Notes under the pieces: generated by a model
The model's input: the letters and a program-made list of their open reading frames with translations, nothing else
The model's database searches: none
Told to the model about the DNA's origin: nothing
Translations under genes and position numbers: made by a program
Shown here: piece after piece, positions 1-64,000 of the stretch
Position numbering within the stretch: the stretch's first letter is position 1
Layout: each line of letters opens with the position of its first letter
Assembly: GCA_037137655.1 (NCBI GenBank)
Contig: JBAXJX010000001.1
Coordinates: 33,188-97,187 of the forward strand
Source of the DNA: Candidatus Falkowbacteria bacterium
GTDB taxonomy: Bacteria; Patescibacteriota; Patescibacteriia; Patescibacteriales; UBA12465
Length of the DNA stretch: 64,000 nucleotides
Reading direction: 5' to 3'

Positions 1-1122
1 ACAGTTGTTTGGGACGGCACCAATAGTAATACTGGTTTACATATTTACCTTAATAATGTTAATCAAGATTCGATAACAACTAGGGGTGGTGTTGGAACGT
101 TTACGGGAACAGTCCAAAATTCTAATAATGCTTATATTGGCGCCACTGTTTGGGATTACGGCACACCTTACGATGTTTTAAGTGGCCATATTAGTGACTT
201 TCATATTTATAACAGGGTTTTAAGTGATAGTGAAATCTCTACTCTTTATGTGCCGACACCACAATACACCTGGTCCACAAACAACGACTATTCAATTACA
301 ATTACCCCAACCCAAAATGGTGTTTATAAATATTATGACGCGGCTTACAATGTGATCTATACTGGTTTAAATTATAATGGATCAAACGGTCCGGCTTATT
401 ATATGTCTGCTTGGAGTGGTGTAGCGGAGAGCGCTATGATTGCAATACCGACGCCGATGACTAATAATCTCTTGGCGCATTATCCGTTTACTGCCAATGC
501 TAACGATACTAGTGGTAACGGCCATGACGGGACGATAGCGGGCTCTGTGAGCTATTCTGGAAGTGGAATCAACACCGCTAACGGTGCTGTAAATATTGGT
601 AATAGTTCAGCCTTTTATTTATCGTCTGGTTTAGGTTTTACATTTTCTACCTGGGTAAATGTTAATCAGTATAATGCCAATAGCTATGTGGGAGGTTGTC
701 TTATAACAAAAGGAAATGCAATTAATGGCTCCACTCAAGGTGAGTATTCTCTATATATGGATACTTATTATGGTCTGCAAATAAGAATTGGATATTATAA
801 TTCGATTTGGGCCTCAATCCCATACACTTCAGTTCCGCTAGGGACAAAAACTCTGGTAACCGTTACTTGGGATGGTAAAAGTAGTAATACCGGGTTACAT
901 ATTTATATTAATGGAGTTATCCAAGACTCAATAACTACTCGAGGAAGCTCTAATAATTTCACCTTAATCTCTCCTGGTGGCAGCAATGTTTACATTGGCG
1001 CTAGTACTTGGGACTACGGCACACCTTACGATTACCTAAATAGCAACATCAGTGATTTTCGTATTTACAACCGAGCTTTGAATAATGTGGAGGTTCAATA
1101 TTTATATACATCCACACAATAA
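1..1122 (+). CDS. LamG/concanavalin-like lectin-fold repeat protein, 5'-truncated by the window edge
   Basis: Frame 1 is open from nt 1 and runs into tracked ORF 250..1122, whose GTG is probably internal. nt 1-249 encode ..VVWDGTNSNTGLHIYLNNVNQDSITTRGG..YIGATVWDYGTPYDVLSGHISDFHIYNRVLS. This is a paralogous copy of the C-terminal ..VTWDGKSSNTGLHIYINGVIQDSITTRGS..YIGASTWDYGTPYDYLNSNISDFRIYNRALN. The D-F-x-IYNRxL ending is typical of LamG-type jelly-roll domains. Confidence 0.7.
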   Translation, partial: TVVWDGTNSNTGLHIYLNNVNQDSITTRGGVGTFTGTVQNSNNAYIGATVWDYGTPYDVLSGHISDFHIYNRVLSDSEISTLYVPTPQYTWSTNNDYSITITPTQNGVYKYYDAAYNVIYTGLNYNGSNGPAYYMSAWSGVAESAMIAIPTPMTNNLLAHYPFTANANDTSGNGHDGTIAGSVSYSGSGINTANGAVNIGNSSAFYLSSGLGFTFSTWVNVNQYNANSYVGGCLITKGNAINGSTQGEYSLYMDTYYGLQIRIGYYNSIWASIPYTSVPLGTKTLVTVTWDGKSSNTGLHIYINGVIQDSITTRGSSNNFTLISPGGSNVYIGASTWDYGTPYDYLNSNISDFRIYNRALNNVEVQYLYTSTQ

Positions 1123-1199
1123 TTTGTGTTTACGGTGATAATGACGTTGGTATTAATTATTCCTTAAAATAACCCGTTTTTTTCACCGTTTTAAAACCC

Positions 1200-1228
1200 T
1201 TGACACTGTTAAAAAAATAATATATAAT
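1200..1228 (+). promoter_or_regulatory. Consensus sigma70-type promoter (candidate rRNA P1)
   Basis: TTGACA (1200-1205), a 17-nt spacer, then TATAAT (1223-1228). AT-rich upstream tract. About 350 nt upstream of the 23S. Confidence 0.6.
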
Positions 1229-1425
1229 TCTTCTCAGTTAAAAACAAGAAAAAAAGTATGCGAAAAACTTTCATTTTATATTCGAAAATAAGCGGCTGAT
1301 AACTCGACTATTTTGAGTTCTCCAGACCGCCTAAAGCGGTTTTTTGTTTGCCAATTCACAATTCGTTAGATGCTATTATTCCAAACATTAATTCGTTAGT
1401 GTTTGGTAACACTGATATCTAAAGA

Positions 1426-1453
1426 TTGAACCTTAATAAGTAAATACTATAAA
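1426..1453 (+). promoter_or_regulatory. Possible second rRNA promoter (P2)
   Basis: TTGAAC (1426-1431), a 16-nt spacer, then TATAAA (1448-1453), about 125 nt upstream of the 23S helix-1 stem. Confidence 0.3.
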
Positions 1454-1576
1454 ATCGTTTAAAGACAACCGAGCGATTTTATAAACCAAAAATAATTTTG
1501 AAGAGATTTTATTACGTTTTATTTTGCAATTTCTCGTAATAAAGTCAGAAGACACATTTATTAACCGCCAGCGAGC

Positions 1577-4619
<3,043 letters not shown>

Positions 4620-4715
4620 AATATTAAATTATTTTGAATTTATATTTACTTATTATCGTTTCATCATAAGCCGCTTTAATCTTTCGAGGTTATCGCGGTC
4701 GAAAAGACATCATTG

Positions 4716-4831
4716 TTCTGGTGGTTCGAGCGAAGGGGATACACCTGATCCCATCCCGAACTCAGAAGTTAAGACCTTCAGCGTCGATGATACTTGGACA
4801 ATAGTCCTGGGAAAGTAGACCACCGCCAGAA
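4716..4831 (+). rRNA. rrf: 5S ribosomal RNA
   Basis: TTCTGGTGGTT..CCCATCCCGAACTCAGAAGTTAAG..GGGAAAGTAGACCACCGCCAGAAC matches the 5S consensus. It is flanked by a processing stem, GACATCATTG / CAATGATGT. Confidence 0.93.
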
Positions 4832-4852
4832 CAATGATGTTTTTTTGTACAA

Positions 4853-4879
4853 AAATCCTCCTTTTAGGGGGATTTTTTT
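4853..4879 (+). terminator. Intrinsic terminator of the rRNA operon
   Basis: A 9-bp stem AAATCCTCC / GGGGGATTT (one G-U pair) with loop TTTTA, followed by a T-run. Confidence 0.7.
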
Positions 4880-4886
4880 ATTTGTA

Positions 4887-4915
4887 TTGACTTTTTATCA
4901 AAAGTGTGATACAAT
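4887..4915 (+). promoter_or_regulatory. Sigma70-type promoter with extended -10
   Basis: TTGACT (4887-4892), a 17-nt spacer, then TGaTACAAT (TACAAT at 4910-4915). About 50 nt upstream of the ATG at 4968. Confidence 0.55.
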
Positions 4916-4967
4916 TACTCCATTAATCAGAGTGTGATTAATCCTGATCTTCTTAGGTAGTGAAGAT

Positions 4968-5492
4968 ATGTTATTTAAAAACAAAAATTATATTGTCATG
5001 GTACAAGATATTTTACGTCCATTGGTTTTGGATGAAGTTCTGGTTATTAAAGAAATTATTGATAGCAAACTGATTATTGTCGATGCTAAAAATACTTTCA
5101 AGGCTGGTATTCACATTGGGTCTTATATTAAAAATAATTCCATTAACGAATCTAGTATTAATACTAAAGAAACATTAGTTAGGCCGTTGGAATTAATTAA
5201 GGATGCTGAAATTTATGAAATATTCGATTCTGAGAATTTAGATAAAGTTTATTTCACACAGGCACAAATAATTAGTTTCTGTGAAAATTATTCTCATCAA
5301 CTTAGCCAAGATTCATCTAACCTTTTCCTGTTCAAAGAAAAGGGCGAATATTTTGTGGCTAACGTGACTATGTTTGGTGGTGGTCGCAATCTCGAAGTCC
5401 ACGTCGTCCGTCGTCTCGACCGTGGCCACATCTATCTTGGTTTTGGTTCGCGTCGCGTTTTTGTGCCGGCAAATGCTACTTTGGAAGCTTAG
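4968..5492 (+). CDS. Hypothetical protein
   Basis: 174-aa ORF with its own promoter and terminator. No family recognised. Confidence 0.6.
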   Translation: MLFKNKNYIVMVQDILRPLVLDEVLVIKEIIDSKLIIVDAKNTFKAGIHIGSYIKNNSINESSINTKETLVRPLELIKDAEIYEIFDSENLDKVYFTQAQIISFCENYSHQLSQDSSNLFLFKEKGEYFVANVTMFGGGRNLEVHVVRRLDRGHIYLGFGSRRVFVPANATLEA

Positions 5493-5524
5493 TCTAATTG
5501 ATTCTTAGCTTCTTAAACTCTTTG

Positions 5525-5565
5525 ACCCTTTTATTTTTCTTCGGAAATTTGAAAGGGTTTTTTAT
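5525..5565 (+). terminator. Intrinsic terminator
   Basis: Stem ACCCTTT / AAAGGGT around an internal TTC..GAA mini-stem, followed by TTTTTTATTT. Confidence 0.55.
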
Positions 5566-5602
5566 TTGGTTTAAGCCATTTTTTATGGTATAATAATGAA
5601 AT

Positions 5603-8290
5603 ATGTTTGATTTTCATAGTGCCACAACTCAAGATGTTTTTGCTAAAGTGAAAAGCTCGGCTAATGGTTTGAGCACTGAAAGTGTTAAGAGACGGTTAGT
5701 ATCTCATGGTTTAAATAAATTAGCCGAAGCTAAGCGCCTGGGTACTTTTAAGGTTTTTTTAAATCAATTTAAAAACCCGCTAATTTATGTTTTAATTGCA
5801 GCTGGCTCTATCTCTCTTTTTATTGGTGAAATAGTGGATGCCCAAATTATTTTTTTAGCGATTTTTATTAATGCCATTATTGGTTTTATTCAAGAAAAAA
5901 AAGCGAATGATTCTTTAAATCAATTAAAGAAGATGATTTCTTATAAAACTTTAGTGCGGCGCGATGGACGAGATATGGAAGTTGATAGCGCCATGTTGGT
6001 GGTGGGTGATCTTATTATTTTGCATGGTGGTATGCAAATTCCAGCTGATGCCCGTATTGTTAAAGCGATTGATTTACAGGTTAACGAAGCAAGTTTAACG
6101 GGCGAGTCAAACCCAATTTTTAAAAGCGATAAAGCAGTTGCTCCAGGAACAGTTTTAGCAGAGCGCAAAAGCATGATCTATGCTGGCACTTTGGTTATTG
6201 GTGGTGTGGGTGAGGCGGTTTTGGTGAGTAAGGGTAAACACACAGAACTAGGAAAAATTGCTGAAATGGTTAAAGAAACAGAAGAAGTACAAACACCTTT
6301 GCAAAATAAATTAATGGATTTGTCTAAGATTTTTGCCATTATTGCATTGATTGTTGGTTTTTTTATTGTAATTTTCGGTGTTATTCAGGGGCGTGCCTTT
6401 TTTGAAATCTTTTTAACAGCGGTAGCTGTGGCTGTGGCGGCAATTCCGGAAGGCTTAGTGATTGCTGTGACGGTAATTTTGGTTTTGGGGATGAAACGAA
6501 TTTTAGCGCAAAAGGCTTTAGTGCGAAAATTAGTAGCAGCCGAGACTCTTGGATCTACAACGGTTATTTGCTCGGATAAAACTGGAACGCTAACTGAAGG
6601 GAGGGTGGTTTTAAATCACATTGTTATTGGTGATAAAGATTATATTATAAGTGATTATAATTCTAGTTCTAATTTAAAAGAGTTGCGTGATTTTTTGTTG
6701 GCTCTCCAAATTGGTGTTTTAAATAATGATGCGATCGTGGAACCGGCGGCGAATGATTTAGAATTAGAAAAAATTATCGGTTTGCCGGTTGAGATTGCTT
6801 TACTCGCGGCTGGTCGTCAAATCGGATTAGATCAAGCTGTATTGGAAAAACGTGAACCGCGCGTGGCTGAGTTGCCGTTTAATAGTGCTAATAAGTTCAT
6901 GTTAACTTTACATAAAAATGGTTCTAGCTATGTTTTATATGCTAAAGGTGCGCCAGAAAAACTCATTACTAGCGCCACGCAATATTTGGAGAATGGCGAG
7001 ATAAAAAAAATTGATGCCGCTCAAAGAAAAAAACTCATTGGGAAAGCCGAAGAACTAACTAGTCGTGGTTTGCGCGTTTTGGCAATTGCTCGGCGTGAAG
7101 TTGATTCTTTGCCATGGAGTTTGGAAGCAGAACCAAAGGATTGGGATTTGCTAAATAATAATTTAGTTTTTATTGGCTTCTTGGCGCTGAAGGATCCGTT
7201 ACGCGTTGATGCGCGGGAAACAATTGCTTTGTGTTGTCGCGCTGGGATTAGACCAATAATTATTACTGGTGATCATCCGCTAACTGCGGCGGCGATTGCT
7301 GATGAAGTTGGTTTATTAAAAAAAGATAATGAGGTTGTAACCGGGGATATTTTAAATGAGATTGATGATGATAAATTAAGAGAATTAGTTAAAAAATGTA
7401 GTATCTATGCTCGTGTTAGTCCGGAGCATAAACTTCGGATTGTTAATGCGCTAAGAGCCAACGGTGATGTTGTAGCGATGACTGGTGATGGTATTAATGA
7501 TTCGCCGGCGCTCAAAGCGGCAGACATTGGAATTTGTTTGGGCAGTGGCACGGACATTGCCAAGCAAACCGCTGACATAATTTTGTTGGATGATAATTTT
7601 AGCGTGATTGTTGCCGCTATAAAGGAAGGGCGCGTAATTTTTCAAAACATTAGAAAGTCAGTAACTTATTTAGTGTCTGATTCGTTGTCGGAAATAATTT
7701 TAATTACTGGTTCAATTATTTTTGGAGTACCTTTGGCGCTGTTGCCGGCTCAAATTTTGTGGGTCAATATTGTAAATGACGGTTTCCCAAATTTTTCCAT
7801 GGCCTTTGAAGGTGGTGATGCTGACGTGCTTGATAAAAAACCAATTCCGCGCAATATAGGAATAATTAATAAAGAATCTAGAGCAATTATAATTTATCTA
7901 AGTTTATTCCGTGACTCTTTATTACTTTTATTGTTTGTTTATTTATATAAACATCTAGATTATTTTAATATTAATATTACTTATTTACGTACCTTATTTT
8001 TTGCACTTTTAGGTTTCAAATCAATCACTTCTATTTTTAGTTTAAGGAGCTTTACTTTACCAATATATAAAATAAAATTATTTTCCAACTGGTATTTACT
8101 TGGCGCTTTTTTAGTAAGTTTAAGTTTGTTGCTAGCGGCTATTTACTTGCCACCACTACAAAAATTGATCGGCACGGTAAGTTTAGGACTTGATGCTTGG
8201 GGCTTGGTATTTTTGCTTTCTTTTGTTAATATAGTTATGCTTGAAGTCATTAAATTCTATTACTATCAAAAAAAACATGTCCAGAGATAA
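5603..8290 (+). CDS. Cation-transporting P-type ATPase (P2-type, Ca2+/Mg2+-like)
   Basis: 895 aa. Phosphorylation motif CSDKTGTLTEG, TGES (LTGESNP), the hinge TGDGINDSPALKAADIG, and N-terminal Cation_ATPase_N-like GLSTESVKRRL. About 10 predicted TM helices. Confidence 0.92.
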   Translation: MFDFHSATTQDVFAKVKSSANGLSTESVKRRLVSHGLNKLAEAKRLGTFKVFLNQFKNPLIYVLIAAGSISLFIGEIVDAQIIFLAIFINAIIGFIQEKKANDSLNQLKKMISYKTLVRRDGRDMEVDSAMLVVGDLIILHGGMQIPADARIVKAIDLQVNEASLTGESNPIFKSDKAVAPGTVLAERKSMIYAGTLVIGGVGEAVLVSKGKHTELGKIAEMVKETEEVQTPLQNKLMDLSKIFAIIALIVGFFIVIFGVIQGRAFFEIFLTAVAVAVAAIPEGLVIAVTVILVLGMKRILAQKALVRKLVAAETLGSTTVICSDKTGTLTEGRVVLNHIVIGDKDYIISDYNSSSNLKELRDFLLALQIGVLNNDAIVEPAANDLELEKIIGLPVEIALLAAGRQIGLDQAVLEKREPRVAELPFNSANKFMLTLHKNGSSYVLYAKGAPEKLITSATQYLENGEIKKIDAAQRKKLIGKAEELTSRGLRVLAIARREVDSLPWSLEAEPKDWDLLNNNLVFIGFLALKDPLRVDARETIALCCRAGIRPIIITGDHPLTAAAIADEVGLLKKDNEVVTGDILNEIDDDKLRELVKKCSIYARVSPEHKLRIVNALRANGDVVAMTGDGINDSPALKAADIGICLGSGTDIAKQTADIILLDDNFSVIVAAIKEGRVIFQNIRKSVTYLVSDSLSEIILITGSIIFGVPLALLPAQILWVNIVNDGFPNFSMAFEGGDADVLDKKPIPRNIGIINKESRAIIIYLSLFRDSLLLLLFVYLYKHLDYFNINITYLRTLFFALLGFKSITSIFSLRSFTLPIYKIKLFSNWYLLGAFLVSLSLLLAAIYLPPLQKLIGTVSLGLDAWGLVFLLSFVNIVMLEVIKFYYYQKKHVQR

Positions 8291-8726
8291 ATACAAAATA
8301 AATCCAGCGCATAAAGTCCAATACGTGCAAAAAGGCCGTTTGGGTGGTAATAGTTTTGGGCAAAGAATGATGACTAGCCAATGGCCAGTTACAATTTTAG
8401 CTTTAGTTGTTTTAGTTTTTGTTAGTATGCCAACAGTTAAAAATTATTTAAAGCAAAAGGAACTTGACCGTGAAATTGCTGATGTTTCAGCCGAGGCGAC
8501 CAAATATGAAGATCGAAACAAGGATGTTAAAAATATGTTACATTATTTAGAGTCGGATCAATCCGTGGAGGATCGTGGCCGCTTAAATTTAGGTTTAAAA
8601 AAACAAGGTGAAAATGTTATTGTGATTAGCCGGACCAATAAAGTTGAGGGCGCTGGTCAAGCTGGTGGAGCAGCCATGGACGATCAATCTAATCCTCAAA
8701 AGTGGTGGCGCTATTTTTTTGACTAA
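8277..8726 (+). CDS. Septum formation initiator (FtsB/DivIC family)
   Basis: The tracked ORF starts at 8241, but ATG 8277 (MSRDKY..) is the more plausible start and overlaps the ATPase stop by 14 nt. It has a single TM helix, then a coiled coil, then ..SDQSVEDRGRLNLGLKKQGENVIVI, which is typical of the FtsB/DivIC C-terminus. Confidence 0.65.
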   Translation: MSRDKYKINPAHKVQYVQKGRLGGNSFGQRMMTSQWPVTILALVVLVFVSMPTVKNYLKQKELDREIADVSAEATKYEDRNKDVKNMLHYLESDQSVEDRGRLNLGLKKQGENVIVISRTNKVEGAGQAGGAAMDDQSNPQKWWRYFFD

Positions 8727-8733
8727 GGAGCTT

Positions 8734-8806
8734 GCCTCTTTAGCTTAGTGGTAAAGCAACGGTATCGTAAACCGTAGACGCCAGTTCGATTCTGGCCAGG
8801 GGCTCA
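8734..8806 (+). tRNA. tRNA-Thr (anticodon CGU)
   Basis: Cloverleaf read by hand. Acceptor GCCTCTT / CAGGGGC, with a 7:66 T-C mismatch and a 4:69 G-U pair. D arm GCTT-AGTGGTA-AAGC. Anticodon arm ACGGT-ATCGTAA-ACCGT. T arm GCCAG-TTCGATT-CTGGC. No CCA is encoded. Confidence 0.85.
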
Positions 8807-8832
8807 TTTTTAAAAAAACAATTATTACAAAC

Positions 8833-10494
8833 ATGCTAAAAAAAACTCGATTCAAAATATTTCTAATTCTTTCTTTATTTTTATTAATTAGCTTTAAGGT
8901 GCTGGCGGCTACAGAAAGTAATCCGTCTTCTTTACTTGATTTAAAGCAGACATTTTTCTTATATGATTTAGGTGTTGGGCAGAAAGTTAGCACCTCTTCT
9001 GATGCTTTGGGAATAATTACTTTTTCTAATTCATTTGTCAGTAGTACGGCTAGCACTTCTTCAGATATTATAGCCAGCTCTAGTGATGTTATTTTGCCTG
9101 ACACTAATAGTTTAGTTGATTTTTCTTTTAAACAAATTAATGAACAATGGCCAACGCCTTGGAATTTAGTTAAGATTAGTAATTTTTATCAATTCGAAAT
9201 TTCCTCCCAACCGCTAAATGATATTGAAGTTCATATTTCCTATGACAAGACCTTGGCGGGCAATAAGTATAAACAAATTTTTTACTATGATAATGTGGCT
9301 GGCGTTTGGTATCCTTTAAAAACGCAAGATAATGTTGTCGGACAATATGTGAGCGCCAAAACCAAATTTAAATTTGCGCGTTTGGCAGTTTTCTCTTATC
9401 CAGAGGTAATTGTTTCTGGTCAGGCTAGTTGGTATAAATATAAAGGTGGTGATTTTGCCGCTTCACCCGACTTTGCCAAAGGTTCAATTTTACGAGTTTA
9501 TAACACGGCCAATAATAAGTTTGTGGATGTGACAATTAATGATTACGGTCCAGATCGTTCAAAGTTACCAAAACGCGTAGTAGATTTGGATAAAAAAGCT
9601 TTTGCTAAAATTGCTTCTACCGGCGCGGGTATAATTAATGTCCGGGTGGAGGTTTTAAAAATGGTGGCTGATGCTAATGGTGAAATTTTGGGTGTACCAG
9701 CTAAGGGTGTTGGGGCAGCGCCTGATCTTGGAGCTAAAGCTGCTTTATTGATATCGGAAAATAATGGCACTGTGCTTTTTGCTAAAAACGCTTCAACCTC
9801 TATGCCAATTGCTAGTTTAACAAAAGTGCTAGCAGTCAAAACATTTTTAGATATCGCTGATAATAAAAATCGTTTAAATGAAAAAGTTGTTTATAGTTCT
9901 AAAGATGAGGCGCAAAATTATAAATATTGTCGGCCGGGTGAAGCAGAAAAATTAAAAATTAAAAATGGTGATAAAATTACCATTAAAGATTTAATTTATT
10001 CATCACTTGTAGCCTCGACTAATAATACGGTTGAGACTTTAGTTCGGGTTAGCGGTTTGAGTCGCGCTGATTTTATTGCCAAGATGAATAGTAATGCGAA
10101 GGCCTGGGGTGCGACTAAGGCCAAATTTATTGAGCCGACTGGACTAGCCCCAGAAAATAAATGTTCAAGTAATGACTATGCGGCAATTATGAAAAAGGCT
10201 GCCAGTGACGCAACCGTAGTGCGCGCCTCAGCCACTATTAAATATACTATACCAAATATTAATGGTAAAAAAACACAGGTGATTTATCATTCTCCAAGCT
10301 TATTAGATTATTATCGTTATCAAATCTCTCTTTCTAAAACCGGGTATTTAAATGAGGCGGGCTATTGTTTGGCGACACGCGTTAAATCTGGTAATGATAA
10401 TTTATTGGCAGTGACGTTTGGTAATAAAACTCGGGCCGCTAGCATCAAAGACTCAAGTGAATTAATAAATTTTGGTCTAGCGAACATTAATTAA
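8833..10494 (+). CDS. Secreted fusion protein: RlpA-like double-psi beta-barrel domain plus D-alanyl-D-alanine carboxypeptidase (peptidase S11)
   Basis: Signal peptide MLKKTRFKIFLILSLFLLISFKVLA. GQASWYKYKGGDFAASPDFAKGSILRVYN..VDVTINDYGPD resembles the RlpA/DPBB fold. The C-terminal half carries the SxxK motif (ASLTK), SxN (STNN) and KTG (SKTGYLN), as in PBP5-type carboxypeptidases. Confidence 0.75.
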   Translation: MLKKTRFKIFLILSLFLLISFKVLAATESNPSSLLDLKQTFFLYDLGVGQKVSTSSDALGIITFSNSFVSSTASTSSDIIASSSDVILPDTNSLVDFSFKQINEQWPTPWNLVKISNFYQFEISSQPLNDIEVHISYDKTLAGNKYKQIFYYDNVAGVWYPLKTQDNVVGQYVSAKTKFKFARLAVFSYPEVIVSGQASWYKYKGGDFAASPDFAKGSILRVYNTANNKFVDVTINDYGPDRSKLPKRVVDLDKKAFAKIASTGAGIINVRVEVLKMVADANGEILGVPAKGVGAAPDLGAKAALLISENNGTVLFAKNASTSMPIASLTKVLAVKTFLDIADNKNRLNEKVVYSSKDEAQNYKYCRPGEAEKLKIKNGDKITIKDLIYSSLVASTNNTVETLVRVSGLSRADFIAKMNSNAKAWGATKAKFIEPTGLAPENKCSSNDYAAIMKKAASDATVVRASATIKYTIPNINGKKTQVIYHSPSLLDYYRYQISLSKTGYLNEAGYCLATRVKSGNDNLLAVTFGNKTRAASIKDSSELINFGLANIN

Positions 10495-10514
10495 TTTTGT
10501 TATAATATTTTTAT

Positions 10515-11195
10515 ATGATTAAATTAGTAAATGTTGAAAAAACTTACAGCCGCAATATAAAAGTTTTGCATAATATTAATATTTTTATTCGTCCGGGCGA
10601 ATTTGTTTCTTTGGTTGGTCAATCCGGTACCGGTAAAACAACTTTGGTAAAAACTTTAATTGGGGAGGAAAAAGTTACTAGTGGCCAAGTGATTATTGGT
10701 GATTGGGATATTACTAAAATTTCTAAACGCCAAGTACCATACTTACGTCGTCAGATTGGTGTTATTTTTCAAGACTTTAAATTACTACCTAAAAAAACAT
10801 TGCGAGAGAATGTCGCTTTTGCCTTAGAAGTTTGCGGGCAGAATCAGAAAAAAATTGATAAGATTGTCACAACAGTGATGCGCATTGTTGGCCTTGAAGA
10901 TAAGGCTGATCGTTATCCGACAGAAGTCTCTGGTGGTGAACAACAACGCACGGCAATTGCTCGCGCGCTAGTGCATCAACCAAAAATTCTATTAGCGGAT
11001 GAACCGACTGGTAATTTAGATTCGATTAATGCGAATGAAATTATTGATTTGCTTTTGCGTATTAATAATTTTGGCACTACTGTAGTTTTGGTGACACATA
11101 ATCGGGAAGTGGTGAATAATTTAAAAAAGCGCGTGATCACGATTGATAATGGCGCGATCGTTAACGACCAAGAGAATGGCCGCTATTTCCTTTAA
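10515..11195 (+). CDS. ftsE: Cell-division ATP-binding protein FtsE
   Basis: Walker A GQSGTGKTT, ABC signature VSGGEQQR, Walker B ILLADEPTGNLD. 226 aa, immediately upstream of the FtsX-like permease. Confidence 0.9.
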   Translation: MIKLVNVEKTYSRNIKVLHNINIFIRPGEFVSLVGQSGTGKTTLVKTLIGEEKVTSGQVIIGDWDITKISKRQVPYLRRQIGVIFQDFKLLPKKTLRENVAFALEVCGQNQKKIDKIVTTVMRIVGLEDKADRYPTEVSGGEQQRTAIARALVHQPKILLADEPTGNLDSINANEIIDLLLRINNFGTTVVLVTHNREVVNNLKKRVITIDNGAIVNDQENGRYFL

Positions 11196-11206
11196 TCCCT
11201 GAATAT

Positions 11207-12118
11207 ATGTTTTTATCGATGATTAGAATTATAAAATTTAGTTTACAAGATATTACCCGTAATATTTGGTTGTCGATTGTGACAATCACTATTTTAGCCT
11301 TAGCTTTATTGTCGGTAAATATGTTATTGACTGTACAAGCAGTTAGTCAGGGCGCGGTGAAGGCGATTAAGGAAAAAGCCAATATTAGTTTATACATTAA
11401 AGCGGACGCTAGTGAGGAAAATATTTTGAGTCTTAAAAAACAAATTTCCAGCATGGCGCTAGTAAAGAGTGTGCAATACACATCTAAACAAGATGCTTTA
11501 AATTATTTCCGTGATCATAACAAAAATAATCCCCAAGTGTTAAATGCGTTAAAAGAGTTGGGTTGGAATCCGTTATCACCGAGCTTAATTATTAGTCCTG
11601 GTGATGTTGATAAATCAGAAGATTTGATTAATGATATTAAAAAAATTGACAGTGACATTATTGAGTCACGTGATTTTTCTAATAACAGCGCTTTACTCTC
11701 TAAAATTAATAGTATTACAAGTAAGATTAACGACGCGGCTATGGTGTTGATTGCGATTTTTGTGCTAACCAGTATGCTAGTGGCTTATAATTCAATCAAG
11801 GTGGCAATCTATATTCATCGCCGCGAGATCGAAATTATGCGTCTAGTGGGATCACCAAATAGTTTTATTTATATGCCGTTTATGATTTCGGCGGTGATTT
11901 ATGCCTTATGTGCAACGATGTTGATTATCGCTTTATTCTATCCATTCTTAAGTTTATTACAGCCGTACCTAGAAGTGTTTTTTACGGGCTATAATATTAA
12001 TATTGTTAGCTACTTTGTAGAAAATTTCTGGCCAGTTTTTGGAGTGCAGTTTTTGGGAGTGGCCGCTATCAGTATTTTATCGAGTTGGTTGGCGATTCGT
12101 CGCTACGCTCGAGTTTAA
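11207..12118 (+). CDS. ftsX: Cell-division permease-like protein FtsX
   Basis: 303 aa. One N-terminal TM helix, a large extracytoplasmic loop and three C-terminal TM helices. Contains ..REIEIMRLVG.., a conserved FtsX motif. Adjacent to ftsE. Confidence 0.85.
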   Translation: MFLSMIRIIKFSLQDITRNIWLSIVTITILALALLSVNMLLTVQAVSQGAVKAIKEKANISLYIKADASEENILSLKKQISSMALVKSVQYTSKQDALNYFRDHNKNNPQVLNALKELGWNPLSPSLIISPGDVDKSEDLINDIKKIDSDIIESRDFSNNSALLSKINSITSKINDAAMVLIAIFVLTSMLVAYNSIKVAIYIHRREIEIMRLVGSPNSFIYMPFMISAVIYALCATMLIIALFYPFLSLLQPYLEVFFTGYNINIVSYFVENFWPVFGVQFLGVAAISILSSWLAIRRYARV

Positions 12119-12144
12119 ATTTCATAAATATGACCAATTATAGA

Positions 12145-12176
12145 AAACGGATATAAAAACTTATCCGTTTTTGTTT
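12145..12176 (+). terminator. Intrinsic terminator after ftsX
   Basis: AAACGGATA / TATCCGTTT stem followed by a T-run. Confidence 0.65.
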
Positions 12177-12232
12177 TTAATTGTTACTTTTTTTAGTTTT
12201 CAACGTTATATATAATAGATAGCTAAAACAAT

Positions 12233-12808
12233 ATGGAAAATGAAGAAAAAATAATTGCTAAATGCCAAGCCGGAGACAAAGAAGCCTTCAGTGTTCTTTA
12301 TGATTTTTATATTGCCAAAATTTATAACTTTGTTTTTTATAAGGTTTTCTCTAAAACGGAAGCAGAAGATTTGGTTAGCCAAGTTTTTTTGAAAGCTTTA
12401 AAAAATATCAATAAATTTACAACTAAGGAAGGTAATTTTTCAGCCTGGTTGTATCGGATTGCTCGCAATACCGTGATTGATTATTATCGTTCCAATCATG
12501 ATAATTATGATATTGAGGATTTTTGGGATTTGCCGGCGGATGATAATATGTTTAACGAACTTAATGTTAAATTGGAATTTGGTCGGGTGAAAGATTTATT
12601 GCAGAAGTTTAAACCGGTTCAGCGTGAAATAATTATTATGCGCTTGTGGGATGAATTGTCTTATGCGGAAATAGCTAAAGTTTTAAATTTAAGTGAGACA
12701 AATTGTCGGATGATTTTCTCGCGGGCTATTTCTGATTTGCGTGGCGATGCGGCGCAATGGTTACTCTTATTAATAATTAGTAAACAAATTATATGCCTAA
12801 TGAAATAA
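12233..12808 (+). CDS. ECF-type RNA polymerase sigma factor (sigma-70 family, group 4)
   Basis: Region 2 (FSAWLYRIARNTVIDYYR) and region 4 HTH (LSYAEIAKVLNLSETNCRMIFSRA). 191 aa. Confidence 0.85.
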   Translation: MENEEKIIAKCQAGDKEAFSVLYDFYIAKIYNFVFYKVFSKTEAEDLVSQVFLKALKNINKFTTKEGNFSAWLYRIARNTVIDYYRSNHDNYDIEDFWDLPADDNMFNELNVKLEFGRVKDLLQKFKPVQREIIIMRLWDELSYAEIAKVLNLSETNCRMIFSRAISDLRGDAAQWLLLLIISKQIICLMK

Positions 12809-14331
12809 AAGAAATTTTACAAGATTTATACTTGATTGATGGTGATTTAAAAAAACATGAAAAAGAATTACTTAAAATCATTAACGAGCTACTAGCTAAG
12901 CGACCAAACGCCAAGTTTGATGCTAAATTCGCTAGCGAGTTAAAAGAAAAATTGCTGTTAGAGTTTGAAAAAGATAAAAGTGAACATAAAAATATTTTAT
13001 TAACTAACATATTCTCTATGAAAAAAATTGTATTTTTTTCTGGTGCCGTCGCATTTTTAATTTTATTGGCTTTAGTGCCAATGATTAATAATTTTTACCA
13101 CCAACAAAAACCAGGTAATGCCACTATTGTTTCAAAAAATAGTGGTCACGGCGAAATTGCCAAAATCGCTGATAATGCTTTTGGCTCATTAGCTTCTTTA
13201 AGTAATGTTTCCGGTGGGTCGAAGACTGATTCTTTGACTGCCAATGCAGCGCCTAAAACTACGTCAGTTGCGCCTAGTATAGGCTTAGTGGCTCCGGGCG
13301 CAGCAGTTTCAAGTAAGATGATGCCTCCTTATGAAATGATAAATTATAAATATGTTTATAAGGGAGAGGACTTTAAATTGGATTCTGATAAAATGGAAGT
13401 GTTTAAAAGAATTAAGGGCGGAAATAATTCCGATGGTATGGCTAATTTATTATCGAGCAATATTGGTTTAGGCTTAATTAATTTTAATAATCAGAATCAA
13501 TACGCTTTGCAAAATGTTTCCTTCGCTCAAAATCAGCCGTATGGATATTACTTTAATATTAATATGGACGAAGGTAGCATTTCACTTTATCAAAATTGGA
13601 ATTATTGGCCACAATCAAAATGCCAAGATCAAGCTTGTTTTGATGCTGAGAAATTAACCAAAGCAGATGTGCCAAGTGATGAACAGTTAATTTCTATTTC
13701 TAATGACTTCGTAAAAAAATATGGTATTACCTTAGATTCTTATGACGCTCCAGAAGTCGTTAAGACATCAAATATTATGTATGCTGGTGCCATGGTTAAA
13801 TCCGCAGTCGCGATTGCCCCAGTTGACGAATTTATTCCAGAATATGTGAATGTTATTTATCCATTAAAAATTAAGGATAAGGTTATTTATGAAAATGGTG
13901 CCGGAGCCAAGACTGGTTTATCAATTACGATTAGCGTAAGAGAAAAGAAAGTTAGTTCGGTTTATAATCTTAATACCCAAAATTATCAAAGTTCGGATTA
14001 TGCGACTGAAAATGATTTTTCTAAATTGAAAAATATTGCGGAGAAGGGTGGTTTGTATTCTTGGGATAATCCAAGCGCTACGAAGACGGTGGAGTTAGAG
14101 CTTGGCACTCCGAGTGTTGTATATATGAGATATTGGCAATATTTAAATAATAGTTCGGAAGAGCTATTGATTCCAACTTTAGTTTTCCCAGTCTCCAGTA
14201 CCGATTCAAGCATCAACAGTTATCAAACAACCATAGCTTTACCACTAGTTAGAGATATCTTAGATAGCCAGACTAATGTTGGCGGTGGTGTTATTACTCC
14301 AATGATGACTACCGAAAAAGCCGTGCGATAA
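12793..14331 (+). CDS. Membrane-anchored protein, candidate anti-sigma factor
   Basis: Its start overlaps the sigma-factor stop by 16 nt. The topology is a cytoplasmic N-terminus of about 75 aa, one TM helix (IVFFSGAVAFLILLALVPMI) and an external domain of about 420 aa. The function is inferred only from position and topology. Confidence 0.4.
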   Translation: MPNEIKEILQDLYLIDGDLKKHEKELLKIINELLAKRPNAKFDAKFASELKEKLLLEFEKDKSEHKNILLTNIFSMKKIVFFSGAVAFLILLALVPMINNFYHQQKPGNATIVSKNSGHGEIAKIADNAFGSLASLSNVSGGSKTDSLTANAAPKTTSVAPSIGLVAPGAAVSSKMMPPYEMINYKYVYKGEDFKLDSDKMEVFKRIKGGNNSDGMANLLSSNIGLGLINFNNQNQYALQNVSFAQNQPYGYYFNINMDEGSISLYQNWNYWPQSKCQDQACFDAEKLTKADVPSDEQLISISNDFVKKYGITLDSYDAPEVVKTSNIMYAGAMVKSAVAIAPVDEFIPEYVNVIYPLKIKDKVIYENGAGAKTGLSITISVREKKVSSVYNLNTQNYQSSDYATENDFSKLKNIAEKGGLYSWDNPSATKTVELELGTPSVVYMRYWQYLNNSSEELLIPTLVFPVSSTDSSINSYQTTIALPLVRDILDSQTNVGGGVITPMMTTEKAVR

Positions 14332-14358
14332 TTTACGAATCCCAAATTATCAAAACAT

Positions 14359-14391
14359 AAAAAAAGACTCAATAAAATTGAGTCTTTTTTT
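14359..14391. terminator. Bidirectional intrinsic terminator
   Basis: AAAAAAGACTC-AATAAAATT-GAGTCTTTTTTT: a perfect stem with an A-run on one side and a T-run on the other. Confidence 0.8.
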
Positions 14392-14485
14392 GTTTGCTCG
14401 CGTATAAGGATGATTTCCGAACTTTTAGCAACGTAAATATCGGGAATATTAAACAATTACTATTACTAATTATTTAGCTTTTATT

Positions 14486-15388
14486 CTATAATGTTTCTTC
14501 GTATGATTGTTTGATGATATCAAATACATCATCAACCTCTTTTAGCGATTTAACTTTAATTCTTCCTTTATAACCCCACATATGCGAACTTATATCGGTC
14601 ACTAATCCTTTTGGGTCATTATACTTAGGACTTCTCACTAAAACATCCATTACATTTTTTCCAAATTCAAATCTAGTAAAACTTTTTGTAGTCCTAAAAG
14701 TAATACCGGTTTTTTGATTGGCAAATTCTTCAACTTCCGGTAATGTTTGTATCTTTTCCTGAAATTTATAAAATATTTCTTTAATTTCAGCAGATGAATT
14801 ATGTCTTGTTAAATGAAATTCAATATTATACGTTTCTTCATTATTTATCTTTGTATTTTCTACACTTTCACGTGTCTTTTTAGCCTGATTTGGAATATAG
14901 ACATTTTCTAAATATAAAATATCTTGTTTATATGGAACGTATTTTATTAATTCTACACTTTCTACCTGTTGAACAGCTATTATTGTGCGATTATCAAAAC
15001 CCTGAGCGACTAATATAACTCGCGGGCTCGTCCAATTAACTCTTTCTTCTTTGCCAAGTTTGTCAGCAACTAATAAATCAAAATGTTTTTTATTTTTTTT
15101 GAGCCAATCTAAATAAAAAAGGCCTTGAACAAAAATAGCATTATCTTGACCCCATTTATACTCAATAATTACTGGAGAATTTGTTTCATCTAGTGCTATT
15201 GTATCCATTCTCCCGCCTTCGCTAGTTGGATATTCTTTAGCTAAAAATCTCATACCTAAAAGTTCCTCAAGATTATCAGCAAAAAAATCTCTAAGCTCTG
15301 CCTCGCTATTAAAATGATTTATATCTAAAAAGACTTGGTTCGCCTTTTTATTTTTCATTTGAAATATTGGCATATGTGTTATTAGCAA
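14486..15388 (-). CDS. NucS/DUF91-like PD-(D/E)xK nuclease domain fused to a DUF5655-like C-terminal domain; third gene of the R-M operon
   Basis: SEAELRDFFADNLEELLGMRFLAKEYPTSEGGRMDTIALDETNSPVIIEYKWGQD is the D..E-x-K core pattern of NucS-like endonucleases. The C-terminal 100 aa resemble DUF5655 (from memory). The gene starts 7 nt after the res stop. The true start may be the internal MKNKK. Confidence 0.5.
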   Translation of the reverse strand: MLITHMPIFQMKNKKANQVFLDINHFNSEAELRDFFADNLEELLGMRFLAKEYPTSEGGRMDTIALDETNSPVIIEYKWGQDNAIFVQGLFYLDWLKKNKKHFDLLVADKLGKEERVNWTSPRVILVAQGFDNRTIIAVQQVESVELIKYVPYKQDILYLENVYIPNQAKKTRESVENTKINNEETYNIEFHLTRHNSSAEIKEIFYKFQEKIQTLPEVEEFANQKTGITFRTTKSFTRFEFGKNVMDVLVRSPKYNDPKGLVTDISSHMWGYKGRIKVKSLKEVDDVFDIIKQSYEETL

Positions 15389-15395
15389 TTAAATA

Positions 15396-17963
15396 TTATT
15401 CTTCAAGTAAATTCTCTAACTCACATCTAAACTTATCTTGGCTCTTTAAGAGGGTTCCATTTTTTAAATATTCAAAAAATTCAGTATAACCATTAGGGCT
15501 TAAAAAATGAAATATATATACTTCTTTTAATCCTTGCTCCTCTAATTTCTTATTTAATCTTTTAAAATGATCTAAAGCATACTTATACTTTGCTTTGTTT
15601 TCATCACAATTATCTTTATCTGCTTTTATTTCTATAACTAAAAAAATTTTACTCTCCCCGCTGGTAACTTTTATAAAAAAATCTGGGTTAAACGATAAGT
15701 TTTTTAATTGATGATTGTTTTTTCTCCAAGTATACTCAATACTATAGAATCCTCTATCCCTTGATTTTATCCAAGTTTCAATTTTTTCTGCAATATCTTT
15801 TTTACAGAGATACTCAATAAAACTTCTTTCAGGCTGCCCTTTCGTAATAACAACATTTAAAGGAGTTTTAAATAAATATTCATTTTGCACTTTAATTGCA
15901 CTGCGAGGCAAACTTTCATCATCAACCAGTTCTTTTATAATATTTTTTTGGTCTTCATTAACTTCACTCTCAAAATTATTTGTATAGAAAAGCGATGAGT
16001 CTCTTCTAAAATTACCTATTCCCAGACTTTCCTTCTGTAATTCGACAGTTTTTATTATAAATGGTTCTTTAACTTTTAGTTGCGGGATTACAGTTTTACC
16101 TTTTTTTCTTAAAAGAGTGCCAAATGATTTTAAGATTGTATTCCTGTTCTTATCTATAAGTTTATTTCCATTAATACCTACTTTCTGCATTGATTTAAGA
16201 ATAATTTCTTCGATTTTTTTTCTTGGAGGTAAGTCATTCTGTGTATATTTTTCTTTGCCCATTTGTAAAATTCTGCCTTCCCAATCCCTCATTTCAAATT
16301 CATCATATATTCTATCCACTACCTCGCCCACTTCCCATGTTCCATATTCTATAATGTAATTTTTGTCTCTCAACAATCCACCCGATAATGATTCAAAAGT
16401 AGTACCTTTTTCTGTTTTTATTACTTGGGATTCAAGTCTTATACCTTCTTTTTCTATTCTTGAAAAATTATACACCTCTTCATCTCTTTTGTGATTAATT
16501 TCTACCTCCTCTTTGTCATAATTTAAATTATAAACTTCAAAATTATATTTATATCTGTCGCCCTTCCTCAATATTTCACTATAAACTTTTGTTTCTATTT
16601 CAAGAATTTCATCAACGAGGCCTCTAATATTCTTACTCCATGAATCATGATTAAAAACAATTACCTTTGGTTGTGGAGACTCATATTCTTTAGGGACTCG
16701 CAAACCTCTCCCCAAGACTTGGGCTATTAAAAGCTTAGAATTAAAAGCCCTGTCTTCCCATGGCACAATTTGAAAAACATTTTTTACATCCCAGCCTTCC
16801 GTGAGCATGGAAACTGAAATTATCCATTCAACGGGATCATTTTTATCATCAACATTTTTTAATTTTATCACGTTAGCTTTATGGTCTTTATGAGACGTAA
16901 CAATTAAAACCTTTTTCTCAAGATTTTCTTTAGATATTTTTTCTTTTGTTTTTAAAAAATCAATTAAATCTTCTCTTAGATTTTTTGCTTTCGCTATATC
17001 TTGAGTTATTAAAATTGATAGGGGCTTAACTTTCGGATATTTATCAAAATTATCTTTGTGATTTTGATAGATTTTTTGAAATTTTTCATTTATTCCCGAA
17101 CTATCATCTTTTTGCACATACTCAATATTTTTAACAAATTTATTCTCAATGGCTCGTCTTAAAGAATATCTATAAATTACATCATTAAAATATTCATTAT
17201 CAATATATGCGGTTCCGGTAAAGCCTAAAATATATTGAAAATTGTAATCATTATTTATAAGAAAATCTTTCCATTTTTTTACATCCTTATCACTGGATTT
17301 ATTAAAAATATGGTGAGATTCATCATTTAACACAAGGGTTCTTGCTCCGTCCCCCTTTAAACTATCTTGAATAGAGGAGCCTGTTCTCCCATATACCGCG
17401 TGTATATTTTCGATACAAATATCACCCTTTTTTATTGTTACATTGGCATCGATAATTCTTGGATTTTTTAAAATCGCATTTGTTGGAATAGATTCTTTTA
17501 GCCTACTATTGCCACTTAAGCTTTCAAATTTTTCTTTTAATCCTGATTCAATAGTTAGTGAGGGGCAAAGCACCAAAACCTTATCAACAAAACCTAGCCC
17601 AAACATTATTTGGGCTATACCATACATAACATACGACTTACCAGTTCCTGTCGCAAGATCTATGTTTGCAAAAAGTTTATTTGTAATTTGTAATTTTGAT
17701 TTGTATTCATCAAGTGAAGAATATTTTACTTGAAGCTCTGTATTTCTTGAGTAATTTTCTGTAATTAAATCATCAGTTTTTTGATATTTACCTCCAACAA
17801 GAAAAATAATAGAATTTCTAATTGCTTCTTTTTGATATTCTCTATCACCACAAAGTTTATCTAAAAAATCATCCCATTCATCAAGTCTTAATATAGTAGG
17901 GTCGAAGACTGGGTTTATTTCTAAGATTAAGTCTTGATTTTTAAATACATGTATATCTTGCAT
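15396..17963 (-). CDS. res: Type III restriction enzyme, Res subunit (SF2 helicase plus C-terminal PD-ExK nuclease)
   Basis: Walker A TGTGKSY, motif II LNDESHH, motif III GFTGTA, motif VI QVLGRGLR. C-terminal nuclease pattern FNPDFFIKV..LVIEIKADKD. 855 aa, 11 nt downstream of mod. Confidence 0.85.
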   Translation of the reverse strand: MQDIHVFKNQDLILEINPVFDPTILRLDEWDDFLDKLCGDREYQKEAIRNSIIFLVGGKYQKTDDLITENYSRNTELQVKYSSLDEYKSKLQITNKLFANIDLATGTGKSYVMYGIAQIMFGLGFVDKVLVLCPSLTIESGLKEKFESLSGNSRLKESIPTNAILKNPRIIDANVTIKKGDICIENIHAVYGRTGSSIQDSLKGDGARTLVLNDESHHIFNKSSDKDVKKWKDFLINNDYNFQYILGFTGTAYIDNEYFNDVIYRYSLRRAIENKFVKNIEYVQKDDSSGINEKFQKIYQNHKDNFDKYPKVKPLSILITQDIAKAKNLREDLIDFLKTKEKISKENLEKKVLIVTSHKDHKANVIKLKNVDDKNDPVEWIISVSMLTEGWDVKNVFQIVPWEDRAFNSKLLIAQVLGRGLRVPKEYESPQPKVIVFNHDSWSKNIRGLVDEILEIETKVYSEILRKGDRYKYNFEVYNLNYDKEEVEINHKRDEEVYNFSRIEKEGIRLESQVIKTEKGTTFESLSGGLLRDKNYIIEYGTWEVGEVVDRIYDEFEMRDWEGRILQMGKEKYTQNDLPPRKKIEEIILKSMQKVGINGNKLIDKNRNTILKSFGTLLRKKGKTVIPQLKVKEPFIIKTVELQKESLGIGNFRRDSSLFYTNNFESEVNEDQKNIIKELVDDESLPRSAIKVQNEYLFKTPLNVVITKGQPERSFIEYLCKKDIAEKIETWIKSRDRGFYSIEYTWRKNNHQLKNLSFNPDFFIKVTSGESKIFLVIEIKADKDNCDENKAKYKYALDHFKRLNKKLEEQGLKEVYIFHFLSPNGYTEFFEYLKNGTLLKSQDKFRCELENLLEE

Positions 17964-17974
17964 AATAATTGTGT

Positions 17975-19981
17975 TTATACGGTAAAAATTTCAGTAAAAT
18001 CATTTCCATAAATATCTGTGTAAACAATCATGATTTTTTTACCAATTTCTTTTTTCTTAAAAGTTATTTTTAATTCTTCATTTTTCATTTCTTTTAATCC
18101 CGCTCTAATATTTTTATTATCATCTTGCTCGTCTTCAACTTCTTTGACCTTTTTCTTGGGCAATAAATCATCGGCAAAAAAAGAATCTGTTAATATAAAT
18201 TGCTTATTATCAAATTTTTTATCAACAAAAACAGCAGATAATGTTTCAAAATTATCAAAAATTTCTCCCTCTTCGTCTTTATAATACTGACTTCTAAATT
18301 CTTTTATAACTATTTGAATTTCATCGCCTACCTTTTTTAAAACAGATTTAACTTCTGGTGCTTTAATAAAATGAAAACCTATTGTTTCATCAAGATCATT
18401 AACATTTTTTTTGCTTTGAGGTTGTCTAATTTTTTGAAAAGGAATTTTATGAAGCTCCCTAATGACTTGGTAAGGGATTTTTAAAAAATAATATCTCAAT
18501 CCCTCAATCTCATGATAATCTGTCAAAAATTCTATATTGTTAGCTGGTGCAATAATATAAATTCTTCCGTTTATTTTTCCTCCAATAATTTGATGAATAT
18601 TCTTTAGATAAGCCTCGTCAATATTTGAATTTTTATATGTATTATAATCCCAAATTTTTACAGAATAACTTCCTTTCTTTCCATCGAATTCAAAACCTGA
18701 AACTTTATGTTTTTTTAACTCAATTTCAAAAAGACCTGAAACAAATTCAAGATATTTTGTCCATTCAAGATTAAGAACTTTTTTAAAATCATAAAGCCCT
18801 AGTGTGCAAGTTGTAAAACTTTTTGCCTTTTTTTCGTATTTCTTTTTTATATCATCTAAATCTTTACTATTTTGAATTTGCAAAATCCGCTTTTGCATAG
18901 TTAGATATGCTAATTTTCCCAAATCACAAGTTATCCATTTGCGATTTAGTTTTTCGGCTACCGCCATAGTAGTTCCAGAACCACCAAAAAAATCTAACAC
19001 TATATCACCTTCGCTTGTATGCTGTAATATTAGAAGTTTTATTAATTCCTCGGGTTTTTGAGTTGGATAATTTAATCTCTCTTTTGATGTGGAGGCCATT
19101 ACTGGGACATCTATTATTTCGTCATATTCTATTTCAATAAAATCATTAATATTCTTGCCTTCTTTCTTAACATAGGTTTTACCATAATAAACGGTTCCGT
19201 CCGTTCTTCTTCTTTTGATTAATGCATATCGTTTTCCGTCTTCATCCGTTTTATTATATCTACCCATTTTTAAATCTTTATACGCCGAATATTGTTGATT
19301 CCAAGTATAATTTTCTCCCTTAGTATAAAATAAAATAGTTTCATGTGCTTGTTGATACTGCCCCTTACTTTCAGTTCCTCTAAATCCTTTATTCCAAATA
19401 ATTTCATTTACAAAACTATTTTCGCCAAAAATTTCATCCATTAAAATTTTAATATAGTGAATTTTTTTCTCATCTAAATGGATTAAAATACTTCCATCAT
19501 CCGATAAAATTTCTTTTGCGAGAATCAATCTTCTTCTAATAAATTCTACAAATTGAGCATGTTTTCTTTTATCGGTGTAGGCTTTTTGGTCTCTGCTTCC
19601 AGAAAAATCATCAGCAGTTGCAAACGGTGGATCAATATAAATAAGTTTGATTTTTCCCTTAACTTTATCTTTAATTAAAGGGTCTCTATTTTCATAAATT
19701 GTTTTTAAAAACTGGAGATTGTCGCCAAAAACAATCATATTTTTCCAGTCATCATCGAAAGCACTATGCTCACTGCCATTAAAAATTTTTTCAATTTGTA
19801 ATGGAACAGGAAAAACTCCGTCCTCGTTGGAAAGCAAATCCTCTTTTCTCATTTTTCCAGAATAAACCAACTCGTATTCTTTTTGTTTTGTTGGAAAGAG
19901 AGCATATTTAAAAGTCTCGGGAATTTCCTTGCCGTCTTTAAGACATTCTATTAAAAACTCTTTATCATATTTATTTATCAT
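17975..19981 (-). CDS. mod: Type III R-M DNA methyltransferase, Mod subunit (beta-class N6A/N4C)
   Basis: Catalytic motif IV IYIDPPF lies upstream of AdoMet motif I DFFGGSGTTMAVA, which is the beta-class order, with a variable region between them. 668 aa. The mod-then-res gene order is typical of Type III systems. Confidence 0.85.
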   Translation of the reverse strand: MINKYDKEFLIECLKDGKEIPETFKYALFPTKQKEYELVYSGKMRKEDLLSNEDGVFPVPLQIEKIFNGSEHSAFDDDWKNMIVFGDNLQFLKTIYENRDPLIKDKVKGKIKLIYIDPPFATADDFSGSRDQKAYTDKRKHAQFVEFIRRRLILAKEILSDDGSILIHLDEKKIHYIKILMDEIFGENSFVNEIIWNKGFRGTESKGQYQQAHETILFYTKGENYTWNQQYSAYKDLKMGRYNKTDEDGKRYALIKRRRTDGTVYYGKTYVKKEGKNINDFIEIEYDEIIDVPVMASTSKERLNYPTQKPEELIKLLILQHTSEGDIVLDFFGGSGTTMAVAEKLNRKWITCDLGKLAYLTMQKRILQIQNSKDLDDIKKKYEKKAKSFTTCTLGLYDFKKVLNLEWTKYLEFVSGLFEIELKKHKVSGFEFDGKKGSYSVKIWDYNTYKNSNIDEAYLKNIHQIIGGKINGRIYIIAPANNIEFLTDYHEIEGLRYYFLKIPYQVIRELHKIPFQKIRQPQSKKNVNDLDETIGFHFIKAPEVKSVLKKVGDEIQIVIKEFRSQYYKDEEGEIFDNFETLSAVFVDKKFDNKQFILTDSFFADDLLPKKKVKEVEDEQDDNKNIRAGLKEMKNEELKITFKKKEIGKKIMIVYTDIYGNDFTEIFTV

Positions 19982-20056
19982 ATAGATATATAATAACTTT
20001 TTATAGACAAATTATCAAGCAAAATTAAACAAATTAATACTTATTAATAATACTTC

Positions 20057-20085
20057 TTGCCTTTCGGTTTACTTTCGGTTATAAT
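20057..20085 (+). promoter_or_regulatory. lexA promoter with a tandem CTTTCGGTT repeat in the spacer
   Basis: TTGCCT (20057-20062), a 17-nt spacer, then TATAAT (20080-20085). The spacer is CTTTCGGTT-TA-CTTTCGGTT (20061-20069 and 20072-20080; 11-bp period). Confidence 0.5.
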
Positions 20086-20110
20086 ATCAATATAGCAATT
20101 ATTAATAATT

Positions 20111-20719
20111 ATGTCTATGATTACCAGAAGACAAAAAGAAACATACGATTATATCGTTTCATATCTTAATAAAAATGGCTATTCTCCGTCATATTCAGAG
20201 ATAGCTTATCATTTTCATCTTTCATCGGTAGCTACCGTCTATGATAGTGTTATTCAATTAGTAAAAAAGGGGCTTTTAAGAAAAATAAAAGGCACTCCAA
20301 ACGGTTTAGAGCCAATTAAAAGAACAATGGCTGAAATTTTTAATATTCCCCTTGTTGGCACAATTACTTGTGGACAACCCATTGAGGCCATAGAAATACC
20401 GGACACGACTATTGAAATTGCCAAAGACCGACGTTTTCAAGAGGGCGAACTCTATGCCCTTAAAGCTAAAGGCAACTCCATGATTGGGGACGGTATATTT
20501 GACGGTGATTTTCTCATAATCAAAAAACAAGAGTGGGCTGATGACGGCGATACCGCCGTGGCGATCATCGACGACAACGAGGCCACGTTAAAAAAATATT
20601 ACAAAGAAAAGGGACAAATAAGACTGCAACCGGCCAACCCCGCTTTTAATCCGATATATCGCAAGGAAGTTGAAATTAGAGGAATTGTTGTAAAAGTTAT
20701 TAGGGATTTAAAAAAATAA
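20111..20719 (+). CDS. lexA: LexA-family repressor (winged-helix DNA-binding domain plus S24 self-cleaving peptidase)
   Basis: N-terminal RRQKETYDYIVSYLNKNGYSPSYSEIAYHFHLSSVATVYDSVIQLVKKGLLRK is LexA_DNA_bind-like. Catalytic Ser in GNSM and Lys in EATLKKY. The cleavage-site region reads VGTITCGQP, so Cys-Gly replaces the canonical Ala-Gly. Confidence 0.85.
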   Translation: MSMITRRQKETYDYIVSYLNKNGYSPSYSEIAYHFHLSSVATVYDSVIQLVKKGLLRKIKGTPNGLEPIKRTMAEIFNIPLVGTITCGQPIEAIEIPDTTIEIAKDRRFQEGELYALKAKGNSMIGDGIFDGDFLIIKKQEWADDGDTAVAIIDDNEATLKKYYKEKGQIRLQPANPAFNPIYRKEVEIRGIVVKVIRDLKK

Positions 20720-20743
20720 CAACTTAATATATTTTACAAAGTT

Positions 20744-20779
20744 ATACGCCCGCAACCCTAAGGGGCGAGCGTATTTTTA
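20744..20779 (+). terminator. GC-rich hairpin plus T-run after lexA
   Basis: ATACGCCCGC..GCGAGCGTAT (one mismatch) followed by TTTTTAATTT. Confidence 0.55.
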
Positions 20780-20790
20780 ATTTCAAAAGT

Positions 20791-21591
20791 ATGAAAGCCA
20801 CTCTCAAAGATTTAAAAATTAAAATGACCAAGTTGGCCAAGGACTTTTCCGAGGAGGAAAATATCTTTCAAAGAACCTTGGCGATTTTTAAATTTATTGA
20901 GGTGTTGCAGAAAAACAAGGACACTAAAAAAGCCCTTGATTCCCTGCTAAGTAAAACCAGTAATGAAATGGATTTCCAGGAATTATCCGATGAGGATGAT
21001 TTGCTTTGCGAAAAGGCTGGCATTGATTGCGATTTCTGGGTTTGCTATGGAGCCTTGGATAAAGTCCACACTTTGATTTTAAAATTTAAAGAAACCGAGG
21101 ACAAACGATATGCCAATAAAGCCATTAAAATGGTTTCGGCCTCGTATTATCCGGAGATATACGGCATTTGTTTTAAAATGGTTGCCGGGTGTTTACTCGA
21201 AAAAATGGAAACCGATTATCTTTTGACCAACAAAAAAGATAAGGAAGAAAAAACTTGCTTTAACAGCCAAAAAAGTATTTTATACGTCAAAGGCTTTAAA
21301 ATCATGATAGCCAAACAGGATAAAGAAACCAATGCCCACAAAATCCTTAAATACATATTCAAGGATAATAAGGACAATTTAAAAGACAATTTTTTCTTCT
21401 CGGAAATAGCCGATGATGTTTTTGAGGACTTGGAATATAAGGACGATAAAGGCAGTTGGAAGAAATATAATCGAACTTGCGAAGTGATAAATGAGAAAGT
21501 TTTAAAAGGAACCAAAAACCTTGTGGATAAGTTTTTAATATACAACAGCGGTCAAAAAGGGTTTTTGAAAATAAATCCTGAATACATCTAA
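20791..21591 (+). CDS. Prophage hypothetical protein
   Basis: 266-aa ORF with prophage-type codon usage. No family recognised. Confidence 0.55.
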   Translation: MKATLKDLKIKMTKLAKDFSEEENIFQRTLAIFKFIEVLQKNKDTKKALDSLLSKTSNEMDFQELSDEDDLLCEKAGIDCDFWVCYGALDKVHTLILKFKETEDKRYANKAIKMVSASYYPEIYGICFKMVAGCLLEKMETDYLLTNKKDKEEKTCFNSQKSILYVKGFKIMIAKQDKETNAHKILKYIFKDNKDNLKDNFFFSEIADDVFEDLEYKDDKGSWKKYNRTCEVINEKVLKGTKNLVDKFLIYNSGQKGFLKINPEYI

Positions 21592-21765
21592 TTTACAGGG
21601 AAAAACAATCGAAACTACCCACAAATTTACCCCGGAACTTTTGGGAACTCGACTTATATACAATAGCCTCATAGTAATATGGGGCTTTTTATTTAGCCCC
21701 AAAAAGGCTATCGCCAACTAAAGGTCGGGGCGAAATTAGTAATTAATAAATTTAAATTCAAAATT

Positions 21766-22038
21766 ATGTTTTACCTGAAAGGTATTATTAAGGACGAAAA
21801 AACTGAAAACTTCGTCCGCAAAGACGGCACCGAGGGACAAAAGAGGATTTTGTTCGTGGAGCCGGAGGGTAGTATTTACCCGATTAGCGTAGACGTGCCC
21901 ATTGGCAAAGCCTACGGCAAAAAAGGAGATAAGGTTGAGGTTAAAGTGAACGTCGCCTCATATTATTTCCAAGACAAACAAAGACGTCGTGGTTTCCTTT
22001 CGGTCTATGTTCCGAAAGAAGAAACCGAAAGCAAATAA
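21766..22038 (+). CDS. Candidate ssDNA-binding protein (gpV-like by size and position)
   Basis: 90 aa, rich in predicted beta-strand, with a basic patch (KQRRRGF). It lies directly upstream of the small coat-protein ORFs, as gene V does in Ff phages. No sequence identity is claimed. Confidence 0.4.
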   Translation: MFYLKGIIKDEKTENFVRKDGTEGQKRILFVEPEGSIYPISVDVPIGKAYGKKGDKVEVKVNVASYYFQDKQRRRGFLSVYVPKEETESK

Positions 22039-22055
22039 TCTAAAAGTTAAATTCT

Positions 22056-22220
22056 ATGGATATTATCACATCGACCACCACCGCCACAACGACAATTTAT
22101 CGGCTAACCGATACCGGAATGGATATGATTAATTTCTTTATCCAATTCCAAACTTTAGCGGTCGCACTTTCGGCGGGTCTGATTGTATTCATTGCGGTGA
22201 TTTTAATTTTTAAAAACTAA
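22056..22220 (+). CDS. Small membrane protein (minor coat pVII/pIX-like), 54 aa
   Basis: Hand-translated; it falls below the ORF-track cutoff. MDIITSTTTATTTIYRLTDTGMDMINFFIQFQTLAVALSAGLIVFIAVILIFKN has one C-terminal TM helix. Its stop overlaps the next start (TAATG). Confidence 0.5.
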   Translation: MDIITSTTTATTTIYRLTDTGMDMINFFIQFQTLAVALSAGLIVFIAVILIFKN

Positions 22221-22336
22221 TGAATATGGCGAATGTAATTATCAACTTGTTTGGCGGTATAGGCTTGGCATTAATTTTGCCTCTTGCCGTTCTGACTTTA
22301 GTTTCAATTATATTCAAAATATTTAGGGCAAAATAA
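22220..22336 (+). CDS. Small membrane protein (minor coat-like), 38 aa
   Basis: Hand-translated: MNMANVIINLFGGIGLALILPLAVLTLVSIIFKIFRAK. A single TM helix with a basic tail, translationally coupled to the previous ORF. Confidence 0.5.
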   Translation: MNMANVIINLFGGIGLALILPLAVLTLVSIIFKIFRAK

Positions 22337-22343
22337 CAAAGAT

Positions 22344-22490
22344 ATGTGTTCACAAAATATCATTAACAACCTGTCGTGCTATCTGGATAATTTCGGTCTG
22401 ATACTTAGGCCGATAACGGACGGCTTGACCATGGGGATTATTTTGGGAACGGTGGTCGGCTTATTCTTGTTATTCATTAGAAAAAATTAA
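22344..22490 (+). CDS. Small membrane protein, 48 aa
   Basis: Hand-translated: MCSQNIINNLSCYLDNFGLILRPITDGLTMGIILGTVVGLFLLFIRKN. C-terminal TM helix plus a basic end. Confidence 0.45.
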   Translation: MCSQNIINNLSCYLDNFGLILRPITDGLTMGIILGTVVGLFLLFIRKN

Positions 22491-22510
22491 AAAGTTAAAA
22501 GCACACACGT

Positions 22511-22789
22511 ATGTTTAACAAAATCAAGAGTTTCGCAAAAGCTAATGCCACCAAAATTTCCGCCATGTCTTTGGCGGTTGTCGGTAGCATGGTTGCCTTT
22601 GGCAATAAAGCTTTCGCCGCTGTCGATGCGGATGTAGCTTCAACTTCCCAAACCGTGGTTACCACGTTGAAAGAAAACGTCACCGGCATTATCACCGCCA
22701 ATATCGCTAATATTGTGATTGTTGGTGTGATCGTTTTCGGTGTCATGTTCGTTTGGAAGTTAAGCAAGAAAATCATGTCCGGTCGCTAG
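22511..22789 (+). CDS. Inovirus major coat protein (pVIII-like)
   Basis: Signal peptide ending ..GNKAFA|AVDADVAS. The mature protein of about 57 aa has the classic layout: an acidic N-terminus (D, D, E), a hydrophobic core (ITANIANIVIVGVIVFGVMFVW) and a basic C-terminus (KLSKKIMSGR). Confidence 0.8.
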   Translation: MFNKIKSFAKANATKISAMSLAVVGSMVAFGNKAFAAVDADVASTSQTVVTTLKENVTGIITANIANIVIVGVIVFGVMFVWKLSKKIMSGR

Positions 22790-22795
22790 TCTAGG

Positions 22796-22834
22796 GAGCG
22801 AGGGGTTGGCTCAAAAGGCTGACCCCTTTCGCTC
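22796..22834 (+). terminator. Strong hairpin immediately after the major coat gene
   Basis: GAGCGAGGGGT (22796-22806) pairs with ACCCCTTTCGCTC (22822-34), with a TT bulge. There is no clear T-run. Its position parallels the terminator after gene VIII in Ff phages. Confidence 0.45.
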
Positions 22835-22862
22835 TAACTTAAATAAAATTATCACTACACAT

Positions 22863-23054
22863 ATGACGTTAAATCTCAAAATGAGCGAAACCACTTACTT
22901 AATAAATTTTTTAAGTGAACGCAAAAAACATTTGGATGAAATGAAATTTATCGACGGATTAGGAGCTTATGAAATTAGAGAATTGAAAATGATAAACGAA
23001 GTTATCGAGAAACTTAAAAAAATGGGCTACTACATTATCATTTTTAAAGAATGA
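22863..23054 (+). CDS. Prophage hypothetical protein (63 aa)
   Basis: The tracked ORF 22806..23054 begins inside the hairpin, so ATG 22863 (MTLNLKMSETTY..) is the more likely start. Its stop overlaps the next start (ATGA). Confidence 0.45.
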   Translation: MTLNLKMSETTYLINFLSERKKHLDEMKFIDGLGAYEIRELKMINEVIEKLKKMGYYIIIFKE

Positions 23055-24838
23055 AAATTATGAAAAACTTTCGGATAAAAAACTTAATATTTCCGGTTAT
23101 CGCTTTGGCCATAATGTTTTTGGGCAAAACAGCCATGGCTTCGACAATCGATTTTAACGGTTTTCGCATTTCCGACGAACAGCATTACAGCGAGGGCGTA
23201 ACCAGTTTTACCGTTTCCATAACCGTGCCGACTGACTTTACCGCCAACTCCGCTTTGGTCTGTGCTTATTCTACTGCTTGGGAAAATTCCAATTATAATT
23301 ATCTCCGCTACGACGGGAATAATATGACGGAAATTTCCAGCGTTCAAAACGGTTCGCAAGTCGGTAAGGTTCGTTTGTTTTATCTTTATAATCCACGACG
23401 AGGCACTTATCTTCTGACCGGTTCGCAACCGCAAAACTGGTATCATGTCCAATGTCGCACGATAGAAAATGTTAACACGCATGTTGTTCCAACGGTCATC
23501 ACTCAAGGTCGCACTTCAAGTGCCGGCAGTCCGTGGTATCACTATTATTCCAGTTCACAGTTCATGCTTAGCTCGCTTTTAATCAGCAACTACGCTTCGC
23601 AGAATACATCGTCCCATTCTCCCGCCTCGCATTTTCTTTACGCCAATCCACGCATGGGCTATGCGGAAATATCAATGCAAGCGGTCAACGCCAATAATCC
23701 ATATTCATATAAATATACTTTCTCCGGAACAAATTACGGTCTAACCAGTCAAATCGTGGAGTTTAAGAAAAAGCCGGATGTTGAAATTACCAATTATACC
23801 CAAGGGCAAACGGTTAACAATCTGCTCGACACCACTTTAACGATAGAGGGTTCCTGTAAAACTAATGGAACAAGTCAATTAACGCTCCAAAATTCATACG
23901 TTCTACCGCAATCTCAACCGACTTGCGATTGTGTTAATAATACTTTTTCTTGTCCTTATAATTTCGGCGGTTATGACAATGTCAGCGTTTGCGTTATCGA
24001 CAAAAACGACACCACGGCTTATGACTGTAAAAATTTGGTTTTGATTAAAGCTCAAATGCAAACCAATTACGGCACTAATCCATATTTCACCGCCATGCCT
24101 TGGTCTTGCGATTTACTCGGTTGTCGTTTTCCTTTGGCCTCAAACGCTTCGTGGAGCTTTGAATATAGTTATGATCAAGACATAACGCCTTATTCACAAT
24201 ACAACGCTCCATTTATTGTCAGGCCGATGAATGTTCCGCTCACCTCCACCTCGACAAAATTATATGTGGCGGAAATAACCAATCCTTATGTTGTCTGTAA
24301 TAATTGCACTTCTTCTTATCAAGTTCTTCAAACGCTTTCGAACACCACGTTAAATAATTTAACGGCCACCAGTTCCGGCTTTATGTTCGGGGGTTTCGAT
24401 ATTTCCACCTCAACTAAATATTTCTTAGTGTCCTTAAAATCAGCAACCAGTTCAACTATATACGAAAAGCAATATATCACGCTTTCATATTCCGCCGCCG
24501 AAAGGCCAAGCGGACAACCGGATTTCATTTGGTTTCAAAACACTAAAGACAAATTAAAAGGTAAATTGATATTCGCTCAAGTGTTCGCTTTTTACGACGC
24601 TCTCTCGGCTTTTCTCAATGCCAGTGGCACCACCGGCAACCCGCTTGTTTTCACCATGAAAAGTATGTCAGCTAATAATCAATTTAATCTCGATATTCCG
24701 ATATTTGATTTTAGTAATTCCGTCGTCGTTAATTTCGCTCAAAGAATGAGGTTTCTGTTTATCGCCGGCATTTGGATTTCTTTCGGATTCTATTTGTGGA
24801 ATATGTTCACTAAGCGATTATTTAGAGAAGACGGTTAA
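23051..24838 (+). CDS. Candidate adsorption/minor coat protein (pIII-like)
   Basis: 595 aa. Signal peptide (..FLGKTAMA|ST), Cys-rich central part, C-terminal membrane anchor FLFIAGIWISFGFYLWNMF followed by basic residues. It is the largest ORF and sits directly after the major coat gene, as gene III does. Confidence 0.5.
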   Translation: MKIMKNFRIKNLIFPVIALAIMFLGKTAMASTIDFNGFRISDEQHYSEGVTSFTVSITVPTDFTANSALVCAYSTAWENSNYNYLRYDGNNMTEISSVQNGSQVGKVRLFYLYNPRRGTYLLTGSQPQNWYHVQCRTIENVNTHVVPTVITQGRTSSAGSPWYHYYSSSQFMLSSLLISNYASQNTSSHSPASHFLYANPRMGYAEISMQAVNANNPYSYKYTFSGTNYGLTSQIVEFKKKPDVEITNYTQGQTVNNLLDTTLTIEGSCKTNGTSQLTLQNSYVLPQSQPTCDCVNNTFSCPYNFGGYDNVSVCVIDKNDTTAYDCKNLVLIKAQMQTNYGTNPYFTAMPWSCDLLGCRFPLASNASWSFEYSYDQDITPYSQYNAPFIVRPMNVPLTSTSTKLYVAEITNPYVVCNNCTSSYQVLQTLSNTTLNNLTATSSGFMFGGFDISTSTKYFLVSLKSATSSTIYEKQYITLSYSAAERPSGQPDFIWFQNTKDKLKGKLIFAQVFAFYDALSAFLNASGTTGNPLVFTMKSMSANNQFNLDIPIFDFSNSVVVNFAQRMRFLFIAGIWISFGFYLWNMFTKRLFREDG

Positions 24839-24849
24839 TCGTTAAAATT

Positions 24850-25263
24850 ATGAAAAACAAAAATCACAACAGAATAATTATTGTGGCGGTCGTGGCCATT
24901 TTAGTCGTTAGCTTATTCAGCGTTCAACCCGCCAAAGCAGGGTTCTTTACGGACACATTGGACGGCATTAAGGCTTTGTTTGATATGTTCAATCCGGCCA
25001 ACCTCGTTCATTACATAGCCAACCTATTCGACACAATAGCCACATTTTTTGTGGGCTTCTTACCTAATAATCAATATTCAACCTATTCGGCAGAATTTAC
25101 CACCTCAATTAATACCGTCGTTCCTTATGTGGTCAGTTTCGACAAGATATTTCCGGTCTTCACTTTCTTCGGCGTGCTATCAATGGTCATATTTATAGAA
25201 ATGATTTATTTCTCTTTTAGATTCGTCAATTACATTGCCGGATATATCAGAGGCGGAAAATAA
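24850..25263 (+). CDS. Membrane protein (pVI-like by position)
   Basis: 137 aa with an N-terminal TM helix and two C-terminal TM helices, located between the pIII-like and Zot-like genes. Confidence 0.4.
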   Translation: MKNKNHNRIIIVAVVAILVVSLFSVQPAKAGFFTDTLDGIKALFDMFNPANLVHYIANLFDTIATFFVGFLPNNQYSTYSAEFTTSINTVVPYVVSFDKIFPVFTFFGVLSMVIFIEMIYFSFRFVNYIAGYIRGGK

Positions 25264-25264
25264 T

Positions 25265-25903
25265 ATGATTAACATTATCACCGGAAAACCCGGCACAGGC
25301 AAAACTTATTATCTCGCTAAACTGGCTCGCAAATTTATTTTAAGCGGATTGGATATTTATTCCAACTTCTTCATTGATAGAAAAAAGATAATTTCCGATT
25401 ACGAAAAATCTTTCAAGTTTAAACTGGCGACATTGTTCCATAAATATTTTTTGGAAGAAAAATATAAACCAGATTACGGACAGCTTATATTTTGGGAAAA
25501 ACTGGACGAGTTTATCGACATCCGAGGAGGCGAGGTTTTAATCGACGAGTGCCAGATATATTTTAATTCCCGCAAATGGAAAGATTTGCCGGAGCGACTG
25601 CAATACAAATTTCAGCAACACCGTAAACATATTAAGCGGGACAGCCAAGGCAAGGTTGTCGGTTTAAATATTTGGGGTGCCGTTCAAAACGTCAAACGTA
25701 TAGATACCGTCGTTAGAGAGCTAGTTAATAATGTTTTTATTATCAAGAAAATATTTAAGTTGTTTATTATCCGCCAATACGACATCGAGGAAATTGATAA
25801 GGAAAGAAAGTATTGCTATTCCACAAATTTTTTTACTTTTAGCCAAAAGGTGGCTTCATCATACGACACTTTTCAAGAGATAGCCGGATTCAGCCGGCAT
25901 TAA
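25265..25903 (+). CDS. Zot/pI-family phage assembly ATPase (N-terminal P-loop domain only)
   Basis: Start taken at ATG 25265 (MINIITGKPGTGKTYY..). Walker A GKPGTGKT, Walker B VLIDECQ, then FQQHRKH..WGAVQNVKRIDTVVRELV, matching the Zot-family HRH..Q..id..vR pattern. 212 aa with no C-terminal TM segment. Confidence 0.75.
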   Translation: MINIITGKPGTGKTYYLAKLARKFILSGLDIYSNFFIDRKKIISDYEKSFKFKLATLFHKYFLEEKYKPDYGQLIFWEKLDEFIDIRGGEVLIDECQIYFNSRKWKDLPERLQYKFQQHRKHIKRDSQGKVVGLNIWGAVQNVKRIDTVVRELVNNVFIIKKIFKLFIIRQYDIEEIDKERKYCYSTNFFTFSQKVASSYDTFQEIAGFSRH

Positions 25904-25954
25904 ATTGCTATACAAAAAAAGGAGCCAACCCGTTAGGATCAGCTCCTTGATTTG

Positions 25955-26251
25955 TTAAGCCGTTTTTTGTTCGACTTGTAGCTCGTAAAAGAGATTAATG
26001 CTTCTGGGCGTTTTCTCTATCACTTTGCCGGTTTCTTTGTCTTTCTTCTCGACGATAACGAAAGACTTAATGGCTTTCTCGCCCTTTTTGACGATATAAC
26101 CGTTCTTGAGCCAGCCTTTAAACGTCAGGCAGTTCTCTTTCGGATTATACTTTTCTGCCTCGGTTTCGCCCCAACGTTGAGCAATCTGCTTTTTGACGAG
26201 ATTCAAAGTGCTTTCCGAACCCGTCCAGTTTGATTTGACCGTAATTGTCAT
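25955..26251 (-). CDS. Small protein with an ArdC-N-like (DUF1738-type) ssDNA-binding motif; the only minus-strand gene of the prophage
   Basis: ..LTFKGWLKNGYIVKKGEKAIKSFVIV..INLFYELQVE resembles the TFxQW..G..VxKGEK...VFN..Q motif of ArdC N-terminal domains (from memory). It is transcribed divergently from the rep side, the position of regulators such as rstR in CTXphi. Confidence 0.4.
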   Translation of the reverse strand: MTITVKSNWTGSESTLNLVKKQIAQRWGETEAEKYNPKENCLTFKGWLKNGYIVKKGEKAIKSFVIVEKKDKETGKVIEKTPRSINLFYELQVEQKTA

Positions 26252-26458
26252 ATTTTTAATGTTGACGACTGATTAATAAATAGCCCTGATAACGTCGTCT
26301 TAAATTATCTATCGGCCACGAGGTGCCAAAGCGACTGATAGCTTGCGACTGTCATAGGTGGAGGCTGTAAGCACTACCTTGATAGGCGAAAAGCCGTCGC
26401 TAAAATGAGAGGCCACAGATAGACAATTTGCGTTCGTTTGTAATTTGGTTTTATTTTG

Positions 26459-26536
26459 ACCGGCCAATAGATTTGTTTTTTTATTTTTCGGCGAGTTTTG
26501 CCCACTCGCCGAAAAATAAAAACAAGCTTGGCCGGT
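26459..26536 (+). promoter_or_regulatory. Extended 78-nt hairpin in the main prophage intergenic region (candidate ori or packaging signal)
   Basis: The outer stem ACCGGCCAA (26459-67) pairs with TTGGCCGGT (26528-36). The inner stem of about 22 bp pairs TTGTTTTT(TT)ATTTTTCGGCGAGT with ACTCGCCGAAAAATAAAAACAA around the loop TTTGCCC. A third GGCCGGT copy lies at 26559-65. Confidence 0.5.
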
Positions 26537-26629
26537 AAATGAGATTTTAGACGAGATAGGCCGGTATGTAATTATTTAACTTGACCATACGCACACACCG
26601 GGAGATTTTTAGAAAATATCAATAAATAT

Positions 26630-26872
26630 ATGATTTACAAAGATATCAAAAAAGAATTCGATTATATCCTTTGGCTAAGAGAAAGAATCAAAAAATTAAG
26701 ATTCGGTATTAGCCATAGAGTAAAAGTTGACAGTTCGACTGATTTCGAAATGTTAACCAGAAAATTAAAAGATTATGAGCAAGAATATGAGTTGTTGGTT
26801 TACGACTTATATCTGCTCCTAAAAGATTATGGCTTATCAGGAAAAATTAATAATTACCCATACTCGAGTTGA
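26630..26872 (+). CDS. Prophage hypothetical protein (80 aa)
   Basis: ORF overlapping the rep start by 44 nt. No family recognised. Confidence 0.4.
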   Translation: MIYKDIKKEFDYILWLRERIKKLRFGISHRVKVDSSTDFEMLTRKLKDYEQEYELLVYDLYLLLKDYGLSGKINNYPYSS

Positions 26873-27560
26873 GCTTTTTAAATATGAGAGCTTGGTTAAA
26901 AGTGGAGTAAAACGAAAAAAGAAAAGAATCGTCAAACGTCGCACTAAAGAACAAGTTATCCAACAAATTGAAAGCAACAAAATCAGCCAATTCGATATGG
27001 AAATTATGCGTCATTTTTCGCTTAAGCGAACTAAAGACCGGATAATGCGATTGATTAACAACAATGAGGACATGCAGACTTTTATCACACTAACTTTTAA
27101 AGAAAATATTACCGATTTATTCGAGGCCAACGAAATATTTAAAAAATTTATCAAAAGACTAAAATGGAAATTTCCAAAATTAAAATATCTGGCCGTTCCG
27201 GAATTTCAAAAGCGAGGAGCGGTTCATTATCATCTATTGATTAACATTGATTACGTAGAGAATGCTAAATTGGCCGAAATTTGGGGACAAGGCTTTGTCA
27301 TGATCAACAAAGTTCGGCACATAAACAATTTAGGGTTATACGTTTCAAAATACATCTGCAAAGATTTATTCGATATTCGATATTTCGGAATGAGAAAAAT
27401 TCTTTGTTCAAAAAACTTGGAGCAACCAATAATTTTAACCGGCTTTAAAAATATAATTAACTTTTTTAATCCGACTAAATTAAAATTATTGTTCGAAAGC
27501 AGTTATCGGTCTGATTGGTTGGGAAAAGTAAATTATTCATTATTTTCATTAACCGGCTAA
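26829..27560 (+). CDS. Rolling-circle replication initiator (HUH endonuclease, phage/plasmid Rep)
   Basis: Motif 1 FITLTF, motif 2 GAVHYHLLIN (HUH), motif 3 GLYVSKYICK (catalytic Tyr). 243 aa. Confidence 0.8.
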   Translation: MAYQEKLIITHTRVELFKYESLVKSGVKRKKKRIVKRRTKEQVIQQIESNKISQFDMEIMRHFSLKRTKDRIMRLINNNEDMQTFITLTFKENITDLFEANEIFKKFIKRLKWKFPKLKYLAVPEFQKRGAVHYHLLINIDYVENAKLAEIWGQGFVMINKVRHINNLGLYVSKYICKDLFDIRYFGMRKILCSKNLEQPIILTGFKNIINFFNPTKLKLLFESSYRSDWLGKVNYSLFSLTG

Positions 27561-27562
27561 AT

Positions 27563-27736
27563 ATGGTTAACAAGGCATTATTAAAAGAATTTCAAATAAT
27601 ACTCAAAGAGGAATTTAGCCTTGAATTAACGCCGGCTCAAACCTCTAAATTAGGCAATGGGATTGTCGGTTATTTCGATGTCTTAAATAGAGTCAATAAA
27701 GCCATAAAATCCGAAAGACTTGAAAAAATTAAATAG
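27563..27736 (+). CDS. Prophage hypothetical protein (57 aa)
   Basis: ATG 27563 lies 2 nt after the rep stop (MVNKALLKEFQ..). The tracked ORF 27515.. starts inside rep. Confidence 0.4.
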   Translation: MVNKALLKEFQIILKEEFSLELTPAQTSKLGNGIVGYFDVLNRVNKAIKSERLEKIK

Positions 27737-27752
27737 TTTGATACAATACTAT

Positions 27753-27862
27753 TGCACACCAATCAAATATTAAGCACCCAAGGCTTTTTTTATACTTGTC
27801 CCCTAAAAGGGGGCGGTTTCTGACTGACAAGTATTGCCTTTGGTGATATTGGTTGGTGTGCA
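27753..27862 (+). promoter_or_regulatory. Nested imperfect inverted repeat (about 110 nt) upstream of the recombinase gene
   Basis: Outer arms TGCACACCAATCAAATATTAAGCACCCAAGGC (27753-84) and GCCTTTGGTGATATTGGTTGGTGTGCA (27836-62). Inner arms ATACTTGTC (27792-800) and GACAAGTAT (27826-34). Central mini-hairpin CCCCTAAAAGGGG. Confidence 0.5.
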
Positions 27863-27898
27863 CAGAGCCGCTCCCTTTTAGTTACTAAAAAAACGTCT

Positions 27899-36068: not shown

Positions 36069-36256
36069 AAGTATTTAATATATTAAGTTTAAAATGTACT
36101 ATAAATCCAACTCTTTGTTGGAATGTTATAGTATAATAGAATATTTTTGGTGTCAATTGGATTTATCCACATTTTGACGATTTTTCTGGAAAAATTATTA
36201 AATATATGCTATTAATTAAGTATATTAATATATTAGGTTTATAAAACAATAAATTC

Positions 36257-36844
36257 ATGGCCGTTGAAACACATATTTACGATGATCACTTTTTTCAAAA
36301 TACGATAAAGTTTGAAGCCGATTCAGCGGCCGCTTTTGTTGATGTGGTTTTAAAGTATTATCATCCAACCAGTGTGGTGGATATTGGTTGTGGTGCCGGT
36401 ATTTATTTGCGGGAGTTTGATAAAAAGGGAATTAATGATTTACTGGGAGTTGATGGTGCGCCATCGGCGGCTAATGAATTTTTATTAGCTAAAGATAAAT
36501 TGGTAATTTTTGATTTAGCGCAAAAATATAATTTTACGAAAAAATATGACTTGGCTTTGTGTTTAGAAGTGGCTGAGCATTTAGAAGAAGTTGACGCTGA
36601 TGTTTTAGTGGACACTATCACCTCTGCGGCGGATGATATTATTTTTACGGCTGCCGTTCCAGGGCAAGGTCCGCGCAGTATTGGTCATATTAATGAACAG
36701 CCGCATGAATATTGGATTACTAAGTTTGCCGCTCAAAATTATGTTTACCAAAGCGAGCAAACCTTAAAAATGCGCGAAGAAATGAAAACCAAAAATGTTG
36801 TTTGGTGGATTGTAAATAATTTAATGATTTTTAAGAAGAAATAA
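36257..36844 (+). CDS. Class I SAM-dependent methyltransferase
   Basis: Motif I VVDIGCGAGIYL, plus an acidic post-I residue and a LALCLEVAEHL motif. Confidence 0.7.
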   Translation: MAVETHIYDDHFFQNTIKFEADSAAAFVDVVLKYYHPTSVVDIGCGAGIYLREFDKKGINDLLGVDGAPSAANEFLLAKDKLVIFDLAQKYNFTKKYDLALCLEVAEHLEEVDADVLVDTITSAADDIIFTAAVPGQGPRSIGHINEQPHEYWITKFAAQNYVYQSEQTLKMREEMKTKNVVWWIVNNLMIFKKK

Positions 36845-36848
36845 TTTT

Positions 36849-37313
36849 ATGCAAATAATTACAGCTCCTCATAAAATAATTGGCAATAAAAAACCGATCA
36901 TCTTTTTGGCTGGCAGTATTGAAATGGGTAAGGCCGAGGATTGGCAAGTAGAAATTGCCGAAAAATTATCCGAATATAAAGGTACTTTATTGAATCCGCG
37001 ACGGGAACACTGGGGTTATGATTGGAAACAAACAATTGCTAATAAAAAATTTAAAGAACAGGTGGAATGGGAATTTACTGGCTTATCTAAAAGTGATGCT
37101 ATTGTTATGTATTTTGCACCGAACTCTAAAAGCCCAATTTCTTTGTTGGAGCTGGGACTTTTTTCCCATAGTCATAAAATAATTTGTTGTTGCCCGAAAA
37201 AATTTTGGCGCCGGGGCAATGTCGAATTTATTTGCCAAAAATTTAAAATCCCACTAGTTGATAGCTTGAATGAATTAGTTGTTAGGTTGAAAAAAGATTT
37301 ATTAAAGAAATAA
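36849..37313 (+). CDS. Nucleoside 2-deoxyribosyltransferase-like protein (Nuc_deoxyri_tr2-type)
   Basis: IIFLAGSIEMG..DWQ.. and ..SPISLLELGLF.. pattern. 154 aa. Confidence 0.55.
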   Translation: MQIITAPHKIIGNKKPIIFLAGSIEMGKAEDWQVEIAEKLSEYKGTLLNPRREHWGYDWKQTIANKKFKEQVEWEFTGLSKSDAIVMYFAPNSKSPISLLELGLFSHSHKIICCCPKKFWRRGNVEFICQKFKIPLVDSLNELVVRLKKDLLKK

Positions 37314-37317
37314 AAAT

Positions 37318-38046
37318 ATGAAAAAGAAATTAGATACTGTGACTTTATTAGGAATAGACTGTGTAAATTTGGAGCGCTTGAAAATCGCTATGGATATTTG
37401 TCAGAAAGATTTTAAATTTGCTGCTGTTAAAATATTAACATCGTTGCCGTCTGATGATTTGGAAAATATTGTAAAAATTGATCCCATAAAATCTACTGAA
37501 GAATATTCTCGTTTTTGTATTGAAAGATTGGATGAATATGTTGATACGCCACACGTGTTAATTGTGCAATATGATGGTTTTATTTTAAATTCTAAGGCAT
37601 GGAATGATGAGTTTCTAGATTATGACTATATTGGTGCGCCTTGGCTAGTGGCTGATTGGTCAATTAAAAATTTTAATTTTCCATCTGAACTACTCGGTCA
37701 GTGGGTTGTTGGTAATGGTGGTTTTAGTTTGCGTAGTAAAAAATTACTTTCGATGATTTCTGAATTATTCAGAGATAATAAATTTGAGAAGTATGATCCT
37801 GAAGACGCGGCGATATGTGTATACTATCGTCAATTGCTAGAAGATAATGGAATTAAATTTTCTCCGGTTGATCTTGCTAAGAAATTTTGTTTTGAAGGAC
37901 AAAATATTAAAAACTATCATTGGGACGGTCAGTTTGGTTTTCATGGATTAAAGTGGACGGATATCTCAAAATGGAGTAAAGAGAACCCAGAATATAAAAT
38001 AGATAATCCGGCCTCCAAAAAATCTGAGGCGGAAAAATATCTTTAA
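37318..38046 (+). CDS. Conserved hypothetical protein (DUF5672-like, from memory)
   Basis: 242-aa ORF containing ..YIGAPW..GNGGFSLRS... The function is unknown. Confidence 0.4.
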   Translation: MKKKLDTVTLLGIDCVNLERLKIAMDICQKDFKFAAVKILTSLPSDDLENIVKIDPIKSTEEYSRFCIERLDEYVDTPHVLIVQYDGFILNSKAWNDEFLDYDYIGAPWLVADWSIKNFNFPSELLGQWVVGNGGFSLRSKKLLSMISELFRDNKFEKYDPEDAAICVYYRQLLEDNGIKFSPVDLAKKFCFEGQNIKNYHWDGQFGFHGLKWTDISKWSKENPEYKIDNPASKKSEAEKYL

Positions 38047-38052
38047 ATAAAA

Positions 38053-38673
38053 ATGCCAACCATTCTTTTAGCTACACATAATAAAGGAAAAATTCAGCGC
38101 TACCGAGCGCTTTTTGGCGCGTTTAAAGATTTAGAGTTAGTCACTTTAAATGATTTAAATATTACCACTAAAGTTGATGAACCATTTGCGACAGCTCGAG
38201 AAAATTCCATTCATAAGGCTAAGAGTTATGCGGAAATTAGCGGTCTGCCGACAATTGCGATTGATGAAGCGGTGACCACTAATTTTTTACCGGCCGGCGA
38301 ACAGCCAGGAGTTTTTGTGCGTCGTTTTGGTGGCGGAAAAGAATTGAGTGATGCGGAAGTTTTGGCTGTTTGGCGAAAAGTTTTTGCCTCTTATCCGGAT
38401 CATAAACATGAGTTTGTCTGGGATTTTTCTTTGTCTTATTGTAACCCAATAACTAAAGATTTGCGCGCTACCCAAGCCGAACAAATTGATTTGGTGGCTC
38501 TAAATTTTTCAGAAGAGATTAATCCCGGCTATCCGATGTCTAGTTTTTTGGTTCCGACAGGGCTTGATAAAACTTATATTGAGTTGGATGCGACGGAACG
38601 CGCACTCGTTGACCAGAAAAATTTAAAACCATTTTTAGATTTTATGTCCGATTTATTAATTGGCGAGAAATAG
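38053..38673 (+). CDS. Ham1/RdgB-like non-canonical NTP pyrophosphatase (divergent)
   Basis: The N-terminal ILLATHNKGKIQRY resembles the TxNxGKxxE motif. 206 aa. Confidence 0.45.
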   Translation: MPTILLATHNKGKIQRYRALFGAFKDLELVTLNDLNITTKVDEPFATARENSIHKAKSYAEISGLPTIAIDEAVTTNFLPAGEQPGVFVRRFGGGKELSDAEVLAVWRKVFASYPDHKHEFVWDFSLSYCNPITKDLRATQAEQIDLVALNFSEEINPGYPMSSFLVPTGLDKTYIELDATERALVDQKNLKPFLDFMSDLLIGEK

Positions 38674-38735
38674 TTTAAAAAAAATTGATAGGCAATTTCT
38701 ATAATAGAGTTATTTAAAAAATAACTCTATTTTTT

Positions 38736-39917
38736 ATGGCGAACAAAAAAACAATTTTAATTTTGGGCGGTGATGGTTATTTGGGGTGGAGCTTGAGCTT
38801 GGCTTTTGCCGCCCGCAGCGACGATCAAATTGTAATCGTTGATAATTTTTCCAAAAGAAAATGGGAAAAGTCAGTTCATGCCCAGTCTTTGGTAAAAATT
38901 AAACGAATTGATAAGCGGATAAAAGAATACGAGCGGCTTTATCGTAAAAATAATTTAAGCTTTGTAAAGATTGATTTAAAAAAATATAAAAAAGTTTTAG
39001 CGCTTATAAAAAAGTATCGACCAGACACCATTATCAATGCCGCCCAACAACCGTCAGCGCCATTTTCCATGATTAGCCCAAATCATGCCATGGAAACAAT
39101 TGAAGATAATACTAAAACTAATTTGAACGTGCTGTGGGCCGTCGCGACCATCGATAAAAACATTAAATACATCAAACTTGGCTCGGTTGGATCATATCTC
39201 GGAATTGAAGCAGATTTTATTCCGAAAAATAAAGTCGATTTAGAATTTAAAACCAAGCAAAAAATTGGCCAAGTTCTAAATTCGTGGCTACCGATGCAAG
39301 CGACTGATTTTTATCATCAATCTAAAATATTTTCTTTTTTAATTAGTGATTTGTGTTGTAAGTTGTGGGGCTTAAAAGTTGTTACTGTCCAACAATCGAC
39401 TATTTTCGGCGCCACCATTCCAGAAAATCAAGATTTAGCACACCATTCTTTGTCTACTCGTTTTAATTATGATCAAGTCTTTGGCACGGTGCTAAATCGT
39501 TTTGTTTGTCAGGCCGCTATTGGTCACCTAATCACTGTTTATGGTGATGGCACACAAACTACCGGTCTAATAAGCTTGAGTAATGCCGTGGATAATTTTA
39601 TGCGCCTCGCCGAGCTTGATCTTAAAAATGGTGAGCATTTAGTGGAACATAATTACACCCATAAATTTTTCGTGAATGAAATTGCTAATATTTTAACGCA
39701 GATAAAATCCGGCGTTATCACTAACATTGCCAATCCGCGGGCAGAAACAAAGTCGGTTTTAAATAAAGAATTTGAATTTAGTGAATTGATTGACGATAAC
39801 TTAAAGAGCCGAGTTGGTTTTATGAAGGATTTAAATGATTTGTTAAATTTTGCGACACACTATAAAAATAATATTAATGGAAGGATTATTAGTCCGACAA
39901 TTAATTGGAAAAAATAA
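38736..39917 (+). CDS. NAD-dependent epimerase/dehydratase of the UDP-sulfoquinovose synthase (SQD1/Agl3)-like subfamily
   Basis: ILILGGDGYLGWSL..IVIVDNFSKRKWE..AAQQPSAPFSM..IKLGSVGSYL parallels SQD1 GGDGYCGW..VDNLVRR..GEQRSAPYSM..VKLGTMGEYG (from memory). 393 aa. Confidence 0.6.
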   Translation: MANKKTILILGGDGYLGWSLSLAFAARSDDQIVIVDNFSKRKWEKSVHAQSLVKIKRIDKRIKEYERLYRKNNLSFVKIDLKKYKKVLALIKKYRPDTIINAAQQPSAPFSMISPNHAMETIEDNTKTNLNVLWAVATIDKNIKYIKLGSVGSYLGIEADFIPKNKVDLEFKTKQKIGQVLNSWLPMQATDFYHQSKIFSFLISDLCCKLWGLKVVTVQQSTIFGATIPENQDLAHHSLSTRFNYDQVFGTVLNRFVCQAAIGHLITVYGDGTQTTGLISLSNAVDNFMRLAELDLKNGEHLVEHNYTHKFFVNEIANILTQIKSGVITNIANPRAETKSVLNKEFEFSELIDDNLKSRVGFMKDLNDLLNFATHYKNNINGRIISPTINWKK

Positions 39918-39918
39918 T

Positions 39919-41196
39919 ATGAGCACTTTAAAAATTACTGGTAGTCGTAAACCAATCAATATTAATTATGTCGATTTTGCTCAAGGATCGAAAAACGCCG
40001 CTTTGCCGGTTTTTGGTGCGAGTTTATTGTTTAATGGCCAGTTACTGATTGATAATGTTCCGAATATTTCCGATGTGCAAAATATTTTTAAATTGTTGCG
40101 CGAAATTAATGTGAGTTTTGGTTATGATAATAATGCTTTTATAAAATTAGCCACTAATAAAATTAATCCGGCGGAAATCACTCTTTCGGCTGACTTTTTT
40201 AAAACGCGTGGCGGTTTTTATTTGGTGGCAGCTTTAATTAATAAATGTCGAAAAATTAAAATTAAAAAATATAGTATCGCTGGTTGCCGAATTGGTGTTC
40301 GAGCTTATGACAATATCCTTCGTGTCTTCAATGTTTTTGGCTTCCAAATAAAAATTGTGGCCGGTGATATAATTATAAAAAAGAAACGTGACTATTATGG
40401 AGAAAAAATAAGTTTAAACGATTTAGGAATTTGCGCTTCTGGGGTGGCTTTAATTTTGGCGGCCCAGTTTAAAGTCAAAACAAATTTAGTCGGTAGTAGT
40501 AAGGCGCCAGAGCTAAATGATTTAATCAATTTTTTAAGATCTAATGGTATTGCAATAAAAAGATATCAAAACAGTGACTTGCTCGTTTATAAAAATAATT
40601 CAGCCTGGCCATGTAATAGTTTTAAAATCCAGGATGACCGAATAGTAATTGCTACTTATGCCATATTGGCATTGTTGTCTGGCGGCTACTTTAAAATTAA
40701 AACCAGTAAACTAAAATATTTAGACAGCTTCATTAAATTTTTAAGAGATTCGGGGTGTATCATCTGGAATGGTCTGGAAGACGGCGTAACAATATTTTTG
40801 CCTGGCAAGAAGATGAGAGCTAATGATCTTGTGGTTGATGATTATCCAAAAATTCCAACCGATATCCAACCAATTTTAACAGTGTTTTTATGCGCGCTAA
40901 AAGGTCGGGCAACAATTTGTGATCTTATTTTTCCAGAGCGGAATTTTCATGTTAAACAACTGCAAAGGATGGGACAAAATATTAAAAATAGAGATGGCCA
41001 GATAGTAATTAATGGAAATAATAAATTTATAGCCGGCAAGGTACGAGGGCATGATCTTCGCTGTGGTGCCGCTTTAATTCTGGCAGCTTGTGTGGCACGG
41101 GGCACAAGTGAAATAAGTGATTGGGAGTATGTGGGTCGCGGTTATGAAAAATTATTGGACATTGTTGTGCAAAATCGAAGACTGATAATTGTATGA
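39919..41196 (+). CDS. MurA-family enolpyruvyl transferase (divergent UDP-GlcNAc 1-carboxyvinyltransferase-like)
   Basis: Start taken at ATG 39919, 1 nt after the upstream stop. GSKNAALP, IAGCRIGVRAYD (the Cys115 equivalent), PKIPTDIQP, FPERNFHVKQLQRMG, HDLRCGAALILAA and VGRGYEKL align with the MurA motifs. Confidence 0.7.
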   Translation: MSTLKITGSRKPININYVDFAQGSKNAALPVFGASLLFNGQLLIDNVPNISDVQNIFKLLREINVSFGYDNNAFIKLATNKINPAEITLSADFFKTRGGFYLVAALINKCRKIKIKKYSIAGCRIGVRAYDNILRVFNVFGFQIKIVAGDIIIKKKRDYYGEKISLNDLGICASGVALILAAQFKVKTNLVGSSKAPELNDLINFLRSNGIAIKRYQNSDLLVYKNNSAWPCNSFKIQDDRIVIATYAILALLSGGYFKIKTSKLKYLDSFIKFLRDSGCIIWNGLEDGVTIFLPGKKMRANDLVVDDYPKIPTDIQPILTVFLCALKGRATICDLIFPERNFHVKQLQRMGQNIKNRDGQIVINGNNKFIAGKVRGHDLRCGAALILAACVARGTSEISDWEYVGRGYEKLLDIVVQNRRLIIV

Positions 41197-42278
41197 AAAA
41201 ACTGAAGAACTTAATTTATTTTAATTATGCTGCTCTTGGTGTGATGTCGCGCGGTTTACATTTAAGACTCAATGAATTCTTGCGTGATAATTACGAAATG
41301 GTGCCACTACTGTTTATAAAAAAATATCGGCGTTATATATTGAAGTTAAAAGTTGAAGCATCCAAGCTTTTAAATTGTACAGCCAATGAAATAACTTATC
41401 TAAAAAATACGACCGAAGGAATTATTATGGCTAGTGAATTAATTCCGCTCAAGGCGGGTGATGAAATTTTAATTACAGACAAAGAGTACGGCGCCAATTA
41501 TATTCCATGGTTAAAAAAACAACAAGACGGTTTTAGATTAAGAGTCGTTGATGGTACAACTAGCGAAAGTGCGTTTAATAATCTACTTAACGCTATAAAT
41601 AATAAAACTAAAATTATTGCTATTTCTTGGGTACAATATTGCGACGGTTATATGGCGGATTTAGCACGGCTATCTAGAATTTGCCGACAGAAAAATATTT
41701 ATTTGGTGGTTGATGGAATTCAAGGAATTGGTACACGCGAACTAGATTTGGGTAAAATTAAAATTGATATTTTGGTGTGTGGTGGTCATAAACATTTGGG
41801 CGCGGTGCCGGGCAGTGGTTTTATTTATGTTAATGAAAAAAAATGGGCCGAACTAAATCACTTTAAAATTGGAGTGCGCAGTGTGACCAGGTTTGATAGC
41901 GATAGTTATAAATTAAAAGATAATTCAGCGCGCTTTGAAGACGGGACGCCAAATTTATTTGGAGTTGTGTCTTTGTGTTTTTGTCTAAAACAGATAAATA
42001 AAACTGGTATTAAAAATATTGCTCAGCAAAACCAATTATTGTTAAAAGAATATAAAAAAATATTGTGCCAAAATAAAATTGATTTTATTAATTATAAAAA
42101 TCAGGGTAATATTATTTCCTTACCAGTAAAAAATCCAGACAAGTTGTGCGCTAAATTAAAAAAATATAATATTTACACTAAAGCAATTAAAGATATCTTG
42201 CGAATTTCTTTTTCTTATAAAAGTAATTTGCGTGAGTTTGAAAAACTTGTAACTATAATAAAAATGAGCCGATTGTAA
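41193..42278 (+). CDS. Class V aminotransferase / cysteine desulfurase-like PLP enzyme
   Basis: ATGA overlap with the upstream gene. ..VDGIQGIG.., ..CGGHKHLGAVPGSGFIY.. (PLP lysine). 361 aa. Confidence 0.65.
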   Translation: MKKLKNLIYFNYAALGVMSRGLHLRLNEFLRDNYEMVPLLFIKKYRRYILKLKVEASKLLNCTANEITYLKNTTEGIIMASELIPLKAGDEILITDKEYGANYIPWLKKQQDGFRLRVVDGTTSESAFNNLLNAINNKTKIIAISWVQYCDGYMADLARLSRICRQKNIYLVVDGIQGIGTRELDLGKIKIDILVCGGHKHLGAVPGSGFIYVNEKKWAELNHFKIGVRSVTRFDSDSYKLKDNSARFEDGTPNLFGVVSLCFCLKQINKTGIKNIAQQNQLLLKEYKKILCQNKIDFINYKNQGNIISLPVKNPDKLCAKLKKYNIYTKAIKDILRISFSYKSNLREFEKLVTIIKMSRL

Positions 42279-42299
42279 TTCGGCTCATTTGTGTTTTTA
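42264..42299. terminator. Terminator between convergent genes
   Basis: ATGAGCCG / CGGCTCAT stem spanning the stop codon, followed by TTTGTGTTTTT. Confidence 0.6.
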
Positions 42300-43121
42300 A
42301 AGTTTTCCTATAATACTCATATGGCGCCCTTGGCTTTGTTTTTCGGCGATTGATTTGGCGCTGTAGTTGGAAAATAATAAATCACTGTTCGTGGCGGTGC
42401 AGAGATTGCTAACTTCAATGTTTTTCTCTTTAACCCCAATTTCTAATAGTTGATCTTGGATAAATAATTTTAAGTCAAAATTTTCGACTATTTTTTCATC
42501 AACCACTTCACGCAAAACTTTATGCCACAGGCCAGATTTTTTTAAATCGTAGGATGCGGCGCTGATAGCTGGTCCAATGTAGGCAATTAAATTTTCCGTT
42601 TTTGTGCCACACCACTCGTTTAAACATTTGATAGTGTTAAATATAATGTTGGATAAAGCTCCGAGCACTCCAGCGTGAATTAAGGCGTAATAGCCGGTAA
42701 CGCAATCAAAGAGAAAAACCGGAGCGCAGTCAGCTGGCAGAATGGCGATAAATAAATTGGGTGAATTACTGATGCAGGCGTCAATTCCGCTTTCAGGGTC
42801 TGCAATAAAATCGACTTTCGAATTTAGACCGGGAAATTTTTTTAATTTTACTATTTCGGGCGAATTTTGTTTTAAATAAGTTACGCCTTTGTTTCCGACA
42901 TTATAAATTAGGGCGATATTGGAACTTTGTTTTAAGCCGGGAAAGATAATTTGAGATTTTTTTGGATTAATGCCAAGGGCGTCAAAAAACTTTTGCCGAT
43001 TAATTGGGGTAAACCCGGTAAGATCGCGATTTATCGACATATTGCCGAAAAATTTAGTGGAAGTGCCATGAATAATATTATAGACACTAAGATTTTGTGA
43101 TTTTATAACGTGATTTTTCAT
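42297..43121 (-). CDS. YfiH/PgeF (DUF152) family peptidoglycan-editing / purine nucleoside enzyme
   Basis: ..LPADCAPVFLFD.. and ..ALIHAGVLG.. correspond to the ADC.P...D and HAGWRG motifs. Confidence 0.7.
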   Translation of the reverse strand: MKNHVIKSQNLSVYNIIHGTSTKFFGNMSINRDLTGFTPINRQKFFDALGINPKKSQIIFPGLKQSSNIALIYNVGNKGVTYLKQNSPEIVKLKKFPGLNSKVDFIADPESGIDACISNSPNLFIAILPADCAPVFLFDCVTGYYALIHAGVLGALSNIIFNTIKCLNEWCGTKTENLIAYIGPAISAASYDLKKSGLWHKVLREVVDEKIVENFDLKLFIQDQLLEIGVKEKNIEVSNLCTATNSDLLFSNYSAKSIAEKQSQGRHMSIIGKL

Positions 43122-43272
43122 AAGCTTTAAATTTTAAGGTTCAATTAATTATAATAATATTAGTATACATTTTCTAGATAAATTTTTTCTAAACATTGAC
43201 ACAACGTTACTTTGGTGCTAAATTTCAATATCAAATAGTTATTTAAAAATAAACCAAAAAAATACAGAAAGC

Positions 43273-43887
43273 ATGAAAAGTAATATTTTTTTTGATTTGG
43301 ACGGTACAATGATTAATTATTTACCGGTCTATGTTGAGTTTATGAATTCATTCTATGATATAAAATCTCAACCAGATGATTATATTGATAATCAAGCGCC
43401 ATATTTTGTTATAAAAAAATACCGGCCCGATTTTCAAGGTTCAAATTACGAAGTTTGGTTTAATGTCTTACATAATTTTCATATGTCGTATGAGTGGCAA
43501 GATAAAATTCAGCCATTCCCAGATATGTGTGAAGTTGTTAGACGGTTATCAAAAAGCTACAATCTTTGGGTTGTAACTGCCAGGCCAAAAAATTCTTTAG
43601 ATACTACCAAGTTTTTATTGGAAAAACATGTATCGGGATGTATTCGCGGCATTTGTTGTGTTTTTGAATTTGTGGGCGGTGAAATATCTAGTTGGTCAAA
43701 GCATGATTTTGTGAAAGATATGCCAGGACGAAAAATATTATTCATTGATGATTCCAAGAGTGAAATCGTTAAGATGGGTGATATCGTTCCGTCCCTTTTG
43801 TTTGATCCATTCAGTTCATACATTAATGACAGGGACGCTATTAGTCGTATTAGCGCTTGGAAGGAAATTGAGCCAATTCTCATGTAA
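43273..43887 (+). CDS. HAD-superfamily hydrolase, 5'(3')-deoxyribonucleotidase-like
   Basis: DxDxT motif FFDLDGTM, ..VVTARP.., ..LFIDDS... Confidence 0.5.
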   Translation: MKSNIFFDLDGTMINYLPVYVEFMNSFYDIKSQPDDYIDNQAPYFVIKKYRPDFQGSNYEVWFNVLHNFHMSYEWQDKIQPFPDMCEVVRRLSKSYNLWVVTARPKNSLDTTKFLLEKHVSGCIRGICCVFEFVGGEISSWSKHDFVKDMPGRKILFIDDSKSEIVKMGDIVPSLLFDPFSSYINDRDAISRISAWKEIEPILM

Positions 43888-43893
43888 GATTAT

Positions 43894-43921
43894 AAGCATC
43901 GACTTCGGTCGGTGCTTTTTT
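43894..43921 (+). terminator. Intrinsic terminator
   Basis: AAGCATCGAC-TTCG-GTCGGTGCTT followed by TTTTT. Confidence 0.7.
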
Positions 43922-43981
43922 ATGAATTTGGTTGTTTCCAATTTAGAACTAAACGGGCAAAAGCTCCATGAAAACTTTATG

Positions 43982-44009
43982 ATCCCTGAGGCAACTTAGG
44001 GATTTTTTA
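43982..44009 (+). terminator. Second terminator-like hairpin 60 nt downstream
   Basis: ATCCCT-GAGGCAACTT-AGGGAT followed by TTTTTT. Confidence 0.5.
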
Positions 44010-44088
44010 TTTGGCATTTGCTTTTTTCTGGGAAACGTAGTATAAGTAATCTATAAGTTTATAATAAAAAAATAAAGAATTTAAATCT

Positions 44089-44673
44089 ATGGGAAAATTT
44101 GATCAAAGAGGCGGTGGAGATAGAGGTGGTCGTGGCGGTTTTGGCGGTGGCTTTAAACCTCGTGGCGGTTTTGGCGGTGGTCGCGATCGTGACGCTCGTC
44201 CAGAAATGTTCCGTGCGACTTGTGCAGAATGTGGTTCAAGTTGTGAAGTTCCATTTAAACCATCTGGTGACAGACCGGTTTTATGTAGCTCTTGTTTTTC
44301 AGCTAGTAAAGGTGAAAAACCACGTGAATCACGTGAAAGAAGTTTTGAAAGTAAATTTGATAAAGGCGGTTTCAATGATCGTCCATCATTTTCAACTCCA
44401 AAAGCTCCAAGTGCTGACATTTCTAAATTAGAAAATGAAATTAAAGCTATTAACGAAAAATTAGAAAAAATCTTACAGAAATTAGCGACTCCAGTAGCTG
44501 CAGTTAAAACTGTAGTTGAACCAGTTGCAAAAGCTGAAGTAAAAACTAGCTCTAAACCAGCAGTTAAAGCTAAGGCTGTAGCTGCTAAACCAGCAGCTAA
44601 AGTTGTAGCTCCAAAAGCAGCAGCGAAAAAAGTTGTAACTAAAAAACCAGCTGTTCTAGCTAAGAAAAAATAG
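44089..44673 (+). CDS. RGG-box / CxxC-x17-CxxC zinc-ribbon / histone-H1-like Lys-Ala-Pro tail protein
   Basis: N-terminal GGGDRGGRGGFGGGFKPRGGFGGGRDRD. Then CAEC-(17 aa)-CSSC. The C-terminal 60 aa consist of AKPAVK / AAKK repeats. Confidence 0.75.
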   Translation: MGKFDQRGGGDRGGRGGFGGGFKPRGGFGGGRDRDARPEMFRATCAECGSSCEVPFKPSGDRPVLCSSCFSASKGEKPRESRERSFESKFDKGGFNDRPSFSTPKAPSADISKLENEIKAINEKLEKILQKLATPVAAVKTVVEPVAKAEVKTSSKPAVKAKAVAAKPAAKVVAPKAAAKKVVTKKPAVLAKKK

Positions 44674-44766
44674 TCTCTAAATACTACTCTATAAAAAACA
44701 GACCTTTATTGGTCTGTTTTTTTGTGATATAATAGCAATAGTTTAATTAATTATTGCTAAAAAATT

Positions 44767-45240
44767 ATGCGCATCAAAGAACTTAAACCTGGTGATATTT
44801 CAACTTTTTCCAAAATCGCCAAAGAAATTATTAATGGTTGTTCACATTACGACAAGAACACCAAGAAAGAAGAGCTTTCAGTTTATTCGGAGAAATTTTT
44901 GCATGAAAACAGAAAAGCTGCTAAAAATGTTTATTTTTTAGTCTTTGAAGGGAAAGAAGTTATTGGTTTTTGCCATGGTTATTTTGACTCTGGAACATTT
45001 TGGTTAAATTGGCTCGGTATTTTACCGGCTTTTCGTCGCCAAGGTAAGGCCGCGGAGGTGCTTAAGTTTTTAGAATCTTATTTATTGGATCGCGGTGTGC
45101 ACAAAATTTGGTTTGATACGATTGTAACCAATAAAGAATCAATTAAATTTTTTCAAAAACACGGTTATCATAAATTTACCACTTTGCGTAATCATTGGTG
45201 TGGTTTTGATTATTTTTTGTGGGAGAAGTTTTTGAAATAA
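44767..45240 (+). CDS. GNAT-family N-acetyltransferase
   Basis: ..LGILPAFRRQGKAAEVLKFLE.. is the acetyl-CoA-binding R/Q-x-x-G-x-A motif. 157 aa. Confidence 0.75.
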   Translation: MRIKELKPGDISTFSKIAKEIINGCSHYDKNTKKEELSVYSEKFLHENRKAAKNVYFLVFEGKEVIGFCHGYFDSGTFWLNWLGILPAFRRQGKAAEVLKFLESYLLDRGVHKIWFDTIVTNKESIKFFQKHGYHKFTTLRNHWCGFDYFLWEKFLK

Positions 45241-45252
45241 TTTTAAGTTATT

Positions 45253-45456
45253 ATGTTTAAATCTAAGCCTGGCTATCTAATGTTAATTCTTTTATTGTCA
45301 GTAACTATTATTGCTATCATTATTGTGGCTGGTGGTAATTTCACCCAAATGTTCGGTTCAAAGAAATCAGCCGGCACGGTTAATTATCAAGTTGACGATA
45401 TGCAAAAGAAAGTTGATGCTTATAATCAAAATCAAAAAAATGCTTTGAGCGAATAA
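45253..45456 (+). CDS. Small membrane protein
   Basis: 67 aa with one TM helix (YLMLILLLSVTIIAIIIVA). Confidence 0.45.
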   Translation: MFKSKPGYLMLILLLSVTIIAIIIVAGGNFTQMFGSKKSAGTVNYQVDDMQKKVDAYNQNQKNALSE

Positions 45457-45483
45457 TTTATTTTATCAAAGTGTCAAAAATAA

Positions 45484-45514
45484 AAAAGCGTTGTTTTAAA
45501 AACAACGCTTTTTG
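45484..45514 (+). terminator. Intrinsic terminator
   Basis: AAAGCGTTGTT-TTAAA-AACAACGCTTT followed by a T-run. Confidence 0.75.
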
Positions 45515-45532
45515 TTAAGTCTAATCCAGATA

Positions 45533-45574
45533 TTGACAGCTTAGCGCTTATTTGCTATTATTTAGATAATCTAA
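45533..45574 (+). promoter_or_regulatory. Promoter of the marR-efflux operon with a perfect 13-bp palindrome (candidate MarR operator)
   Basis: TTGACA (45533-38), a 17-nt spacer, then TATTAT (45556-61). This is followed directly by TTAGATAATCTAA (45562-74). A further ATCTAA half-site lies at 45585-90. Confidence 0.55.
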
Positions 45575-45595
45575 CTATTTTAAAATCTAATTAAT

Positions 45596-46012
45596 ATGGC
45601 AAACAATTTAACTGACGACTTAATTGGGCTAATTTTTAATATTGGCCAAAGCTTACGAGAAAAGGTTCATGCCAAGCATAGCTCAGACGATTGTTCTTTT
45701 ATGCATATGCATACTCTGCATTTTGTTAAGGACAGGGATGGTGCCACGATGCGCGATGTGGCTAATTTACTGCACATTACACCGCCTTCAGCTACGTCAC
45801 TAGTAAATGCTTTGGTAAAAAAGGGATTTATCAAACGGGCGACTGATGCTAATGACCGCCGCACCGTTAAACTCCAAATTACTAAAGACGGAATTAATCT
45901 CCTTAAAAAAAGTTTTAAAAAGAAATCCGCTATTATCGAGCAAAATATAAATAAATTAAGTGAAGTTGAGAAGAAAAGTTTTATCAACATTTTAAATAAA
46001 TTATCTAAATAA
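45596..46012 (+). CDS. MarR-family transcriptional regulator
   Basis: Winged-HTH ..MRDVANLLHITPPSATSLVNALVKKGFIKR..DRRTVKLQITKDG... 138 aa. Confidence 0.85.
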   Translation: MANNLTDDLIGLIFNIGQSLREKVHAKHSSDDCSFMHMHTLHFVKDRDGATMRDVANLLHITPPSATSLVNALVKKGFIKRATDANDRRTVKLQITKDGINLLKKSFKKKSAIIEQNINKLSEVEKKSFINILNKLSK

Positions 46013-46017
46013 AAATT

Positions 46018-47751
46018 ATGTCAAAAAATATCACCAAATTTGTTTTGATCCTCGCCGCCTTTGTACTTGTGGCGGTGACTCTAGTTTTTTTAATTACTCG
46101 TCGTTCCAATGTGGCTTATCAATATGACCAGGTCATGGTTGGAAAGGTAACTGAGACTGTTAATGTTAATGGTAATGTTAAGGCGGCCGAGGGCTTGGAT
46201 TTATCTTTTCAAGTTCCAGGTAAAATTGCGCAAAAAAATGTTAATGTCGGTGACAAAGTTAAGGCTGGTCAGACTTTACTATCTTTAGATAATGCCGATT
46301 CAGCCGCACAATTAGCCCAGGCTCAAGCCGCGCTTGATAAACAACTAGCTGGTAATCGCCCAGAGTATTTAGCGCAACTTCAAGCTGCTGTTGATCAAGC
46401 TCAGGCTGGATACAACCAAGTGTCAGTCGTGGCCGGTAATAGTGTTCACACTGCGCAGTCGGTTAAAGAAACAGCTGATAATAATCTAAAAATGGCTCAA
46501 GGTGGCGATGATAGCCGTATTGTTGGTGATGCTTATGAAAATGCGGCTAATTTTTTACCAGCTGTGCAAAATTCTATTTCCAACGCTATGACTAAGGCAG
46601 ATAATATTTTGGGCTTGGACAATACTTTTGCTAACGATAAATTTGAAAAATTATTATCCGCTAAAGATCCAAGTAAATTAAATTTAGCCAATAACGCTTA
46701 CTATACTGCCAAACTTAAAGTCCAGGATTTTTTATTAAACAGTGCCATTTCTGAACCAGTTAATCATGCTAAAGTTGACGTGGCTTTAGTTAGTGCTGAT
46801 AGTGCTTTAACGGCAACCCGTGACACTTTAAGTGCTGTCTCATTTGTTTTGGATAATACTATTTCAGGCGCTGATTTAAATTCAAGTGAACTCGATGCTA
46901 TGAAAACTACAGTTACTGGCGTGCGCACTGATATCGGGGCTAAAATTTCAGCTTTAACTGATCAAAAGCATGCGATTGCTACTGCTAAGGATAGTTATGC
47001 TAATTATCAAGTGGCGGCCGATAAAGCAGCACAAGATTTAAGTGATATCACTAAAAAAACTACGGCTGATGTCGCGGCAGCGCAAGCAGCGCTTGATGGT
47101 GCTAAGGCTGTATTAGCTAACGCTAAGAACCCGCCACGTGAAGTTGATTTAGCAAGTTATCGCGCAGCCGTGGCTGGTGCAGCGGCAGTTTATAATAAAA
47201 CAATTTTAACCGCTCCATTTGATGGAACAATTTCTCGCGCCGACGCTCAAGTTGGATTGCTGACTTCGGCTGGTGTTTCTCCACTTTCTATTATTAGTAA
47301 TAGTAAATATCAAATTGATGCTTATGTAACGGAAAATGATTTAGCTAAAATTAAACTTGGTGATAATGCGGTTGTAACTTTAGATAATTTAGGGGCAGGC
47401 GTGGAGTTTCCGGCACAATTAATTAAAATTGACTTAGCTGCTAGCCCAAGCACTAATGGTACTACGGCCTATAAGATAAGTTTGCAATTCAATAATGATG
47501 ATGATCGTTTACGCGTTGGTCTAAGTGCTAATATTAAAATCACTAGCGGTGAAAAAGATAATGCTTTATTATTACCATCACGTGATATGGTGCAAAAAAA
47601 TGGTCAATATTTTGTGACGACCTTAAAAGCGGATCAAAGCTTAGAACAAAAACAAGTTGAAATTGGTTTGCGCGGTGACGACGGCAACTGGGAGATTGTT
47701 TCCGGTTTAGCTGAAGGTGATAAGATTGTTAGCTTCTCAGCTTTAAAATAA
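46018..47751 (+). CDS. Efflux membrane-fusion (HlyD/periplasmic adaptor) protein with a very long coiled-coil insert
   Basis: N-terminal TM helix, lipoyl-like motif (VNVGDKVKAGQTLLSLD), about 300 aa of Ala/Gln-rich helical region, and a C-terminal beta-barrel (..ILTAPFDGTISR..). Confidence 0.65.
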   Translation: MSKNITKFVLILAAFVLVAVTLVFLITRRSNVAYQYDQVMVGKVTETVNVNGNVKAAEGLDLSFQVPGKIAQKNVNVGDKVKAGQTLLSLDNADSAAQLAQAQAALDKQLAGNRPEYLAQLQAAVDQAQAGYNQVSVVAGNSVHTAQSVKETADNNLKMAQGGDDSRIVGDAYENAANFLPAVQNSISNAMTKADNILGLDNTFANDKFEKLLSAKDPSKLNLANNAYYTAKLKVQDFLLNSAISEPVNHAKVDVALVSADSALTATRDTLSAVSFVLDNTISGADLNSSELDAMKTTVTGVRTDIGAKISALTDQKHAIATAKDSYANYQVAADKAAQDLSDITKKTTADVAAAQAALDGAKAVLANAKNPPREVDLASYRAAVAGAAAVYNKTILTAPFDGTISRADAQVGLLTSAGVSPLSIISNSKYQIDAYVTENDLAKIKLGDNAVVTLDNLGAGVEFPAQLIKIDLAASPSTNGTTAYKISLQFNNDDDRLRVGLSANIKITSGEKDNALLLPSRDMVQKNGQYFVTTLKADQSLEQKQVEIGLRGDDGNWEIVSGLAEGDKIVSFSALK

Positions 47752-47764
47752 TTAATTTAAATTT

Positions 47765-48484
47765 ATGAATAATAACGAACAAGAAAAAATATTAACTGAG
47801 GAAAAAGCTATTCTGGAAACAGAAAAAGATATTTTGCAAGAAATTAAAAAAGAAAAAAAAGAAATCATGGGTTTGAAAAAAAACATTGTGGTTTCTGGTG
47901 TGGTTGTGGCGCTAGTAATTATAGCGGCAGCCGTCACCTTTATTTATTTAAATACTTTAGGTAAACAAATCACAATTGAGAAGTCAGTAATTTCTGCGCC
48001 GCAAATTGATTTGTCGGCTACAACTCCTGGAACTTTAAATGAAGTTTATGTTAATGCGGGTGATCAAGTTTTGGCTAATACGGTTTTAGCCAAAGTTGGT
48101 AATCAATTAATTAAAGCTAAAACTGATGGTTTGATTATTGATGTTAAAAAAGATATCGGCCAATTGTTTGGCGCTGGCACACCAGTCATTTCCATGATCG
48201 ATCCAAGCGAATTACGCGTGGTTGGACAGGTAGATGAAAATAAAGGTTTGTCTGATATCGCTATTGGTCAAGCTGTAACTTTTACGGTTGATGCTTATGG
48301 CTCACAAAAATTTAGTGGCGTGGTAGATGAAATTAACCAAACTTCTAATAGCTCTGGTGTGGCTTTCTCTATTTCTGATAAAAGAGAGGTGAAACAATTT
48401 GATGTTAAAGTTCGTTTTAATACTGTGGCTCATCCAGAATTTAAAAACGGTATGTCCGCTAAAATAACTATCTATAAAAATTAA
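47765..48484 (+). CDS. HlyD/EmrA-like membrane-fusion protein (short form)
   Basis: N-terminal TM helix, ..VNAGDQVLANTVLAKV.., ..IKAKTDGLIIDV... Confidence 0.6.
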   Translation: MNNNEQEKILTEEKAILETEKDILQEIKKEKKEIMGLKKNIVVSGVVVALVIIAAAVTFIYLNTLGKQITIEKSVISAPQIDLSATTPGTLNEVYVNAGDQVLANTVLAKVGNQLIKAKTDGLIIDVKKDIGQLFGAGTPVISMIDPSELRVVGQVDENKGLSDIAIGQAVTFTVDAYGSQKFSGVVDEINQTSNSSGVAFSISDKREVKQFDVKVRFNTVAHPEFKNGMSAKITIYKN

Positions 48485-48486
48485 AT

Positions 48487-49971
48487 ATGGCCAAGGAAAA
48501 AGGTGGCAATTTAAAATGGTGGATTTTAATAACGGTAATCATCGGTACTTTTTTGGGGCGTCTTGATCAAACAATTGTTAATTTGGCGTTACCAAAAATT
48601 ATTAATGATTTCGGTATTAGTGTTAATTCGGCTGGTTGGATTGCTACGGCTTATATTTTAGCTAATGCGGTGTTTGTGCCAATTTGGGGAAAGTTAGGCG
48701 ATACGATTGGACGCAAGAAAGTTTATATTTTAGGCTTTTCGATCTTTATTGTTGGTTCAGTTTTAGCCGGCTTCGCGTGGAATTTAAGTTCTATGATTGT
48801 CTTCCGTATTATTCAAGCGATTGCTGGTTCGGCTGATTACCCAACAGCGATGGCGATTTTAGCTGTGACCTTTAAGGAAGGGAAAGAACGAGCGCAGGCT
48901 CTTGGAATTTGGTCATCGTCTTTTGCGGTCGCGGCAGTTTTTGGACCACTGATCGGCGGACCATTGATTGATAATTTTTCCTGGCGTTCAGTTTTTCTAA
49001 TTAATTTACCGATTGGTATTTTGGGAATTTACATGGCGATGCGTTTTATTAATGAATCGCGCTCAGAGGTTAAATCGAAGTTTTTTGATTGGTGGGGTGC
49101 CTTCACTTTATCTGGAACTTTATCAGCTTTAGTTTTGGTTTTGGATAAGGGAACTGATTGGGGTTGGTTGTCAGTCTCTAGTTTTATTTGTTATTTCTTT
49201 TTTGTTGTTTTACTCGGTGTCTTCATTAAAATTGAACAAAGTGTGCCGGAGCCAATTGTGGATCTTAAATTCTTTAAGATTCCAGCCTTTGTTAATACTT
49301 TGGTAAATAATTTTGTGGTCTTCATGGGAATGATGGGCGGTTTATTTTTGATTCCCGTTTTCGCCCAAACTTTTTTAGGCTACACCGCGACGCAGTCCGG
49401 TTACTTGTTCATGCCGATGGCGTTTATGATGATGCTCGCAGCACCACTTGGCGGGATGCTAACTGGAAAATTTCAAGCTCGTTATATAATTTTTGCTAGC
49501 ACGATTGTGGCCGCTATTGGTATTTTGTTGTTTTCCAGTCTTGATCCAAAATCAACGGCACTAGATATTATTATTCCACTTTCCATCATGGCCTTTGGAC
49601 TTGGTTTTGGTATGGCGCAACGCACCAATATCGTGGCCTCGGTTGTGGATCAACACGAGATTGGAATTGCTTCTTCGGTTTTAGCTTTGGTGCGTAATAT
49701 TGCCGGTGCCTTTGGTATTGCAATTTTCGGCACAATTTTAACCAACCGAATTGGCTTTAATGTTCTAGCAATTAATAGCATGAGTATTTTACGTACTCAT
49801 AATGTAATTGATATGCAAAAATATATAACTTTGGTCACCTTAAAAGCCCAAGTTGATGCTTATAGTTATGTCTTTTGGGTAGCCGGTTTAATTGTGTTCT
49901 TCGGCGCCTTTACAGTTTTAACATTGAAACTTAAACACGAAAGAACCGATGTTGTGGTGCATGTAGAGTAA
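48487..49971 (+). CDS. MFS drug:H+ antiporter, DHA2 (EmrB/QacA, 14-TMS) family
   Basis: Motif A WGKLGDTIGRKKV, motif C ..GPLIGGPLID.., and about 14 predicted TM helices. 494 aa. Confidence 0.85.
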   Translation: MAKEKGGNLKWWILITVIIGTFLGRLDQTIVNLALPKIINDFGISVNSAGWIATAYILANAVFVPIWGKLGDTIGRKKVYILGFSIFIVGSVLAGFAWNLSSMIVFRIIQAIAGSADYPTAMAILAVTFKEGKERAQALGIWSSSFAVAAVFGPLIGGPLIDNFSWRSVFLINLPIGILGIYMAMRFINESRSEVKSKFFDWWGAFTLSGTLSALVLVLDKGTDWGWLSVSSFICYFFFVVLLGVFIKIEQSVPEPIVDLKFFKIPAFVNTLVNNFVVFMGMMGGLFLIPVFAQTFLGYTATQSGYLFMPMAFMMMLAAPLGGMLTGKFQARYIIFASTIVAAIGILLFSSLDPKSTALDIIIPLSIMAFGLGFGMAQRTNIVASVVDQHEIGIASSVLALVRNIAGAFGIAIFGTILTNRIGFNVLAINSMSILRTHNVIDMQKYITLVTLKAQVDAYSYVFWVAGLIVFFGAFTVLTLKLKHERTDVVVHVE

Positions 49972-49985
49972 AATAAAAAAATATA

Positions 49986-50016
49986 TAAAAAAATCCGCTT
50001 GAAGCGGATTTTTTTG
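49986..50016. terminator. Bidirectional terminator
   Basis: AAATCCGC-TTGAA-GCGGATTT flanked by A- and T-runs, between convergent genes. Confidence 0.75.
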
Positions 50017-50019
50017 TTT

Positions 50020-50313
50020 TTATATTTTACAGAGAATAATAATTGCTAGAATTAAAAAGTGCAGTACTTGGTCGAGCCAAGTGTGTTTCACGATATGCCA
50101 GCGACACATAAGCGGATCAATAATAAAATGGCTGACTAAAATAAGTAGCGTGGCGAGAAGGGAAACGTGACCCAAAACAATAAAGACGGCAGTGTAAGTT
50201 GCAGCGTGATAAAAATTAATTTCCCAGCTTTTACCTTTGTTCTCGGCCATCCAGGCGGATTGCAAACCGAAGTCGCCGATAAAATGGCAGGCGAGTAAAA
50301 TTAGAATATCCAT
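50020..50313 (-). CDS. DUF3307-family membrane protein
   Basis: MDILILLACHFIGDFGLQS.. matches the H-x-x-x-D-F-x-x-Q start of DUF3307. 97 aa with 3 TM helices. Confidence 0.6.
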   Translation of the reverse strand: MDILILLACHFIGDFGLQSAWMAENKGKSWEINFYHAATYTAVFIVLGHVSLLATLLILVSHFIIDPLMCRWHIVKHTWLDQVLHFLILAIIILCKI

Positions 50314-50318
50314 ATTGA

Positions 50319-51833
50319 TTAAAACAAACTTTCTCCGGTCATCTCTTTCGGTTTTTTAAGTCCCATGATTTTCAAAACGGTCGGTGCGACATCTTTTAAG
50401 CCTAGGCCCTTGTGGAGTTTTATTTTTTGTAATTTTGGATCTGGAGAAACGATAAATAGCGGCACTGGATTAATAGTGTGGCTGGTCATGAATTTTGGAC
50501 TCTTGTCTTCGGCATTACCGTGGTCGGCAAATAAAATGGAAGTATAATTATTTTTCATAGCCGCCGCCACAATTTCCCCAGTCGCTTTATCCACGGCTTC
50601 AACCGCGGCTAAAATTGCTGACTTCTTGGCGGTGTGGCCAACCATATCGCAATTCACTAAATTAGTAATGATTAAATCGTAATCTTGTTTTTTTATTTCT
50701 TTGATAATGCGGGCCGCAATTTTCTTCACACTCATTTCTGGTTCTAAATCATAAGTTGCGACGTGGGGTGATTTAATTAAAACACGTTCTTCGCCTTTAT
50801 TGGCTTTTTCTTTTTGGCCGTTGAAGAAAAAAGTAACATGCGCATATTTTTCGGTTTCACTAATGCGCAATTGTTTTAAATTCGCTTTGGCCACAACTTC
50901 ACCGAGCAAATTATCAAGGGAAATATTAGGGAAGGCGACAGCCGCATTCATCGGTGTATAGAATTGGGTCATGGCCACAAAAACTACCGGCACGTAATCA
51001 CGTTTAAAGCCGGTGAATTTTTTTTCGCAAATCGCTTGAGTTAGTTGACGAGTGCGATCAGTGCGGAAATTAAAAAATATTACGCTGTCATTTTTTTTGA
51101 TGCCGGCATAATTTTTGGCTTTCATCGGTTTAATGAATTCATCAAAAATTTCATTTTTATGACAAGCTTTAACCGCGGCTTCTGGGTTAGTATATTCTTC
51201 GGCCTGGCCGAGCGCGATGGCGTCATAAGCCGCTTTTGTTCTCTCCCATCGAGTATCGCGATCCATAGCATAATATCTTCCGGAAACGGTCGCGATTTCT
51301 CCAAAGCCAAGTTGTTTAAGTTTGGTTTGAATTTTTTTAAGGTGTTTTAAACTTTCAGTAGTTGGCGCATCGCGGCCATCGGTAATGGCGTGGACGTAAA
51401 CATTTTTAAAATTATTTTTTTGGCACAAATCTAACAAAGCTAATAAATGTTCAATATGACTATGTACACCTTGGGTTTGTAGTAATCCAATTAAATGCAA
51501 AGCGCTTTTATTTTTTTTACAATTATCAAGTGCTTTTAAGAAAGCAGCGTTTTTAAAAAAAGCGCCAGTTTTTATGTCGGTGTGAATACGGGGTAGAGAT
51601 TGAAAAATAATCCGACCAGAGCCGATGGTCATATGACCAACTTCAGAGTTGCCTTGATAGCCGGGAAGTAAACCAACTTCTAAACCGCTACATTTAATAT
51701 TGGTGCTCGGATAAAGTTTTTCGTATTGATCTTCGTTGGGAGTGTTAGCTAATCTAATGTAATTTTTGTCATCAGACTTTCTGTAACCCCAACCGTCGCG
51801 AATAATTAAGATAACTGGATTTTTGCTTTTCAT
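50319..51833 (-). CDS. gpmI: 2,3-bisphosphoglycerate-independent phosphoglycerate mutase
   Basis: ..ILIIRDGWG.., ..GNSEVGHMTIGSGR.., ..TDGRD.., ..ADHGNAE... 504 aa. Confidence 0.9.
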   Translation of the reverse strand: MKSKNPVILIIRDGWGYRKSDDKNYIRLANTPNEDQYEKLYPSTNIKCSGLEVGLLPGYQGNSEVGHMTIGSGRIIFQSLPRIHTDIKTGAFFKNAAFLKALDNCKKNKSALHLIGLLQTQGVHSHIEHLLALLDLCQKNNFKNVYVHAITDGRDAPTTESLKHLKKIQTKLKQLGFGEIATVSGRYYAMDRDTRWERTKAAYDAIALGQAEEYTNPEAAVKACHKNEIFDEFIKPMKAKNYAGIKKNDSVIFFNFRTDRTRQLTQAICEKKFTGFKRDYVPVVFVAMTQFYTPMNAAVAFPNISLDNLLGEVVAKANLKQLRISETEKYAHVTFFFNGQKEKANKGEERVLIKSPHVATYDLEPEMSVKKIAARIIKEIKKQDYDLIITNLVNCDMVGHTAKKSAILAAVEAVDKATGEIVAAAMKNNYTSILFADHGNAEDKSPKFMTSHTINPVPLFIVSPDPKLQKIKLHKGLGLKDVAPTVLKIMGLKKPKEMTGESLF

Positions 51834-51906
51834 ATTTTTTCATTATTAATTATGCTTTGATTATACAATAAAAAAGAATTAAGGACAATTTTAGCCAAAT
51901 TTCAGA

Positions 51907-51935
51907 TTGACTTCATTTTTGTAATGTGTTACGAT
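51907..51935 (+). promoter_or_regulatory. Promoter of the RRM-protein gene (extended -10)
   Basis: TTGACT (51907-12), a 17-nt spacer, then TGtTACGAT (51930-35). This predicts a 5' UTR of about 115 nt containing the 12-bp palindrome CTTACATGTAAG (51969-80). Confidence 0.45.
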
Positions 51936-52055
51936 TATTTTTGTATAAGTCATACTCATTCTGTTTTCCTTACATGTAAGTGCTAGGGTTAAAAAGAATT
52001 GAATAAAAAAGGTCGACTTATTTATTTAATTAAAGTAAATGTAAGGAAAAAAATT

Positions 52056-52379
52056 ATGTCAAAGAAACTTTACGTTGGTGGTTTGCCTTATGCAACTACT
52101 GATGAAGCTCTAAAAGAATTGTTTGCAGAAGCTGGAAACGTTGAATCAGCAATTATCATCATGGATAAAATGACTGGTCGTTCTAAAGGTTTCGGATTCG
52201 TTGAAATGTCAACTGAAGATGAAGCTCAAAATGCTGTTGCTAACATGAACGGAAAAGAAGTTGGTGGTAGAACTATTATTGTTAACGAGGCTCGCCCACA
52301 AGAAGATCGTCCAAGAACTGGCGGTTTTGGTGGTGGTCGTGATAACGATTTCGGTAAACCACGTCGTCAAAATTGGTAA
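52056..52379 (+). CDS. RRM-type RNA-binding protein with a Gly/Arg tail
   Basis: Start taken at ATG 52056, preceded by AAGGA. RNP2 LYVGGL and RNP1 KGFGFVEM. C-terminal RTGGFGGGRDNDFGKPRR. Confidence 0.88.
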   Translation: MSKKLYVGGLPYATTDEALKELFAEAGNVESAIIIMDKMTGRSKGFGFVEMSTEDEAQNAVANMNGKEVGGRTIIVNEARPQEDRPRTGGFGGGRDNDFGKPRRQNW

Positions 52380-52403
52380 TTATCAATTGATCGATATAAA
52401 AAA

Positions 52404-52432
52404 AAGAATCTCAGAAATGAGATTCTTTTTTT
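52404..52432 (+). terminator. Intrinsic terminator
   Basis: AAGAATCTC-AGAAAT-GAGATTCTT followed by TTTTT. A near-copy lies at 56229-56256. Confidence 0.75.
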
Positions 52433-52500
52433 ATTGTGATGAATTACATATTTTGTTATAATAAAATATATAAATTATTTTATAATTATCTTCTAATATT

Positions 52501-53850
52501 ATGTTCCACAAAAAGAAAAAGGCGTTTACGCTCATCGAACTTCTTGTTGTTATTGCCATTATCGGCATCTTGGCAACTATTGCTGTTATTGCTTTGCAAA
52601 ATGCTCGCGCCAAAGCCCGTGACGCTCGTCGTGTAGCTGACGTCAAACAAATTCAAACTGCTCTCGAATTATTTTTTAATGACGCTCAGCGTTATCCGAC
52701 ATCGACTGAATTTTCTTCTGGTCAATCATTAGTTTATTTTAATGGCGTAAATACAACTACTTACATGGCTGTAATTCCAACTCCACCATCGCCGGCGGAT
52801 GGTAATTGTAATAATGATAGTAATAGTGCTTATTCTTATTCGACAACACCTAATGGTTCCTCCTATTCTATTTCTTATTGTGTTGGTGGTCCAGTTGGAG
52901 CTCTGGCATCTGGCGCACACTGCGCAACACCGGCTGGAATTAGTGACGGAAATAGTTGCTCGGGTGGCAGTAGCACTGATACCGGAAATCATATTGCGCT
53001 TAGTGATTCTAGCTGTGGCTCTAGTTGTTCTGTTGGTCAGGGTTGCTATAGTGGTAATTGTTTTTATCCAGTGTATACGGCTAGTGATTTACAAAATATT
53101 AACATTAACACTTATAATTGTTCTATTCGCTATATTCAAATGGCTAATGTTGATTTGAATGTGGCCCCATACAATACGGGGTTAGGATTTTCACCAGTCG
53201 ATTTTTGTGGTTATTTTAATGGTAATGGATACAAAATCTCAAATCTTTATATTAATAGACCATTATCTGATAATGTCGGTTTATTTGGACGTTTGAATGG
53301 GACGGTGACTAATGTTAGACTTGAGAATGTAGATGTAACTGGCTTCACAGAGTATACTGGGGGTCTTAAAGGCACCGGAGGTCTTGCTGGTTTTGTTTCT
53401 GATGGCAATATTTCTAATAGTTATTCGACTGGTGTTGTAACCGGTGGTTTAGCTGGTGGTCTGGTTGGTTTTTTTAACGGTTCCAATACCCTTTCTAATA
53501 GTTATTCAACTTGTACAACAACTGCTGTTGGCAATGGTAGCACTAATCAAAATATGGTTGGCGGCCTCGTTGGTTATGGTGCCAGCGGTTCCAACACCCT
53601 TTTTAATTGTTACTCAACTGGCGCCGTAATAGGTGGCGCTTATAATGGTGGCTTAGTTGGGGCTGATTGGTCGATATCATATAGTAATAGTTTTTATAAC
53701 ACAGATACTTCTGGCAAGTCAGATACAAATGCGAACTCTCAGCCAGAAACAACTGCCTGGATGAAAACTCAATCTAATTTTACTAATGCTGGTTGGGACT
53801 TTACTAATATTTGGATTATGACAGCGGGGAATTATCCGACCTTAAGATAG
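52501..53850 (+). CDS. Prepilin-type N-terminal domain protein fused to GLUG-motif repeats
   Basis: MFHKKKKA|[21 protein letters not shown].. followed by a 4-Cys pilin head. Then repeated ..GGLAG/GGLVG...SN.L.NSYSTG.. units (GLUG motif). Confidence 0.8.
52525..52683 (+). repeat. Conserved pilin N-terminal module, copy 2 of 4
   Basis: Same 53-aa module with two conservative changes. It shares a 32-nt identical run, GTTATTGCTTTGCAAAATGCTCGCGCCAAAGC, with copy 3. Confidence 0.85.
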
Positions 53851-53867
53851 TAATTAATTATAACATT

Positions 53868-56204
53868 ATGAAAAATAAAAAAGCCTTCACCTTGATTGAA
53901 CTTCTTGTCGTCATTGCCATCATTGGCATACTTGCCACGATTGCCGTTATTGCTTTGCAAAATGCTCGCGCCAAAGCGCGTGATGCGCGGCGCGTGGCTG
54001 ATGTGAAGCAAATCCAAACAGCCTTAGAACTATTTTTTAATGATGCTCAACGCTACCCAACGGCTGTTGAATTAATCCCTGGCGGCGCATTGGTGCATTC
54101 CGATGGTTATTCAACCACTACTTACATGGCGATAATTCCTACGCCACCAACTACGGTTGATGGAAATTGCTCGGCCGGAGATAATAGTGCTTATACTTAT
54201 TCACCAACATCTGACGGCGTTTCATACACGATCAAATATTGTATAGGTGGTCCAGTTGGCGGTATGGCTTCTGGTGGTCATTGTGCTTCACCGGCCGGAA
54301 TTAATACGCCGGGAGATTGCGGTTGGTCTCTAGCTTCAGGCTTTGGTCCAAATACTAATATCCCTGATCCTAATCCAACTTGTGATCCAACTCAGGCTGT
54401 CACTTTTGCCGATACTAATTCCAATGGTTATATAGATGTGCATACTTGCTGCGAGTTGCAACACATTTCTGATAATCCTTCAGCCAATTATGAATTAGTT
54501 AATAATTTGAATTGTGCTAATTCGGTAAATTGGTCACAGAGTGTTACTTATAATAGTAATAGCTATACTTATCCGGGCTTTGTAACTGTTATGGATTTCG
54601 CGGGAAATTTTAATGGTAATAATTTCACGATCAGCGGAATTAATTTTAAAGGTGGTCCAAATGGATATGCTGGTCTTTTTGCTACGGCTAATGGGTCAAA
54701 TGTATCTATTTCTAATACAAAAATGAACAACGCTGTTATTGATCATGGTTACATAGCTTCGCCAACTTACCCGGTTTTTCAATCAGCGGCCTTTTTTGTG
54801 CCACTTGATAACGGAACATTAACTGTTAGTAATGTTTCTTTAGCTAGTAGCTCTTATTCTTCTTATGGTGGTGGCGGTGGTGGTGGTTTGGTTGGTAGTA
54901 ATAATGGTGGCTTTGGTGGCCTTCATGTTAGCGGCTCTAGTGTTGACGGATTAACAGTCACGTATATTAATGGTCAAGGTTTTGGCAGTATTTCCGGACC
55001 TTTATATAATAGTGGTTCAAATATTATTAATGCTATAAGTGATTCTTATGCTAAAAATGTTAATATAACAACTAACCAGTGTGGCGGAAGTGGCGGCTTG
55101 GCTTACTCGGGTTATAGTTTATCATTGTCTAATTCTTATGTTGATGGTTTAACTTTTGACAATGGTTCTTGCAGCGGCGCTGGTGGCTTATTTTTTCAAA
55201 CTGGTTATACTAATATTTCTAATGCATATGTTAAAAATACAACTTTTGCTGTTCCGGGTAATGGCTCTGGTGGTGCCGGCTCTGGTTATGCCGGGCTTTT
55301 CCCGAATGATTCTGGTAATACGGTAATCTCCGACTCCTACGTTGATAATATTGCGATGTATCCAAAATCGGCTGGTTGTGGCGCCGGATTGGTATGTGGC
55401 CTTAGTGATGGCAGTAGTATAACTAATTCCCATGTTAGTAATTTAACGTTAACTGACGACGTTGGTAATGGTGGTTTAGCTGGTATGGTTGCTGCTATGT
55501 ACGGCAATAGTACTATTACTAATAGTTATGTGACTGATTCCAGCGTCACCGGTACCAGTGGCTCCAATAACCATTCGGCTGGTTTAGTTGGAGGTATGAC
55601 TAATAATAATCAGATTCTTAATTCTTATGTAAGCAATTCTACGGTCACTAGTTTTAGCGGGAGTATCGCAGGGCTAGTTAATAATTCCGCAGGAACGATT
55701 AGTAATTGTGCAGTTAAAGATGTCTCATTAGCCACTACTGGCACAACTGGCGCTAGCTATATTGGTGGTTTAATTTCGCTTCCAACTAGCAATACAACCC
55801 TATCTAATTCTTATTTTATTGGAACAATTTCTGGCACTTCTTATTCTTATGCTGGTGGAATTGTTGGTTATACAAATAGCACTGTTACCGCAACCAATGT
55901 TTATTCTATTCCAACCTTCAATAATGGTGGAACATATTATCATTGCTCTTTTGGCCATATCAGTGCTGTACCAAATTTGAATTATGTGGTTTATGATAAT
56001 TCGGTTTGTTCTTATACTGACACTCAAGCAGGCGTCTTTGCTCAAACTGATTCTCAAATGAGAGATGGCTCCGCTTATTCAGTTTATTCTGGTTGGAGTC
56101 TTAACAATCCATCTTGCGCTGGCGCTAATAATTCTAATCCTTGGCGTTGGAAGAGCGGAGGATATCCTTGTTTATATAATGACCCAAGTTGCACTTGTTC
56201 ATAA
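53868..56204 (+). CDS. Prepilin-type N-terminal domain protein fused to a large GLUG-like/parallel-beta-helix-like repeat region
   Basis: Start taken at ATG 53868 (MKNKKA|FTLIELL..); the tracked 53811 start overlaps the upstream gene. After the pilin head come many ..G.GGL.G......I.NSYV.. units and a Cys-rich C-terminus. Confidence 0.78.
53886..54044 (+). repeat. Conserved pilin N-terminal module, copy 3 of 4
   Basis: Same 53-aa module. It shares GCCAAAGCGCGTGATGCGCGGCG with copy 4. Confidence 0.85.
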
Positions 56205-56228
56205 AATAATAAGTTAACTTATAAAAAA

Positions 56229-56256
56229 AGAATCTCAGAAAAGAGGTTCTTTTTTG
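56229..56256 (+). terminator. Intrinsic terminator (near-copy of 52404-52432)
   Basis: AAAAAAGAATCTCAGAAAAGAGGTTCTTTTTT, compared with AAAAAAGAATCTCAGAAATGAGATTCTTTTTTT. Confidence 0.65.
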
Positions 56257-56288
56257 TTGCTCTAAATTAAAAGTGCTATAATAAAGTC

Positions 56289-57482
56289 ATGAACAAAAAT
56301 CTCTGGATAAGTAAAACCTTATTATTTATTGGCCTAATTATTGTTATTGGTATTTTTTTTAGTTTGGTAATTTGGCCGGGCATGAATAAAAAAAATGATC
56401 CAAAAAATTATTTACCTTTTTCAACCTTAAGTGCTGGGCCAAATACGATTGCTGTTTCTCGACTCGCAGCAATGGAAGTGCCGCAACCAGCACCAATTAT
56501 GCGCATTAAAGCGCCCAAGAAAACTATTCACGGAATTTATTTAACAGCTTATTCGGCGGGGAGCGAAAAAAAAGTAAATAATATTTTAGCATCCATAAAA
56601 AAATCTGAGATCAATGCAGTGGTGATTGACATTAAAGATTACTCTGGTTATTTAAGTTACGACAGTAATATTAAAATGGCCAATGATTTAAAATTGGAGC
56701 AAGTCAAAATTAAAAATATTAAAGCCTTAATTGACAAGCTACATCAAGCTCATTTGTATGTAATTGCGCGTGTAGCTGTTTTCCAGGATCCATTACTTGC
56801 TGATAAGAAACCAGAATGGGCGGTGAAAAGTAAAGCGAGTGGTCGAGCGTGGCGTGATCGTAAAGGCTTGGCGTGGCTCGACACCTCTAATCCGGAAGTT
56901 TGGAAATATCACGTGGCGATTGCTAAGGAGGCGATTGGTCTTGGTTTTGACGAAATTAATCTTGATTATGTCCGCTTTCCCTCAGACGGTGCGATTTCAG
57001 ACATGAGCTTCCCGTATTTAGGTAAGCAAACGAAAGCTGATGCTTTAAGAAATTTCTTTGCTTATTTTTCACAGCAGTTAAAAGATGAGCCAGCTTATTT
57101 ATCGGTGGATCTTTTTGGGCTGACGACGACTGTTAAAAATGATATGAATATTGGCCAGGTAATTGAAAATGCCGCACCATATTTTGATTATATTTGCCCG
57201 ATGGTTTACCCGTCGCATTATCCTAACGGTTTTCTTGGTTTTAAAAATCCAGCCGATCATCCTTACGAAGTAATTTACAAAGCAATTAAATCCGGTGACT
57301 CCAGAATTAAGGCGGTAAGCGATAACCGGGCCGTGCTTCGACCGTGGATTCAGGATTTTAATATGGGCGCTATTTATACCGCTAGCATGATAAAACAAGA
57401 ACTTAAGGCTAGCGCTGATGCTGGTGGCGATGGTTACTTAGTGTGGGATCCGAAGAACGTTTATACTTGGCTTGCCTTCTAA
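56289..57482 (+). CDS. Membrane-anchored putative glycoside hydrolase (DUF4015/TIM-barrel type)
   Basis: N-terminal TM helix, ..IHGIYLTAYSAGS..INAVVIDIKDYSGYLSY.., ..FDEINLDYVRFP... Confidence 0.55.
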   Translation: MNKNLWISKTLLFIGLIIVIGIFFSLVIWPGMNKKNDPKNYLPFSTLSAGPNTIAVSRLAAMEVPQPAPIMRIKAPKKTIHGIYLTAYSAGSEKKVNNILASIKKSEINAVVIDIKDYSGYLSYDSNIKMANDLKLEQVKIKNIKALIDKLHQAHLYVIARVAVFQDPLLADKKPEWAVKSKASGRAWRDRKGLAWLDTSNPEVWKYHVAIAKEAIGLGFDEINLDYVRFPSDGAISDMSFPYLGKQTKADALRNFFAYFSQQLKDEPAYLSVDLFGLTTTVKNDMNIGQVIENAAPYFDYICPMVYPSHYPNGFLGFKNPADHPYEVIYKAIKSGDSRIKAVSDNRAVLRPWIQDFNMGAIYTASMIKQELKASADAGGDGYLVWDPKNVYTWLAF

Positions 57483-57528
57483 ACGGTCTTTTGTTAGAAT
57501 AAGGCAATATTATTAAGATTATAAATTT

Positions 57529-59313
57529 ATGACTAGTCACGAATTACGCCAAAAATATTTAGATTTTTTCAAATCTAAAAATCATACCATTATAACATCA
57601 GCCTCGATTATTCCGGAAAATGATCCGTCGGTTTTATTTACCACGGCCGGGATGCACCCTTTAGTACCTTATTTGATGGGTGAAAAACACCCAGCGGGCG
57701 CTCGTTTAACCGATGCGCAGAAATGTATTCGCACTGATGATATTGATGAGGTGGGCGATACTACGCATCATACTTTTTTTGAAATGATGGGCAATTGGAG
57801 TTTAGGTGATTATTTTAAAAAAGAATCTTTGTCTTGGAGTTTTGAATTTTTAACTAGCCCACAATGGTTGGGTTTAGATAAAAATCGTTTAGCCGTTTCC
57901 GTCTTTGCCGGGGACGCCGATGCGCCGTTTGATGAGGAGGCTTTTGGAATTTGGAAAGACTTGGGAATTGCTGAGGCATTAATTGCTAAATTACCAAAGA
58001 AAAATAATTGGTGGGGTCCAGCTGGCCAAACTGGTCCATGCGGTCCGGATTCGGAAATTTTTTATTGGGTGGGAGATGCGGATAAAATTCCAAGCAGTTT
58101 TAATGACGATAATGATTTGTGGGTGGAAATTTGGAATAATGTTTTCATGCAATATAATAAAAAAATTGATGGTACTTTTGAGCCACTAGCTCAACAAAAT
58201 GTGGACACTGGTTTAGGCTTAGAAAGAGTAACTGGAATTTTAAATGGTTTTTCCGATAATTATCAAGCTGATACTTTTTCTAATTTAATTAAAAAAATTG
58301 AAGACTTGTCTGGCAAAAAATACGGTGTTGATAAAGACATAACACGCTATATGCGCATCGTGGCTGACCATGTTAAAGCAGCTACATTTATTATTGGTGA
58401 CGACAAAGGAATTACCCCGTCTAATACTGATCAAGGTTATATCGTGCGTCGTTTAATCCGCCGGGCCTTACGTTATGGTCGTCAATTAGAAATTTCTCAG
58501 AGCGATTGGATGCGTGATTTAGCTAAAGTGGTGATTGCGGATTATGCTGAGATTTACGGTGAGTTGCAAAGAAACGCCGAGTTTATTGTTAATGAATTAA
58601 TTAAAGAAGAAGATAAATTTAGTAAAACTTTAGAATTAGGACTTAAAGAATTTAATAAGTTAGAGGCGACGGATAATAAAATTTCCGGCGTCGATGCTTT
58701 TAATTTATTTCAGACTTATGGTTTTCCGATTGAAATGACTGAGGAATTAGCGAAAGAGCGTGGCTATCAAGTTGACGCTAATGGCTTTGCCGAAGAAATG
58801 ACCAAGCACCAAGATTTATCACGCACCGCTTCGGCTGGAAAATTCAAAGGTGGTTTAGCTGATTCCGGTGAGGACACAGCTAAATTACATACGGCCACTC
58901 ATTTGTTGTTAGCGGCTTTGCGCCAAGTTTTGGGTGACAGTGTTTATCAAAAAGGTAGCAATATTACACCCGAAAGATTACGTTTAGATTTCTCTTATCC
59001 TGACAAAATGACGCCGGAACAAATTGCGATGGTGGAAAAAATTGTGAATGACGAAATTAAAAAAGCGCAACCGGTTGTCTGCGAAGAAAAACCTTTGTCG
59101 GTGGCCAAGGAGCAGGGAGCAATGGGAGTGTTTGAATCAAAATACGAAGAACAGGTTAAGGTTTATAAGGTTGGTTCAGGCGATACTATTTTTTCGCATG
59201 AGATTTGTGGTGGTCCTCATGTTAGCAACACTTCAGAGTTAGGTGAGTTTAAAATTCAAAAAGAGGAAAGTAGCAGTTCTGGTGTACGTCGCATCAAAGC
59301 GGTGTTGTTGTAA
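57529..59313 (+). CDS. alaS: Alanine--tRNA ligase, short form lacking the C-Ala domain
   Basis: LRQKYLDFFKSKNHTII.SASIIP..DPSVLFTTAGM, ..FFEMMGNWSLGDYFK... Editing-domain motifs HTATHLL and CGGPHV. 594 aa, compared with about 870 aa for canonical bacterial AlaRS. Confidence 0.9.
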   Translation: MTSHELRQKYLDFFKSKNHTIITSASIIPENDPSVLFTTAGMHPLVPYLMGEKHPAGARLTDAQKCIRTDDIDEVGDTTHHTFFEMMGNWSLGDYFKKESLSWSFEFLTSPQWLGLDKNRLAVSVFAGDADAPFDEEAFGIWKDLGIAEALIAKLPKKNNWWGPAGQTGPCGPDSEIFYWVGDADKIPSSFNDDNDLWVEIWNNVFMQYNKKIDGTFEPLAQQNVDTGLGLERVTGILNGFSDNYQADTFSNLIKKIEDLSGKKYGVDKDITRYMRIVADHVKAATFIIGDDKGITPSNTDQGYIVRRLIRRALRYGRQLEISQSDWMRDLAKVVIADYAEIYGELQRNAEFIVNELIKEEDKFSKTLELGLKEFNKLEATDNKISGVDAFNLFQTYGFPIEMTEELAKERGYQVDANGFAEEMTKHQDLSRTASAGKFKGGLADSGEDTAKLHTATHLLLAALRQVLGDSVYQKGSNITPERLRLDFSYPDKMTPEQIAMVEKIVNDEIKKAQPVVCEEKPLSVAKEQGAMGVFESKYEEQVKVYKVGSGDTIFSHEICGGPHVSNTSELGEFKIQKEESSSSGVRRIKAVLL

Positions 59314-60175
59314 TATTATTTCTGGGAATTTTTATAATAAAGCTGCTGCCTTTACGCCAGCAGCTTTTGGCTTTAATGTGGCCATGAAACTTATTTTCAA
59401 TAATTTTTCGAATACTAAAAAGTCCAATACCGCTCCCGCCGCAACTTTTTTTAGTGGTGAAAAATTCATCAAATATTCTATTTAAATTTTCTGGTTTAAT
59501 CCCGCAAGCATAATCTTTAACAATGAAACAAAAATTGTGCGGGCGTTTCAGCGCATATATTTTTATAAGTTTTTTATTTCGGTTTGGTGCTTTAGCATAG
59601 GCATCAACCGCATTATTTATTAAGTTTAAAAAAATTCGACCAAATTCAGTCGAATTGCCATAAAGCTTAATCGTTTCATCGCCGCACAAATTAATTTTAA
59701 TATTATGCTTGGACGATTTATGAGACATTAAACTTACTATTTGTTTTATCTCTTTATTGGTTGAGAAAAAACAGTTGTCCGTTCGATGATTAATTTGTTT
59801 TTTTATGGCGAGGACAAATTTTTCGGTTTTACGCATAATCCGAATTGCCTTTTTAATACCATTAAATCTTTTATTAACTCTTATATCTTTTTCTTTTTCA
59901 GCTAAGTTTAAATATAATTTGGCGGCGCTTAAGTGATTTATCAAATCGTGAAAAGCTTCGCGCGCCAGACGACCAAATTCGGCTTGTTCATATACCGCTT
60001 CGGCGTCAAAATCACCACCTTCGTCGATGGTGTCGGTATAAAAAAAACGGGCCATTTGGGTAATGGTCCGTCGGTGAGGCAATAAATGAGGCAATAAATT
60101 TTTTAGAAAATAAAATCTATGACCGGATTTGCGGCTTGGTAAGTGTTTAGCAATTTGCATGCTATGACTAGCCAT
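59294..60175 (-). CDS. Soluble histidine-kinase-like protein (HATPase_c), with no TM helix or recognisable sensor domain
   Basis: N box FLNLINNAVDA, G boxes ..DYACGI.. and ..GGSGIGLFSIRKI... Candidate H-box region AFHDLINHLSAAKLY. Its 3' end overlaps the alaS 3' end by 20 nt (convergent). Confidence 0.6.
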   Translation of the reverse strand: MASHSMQIAKHLPSRKSGHRFYFLKNLLPHLLPHRRTITQMARFFYTDTIDEGGDFDAEAVYEQAEFGRLAREAFHDLINHLSAAKLYLNLAEKEKDIRVNKRFNGIKKAIRIMRKTEKFVLAIKKQINHRTDNCFFSTNKEIKQIVSLMSHKSSKHNIKINLCGDETIKLYGNSTEFGRIFLNLINNAVDAYAKAPNRNKKLIKIYALKRPHNFCFIVKDYACGIKPENLNRIFDEFFTTKKSCGGSGIGLFSIRKIIENKFHGHIKAKSCWRKGSSFIIKIPRNNITTTPL

Positions 60176-60311
60176 ATTTGCGCCTAATTACTTAGATAAA
60201 TGTAGAATATAAAAATTTACTCCTTCTAAAAATAAATGTCAAGTGGCTAATTTTCGCCCAATAAAATTAATTGTATTTGCAATTTATCCTATTATTTTCT
60301 AAAGTAGTGGT

Positions 60312-62435
60312 ATGAGTATTCAAGAAGAAATAAAACGTCGCCAATCTGATTCCTATGATCCCTTCGTTATTAAGTCGGGCAAGTTGCGTCATGCTGAACT
60401 CGAAGATTCTTTCTATCATTTGGATTGGGCGGAAGAATCTTTTTTATCGGGCAACTATGACAAAGAAATGTTGCGCCGGACTTTTGATTTTGGCAAAATA
60501 AAATATTTTGCGGCTTTTTTGATTTTATTATTTTCCGTGTTAATTGCTCGAGCTTTTTTCTTGCAAATCGTTAAGGGAAATTATTATTATTCCATGGCTG
60601 AGGGTAATCGTATTCGCACCCAAACAATTGAGCCAAAGCGGGGAATTATTTATGATCGAGACATGAAGCCATTGGTCAGGAATGATGCTAATTTTGTGTT
60701 ATATTTAATTCCAAGTGAATTACCGGGCAACGACCAAACACGTGATGAGTATTTGCGTCAGGTTGGGTCAATTTTAGATATTAATAACACTAAGAATGCT
60801 GATGCGCCCAAGATAACACGAGTTGGTAATTTAGAACTCATTCCGGAAAATTCAGCTTTCTTTGATATAAAAAAGAAATTAGAAAAAATAAAACTCCATT
60901 CTTTGGAATCTTATCAGCCATTATTTATTGCCGATAATATTGATTATCAGAATGCTTTATTGTTAAGTTTGAAGACTCAGGATTTTCCTGGAGTATTTAT
61001 CGCTAATAAAAGTAGACGCAATTATTCTATTGGTTCAGGCTTAATCTCAGCTACCTCAACGCCAGCAACAACGAGTGCCGCGTTTATTCAAGAAACGCCA
61101 CTTAGTATTTTGAGTTTATCGCACATCCTTGGTTACATCGGTAAAATTACAGACAAGGAATTGGTGGCTGATAAAAATGACGGCTATTCGTCTATCGATT
61201 ATATTGGCAAAACTGGTTTAGAGTATACATATGAAAAAGAATTAAAGGGTAGCCCAGGTGAAAAAAATATCGAAGTCGATGCTTTGGGTAAAGAGAAAAA
61301 AATTGTTAGTCAAAGTCAGCCGCAAGATGGTAATAATTTAGTTCTATCGCTCGATCTTGATTTACAAAAAAATGTAGAGGATGCCGTAAAGGATGAACTT
61401 AAGAAATTAAATTTAACACGCGCCTCAGTTGTGGTGCAGGATCCACGTAATGGTGAAATTTTAGCCTTAGTTTCTTGGCCGTCTTATGATAATAATTTGT
61501 TTAGTCGTGGCATTAGCCAAGATGATTACACTAAGTTAATTGATAATAAAGATCGACCGCTGCTTAATCGCGCGGTATCAGGAAATTTTCCATCAGGCTC
61601 AACTATTAAGCCGGTGATGTCGGCTGCAGCTTTGCAAGAAAATGTTATCGATGAAAATACCTCTTTTTTAAGTACCGGCGGTTTGCATCTTGGCCAGTGG
61701 ACTTTTCCTGATTGGAAGGCTGGTGGTCATGGTGTGACTAATGTGCGCAAGGCGATTGCTGAATCCGTTAACACCTTCTTTTATATTATTGGCGGTGGGT
61801 ATGATAAGTTTAAAGGACTTGGTTTAGAGCTGATTGTAAAATATTTTCGCGCTTTTGGTTTGGGCGAGCAGTTGGGGATTGATTTACCTAATGAGGGAAC
61901 TGGTTTTGTGCCATCGGCCCAATGGAAAAAAGACACGAAGGGTGAAGTGTGGTATATTGGAGATACTTATCATTTATCAATTGGTCAGGGTGATTTAACT
62001 ACTACACCATTGCAAGTGGCCGCCTATACAGCTTACTTTGCTAACGGAGGAAAATTATATCAACCCCATTTGGTTAAGCAAATTTTAGATAAAGATGGTA
62101 AGTTGATAAAAAATATTGCGCCAGTAGTTTTAAAGCAAGATATTGTTAGTGCTAAAAACACCGAAATCGTGCGTTCCGGTATGCGCCAAACAGTGCTTGC
62201 CGGTAGTGCACGCAGTTTGCAAACTTTACCAGTAGAAGCGGCCGGTAAAACCGGCACGGCTCAATGGTCGAGTACGCGGGCACCTCAAGCCTGGTTTACC
62301 GGTTTTGCTCCGTATGACAATCCAACAATCGCAATTACTGTTTTAATTGAGGAGGGCGCGGAGGGCAGTACGGCTGCGACGCCGGTGGCTAAAGAAATTT
62401 TGAATTATTATTTTACACGAGATAAGATTAAATAA
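60312..62435 (+). CDS. Class B penicillin-binding protein (PBP2/FtsI-type transpeptidase)
   Basis: N-terminal TM helix, ..PKRGIIYDRDMKPLV.., SxxK (SGSTIKP), SxN (ESVN), KTG (GKTGTAQ). 707 aa. Confidence 0.88.
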   Translation: MSIQEEIKRRQSDSYDPFVIKSGKLRHAELEDSFYHLDWAEESFLSGNYDKEMLRRTFDFGKIKYFAAFLILLFSVLIARAFFLQIVKGNYYYSMAEGNRIRTQTIEPKRGIIYDRDMKPLVRNDANFVLYLIPSELPGNDQTRDEYLRQVGSILDINNTKNADAPKITRVGNLELIPENSAFFDIKKKLEKIKLHSLESYQPLFIADNIDYQNALLLSLKTQDFPGVFIANKSRRNYSIGSGLISATSTPATTSAAFIQETPLSILSLSHILGYIGKITDKELVADKNDGYSSIDYIGKTGLEYTYEKELKGSPGEKNIEVDALGKEKKIVSQSQPQDGNNLVLSLDLDLQKNVEDAVKDELKKLNLTRASVVVQDPRNGEILALVSWPSYDNNLFSRGISQDDYTKLIDNKDRPLLNRAVSGNFPSGSTIKPVMSAAALQENVIDENTSFLSTGGLHLGQWTFPDWKAGGHGVTNVRKAIAESVNTFFYIIGGGYDKFKGLGLELIVKYFRAFGLGEQLGIDLPNEGTGFVPSAQWKKDTKGEVWYIGDTYHLSIGQGDLTTTPLQVAAYTAYFANGGKLYQPHLVKQILDKDGKLIKNIAPVVLKQDIVSAKNTEIVRSGMRQTVLAGSARSLQTLPVEAAGKTGTAQWSSTRAPQAWFTGFAPYDNPTIAITVLIEEGAEGSTAATPVAKEILNYYFTRDKIK

Positions 62436-63632
62436 ATGTTTATGAAATTTTTGAAAATAAGTTTTAAAGTTATTGTTTACGGTTTTGCTTTGATTGGTGT
62501 TATTTTAACGGCTGGTTTTTTTGCTGTGAAATATAATTTGACTAATGTGGTAGCAGTGGTTGATAAAAATAGTGATGCCTATCAAGCGGCGGCTCAAAAT
62601 TTTTCTTATGCTGGTTTGTCGACAACTGGCAGTTCGTCTGTTGCAACTTCATCGGGTGATAGTCTGGAGAATATTAATAATAAAATGGCGGAACTAAATA
62701 GTTCCTCACAGGAATTGGCTAACTTGAAAGTGAAAAAAATTCAAGAACTTTGTCAGTTGGATGTGGTGGGAAAAATTTATCCGGTTAATGCGCGTAATAT
62801 AATTTTAGCTTATCAATCTGGCGCTTCACAGTGGTCGTTTGACCAAATGATTTTGGCTTTGTCGCTTCGAGCTGGTAATGATTCAGAATTTTCCAATAAA
62901 ATTAAGGCTTGTTTAAATTTAAAAGATGGCAATTATAATGAAGCACAAATAATAAGCTTGTTTAAAGATGCTAGTAGTAGTAACGCTTTTCCTTGGGCGA
63001 ACGATGAGAGTTGGGATGTGGTTACAGCGGCTATTTTGAAAGATGAAGTGGCGATTAAGCGGGCCGCCGCGGACGCCGGAATTAATCCGCGTTTAATCGT
63101 GGCGGATTTGGTGGTGGAGCAATTACGTCTGTATAACACCCAACGTGAATTTTACGAAAAGTTTTTTAAGCCGTTACAAATTTTAGCTAATGCTAATAAA
63201 ATGGCGTGGGGCGTGATGGCAATTAAAGAGGCGACGGCGATTGATATTGAAAATAATTTGAAAAATAAAAATTCCTTTTTCTATCTTGGTCCGCAGTACG
63301 AAAATATTTTAGATTTTGTTAATACACCTGATGTGGCTAAGGCTCGTTATGATCGCTTAACTAATCCGAAGGATCATTATTACTCTTATTTGTATGGTGC
63401 TTTATTAATTAAGCAAGTTATTAATCAATGGGAGAATAAAGGTTATAACATTTCTAATCGTCCGGAATTAATCGCCACCTTATTCAATATTGGTTTTATG
63501 AAATCTAGTCCAAAAGACAATCCGCAAGTTGGTGGTTCAATTATCACACTGGATAATGTGGACTATACTTTCGGCTCTTTGGCTCACGAATTTTACTATT
63601 CTAATTTGATTCCAAATTTCCCGATGAACTAA
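62436..63632 (+). CDS. Membrane-anchored hypothetical protein
   Basis: Starts 1 nt after the PBP stop. One N-terminal TM helix. No family recognised. Confidence 0.5.
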   Translation: MFMKFLKISFKVIVYGFALIGVILTAGFFAVKYNLTNVVAVVDKNSDAYQAAAQNFSYAGLSTTGSSSVATSSGDSLENINNKMAELNSSSQELANLKVKKIQELCQLDVVGKIYPVNARNIILAYQSGASQWSFDQMILALSLRAGNDSEFSNKIKACLNLKDGNYNEAQIISLFKDASSSNAFPWANDESWDVVTAAILKDEVAIKRAAADAGINPRLIVADLVVEQLRLYNTQREFYEKFFKPLQILANANKMAWGVMAIKEATAIDIENNLKNKNSFFYLGPQYENILDFVNTPDVAKARYDRLTNPKDHYYSYLYGALLIKQVINQWENKGYNISNRPELIATLFNIGFMKSSPKDNPQVGGSIITLDNVDYTFGSLAHEFYYSNLIPNFPMN

Positions 63633-63637
63633 TTTTT

Positions 63638-63668
63638 TAAAAAGCGTCCTCGTGACGCTTTTTTTATT
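63638..63668 (+). terminator. Intrinsic terminator
   Basis: AAAGCGTC-CTCGT-GACGCTTT followed by TTTTT. Confidence 0.75.
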
Positions 63669-63707
63669 TTTTGTTATAATTAGGGTGTAAAAAATTAATT
63701 TATTTTT

Positions 63708-64000
63708 ATGTTTAAAAAAAATAAAAAAGCCTTCACCTTAATCGAACTTCTAGTAGTTATCGCCATCATCGGCATACTCGCAACTATCGCGGTTGTCGCT
63801 TTACAAAATGCTCGAGCCAAAGCGCGTGATGCGCGGCGTGTGGCTGATGTCAAACAAATGCAAACAGCGCTGGAATTATATTTTAATGATAAACAACATT
63901 ATCCAAGTGCTTCAGAATTTACGACTGGCGCAATTGTTTCCACTTCAACTCAGGGAACTACCACTTACATGGCGGTAATGCCAACTCCACCATCTCCAGC
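63708..64000 (+). CDS. Prepilin-type N-terminal domain protein, 3'-truncated by the window edge
   Basis: Not in the ORF track because it is open to the window end. ATG 63708 gives MFKKNKKA|[76 protein letters not shown]. Its closest paralogue is 29667. Confidence 0.8.
   Translation, partial: MFKKNKKAFTLIELLVVIAIIGILATIAVVALQNARAKARDARRVADVKQMQTALELYFNDKQHYPSASEFTTGAIVSTSTQGTTTYMAVMPTPPSP
63732..63890 (+). repeat. Conserved pilin N-terminal module, copy 4 of 4
   Basis: Same 53-aa module (one L-to-Y change). Confidence 0.85.

Follow-up and report, generated by a model that had tools for sequence, protein, structure and literature searches.

A PDC-S18 family candidate nuclease gene at the end of a Type III restriction-modification operon in a Candidatus Falkowbacteria bacterium

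The window analyzed here, a 64,000-nucleotide stretch of contig JBAXJX010000001.1 from a Candidatus Falkowbacteria bacterium, contains a Type III restriction-modification (R-M) operon whose third gene is a new member of PDC-S18, a previously catalogued family of phage defense candidates. As members of this family adjoin restriction systems of every type, the gene is to be seen as a partner-independent add-on rather than as a subunit of the Type III enzyme. We tentatively favor the view that it encodes an autonomous PDC-S18 nuclease, placed last in the mod-res operon, which supplies a second restriction layer, most likely of a Type IV-like kind; the nuclease activity, the role in defense and the Type IV-like action of the protein are all predictions from sequence and genomic context.

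The three genes are encoded on the minus strand just where the original prediction had placed them, as mechanical open reading frames (ORFs) of 668 aa (mod, 17975-19981), 855 aa (res, 15396-17963) and 300 aa with a TTG start (14486-15388). The gap between mod and res, with mod directly upstream of res on the same strand, is 11 nt, and that between res and the mechanical third ORF is 7 nt. The latter gap and the length of 300 aa hold only for the mechanical ORF: the best 120 of 737 homologues are 289-298 aa long (65-99% identity) and all begin with MPIF, which places the start almost certainly at the ATG at 15373. The third gene thus occupies 14486-15373, encodes 295 aa and has its ATG 22 nt from the res stop. 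This spacing suggests that it is co-transcribed with res. No terminator was detected between mod, res and the third gene; the sole intrinsic terminator comes just 3' of the latter (14359-14391, minus strand; a 15-pair stem followed by a T-run), and the convergent 512-aa gene may use it as well. A weak promoter-like site (TTGATA-17-TATTAT, 10/12 matches) is found just upstream of mod at 19990-20018 on the minus strand; since shuffled controls yield at least as many of these sites as the region itself, we do not claim it as a promoter.

Sequence profile searches with Mod recovered the N6_N4_Mtase domain of Pfam (E = 2e-50) and the PADLOC model MTase_III (2e-56), and the protein matches solved Type III Mod chains, namely 6k0w_B (2e-22) and EcoP15I Mod 4zcf_A (4.7e-18). 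With a DPPF motif at residue 117 ahead of FFGGSGTT at residue 331, it is predicted to be a beta-class amino-methyltransferase (amino-MTase) acting as the modification methyltransferase of a Type III system. Res in turn recovered ResIII in Pfam (E = 1.4e-18) and REase_III in PADLOC (1.5e-13), and possesses the SF2 helicase motifs TGTGKS105, DESHH214 and QVLGRGLR415 as well as a C-terminal PD-(D/E)xK signature (PD760 with EIK778-780) that overlaps a weak TnsA-like endonuclease match (residues 750-804). It had no match among PDB sequences, and its scores against the NCBIfam Type III endonuclease models were under their cut-offs. These features point to a Type III restriction subunit that joins an SF2 helicase to a C-terminal PD-(D/E)xK nuclease. 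Motifs, Pfam and PADLOC thus agree with the proposal of a complete Type III mod-res pair accompanied by an extra co-oriented gene. Cleavage by Type III enzymes is ATP-dependent and needs two inversely oriented unmethylated sites.

The protein encoded by the third gene matches the PADLOC model of PDC-S18, PDLC04946, over its full length (residues 5-299; E = 4.4e-63), and also PDLC04945 (E = 7.3e-44); PDC-S18 and PDC-S11 were the only PADLOC families recovered, with no Shedu model among them. Its N-terminal region (residues 1-160; 14894-15373, minus strand) is a RecB/NucS-type PD-(D/E)xK domain, with Foldseek matches to NucS (2vld, 3e-5) and EndoMS (5gke, 7e-5) and a match of residues 29-100 to Pfam NucS_C under the cut-off (E = 0.008). 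The motifs GRMDTIALDE and VIIEYKWGQD, on which the nuclease assignment had been based, are present, and in a set of 114 diverse members of the family E24, E47, D57, D62 and E71 are conserved at 93-98% and K73, Q83 and Y87 at 100%. The C-terminal region (residues 184-295; 14489-14824, minus strand) is a DUF5655 domain with an alpha-beta4-beta-alpha, YdhG-like fold, recovered by Pfam above the cut-off on residues 198-298 of the 300-aa ORF (E = 1e-7) and modelled with a pLDDT of 91.9. The best coherent match among known structures was to the YdhG-like protein 9t2w_A (TM 0.63, prob 0.91), the structural search with this domain having given no match at E<1e-3, and two homologues additionally match DUF1801 (PF08818). 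Pfam and Foldseek therefore concur on the predicted architecture of a NucS-type nuclease joined to DUF5655. Mean column conservation in the 114 members is 0.36 in the DUF5655 domain versus 0.55 in the nuclease domain. A PDB sequence search with the 295-aa protein gave no match even at E 10, and Pfam recovered none of the modified-base reader families in it. The gene is under purifying selection (omega = 0.044).

PDC-S18 is one of the phage defense candidates from the 'guilt-by-embedding' study of Payne et al. 2024, which drew 145 such candidates from among the genes lying within BREX, DISARM and Type I R-M systems in RefSeq genomes (bioRxiv 10.1101/2024.01.29.577857). The family is not discussed individually in that paper, and its supplements make no mention of PDC-S18, DUF5655 or NucS (bioRxiv 10.1101/2024.01.29.577857). 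Our literature search found PDC-S18 unmentioned and DUF5655 mentioned only incidentally, while publications on NucS-like proteins with R-M and on DUF91 in defense were unrelated or mainly concerned Cas4, with nothing on this family. Given that the family is already in PADLOC, the locus does not represent a new three-gene Type III architecture.

The family is large (737 homologues found; 1390 clusters at 50% identity) and is spread over CPR bacteria, Proteobacteria, Firmicutes, Actinobacteria and Bacteroidota. We labelled the genes neighboring its members by means of Pfam scans, single-seed phmmer being too insensitive. The association with R-M or defense loci on which the original prediction had staked its validity proved to be strong: in 23/31 loci (the window and 22 others) an R-M system lies within a few genes of the homologue, which shares its orientation and is usually the last gene of the operon. 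Many of these R-M-linked loci have gene-to-R-M junctions of 1-22 nt or overlapping genes, and R-M families are absent from the top families among 83 control genes from these loci at distances of >6 kb. The partners are Type III systems (the window, L001, L010, L027, L033 and L034), Type I systems (L015, L021, L052 and plasmids of Staphylococcus, Acinetobacter and Rhizobium), Type II systems (L004, L020, L029 and L058), BcgI-like IIB systems (L024, L025 and L035), a Type ISP system (L057), an EcoRI-like MTase with GmrSD-HNH (L026 and L031), and an Eco57I-class MTase with a GIY-YIG/ResIII helicase pair (L036). The copies on Acinetobacter plasmids are placed between hsdS and hsdR. Other defense genes, namely OLD, GmrSD, CBASS-like SMODS and BrxR, also occur in the neighborhoods. 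Solitary copies in Bacteroidota have neither an adjacent R-M system nor a nearby MTase; those of two Mucilaginibacter species are syntenic and vertically inherited at a housekeeping locus, and that of Adhaeribacter lies inside the nuo operon, between nuoC and nuoD. The R-M types are interleaved along the identity ladder of the third gene. All the partner MTases observed are amino-MTases (N6A/N4C), and the 98 proximal genes scanned include no C5-MTase, though with Type II-like partners numbering about 10 this absence may be due to chance. Type III systems thus have no privileged link to the gene, which also follows Type I, II, IIB and ISP systems or other MTase-nuclease pairs and can stand alone.

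The locus with the closest relative, L001, illustrates this independence directly. Comparison of the window with L001 and L002 by blastn revealed a cassette of approximately 1.05 kb (14354-15406, minus strand), consisting of leader, gene and terminator, which is 95.8% identical with L001, while the DNA on both of its sides is non-homologous between the two; a hairpin terminator stands at the equivalent position in L001. The third gene itself is 96% identical (99% as protein), against 36% for Mod and 22% for Res; in L001 mod and res have been replaced by unrelated genes. Its dS is 0.11, compared with 1.1-2.5 for the flanking prophage genes that the window shares with L001. This replacement, together with the diversity of partners, rules out a Type III-specific third subunit. 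The leaders and downstream regions of 22 loci have no shared motif beyond close relatives, and thus an integron-like or other mobile-cassette signature can be dismissed.

The operon adjoins an inovirus-like prophage backbone on the plus strand (20111-29517), delineated with Pfam, PHROGs and a tRNA search. It comprises genes for a LexA/CI-like repressor (20111-20719), p266 (20791-21591), which is followed by small ORFs, p595 (23051-24838), a Zot/M13 protein I ATPase (Zot/pI, 25235-25903; Zot PF05707, 5e-9; phrog_197 and phrog_1675), a G2P-type rolling-circle Rep (26829-27560; REP_ORF2-G2P, 2e-20; phrog_3419, 2.5e-26) and a large serine recombinase (27899-29506), with a tRNA-Gln on the minus strand (29446-29517). 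The Zot/pI ATPase and the rolling-circle Rep, along with the lack of capsid and terminase genes, are indicative of an inovirus-like (Tubulavirales) element; its coat proteins were not identified. L020 has these prophage genes as well, circularly permuted, and there p266 and the recombinase flank an R-M module and the PDC-S18 gene. Thus, the statement that the operon lies next to a prophage producing single-stranded DNA (ssDNA) stands insofar as the two adjoin, but the gene order in L020 indicates that mod, res, the third gene and the terminator are probably low-GC cargo at the edge of the same integrated element, which spans approximately 14354-29517. These ends are approximate, as no convincing direct repeats (att) or duplicated tRNA-Gln half could be found within 13.5-30.5 kb. 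The third gene has no PHROG match and no relatives on IMG/VR contigs, so that phage carriage of PDC-S18 genes is not independently confirmed. The segment was also correctly recognized as the most AT-rich of the window, with a GC content of 0.276-0.300 over 14-20 kb versus at least 0.325 elsewhere; gene by gene, the operon has values of 0.298, 0.290 and 0.284 versus 0.35-0.38 in the flanks, which marks the segment as compositionally foreign.

Under the reading that we favor, the third gene would encode a single-polypeptide DNA endonuclease that is transcribed with mod-res and operates outside the Type III enzyme. Cutting would be performed by the RecB/NucS-type PD-(D/E)xK core (E47, D57, E71-x-K73 and Q83-xxx-Y87), and the sequence-variable YdhG-like DUF5655 domain might decide when, or on what, the nuclease acts. 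The protein could thereby form a second restriction layer independent of the R-M partner, which, if Type IV-like, would cleave DNA that escapes methylation-sensitive restriction, and the transfer and expression of its gene together with any R-M system would widen protection. The analogy with Type IV systems is suggested by a protein of about 300 aa that couples a nuclease to a variable accessory domain, by the solitary loci, which need no cognate MTase, by the exclusive pairing with amino-MTases noted above, and by the fact that R-M-embedded GmrSD genes are a documented class (bioRxiv 10.1101/2024.01.29.577857). On the other hand, the YdhG-like/DUF1801-like fold is no known reader of modified bases, and the match to 9t2w_A is at the level of the fold only. 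Also counting against this reading are the identities of 65-99% over CPR lineages with an omega of 0.04, which are unusual for a defense gene, and the vertical inheritance at the Mucilaginibacter housekeeping locus, which a role in repair or maintenance would fit too.

The products of restriction could themselves be the trigger: R-M enzymes would break foreign DNA, and the free ends would recruit or activate the nuclease via its C-terminal domain for degradation in a Shedu- or RecBCD-like manner. Such a 'finisher' would readily explain the pairing with any DNA-cutting R-M type, given that the partners share no subunits, just DNA breaks as their product, and that the partner has been swapped beside an unchanged gene. 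The completely conserved QxxxY motif of the RecB family, a fold resembling the Shedu SduA nuclease (8ti9 and 8ps5; prob 0.93-0.96) besides NucS, and a degree of conservation that suits a substrate as generic as DNA ends are likewise compatible with it. We nevertheless regard it as unlikely, because Foldseek gives E-values of only about 0.05 for Shedu, no Shedu model of PADLOC was matched, the solitary Bacteroidota copies have no adjacent R-M system, an unregulated end-degrading nuclease would disturb break repair in the host, and YdhG-like domains are not known to bind DNA. Partner swapping without co-evolution argues more sharply against a PrrC-like guard, in which a specific R-M complex silences the nuclease until a phage anti-restriction protein frees it and brings about abortive infection. 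The Type I, II, IIB, ISP and III partners have no common protein to bind, the protein remains 99% identical while mod and res are replaced by unrelated genes, solitary copies exist, and an ATPase/ABC domain as in PrrC and RloC is absent. Even with the Acinetobacter plasmid copy in the very position of PrrC, between hsdS and hsdR, the operons shared with R-M genes in other loci and the precedent given in the embedding paper (bioRxiv 10.1101/2024.01.29.577857), this mechanism is highly improbable.

A function outside defense also has to be weighed, either as a nuclease for structure or mismatch repair or maintenance (NucS- or Vsr-like), or as a selfish homing-endonuclease-like cassette that collects in permissive, variable stretches, the 3' ends of R-M operons among them. 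The gene's very high conservation under strong purifying selection, the NucS-type fold, the syntenic position at a housekeeping locus in two Mucilaginibacter species and the insertion between nuoC and nuoD in Adhaeribacter could all be accommodated by it, as could the discrete 1.05-kb cassette, whose dS, ten to twenty times lower than that of its neighbors, implies an independent recent exchange. That the N-terminal domain of NucS is absent and the NucS equivalog score is 20 against a cut-off of 216 bits weakens the repair version, and N6A/N4C partner MTases pose no T:G repair problem of the Vsr type; as for the selfish version, the flanks lack any conserved motif or repeat that would mark a mobile cassette. 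The presence of OLD, GmrSD, CBASS-like SMODS and BrxR in the neighborhoods and the local nature of the R-M enrichment, which is gone >6 kb away, further render a non-defensive role doubtful.

The significance of an autonomous PDC-S18 nuclease lies in the size of this strongly conserved candidate family, which is found beside every R-M type, including on clinical Acinetobacter and Staphylococcus plasmids. Establishing its function would account for an accessory gene that recurs in R-M operons and might reveal a new DNA-sensing domain. The locus offers a concrete case of R-M modules being swapped beside a conserved anchor gene on a CPR inovirus-like element, which bears on how defenses are renewed in small-genome CPR bacteria that depend heavily on R-M. 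A more far-reaching and speculative generalization, to which we assign a low likelihood, is that PDC-S18 is a general 'R-M companion' nuclease, that its YdhG-like DUF5655 domain is an unrecognized sensor of base modification or of ends or ssDNA left by restriction, and that filamentous prophages of CPR bacteria carry exchangeable R-M modules anchored by this gene; if true, this would represent a phage-borne defense hotspot in organisms largely devoid of CRISPR.

Several known systems invite comparison. Like the PDC-S18 genes from which the family was defined, the third gene gives a full-length match to the profile and, co-oriented with an R-M operon, lies within it or is joined to it; differing from that set are the Type III partner, the CPR host and the inovirus-like element, and the present survey adds Type II, IIB, ISP and III systems to the partners of the family. 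With NucS/EndoMS (2vld, 5gke) it shares the RecB-like PD-(D/E)xK fold and the residues D57, E71, K73, Q83 and Y87, but its nuclease domain is N-terminal and followed by DUF5655, with only about 23 residues ahead of the core. It can be ruled out as a NucS orthologue, since the N-terminal dimerization/DNA-binding domain is lacking and the scores for the NCBIfam NucS equivalogs are far under their cut-offs (NF003270, 20.2 bits vs 216; NF002876, 13.8 vs 252). Shedu (SduA, DUF4263) is similarly a single-protein PD-(D/E)xK nuclease with a variable domain, a sensor in that case, and shows weak fold similarity; however, its domain order is reversed and its HMM was not matched. PrrC of the EcoprrI Type I locus provides a parallel for an accessory nuclease gene placed within an R-M operon or as its last gene, but the third protein is a DNA-type PD-(D/E)xK nuclease with no ABC ATPase and with partners of unrelated R-M types. 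Type IV-like genes embedded in R-M and BREX systems (GmrSD/BrxU) are documented (bioRxiv 10.1101/2024.01.29.577857). The accessory domain of the third protein differs from those of Type IV systems, being YdhG-like/DUF1801-like rather than SRA, PUA/EVE, winged-helix or DUF262. A comparable two-domain architecture is seen in the Type IV enzymes PvuRts1I/AbaSI, MspJI and Mrr, and the likeness extends to the size of about 300 aa, the nuclease coupled to an accessory domain, the location beside R-M systems and the existence of solitary copies.

The three minus-strand ORFs of the operon were recovered exactly where they had been predicted, with mod (17975-19981; 668 aa) separated by 11 nt from res (15396-17963; 855 aa), and res by 7 nt from a third ORF of 300 aa (14486-15388) as called mechanically from a TTG codon. 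The length and spacing given for the third gene in the original prediction hold for this ORF but not for the true start: the best 120 of 737 homologues of the third protein are 289-298 aa long and all begin with MPIF, and the start is therefore placed at the ATG at 15373, yielding a protein of 295 aa and a gap of 22 nt after the res stop. The claim that this is the most AT-rich stretch of the window was borne out, the GC content of 0.276-0.300 across 14-20 kb being the window minimum (mod 0.284, res 0.290 and third gene 0.298, against 0.35-0.38 in the adjacent prophage and host flanks). As neither gene junction contains a terminator-like structure, and a single intrinsic terminator (14391-14359, minus strand; a 15-pair hairpin with a T-run) lies directly 3' of the third gene, we reasonably infer that the three genes are co-transcribed. 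A terminator hairpin is retained at the equivalent position in L001, the closest relative. A 512-aa ORF without a Pfam match (12793-14331) converges on the same terminator; its sequence overlaps the 3' terminal 16 nt of a gene for an ECF sigma factor (12233-12808), and it may encode an anti-sigma or membrane partner. Elsewhere in the window, the rRNA operon appears split, because the 23S (1596-4604) and 5S (4717-4831) genes have no 16S gene upstream, where a Laminin_G_3 protein gene (250-1122) is found instead.

By every testable feature, mod and res are predicted to constitute a complete Type III system. In Mod the DPPF motif (residue 117) precedes FFGGSGTT (residue 331), which is the beta-class order, and searches recovered significant hits to N6_N4_Mtase (2e-50) and PADLOC MTase_III (2e-56), as well as to Type III Mod proteins of known structure, 6k0w (2e-22) and EcoP15I Mod (4.7e-18). 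Res possesses a Walker A motif (TGTGKS105), DESHH214, a motif VI (QVLGRGLR415) and a C-terminal nuclease motif comprising PD760 with E778-x-K780, and matches ResIII (1.4e-18) and PADLOC REase_III (1.5e-13). It is divergent, giving no match to PDB sequences and scoring under the cut-offs of the NCBIfam Type III models.

The third protein joins an intact, strongly constrained, predicted PD-(D/E)xK nuclease to an accessory domain that varies among homologues, in agreement with the NucS-type nuclease and DUF5655 combination originally proposed. Its model displays two domains with a disordered linker between them (pLDDT 77.6 for the full length and 91.9 for the C-terminal domain modelled separately). 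Residues 1-160 form a RecB/NucS-type PD-(D/E)xK domain, for which Foldseek recovered NucS (2vld) and EndoMS (5gke) with E-values of 3e-5 to 7e-5 and, more weakly, the nuclease domains of Shedu, Cap4 and FokI. Among 114 full-length proteins spanning the diversity of the family, conservation is 93-98% for E24, E47, D57, D62 and E71, and 100% for K73 and for Q83 and Y87, which make up the RecB QxxxY motif. Residues 184-295 match DUF5655 (E 1e-7, exceeding the Pfam cut-off), a domain for which the literature searched gave no functional account. A structural search with this domain returned no match at E<1e-3, the sole coherent match being to the YdhG-like/DUF1801 fold (9t2w, TM about 0.6, prob 0.91); DUF1801 was also matched in two homologues of the protein. 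Mean column conservation is 0.36 in the DUF5655 domain versus 0.55 in the nuclease domain.

Over its whole length the protein matches PADLOC family PDC-S18 (E 4.4e-63). The PDCs, or phage defence candidates, are 145 single- and multi-gene candidates identified through their embedding in BREX, DISARM and Type I R-M systems ('guilt-by-embedding'; Payne et al., bioRxiv 10.1101/2024.01.29.577857); PDC-S18 is not individually discussed in that paper or its supplements. The window locus adds a member to this catalogued but uncharacterised family, which comprises 737 proteins in a 90% collection and, on clustering at 50% identity, 1390 clusters matching at E<=1e-3 (641 of them with E<=1e-10). It is represented in 40 plasmid records, predominantly from Acinetobacter and Staphylococcus, and a few phage proteins, e.g. 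Gp54 of Bacillus phage G (E 6e-12), share its two-domain fold.

A survey of 31 distinct loci, including the window, placed an R-M system within three genes of the PDC-S18 gene (five in L001) in 23, whereas 83 control genes more than 6 kb away from it in 18 of these loci included no R-M family among their 25 leading families. The gene is nearly always co-oriented with the R-M genes and terminal, and the junctions are repeatedly 1-22 nt or overlapping. The partners are Type III systems in the window, L001, L010, L027, L033 and L034; an Eco57I-class methyltransferase with a GIY-YIG/ResIII helicase in L036; Type I systems in L015, L021, Formivibrio L052 (where the gene overlaps hsdR by 14 nt and adjoins BrxR), Staphylococcus pSNJS101, A. 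baumannii pDETAB1 (embedded between hsdS and hsdR) and Rhizobium; BcgI-like Type IIB systems in L024, L025 and L035; Type II systems in L020 (D12 methyltransferase and HNH), L029 (N6_N4 methyltransferase and MutH/MvaI-like), L004 (N6_N4 methyltransferase and a 176-aa ORF without a Pfam hit) and L058 (N6_N4 methyltransferase and EcoO109I-family REase); an EcoRI-like methyltransferase with GmrSD-HNH in L026 and L031; and a Type ISP system in L057. Further defence genes nearby encode OLD-family nucleases, a SMODS cyclase and BrxR. The OLD-family/ABC ATPase genes (AAA_15/AAA_21, with TOPRIM in L033) that abut the R-M operons bearing the PDC-S18 gene at L033 (10879-12528) and L015 (769-2226) suggest stacked accessory genes. 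Directly 5' of the homologue in L023 (6994-9764) lie genes for a SMODS (CBASS-like) nucleotidyltransferase, a 177-aa ORF, a PDDEXK_1 nuclease and a 180-aa ORF, with an HsdM-like methyltransferase farther upstream. The homologue in L026 (10001-14294) is interrupted, likely by a frameshift, to give ORFs of 122 and 141 aa. Next to it comes another, divergent DUF5655 protein (307 aa), which has a weak HSDR_N_2-like nuclease hit and precedes the EcoRI-like methyltransferase and GmrSD_N-HNH nuclease; a matching pair follows the gene in L031.

R-M types interleave along the identity ladder of the third gene: Type III at 99%, Type II at 86%, Type I-like at 79%, Type II at 78%, Type IIB at 70% and 68%, Type III at 69%, Type I at 65%, Type III at 59% and 56%, and Type IIB at 55%. 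The window and L001 have only two DNA blocks in common, one on the side of LexA and the prophage gene p266 (80.5% identity) and the other a discrete 1.05-kb cassette of leader, gene and terminator (14354-15406; 95.8%), while their mod and res genes are unrelated (36% and 22% protein identity for Mod and Res). L001 also has four additional small genes, which lie (6611-8389) between a Type III res of the HI_1054 family, different from that of the window, and the 99%-identical PDC-S18 gene, and encode proteins of 135 aa, a DUF1508 protein on the opposite strand, and proteins of 152 and 157 aa. As the third gene shows a dS of 0.11 (omega 0.044) versus 1.1 and 2.5 for the flanking LexA and p266 genes, exchange of the cassette is far more recent than that of the DNA around it, and the R-M module was replaced outright between the two lineages. 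Such exchange and replacement argue strongly against a Type III subunit or complex-specific guard; the PDC-S18 gene is the conserved anchor while R-M modules swap. The original prediction is confirmed as an observation and partly supported in its interpretation: the third gene is real and R-M-linked, but is neither a Type III feature nor a new architecture.

In the CPR the R-M/PDC-S18 unit appears to move together with elements that encode a serine recombinase, and a proportion of these elements is inovirus-like. To the right of mod an inovirus-like prophage (20111-29517) of this Patescibacteria/CPR genome encodes, in order, a LexA/CI-like repressor, conserved hypothetical proteins, a Zot/M13 protein I ATPase (25235-25903), a G2P-type rolling-circle Rep (26829-27560) and a large serine recombinase (27899-29506), whose ORF overlaps by about 60 nt a tRNA-Gln gene on the opposite strand (29446-29517). 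Upstream of Rep, after a small ORF on the minus strand, lies an inverted repeat of 19 nt without mismatches, its arms separated by a loop of 7 nt (26478-26522; TTTTTATTTTTCGGCGAGT / ACTCGCCGAAAAATAAAAA); it may represent either a phage origin or the hairpin of a terminator. A type IV pilin-like gene (N_methyl; 29667-31235) directly follows the prophage. In L020 the R-M module and PDC-S18 gene are flanked by homologues of p98m, Zot, p595, p90 and p266 to one side and by the serine recombinase and Rep to the other, which is the circular gene order of the window; a G2P Rep adjoins the PDC-S18 gene in L027, and both L027 and L031-L035 have homologues of the serine recombinase no more than 10 kb away. 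These arrangements suggest that the low-GC block of mod, res and the third gene is cargo of an integrated inovirus-like element spanning about 14354-29517, within which it occupies the edge distal to the recombinase. As caveats, no att repeats were found, IMG/VR contigs yielded no relatives, and the third protein has no match in PHROGs. Inoviruses of CPR hosts and serine-recombinase integration are already known; the large inovirus survey (PMC6813254) makes no mention of R-M cargo.

The PDC-S18 protein can also exist without an adjacent R-M system, as solitary copies occupy the identical icd-gene-manA position in two Mucilaginibacter species and, in Adhaeribacter pallidiroseus (L051 8001-8918), a site inside the NADH dehydrogenase operon between the nuoC (30-kDa) and nuoD (49-kDa) subunit genes. 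The latter is an odd site for a defence gene and resembles a selfish-cassette insertion. The gene thus follows R-M systems of every type in co-orientation and with tight spacing, shows no co-evolution with its partners and is viable alone. Given these features, and an intact nuclease with a variable domain, the reading we favour, at a little short of even chances, is that of an autonomous nuclease which would gain from linked transfer and co-expression with R-M systems and act as a second restriction layer. By analogy, its mode of action would most likely be Type IV-like, in keeping with a nuclease and accessory domain within about 300 aa and with the dispensability of a cognate methyltransferase. 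The partner methyltransferases are all N6A/N4C enzymes and no C5-methyltransferase was present in the 98 proximal genes scanned, a weak hint in the same direction given about 10 Type II-like partners.

An end-triggered 'finisher' nuclease acting on restriction fragments, which we consider unlikely, would also be in keeping with the RecB QxxxY motif, the Shedu-like fold and a linkage that is indifferent to the type of partner. Equally doubtful is a repair nuclease outside defence or a selfish cassette, though the gene's high degree of conservation, its synteny at a housekeeping locus, its insertion in the nuo operon and the independent exchange of the cassette would fit it. A PrrC-like guard is contradicted by the diversity and swapping of partners, and is very improbable.

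An embedded candidate in an R-M operon will be no surprise to the specialist; this analysis shows that the linkage is far from confined to Type I, BREX and DISARM but takes in Types II, IIB, ISP and III and reaches CPR bacteria, and PDC-S18 emerges as a family that is widespread, cleanly defined and amenable to experiment. Its member in the window was rejected as a NucS orthologue, scoring 14-20 bits with the NCBIfam NucS equivalogs against cut-offs of 216-252; it lacks the NucS N-terminal domain but has the same nuclease fold as NucS/EndoMS.

Follow-up and report, generated by a model that had tools for sequence, protein, structure and literature searches.

Organization of the P1–P2 locus

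The DNA analysed belongs to a MAG of Candidatus Falkowbacteria (CPR/Patescibacteria), and the window is a stretch of 64 kb of a 965-kb contig. Two intact, co-oriented genes with 17 nt between them, here called P1 and P2, were examined together with their flanking elements. The initial annotation had placed adjacent genes of 449 and 778 aa here, and both open reading frames lie at the coordinates it gave. It had also called their products giant, which is an overstatement; both are large for pilins, yet not giant. The features of the locus are as follows.

52399..52431, + strand: left copy of a 33-nt palindromic hairpin, with a T-run after it
52434..52462, + strand: promoter-like site (TTGTGA, 17-nt spacer, TATAAT with an extended −10 TG), about 40 nt 5′ of the P1 start codon
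52501..53850, + strand: P1, putative modular type IV pilin (pilin head and GLUG β-helix), 449 aa
52501..52524, + strand: P1 leader peptide MFHKKKKA, predicted cleavage after Ala−1
52525..52965, + strand: P1 pilin head, residues 9–155 (AlphaFold2, Foldseek, Cys positions)
52966..53040, + strand: P1 linker, residues 156–180, Gly/Ser/Cys-rich, predicted disordered
53041..53847, + strand: P1 GLUG-type parallel β-helix with N-cap, about 4 GGLxG/NSY coils and C-cap (AGWDFTNIW...YPTLR)
53868..56204, + strand: P2, putative modular type IV pilin (P1-type head and long GLUG-like β-solenoid), 778 aa
53868..53885, + strand: P2 leader peptide MKNKKA
53886..54323, + strand: P2 pilin head, residues 7–152 (AlphaFold2, phmmer)
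54324..54431, + strand: P2 linker, residues 153–188, bearing a motif of 10 residues
54432..56018, + strand: P2 β-solenoid, residues 189–717, an HTCCELQH N-cap followed by about 10–12 coils of about 30 aa
56019..56201, + strand: P2 Cys-rich C-terminal cap with a stretch of 22 residues, low pLDDT
56223..56255, + strand: right copy of the hairpin, 94% identical to the left copy, 19 nt past the P2 stop codon

The start of P2 was set at the ATG at 53868. A mechanical TTG open reading frame from 53811 would give 797 aa; a database protein that differs from P2 by one residue likewise begins with MKNKK. The 64-kb window has only two copies of the 33-nt hairpin, with 0 expected by chance, and these form a direct repeat flanking the pair on both sides. 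The left copy likely terminates the upstream RRM gene, and the right copy likely terminates the P1–P2 pair. The promoter-like site matched at 10 of 12 positions, and such sites were not enriched relative to shuffled sequence; as a promoter of P1 it is only suggestive.

Prepilin signal and pilin head

A class III (prepilin) signal opens with a short hydrophilic leader whose last residue is Gly or Ala; about 20 hydrophobic residues follow, among them Glu at +5 (PF07963/TIGR02532). P1 and P2 have the signal KKA↓FTLIEL in common, with MFHKKKKA followed by a segment of 21 residues in P1 and MKNKKA↓FTLIEL in P2. The Pfam N_methyl model gave 36.9 bits for P1 and 36.0 bits for P2 (cut-off 21.2), and TIGR02532 gave 33.3 and 32.4, respectively (cut-off 16.3). 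At the DNA level the FTLIEL motif occurred four times in the window (chance expectation 0.7): in P1, in P2, at 29667–31235 (522 aa, NLG↓FTLIEL) and at 63708 (running past the window end). N_methyl was above threshold in all four of these open reading frames. Ala at −1 in three of the four, as the initial annotation had stated, was borne out, the frame at 29667 alone having Gly. Ala is the majority state in the family (94 of 125 members), and Gly or Ala at −1 is the accepted prepilin rule, with Ala a standard alternative (PMC10191384). Ala at −1 is thus not unusual for prepilins of this family.

Both proteins continue into a conserved head of about 150 aa with four Cys, at C103/127/141/153 in P1 and C101/125/139/151 in P2. 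These are invariant or at least 90% conserved among relatives, and 114 of the 115 closest relatives with a recognisable signal carry at least four head Cys. In the AlphaFold2 model of P1, an α1 helix (residues 8–62) was followed by β-strands between residues 77 and 148; block means of pLDDT in the head were mostly 83–96, with one block at 72. The P2 model showed a helix at 9–60 and strands at 74–146. The P1 model matched EpsG, GspG and PAK pilin with Foldseek probabilities of 0.8–0.94, and phmmer connected P2 with the PDB pilins of Geobacter (E = 8e-12), GspG and Myxococcus PilA. Both heads are predicted to have the pilin lollipop fold. The prepilin signal and pilin head first noticed as common to P1 and P2 are confirmed by N_methyl, TIGR02532, AlphaFold2 and the PDB pilin matches. 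Structure prediction, which had been proposed as a check, gave a long helix, a β-sheet head and then a β-helix tail in both models.

Linkers and β-helix tails

Between head and tail lies a disordered linker of 15–35 aa. The pLDDT fell below 50 across residues 156–172 in P1 and 153–168 in P2, exactly between head and helix, which points to a modular build. The linker motif of P2 was also present in the relatives P0243, P0248, P0253 and P0256.

The P1 tail had 2674 homologues. Among the matches listed all carry PF07581, the best foreign E-value being 3.8e-40, and nearly all relatives are non-pilin GLUG proteins. A profile of the P1 family matched the PDB entries 3n6z (E = 6e-29) and IgA1 protease 6xja (E = 3e-18). 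Foldseek with the P1 model agreed: 3n6z was matched at E = 6.7e-6, and the E-values for 6xja and 7uvk ranged from 1e-4 to 5e-4, so the link of these motifs to the β-helix of IgA1 protease, made in the initial annotation, holds. By these comparisons the P1 tail is a clear GLUG-domain homologue. The Pfam Glug model itself reached 17.4 bits in P1 (E = 0.0058), below its gathering threshold of 20.5, and had no match in P2; the GLUG assignment therefore rests on homology searches and not on Pfam. Of the GLUG arrays proposed at the outset, the GG(L)xG/NSY units are present and the homology is significant, but neither protein reaches the Pfam Glug threshold.

For the P2 tail, hhalign against the GLUG family gave a probability of 99.4% for the N-cap (E = 1.3e-21) and 95% for the coils and C-terminal end (E = 3.7e-8), and phmmer linked the tail to the GLUG protein P0227 (E = 1e-7). 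The relative P0243, whose N-cap is of the P2 type and whose C-terminal end is of the P1 type, scored 38.8 bits with Pfam Glug; P0002, P0003 and P0248 scored 39.6, 93.3 and 20.0 bits (threshold 20.5). The C-terminal cap, conserved in P0239, P0240, P0242 and P0388, we read as a Cys-decorated variant of the GLUG C-cap W..W...G.YP.L. A word-indexed protein search with the P2 tail returned five matches only, and because of this the alignment behind the model was shallow and model confidence moderate (pLDDT 75). Foldseek with this model found generic right-handed β-helices only, at TM-scores of 0.2–0.3 and identities of 9–12%, in which lyases, hydrolases and adhesins were mixed. The coil region held no DNA-level tandem repeats of note, and the coils are old and diverged. 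Judged from its sequence, the P2 tail is probably a divergent, expanded GLUG-type helix undetected by Pfam.

Paralogues, age and variability

Five paralogues of the head lie in the window, one more than the four first counted, and at least 19 in the genome. Besides P1 and P2 these are:

1..1122, + strand: fifth paralogue P0011, a 697-aa pilin with two LamG domains, its C-terminal 373 aa lying in the window (100% identity over 373 aa)
29667..31235, + strand: P3, a P1/P2-type head with Gly at −1, fused to 7 GloVer repeats (predicted β-propeller-type cargo; TIGR03803, E = 3.5e-66)
63708..64000, + strand: P4, a pilin–FISUMP fusion of 415 aa, truncated by the window end (PF07963 and PF09603)

The cargo found on the shared head comprises FISUMP, LamG, GloVer, DUF1566 and GLUG domains. 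More than 2200 relatives of the head carry varied cargo, with FISUMP in 78 of the best 120. Among the 115 closest relatives with a recognisable signal no cargo-free member was found, and all are at least 240 aa long in their mature form. The repertoire of diversified pilins suggested by the initial annotation is in this respect supported by the shared head, the different cargo and the number of paralogues; their adhesive role is something we infer.

Over mature residues 1–60 the paralogues differed from each other with pS of 0.56–0.82 (saturated) and pN of 0.03–0.08. The heads are 74–81% identical in DNA, and the longest exact word in common is 32 nt. From the saturated pS, the low pN and the short shared word it follows that they are old duplicates in which the α1 helix was kept constant as protein. 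The saturated synonymous sites and the limit of 32 nt on exact identity also rule out gene conversion between heads.

A second assembly was 99.986% identical to the window over 21,350 bp. It differed by three SNVs, too few for a test of hypervariability; two of the three fall in P2, in codons 74 and 80. The same locus in other species was fetched via the downstream DUF4015 gene, and the closest genomes were just 63–68% identical. Apart from DUF4015, none of the window genes compared (from the MFP at 46018 to the gene ending at 63632) was common to these genomes.

Pilus machinery

A PilT/PilU ATPase is encoded on the same 965-kb contig (TIGR01420, 404 bits; cut-off 319). PilB, PilC, PilD and PilM were not found in the 64-kb window by Pfam scans of 30 other open reading frames and in Pfam gene labels, nor anywhere in the approximately 160 kb of the genome inspected. 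In the gene surroundings of seven other paralogues PilT was the sole machinery gene found. In a relative, a T2SSE ATPase is encoded 6 kb away from a P2-like gene. The literature describes PilB, T, C, M, N, O and D as widespread in CPR, and PilB, PilC, PilD and PilM as near-universal; CPR are without an outer membrane or an outer membrane secretin (PMC6744442).

Comparison with known systems

Among the closest known systems are the modular pilins, of which Raynaud et al. (2021, PNAS) catalogued more than 1200, with examples from Falkowbacteria and Magasanikbacteria among them (PMC8179133). One of them, S. sanguinis PilB, is an adhesin by experiment (Raynaud et al. 2021), and a known modular pilin is incorporated into pili (PMC8179133). 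Like S. sanguinis PilB (pilin and vWA) and PilC (pilin and lectin), P1 and P2 consist of a pilin module with a class III signal, a linker and a foreign C-terminal domain that is found outside pilus biology. They differ in their head, which is CPR-specific, about 150 aa long, with four Cys and mostly Ala at −1, and in their cargo, a β-helix in place of vWA or lectin. The repertoire also differs, being far larger here, with at least 19 paralogues in about 1 Mb against two in S. sanguinis. IPR011493 we take to be the GLUG entry. The architecture IPR012902–IPR011493 is listed six times in Dataset S1 of Raynaud et al. (PMC8179133).

The GLUG proteins (PF07581; M26 NTD2 in 6xja and 7uvk; 3n6z, which is B. 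ovatus BACOVA_03286) share their whole domain with the P1 tail: the N-cap I.t..L..I....Y.L..DIDL...F.G.FDGNG..I.NL, the GGLVG...NSY coils and the C-cap AGWDF..W....YP.L. In P2, the N-cap and coils are alike at profile level, but the coils are about threefold more numerous and there are additional Cys. In contrast to the GLUG/M26 proteins, P1 and P2 have no peptidase domain, G5, LPXTG or the secretion-signal context of those proteins, and a pilin is fused instead. Searches with Pfam and NCBIfam for the M26 HEXXH metalloprotease domain found no peptidase family in either, and both end at the helix C-cap. In IgA1 protease NTD2, the one GLUG-type domain that has been characterised, the β-helix serves as a scaffold for gating and substrate contact rather than as an adhesin standing on its own (PMC9637739); the literature under 'GLUG' otherwise held almost nothing of use.

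Other public pilin–GLUG fusions of like architecture are P0002, P0003, P0243 and P0388/P0239, and P0129 and the Clostridiales protein P0103 are fusions on unrelated heads. P0002 (449 aa) is 47% identical to P1 over the full length, and P0388 is 44% identical to the P2 tail; besides re-assemblies of the same strain, the nearest relatives reach at most 47% to P1 and 45% to P2. The tandem partners differ, P0002 adjoining a pilin–FISUMP gene and P0388 being solitary. The modular pilin concept, the abundance of modular pilins in Falkowbacteria and the pilin–GLUG architecture are already known from the literature and public annotations.

Two further systems were considered and rejected. Autotransporter/TPS passengers (Ag43, TibA) showed generic fold likeness only; no translocator domain was found in P1 or P2, and CPR have no outer membrane. 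The 'Pam' pilus, recently described as specific to CPR (bioRxiv 10.64898/2026.03.03.709456), works by donor-strand exchange and has no relation to these pilins with class III signals.

Proposed function and alternatives

P1 and P2 are probably modular type IV pilins, in which a β-helix is displayed on the pilus as an adhesive module within a repertoire built on one shared head. The prepilin would be inserted into the membrane, where the prepilin peptidase would cut off the 6–8-aa leader after Ala−1. As the α1 helix is nearly invariant across paralogues, any of them could enter one common type IV pilus, which would be driven by the extension and retraction ATPases of the cell. The β-helix would then hang off the filament by its flexible linker, at the tip or along the shaft, and may act as a ligand-binding (adhesive) module. 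With one assembly machine and at least 19 cargo pilins, a tiny host-dependent cell could present many surface specificities.

An alternative that we regard as unlikely is surface display anchored by the pilin part without polymerisation. The signal and α1 would serve as a cleavable anchor or export tag, and the helix would be held or released in a T2SS-like manner. Every close relative of the head bears bulky cargo and none was seen without it, and the paralogues occur one or two at a time amid housekeeping genes, outside any pilus operon, as would suit such a system. The exact public match to P1 also carries the name 'type II secretion system protein [Candidatus Falkowbacteria bacterium]'. 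This NCBI product name is based on GspG (TIGR01710), with which the first approximately 60 residues of P1 and P2 (signal and α1) align. However, P1 scored 44.2 bits and P2 42.4 bits with the GspG model, far under its cut-off of 88.85, over model positions 2–63 of 134 only; their globular part is unlike that of GspG and there is no T2SS context, so a GspG major pseudopilin was rejected. The very strong purifying selection on α1, including Glu5, would be needless for a simple anchor, CPR have no outer membrane secretin (PMC6744442) and a known modular pilin does enter pili (PMC8179133).

It is similarly improbable that the pilus presents an enzyme, namely a catalytic β-helix (a polysaccharide lyase or hydrolase, or a protease accessory) that would degrade host envelope polymers on pilus contact. 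Fucoidan lyase, polygalacturonases, alginate lyases and phage tailspike depolymerases are among the best matches to the P2 fold, GLUG domains are found alongside M26 metalloproteases, and modular pilins bearing peptidases occur in the survey of Raynaud et al. (PMC8179133). The fold matches are generic, however, at the low TM-scores and identities given above. Pfam and NCBIfam detected no catalytic family in P1 or P2, and the nearest relatives with a solved structure, 3n6z and NTD2 of IgA1 protease, are β-helices without catalytic function.

Programmed variation, an antigenic or phase-variable locus with the heads as recombination handles that shuffle cargo between cassettes, is very improbable: it would fit the many paralogues whose common head ends at one boundary, the two SNVs in P2 codons and the duplicated hairpin that brackets the pair, but the heads are too diverged in DNA to be more than a poor substrate for homologous recombination and show no trace of recent conversion, the pair has neither an invertase nor a diversity-generating retroelement nor silent cassettes next to it, and the two assemblies are nearly identical over 21 kb.

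A wider and more speculative reading, which we hold to be rather doubtful, takes the four-Cys CPR head as a dedicated cargo carrier that is always joined to cargo. In Falkowbacteria, some 20 interchangeable cargo pilins spread over a 1-Mb genome would then serve a multi-tool pilus or a pilin-dependent surface-display system, their cassettes being inserted as promoter–gene–terminator units. Insertion of the pair as such a cassette would explain the duplicated 33-nt hairpin around it.

Meaning for CPR biology

CPR/Patescibacteria are tiny and thought to be host-dependent, with type IV pili thought to be their main tool to find and hold hosts. To our knowledge, all cultivated members are episymbionts. 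The value of the present analysis is incremental, a better annotation and candidates for binding studies, with no new principle. P1 and P2 add a β-helix type of cargo that is under-detected by domain databases, and the at least 19 pilins with a shared head and different cargo form a concrete candidate set of host-recognition determinants. If the reading of the head as a dedicated cargo carrier were true, the locus would offer a view of the way in which episymbiotic CPR bacteria encode their host range and of how it evolves.

The P1–P2 Gene Pair and Its Paralogues

The tandem modular pilin genes P1 and P2 were found where the initial annotation had placed two pilin ORFs. They are co-oriented, with 17 nt between the genes. 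The P1 protein is identical to one annotated in a MAG of a Candidatus Falkowbacteria bacterium, on a contig of 965,192 bp. The mechanical ORF of P2 opens at TTG 53811 (797 aa), but a public protein with one residue different from P2 likewise begins MKNKK, and therefore the start was assigned to ATG 53868. The FTLIEL-encoding DNA motif showed 4 occurrences in the window against 0.7 expected. The pilin genes of the window are as follows.

52501-53850, P1, 449 aa, FTLIEL site
ATG start at 53868, P2, 778 aa, FTLIEL site
29667-31235, P3 (pilin-GloVer), 522 aa, FTLIEL site NLG/FTLIEL
63708, P4 (pilin-FISUMP), FTLIEL site, truncated by the window end
1-1122, fifth paralogue (pilin-LamG), final 373 aa, the whole pilin being 697 aa long and containing two LamG domains

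The four paralogues counted initially correspond to the four FTLIEL sites, and the pilin-LamG gene had been missed. Residue −1 is Ala in P1, P2, and P4 and Gly in P3, the three-to-one division first noted. The description of P1 and P2 as "giant" fusion proteins was overstated.

Pilin Head

The first 68 residues of P1–P4 showed 87–94% amino-acid identity, and P1, P2, and P3, the sequences reaching that far, were alignable up to about residue 155, across four Cys. In a 35-sequence alignment of relatives these Cys were invariant or ≥90% conserved. The common prepilin signal and 4-Cys head proposed for P1 and P2 were thus confirmed. Pfam N_methyl scored 36.9 bits for P1 and 36.0 bits for P2 (cut-off 21.2), and TIGR02532 scored 33.3 and 32.4 bits, respectively (cut-off 16.3). 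Among solved pilins, the P2 sequence matched a Geobacter pilin (E 8e-12), followed by GspG, Myxococcus PilA, and PAK pilin.

In the AlphaFold2 models (mean pLDDT 87.9 for P1 and 75.2 for P2), a long alpha-1 helix, residues 8–62 in P1 and 9–60 in P2, packs against a small beta-sheet, and a beta-helix or solenoid follows in both. The head of the P1 model matched EpsG, GspG, and PAK pilin with Foldseek probabilities of 0.8–0.94. The head of P1 and P2 is therefore, as judged from alignments and predicted folds, a type IV pilin. The GspG, PilA, and ComGC equivalog models matched the N-terminal 60 residues only, with scores far under their cut-offs, so "type II secretion system protein", the product name given by NCBI, is generic. 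The pLDDT fell below 50 exactly at the junction of head and helix (residues 156–172 in P1 and 153–168 in P2), which is consistent with a flexible linker.

Beta-Helix Tails

After the head, both proteins diverge into different GLUG-type arrays, as had been proposed, with about 4 units in P1 and about 10–12 in P2. Each unit is ~30 aa long and has GG(L)xG and N-S-Y motifs. Pfam Glug scored 17.4 bits in P1, under the 20.5 cut-off, and the Pfam scan gave no Glug match in P2.

The P1 tail (residues 190–449) matched 2674 proteins, the best foreign match having an E of 3.8e-40. The listed ones carry PF07581, and some also contain the M26 IgA1 protease N-terminal region. The P1-tail family profile matched PDB 3n6z ("putative IgA1 protease", B. 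ovatus; E 6e-29) and residues 118–351 of the S. pneumoniae IgA1 protease (E 3e-18); the same entries were the top Foldseek matches of the P1 model. The suggested link of the GLUG motif to IgA1-protease beta-helices is borne out by these matches. The corresponding region of IgA1 proteases is NTD2, a beta-helix described as a "gating" domain (PMC9637739).

The P2 tail was far more isolated, with 489 matches in 1.84 billion representatives, just three of them below 1e-30, and only five matches in a word-indexed search. Its close relatives (database proteins P0239, P0388, P0243, P0248, P0253, and P0256) all showed the same pilin head, PDPNPTCDP linker, HTCCELQH cap, and coils. In profile–profile comparison, the P2-tail family matched pilin-free GLUG proteins over the N-cap (99.4% probability, E 1.3e-21) and over the coils and C-terminal end (95%, E 3.7e-8). 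P0243 bridges the two types of tail in sequence: its N-cap is of the P2 type, its C-terminal end is of the P1 type, and its Pfam Glug score (38.8 bits) is above the cut-off. The P2 model, a long beta-solenoid, matched generic right-handed beta-helices (fucoidan lyase, PfbA adhesin, Ag43, and phage tailspikes) and nothing closer, with TM-scores of 0.2–0.3. Since Pfam is weak here, it is by homology that both tails are assigned as GLUG-type beta-helices.

Pilus Machinery and Proposed Mechanism

No pilus-assembly genes were found in the 64-kb window. The initial annotation had named a genome devoid of pilus machinery as evidence against its reading; this genome is not of that kind, since a PilT/PilU-family ATPase was found (TIGR01420 404 bits, cut-off 319), the one component of the set located in the ~160 kb covered, on the 965-kb contig that carries a protein identical to P1. 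In a relative, a T2SSE ATPase lies 6 kb from a P2-like gene. PilB, T, C, M, N, O, and D are widespread and co-localised in CPR genomes, which have no PilQ secretin; an MdbA-like disulfide oxidoreductase is enriched and may fold pilins (Méheust et al. 2019, PMC6744442). This enrichment is consistent with the four-Cys head. Near the PilT gene and three pilin-FISUMP genes (locus L040:16709-19711, near 887–890 kb of the 965-kb contig), a 1000-aa protein with T4SS_pilin (PF18895) and Big_5 domains was observed, and the region may be a surface-structure neighbourhood.

We lean toward the reading, made by analogy, that P1 and P2 are pilins incorporated into a type IV pilus and displaying the beta-helix as a ligand-binding module. 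The prepilin would enter the membrane, prepilin peptidase would cut after Ala-1, and the conserved alpha-1 helix would lead to incorporation into the pilus, with the beta-helix shown on the flexible linker. This follows the experimentally supported model of the S. sanguinis modular pilin PilB (PMC8179133). The initial interpretation is in the main upheld, with the adhesive role of P1 and P2 being what we infer. That they are pilin-anchored surface proteins that do not polymerise is unlikely, and it also seems improbable that they are an enzyme presented on the pilus.

Evolution and Population Data

Over mature residues 1–60 the paralogues differed at 56–82% of synonymous sites (saturated) and at 3–8% of non-synonymous sites. 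The longest exact DNA match of P1 and P2 was 32 nt. The duplicates are therefore old, and the same two results reject recent gene conversion as the cause of the sameness of alpha-1. By these substitution patterns, the alpha-1 helix is kept constant through selection on the protein, as would be expected if every paralogue has to be compatible with a single assembly machine and a single filament core.

A second assembly (ENA ERZ4224321 NODE_674) was 99.986% identical over 21,350 bp, with three differences. One is at window position 42820 and two are in P2, at 54089 (codon 74, synonymous) and 54106 (codon 80, G80V). A distance of 18 nt separates the two P2 SNVs, both of which lie in the head's variable alpha-beta loop. 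Three SNVs between two assemblies are insufficient to claim hypervariability, and a programmed variation system at this locus is very improbable.

By synteny through the downstream DUF4015 gene, the closest genomes were 63–68% identical, and of the window genes compared, from the MFP gene at 46018 to the gene ending at 63632, they had only DUF4015 itself in common. A contig recorded as "uncultured Gammaproteobacteria bacterium" (L009, CAZXEE010000001.1, 546,729 bp) carries a DUF4015 homologue 63–69% identical to that of the window, along with pilins that have this type of head (P0066, P0091, and P0102). Its label is probably wrong, the genes being of Falkowbacteria type. Two hairpin copies, direct repeats, exactly flank the P1–P2 pair.

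52399-52431, left copy, 33-nt palindromic, terminator-like, 20 nt past the RRM gene stop
56223-56255, right copy, 94% identical to the left, 19 nt past the P2 stop

No further copies were found in the window (0 expected) or in other loci of this genome totalling ~93 kb. The hairpins could be the insertion footprint of a promoter-P1-P2 cassette beside an existing terminator.

Other Features of the Window

The window has ~36% G+C and contains ordinary housekeeping genes and one 23S/5S rRNA pair, directly after the pilin-LamG gene; no 16S rRNA was found in the window.

1596-4604, 23S rRNA, match of 3009 nt against a 2925-position model
4717-4831, 5S rRNA

A low-GC island (14486-19981, minus strand; 0.28–0.30 vs ~0.36 elsewhere) with reversed GC skew encodes a ResIII/SWI2-SNF2 helicase (855 aa), an N6_N4 DNA methylase (668 aa), and a DUF5655 protein. 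It is probably a type III-like restriction-modification system, acquired horizontally. Directly upstream of the pilin-GloVer gene, 20111-29517 resembles a mobile element, inovirus-like or other, that has integrated; type IV pili are typical receptors of filamentous phages.

20111-20719, LexA/S24-type repressor
23051-24838, unknown 595-aa ORF
25235-25903, Zot-like assembly ATPase (PF05707, E 5e-9)
26829-27560, REP_ORF2-G2P replication protein (E 2e-20)
27899-29506, large serine recombinase
29447-29517, minus strand, tRNA

Two adjacent ORFs at 33402-35542 resemble additional secreted or surface proteins: one has bacterial thrombospondin type 3 repeats (TSP3_bac, E 2e-14), the other a purple acid phosphatase N-terminal (FN3-like) domain.

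Head Family and Known Modular Pilins

More than 2200 relatives of the head were found, chiefly in Falkowbacteria and other Patescibacteria. Among the best 120, FISUMP (PF09603) was the cargo in 78 and Glug in just 3; LamG, DUF1566/Lcl_C, GloVer, F5/8, PQQ-like, and unrecognised domains were also seen. All 115 of these with a recognisable signal had a mature length of ≥240 aa, so each carries cargo, and 114 had at least four head Cys. The 965-kb contig carries fifteen of the 120; with P2, the pilin-LamG protein P0011 (the fifth paralogue of the window), and two further pilin-FISUMP genes in L040, the genome holds at least 19 head paralogues. They are dispersed among housekeeping genes, singly or as tandem pairs, and other combinations of cargo are seen in tandem pairs both here and in relatives (loci L037, L040, and L005). 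Residue −1 was Ala in 94 and Gly in 31 members of the family. As Ala is the majority state, and leader peptides terminate in Gly or Ala according to a recent review (PMC10191384), Ala at −1 is not an anomaly.

P1 and P2 belong to an already known class, the modular pilins and pilin-GLUG fusions. Public pilin-GLUG fusions such as the Clostridiales P0103 and the T2SSG-type P0129 differ in having heads unrelated to theirs. We take IPR011493 to be the GLUG entry. Modular pilins were defined with >1200 proteins and 264 architectures, including CPR members, among them an 860-residue Falkowbacteria protein, and IPR012902-IPR011493 occurs six times in Dataset S1 (Raynaud et al. 2021, PMC8179133). What is perhaps under-appreciated is that the closest relatives include no cargo-free members, and how large a repertoire is built on one carrier head.
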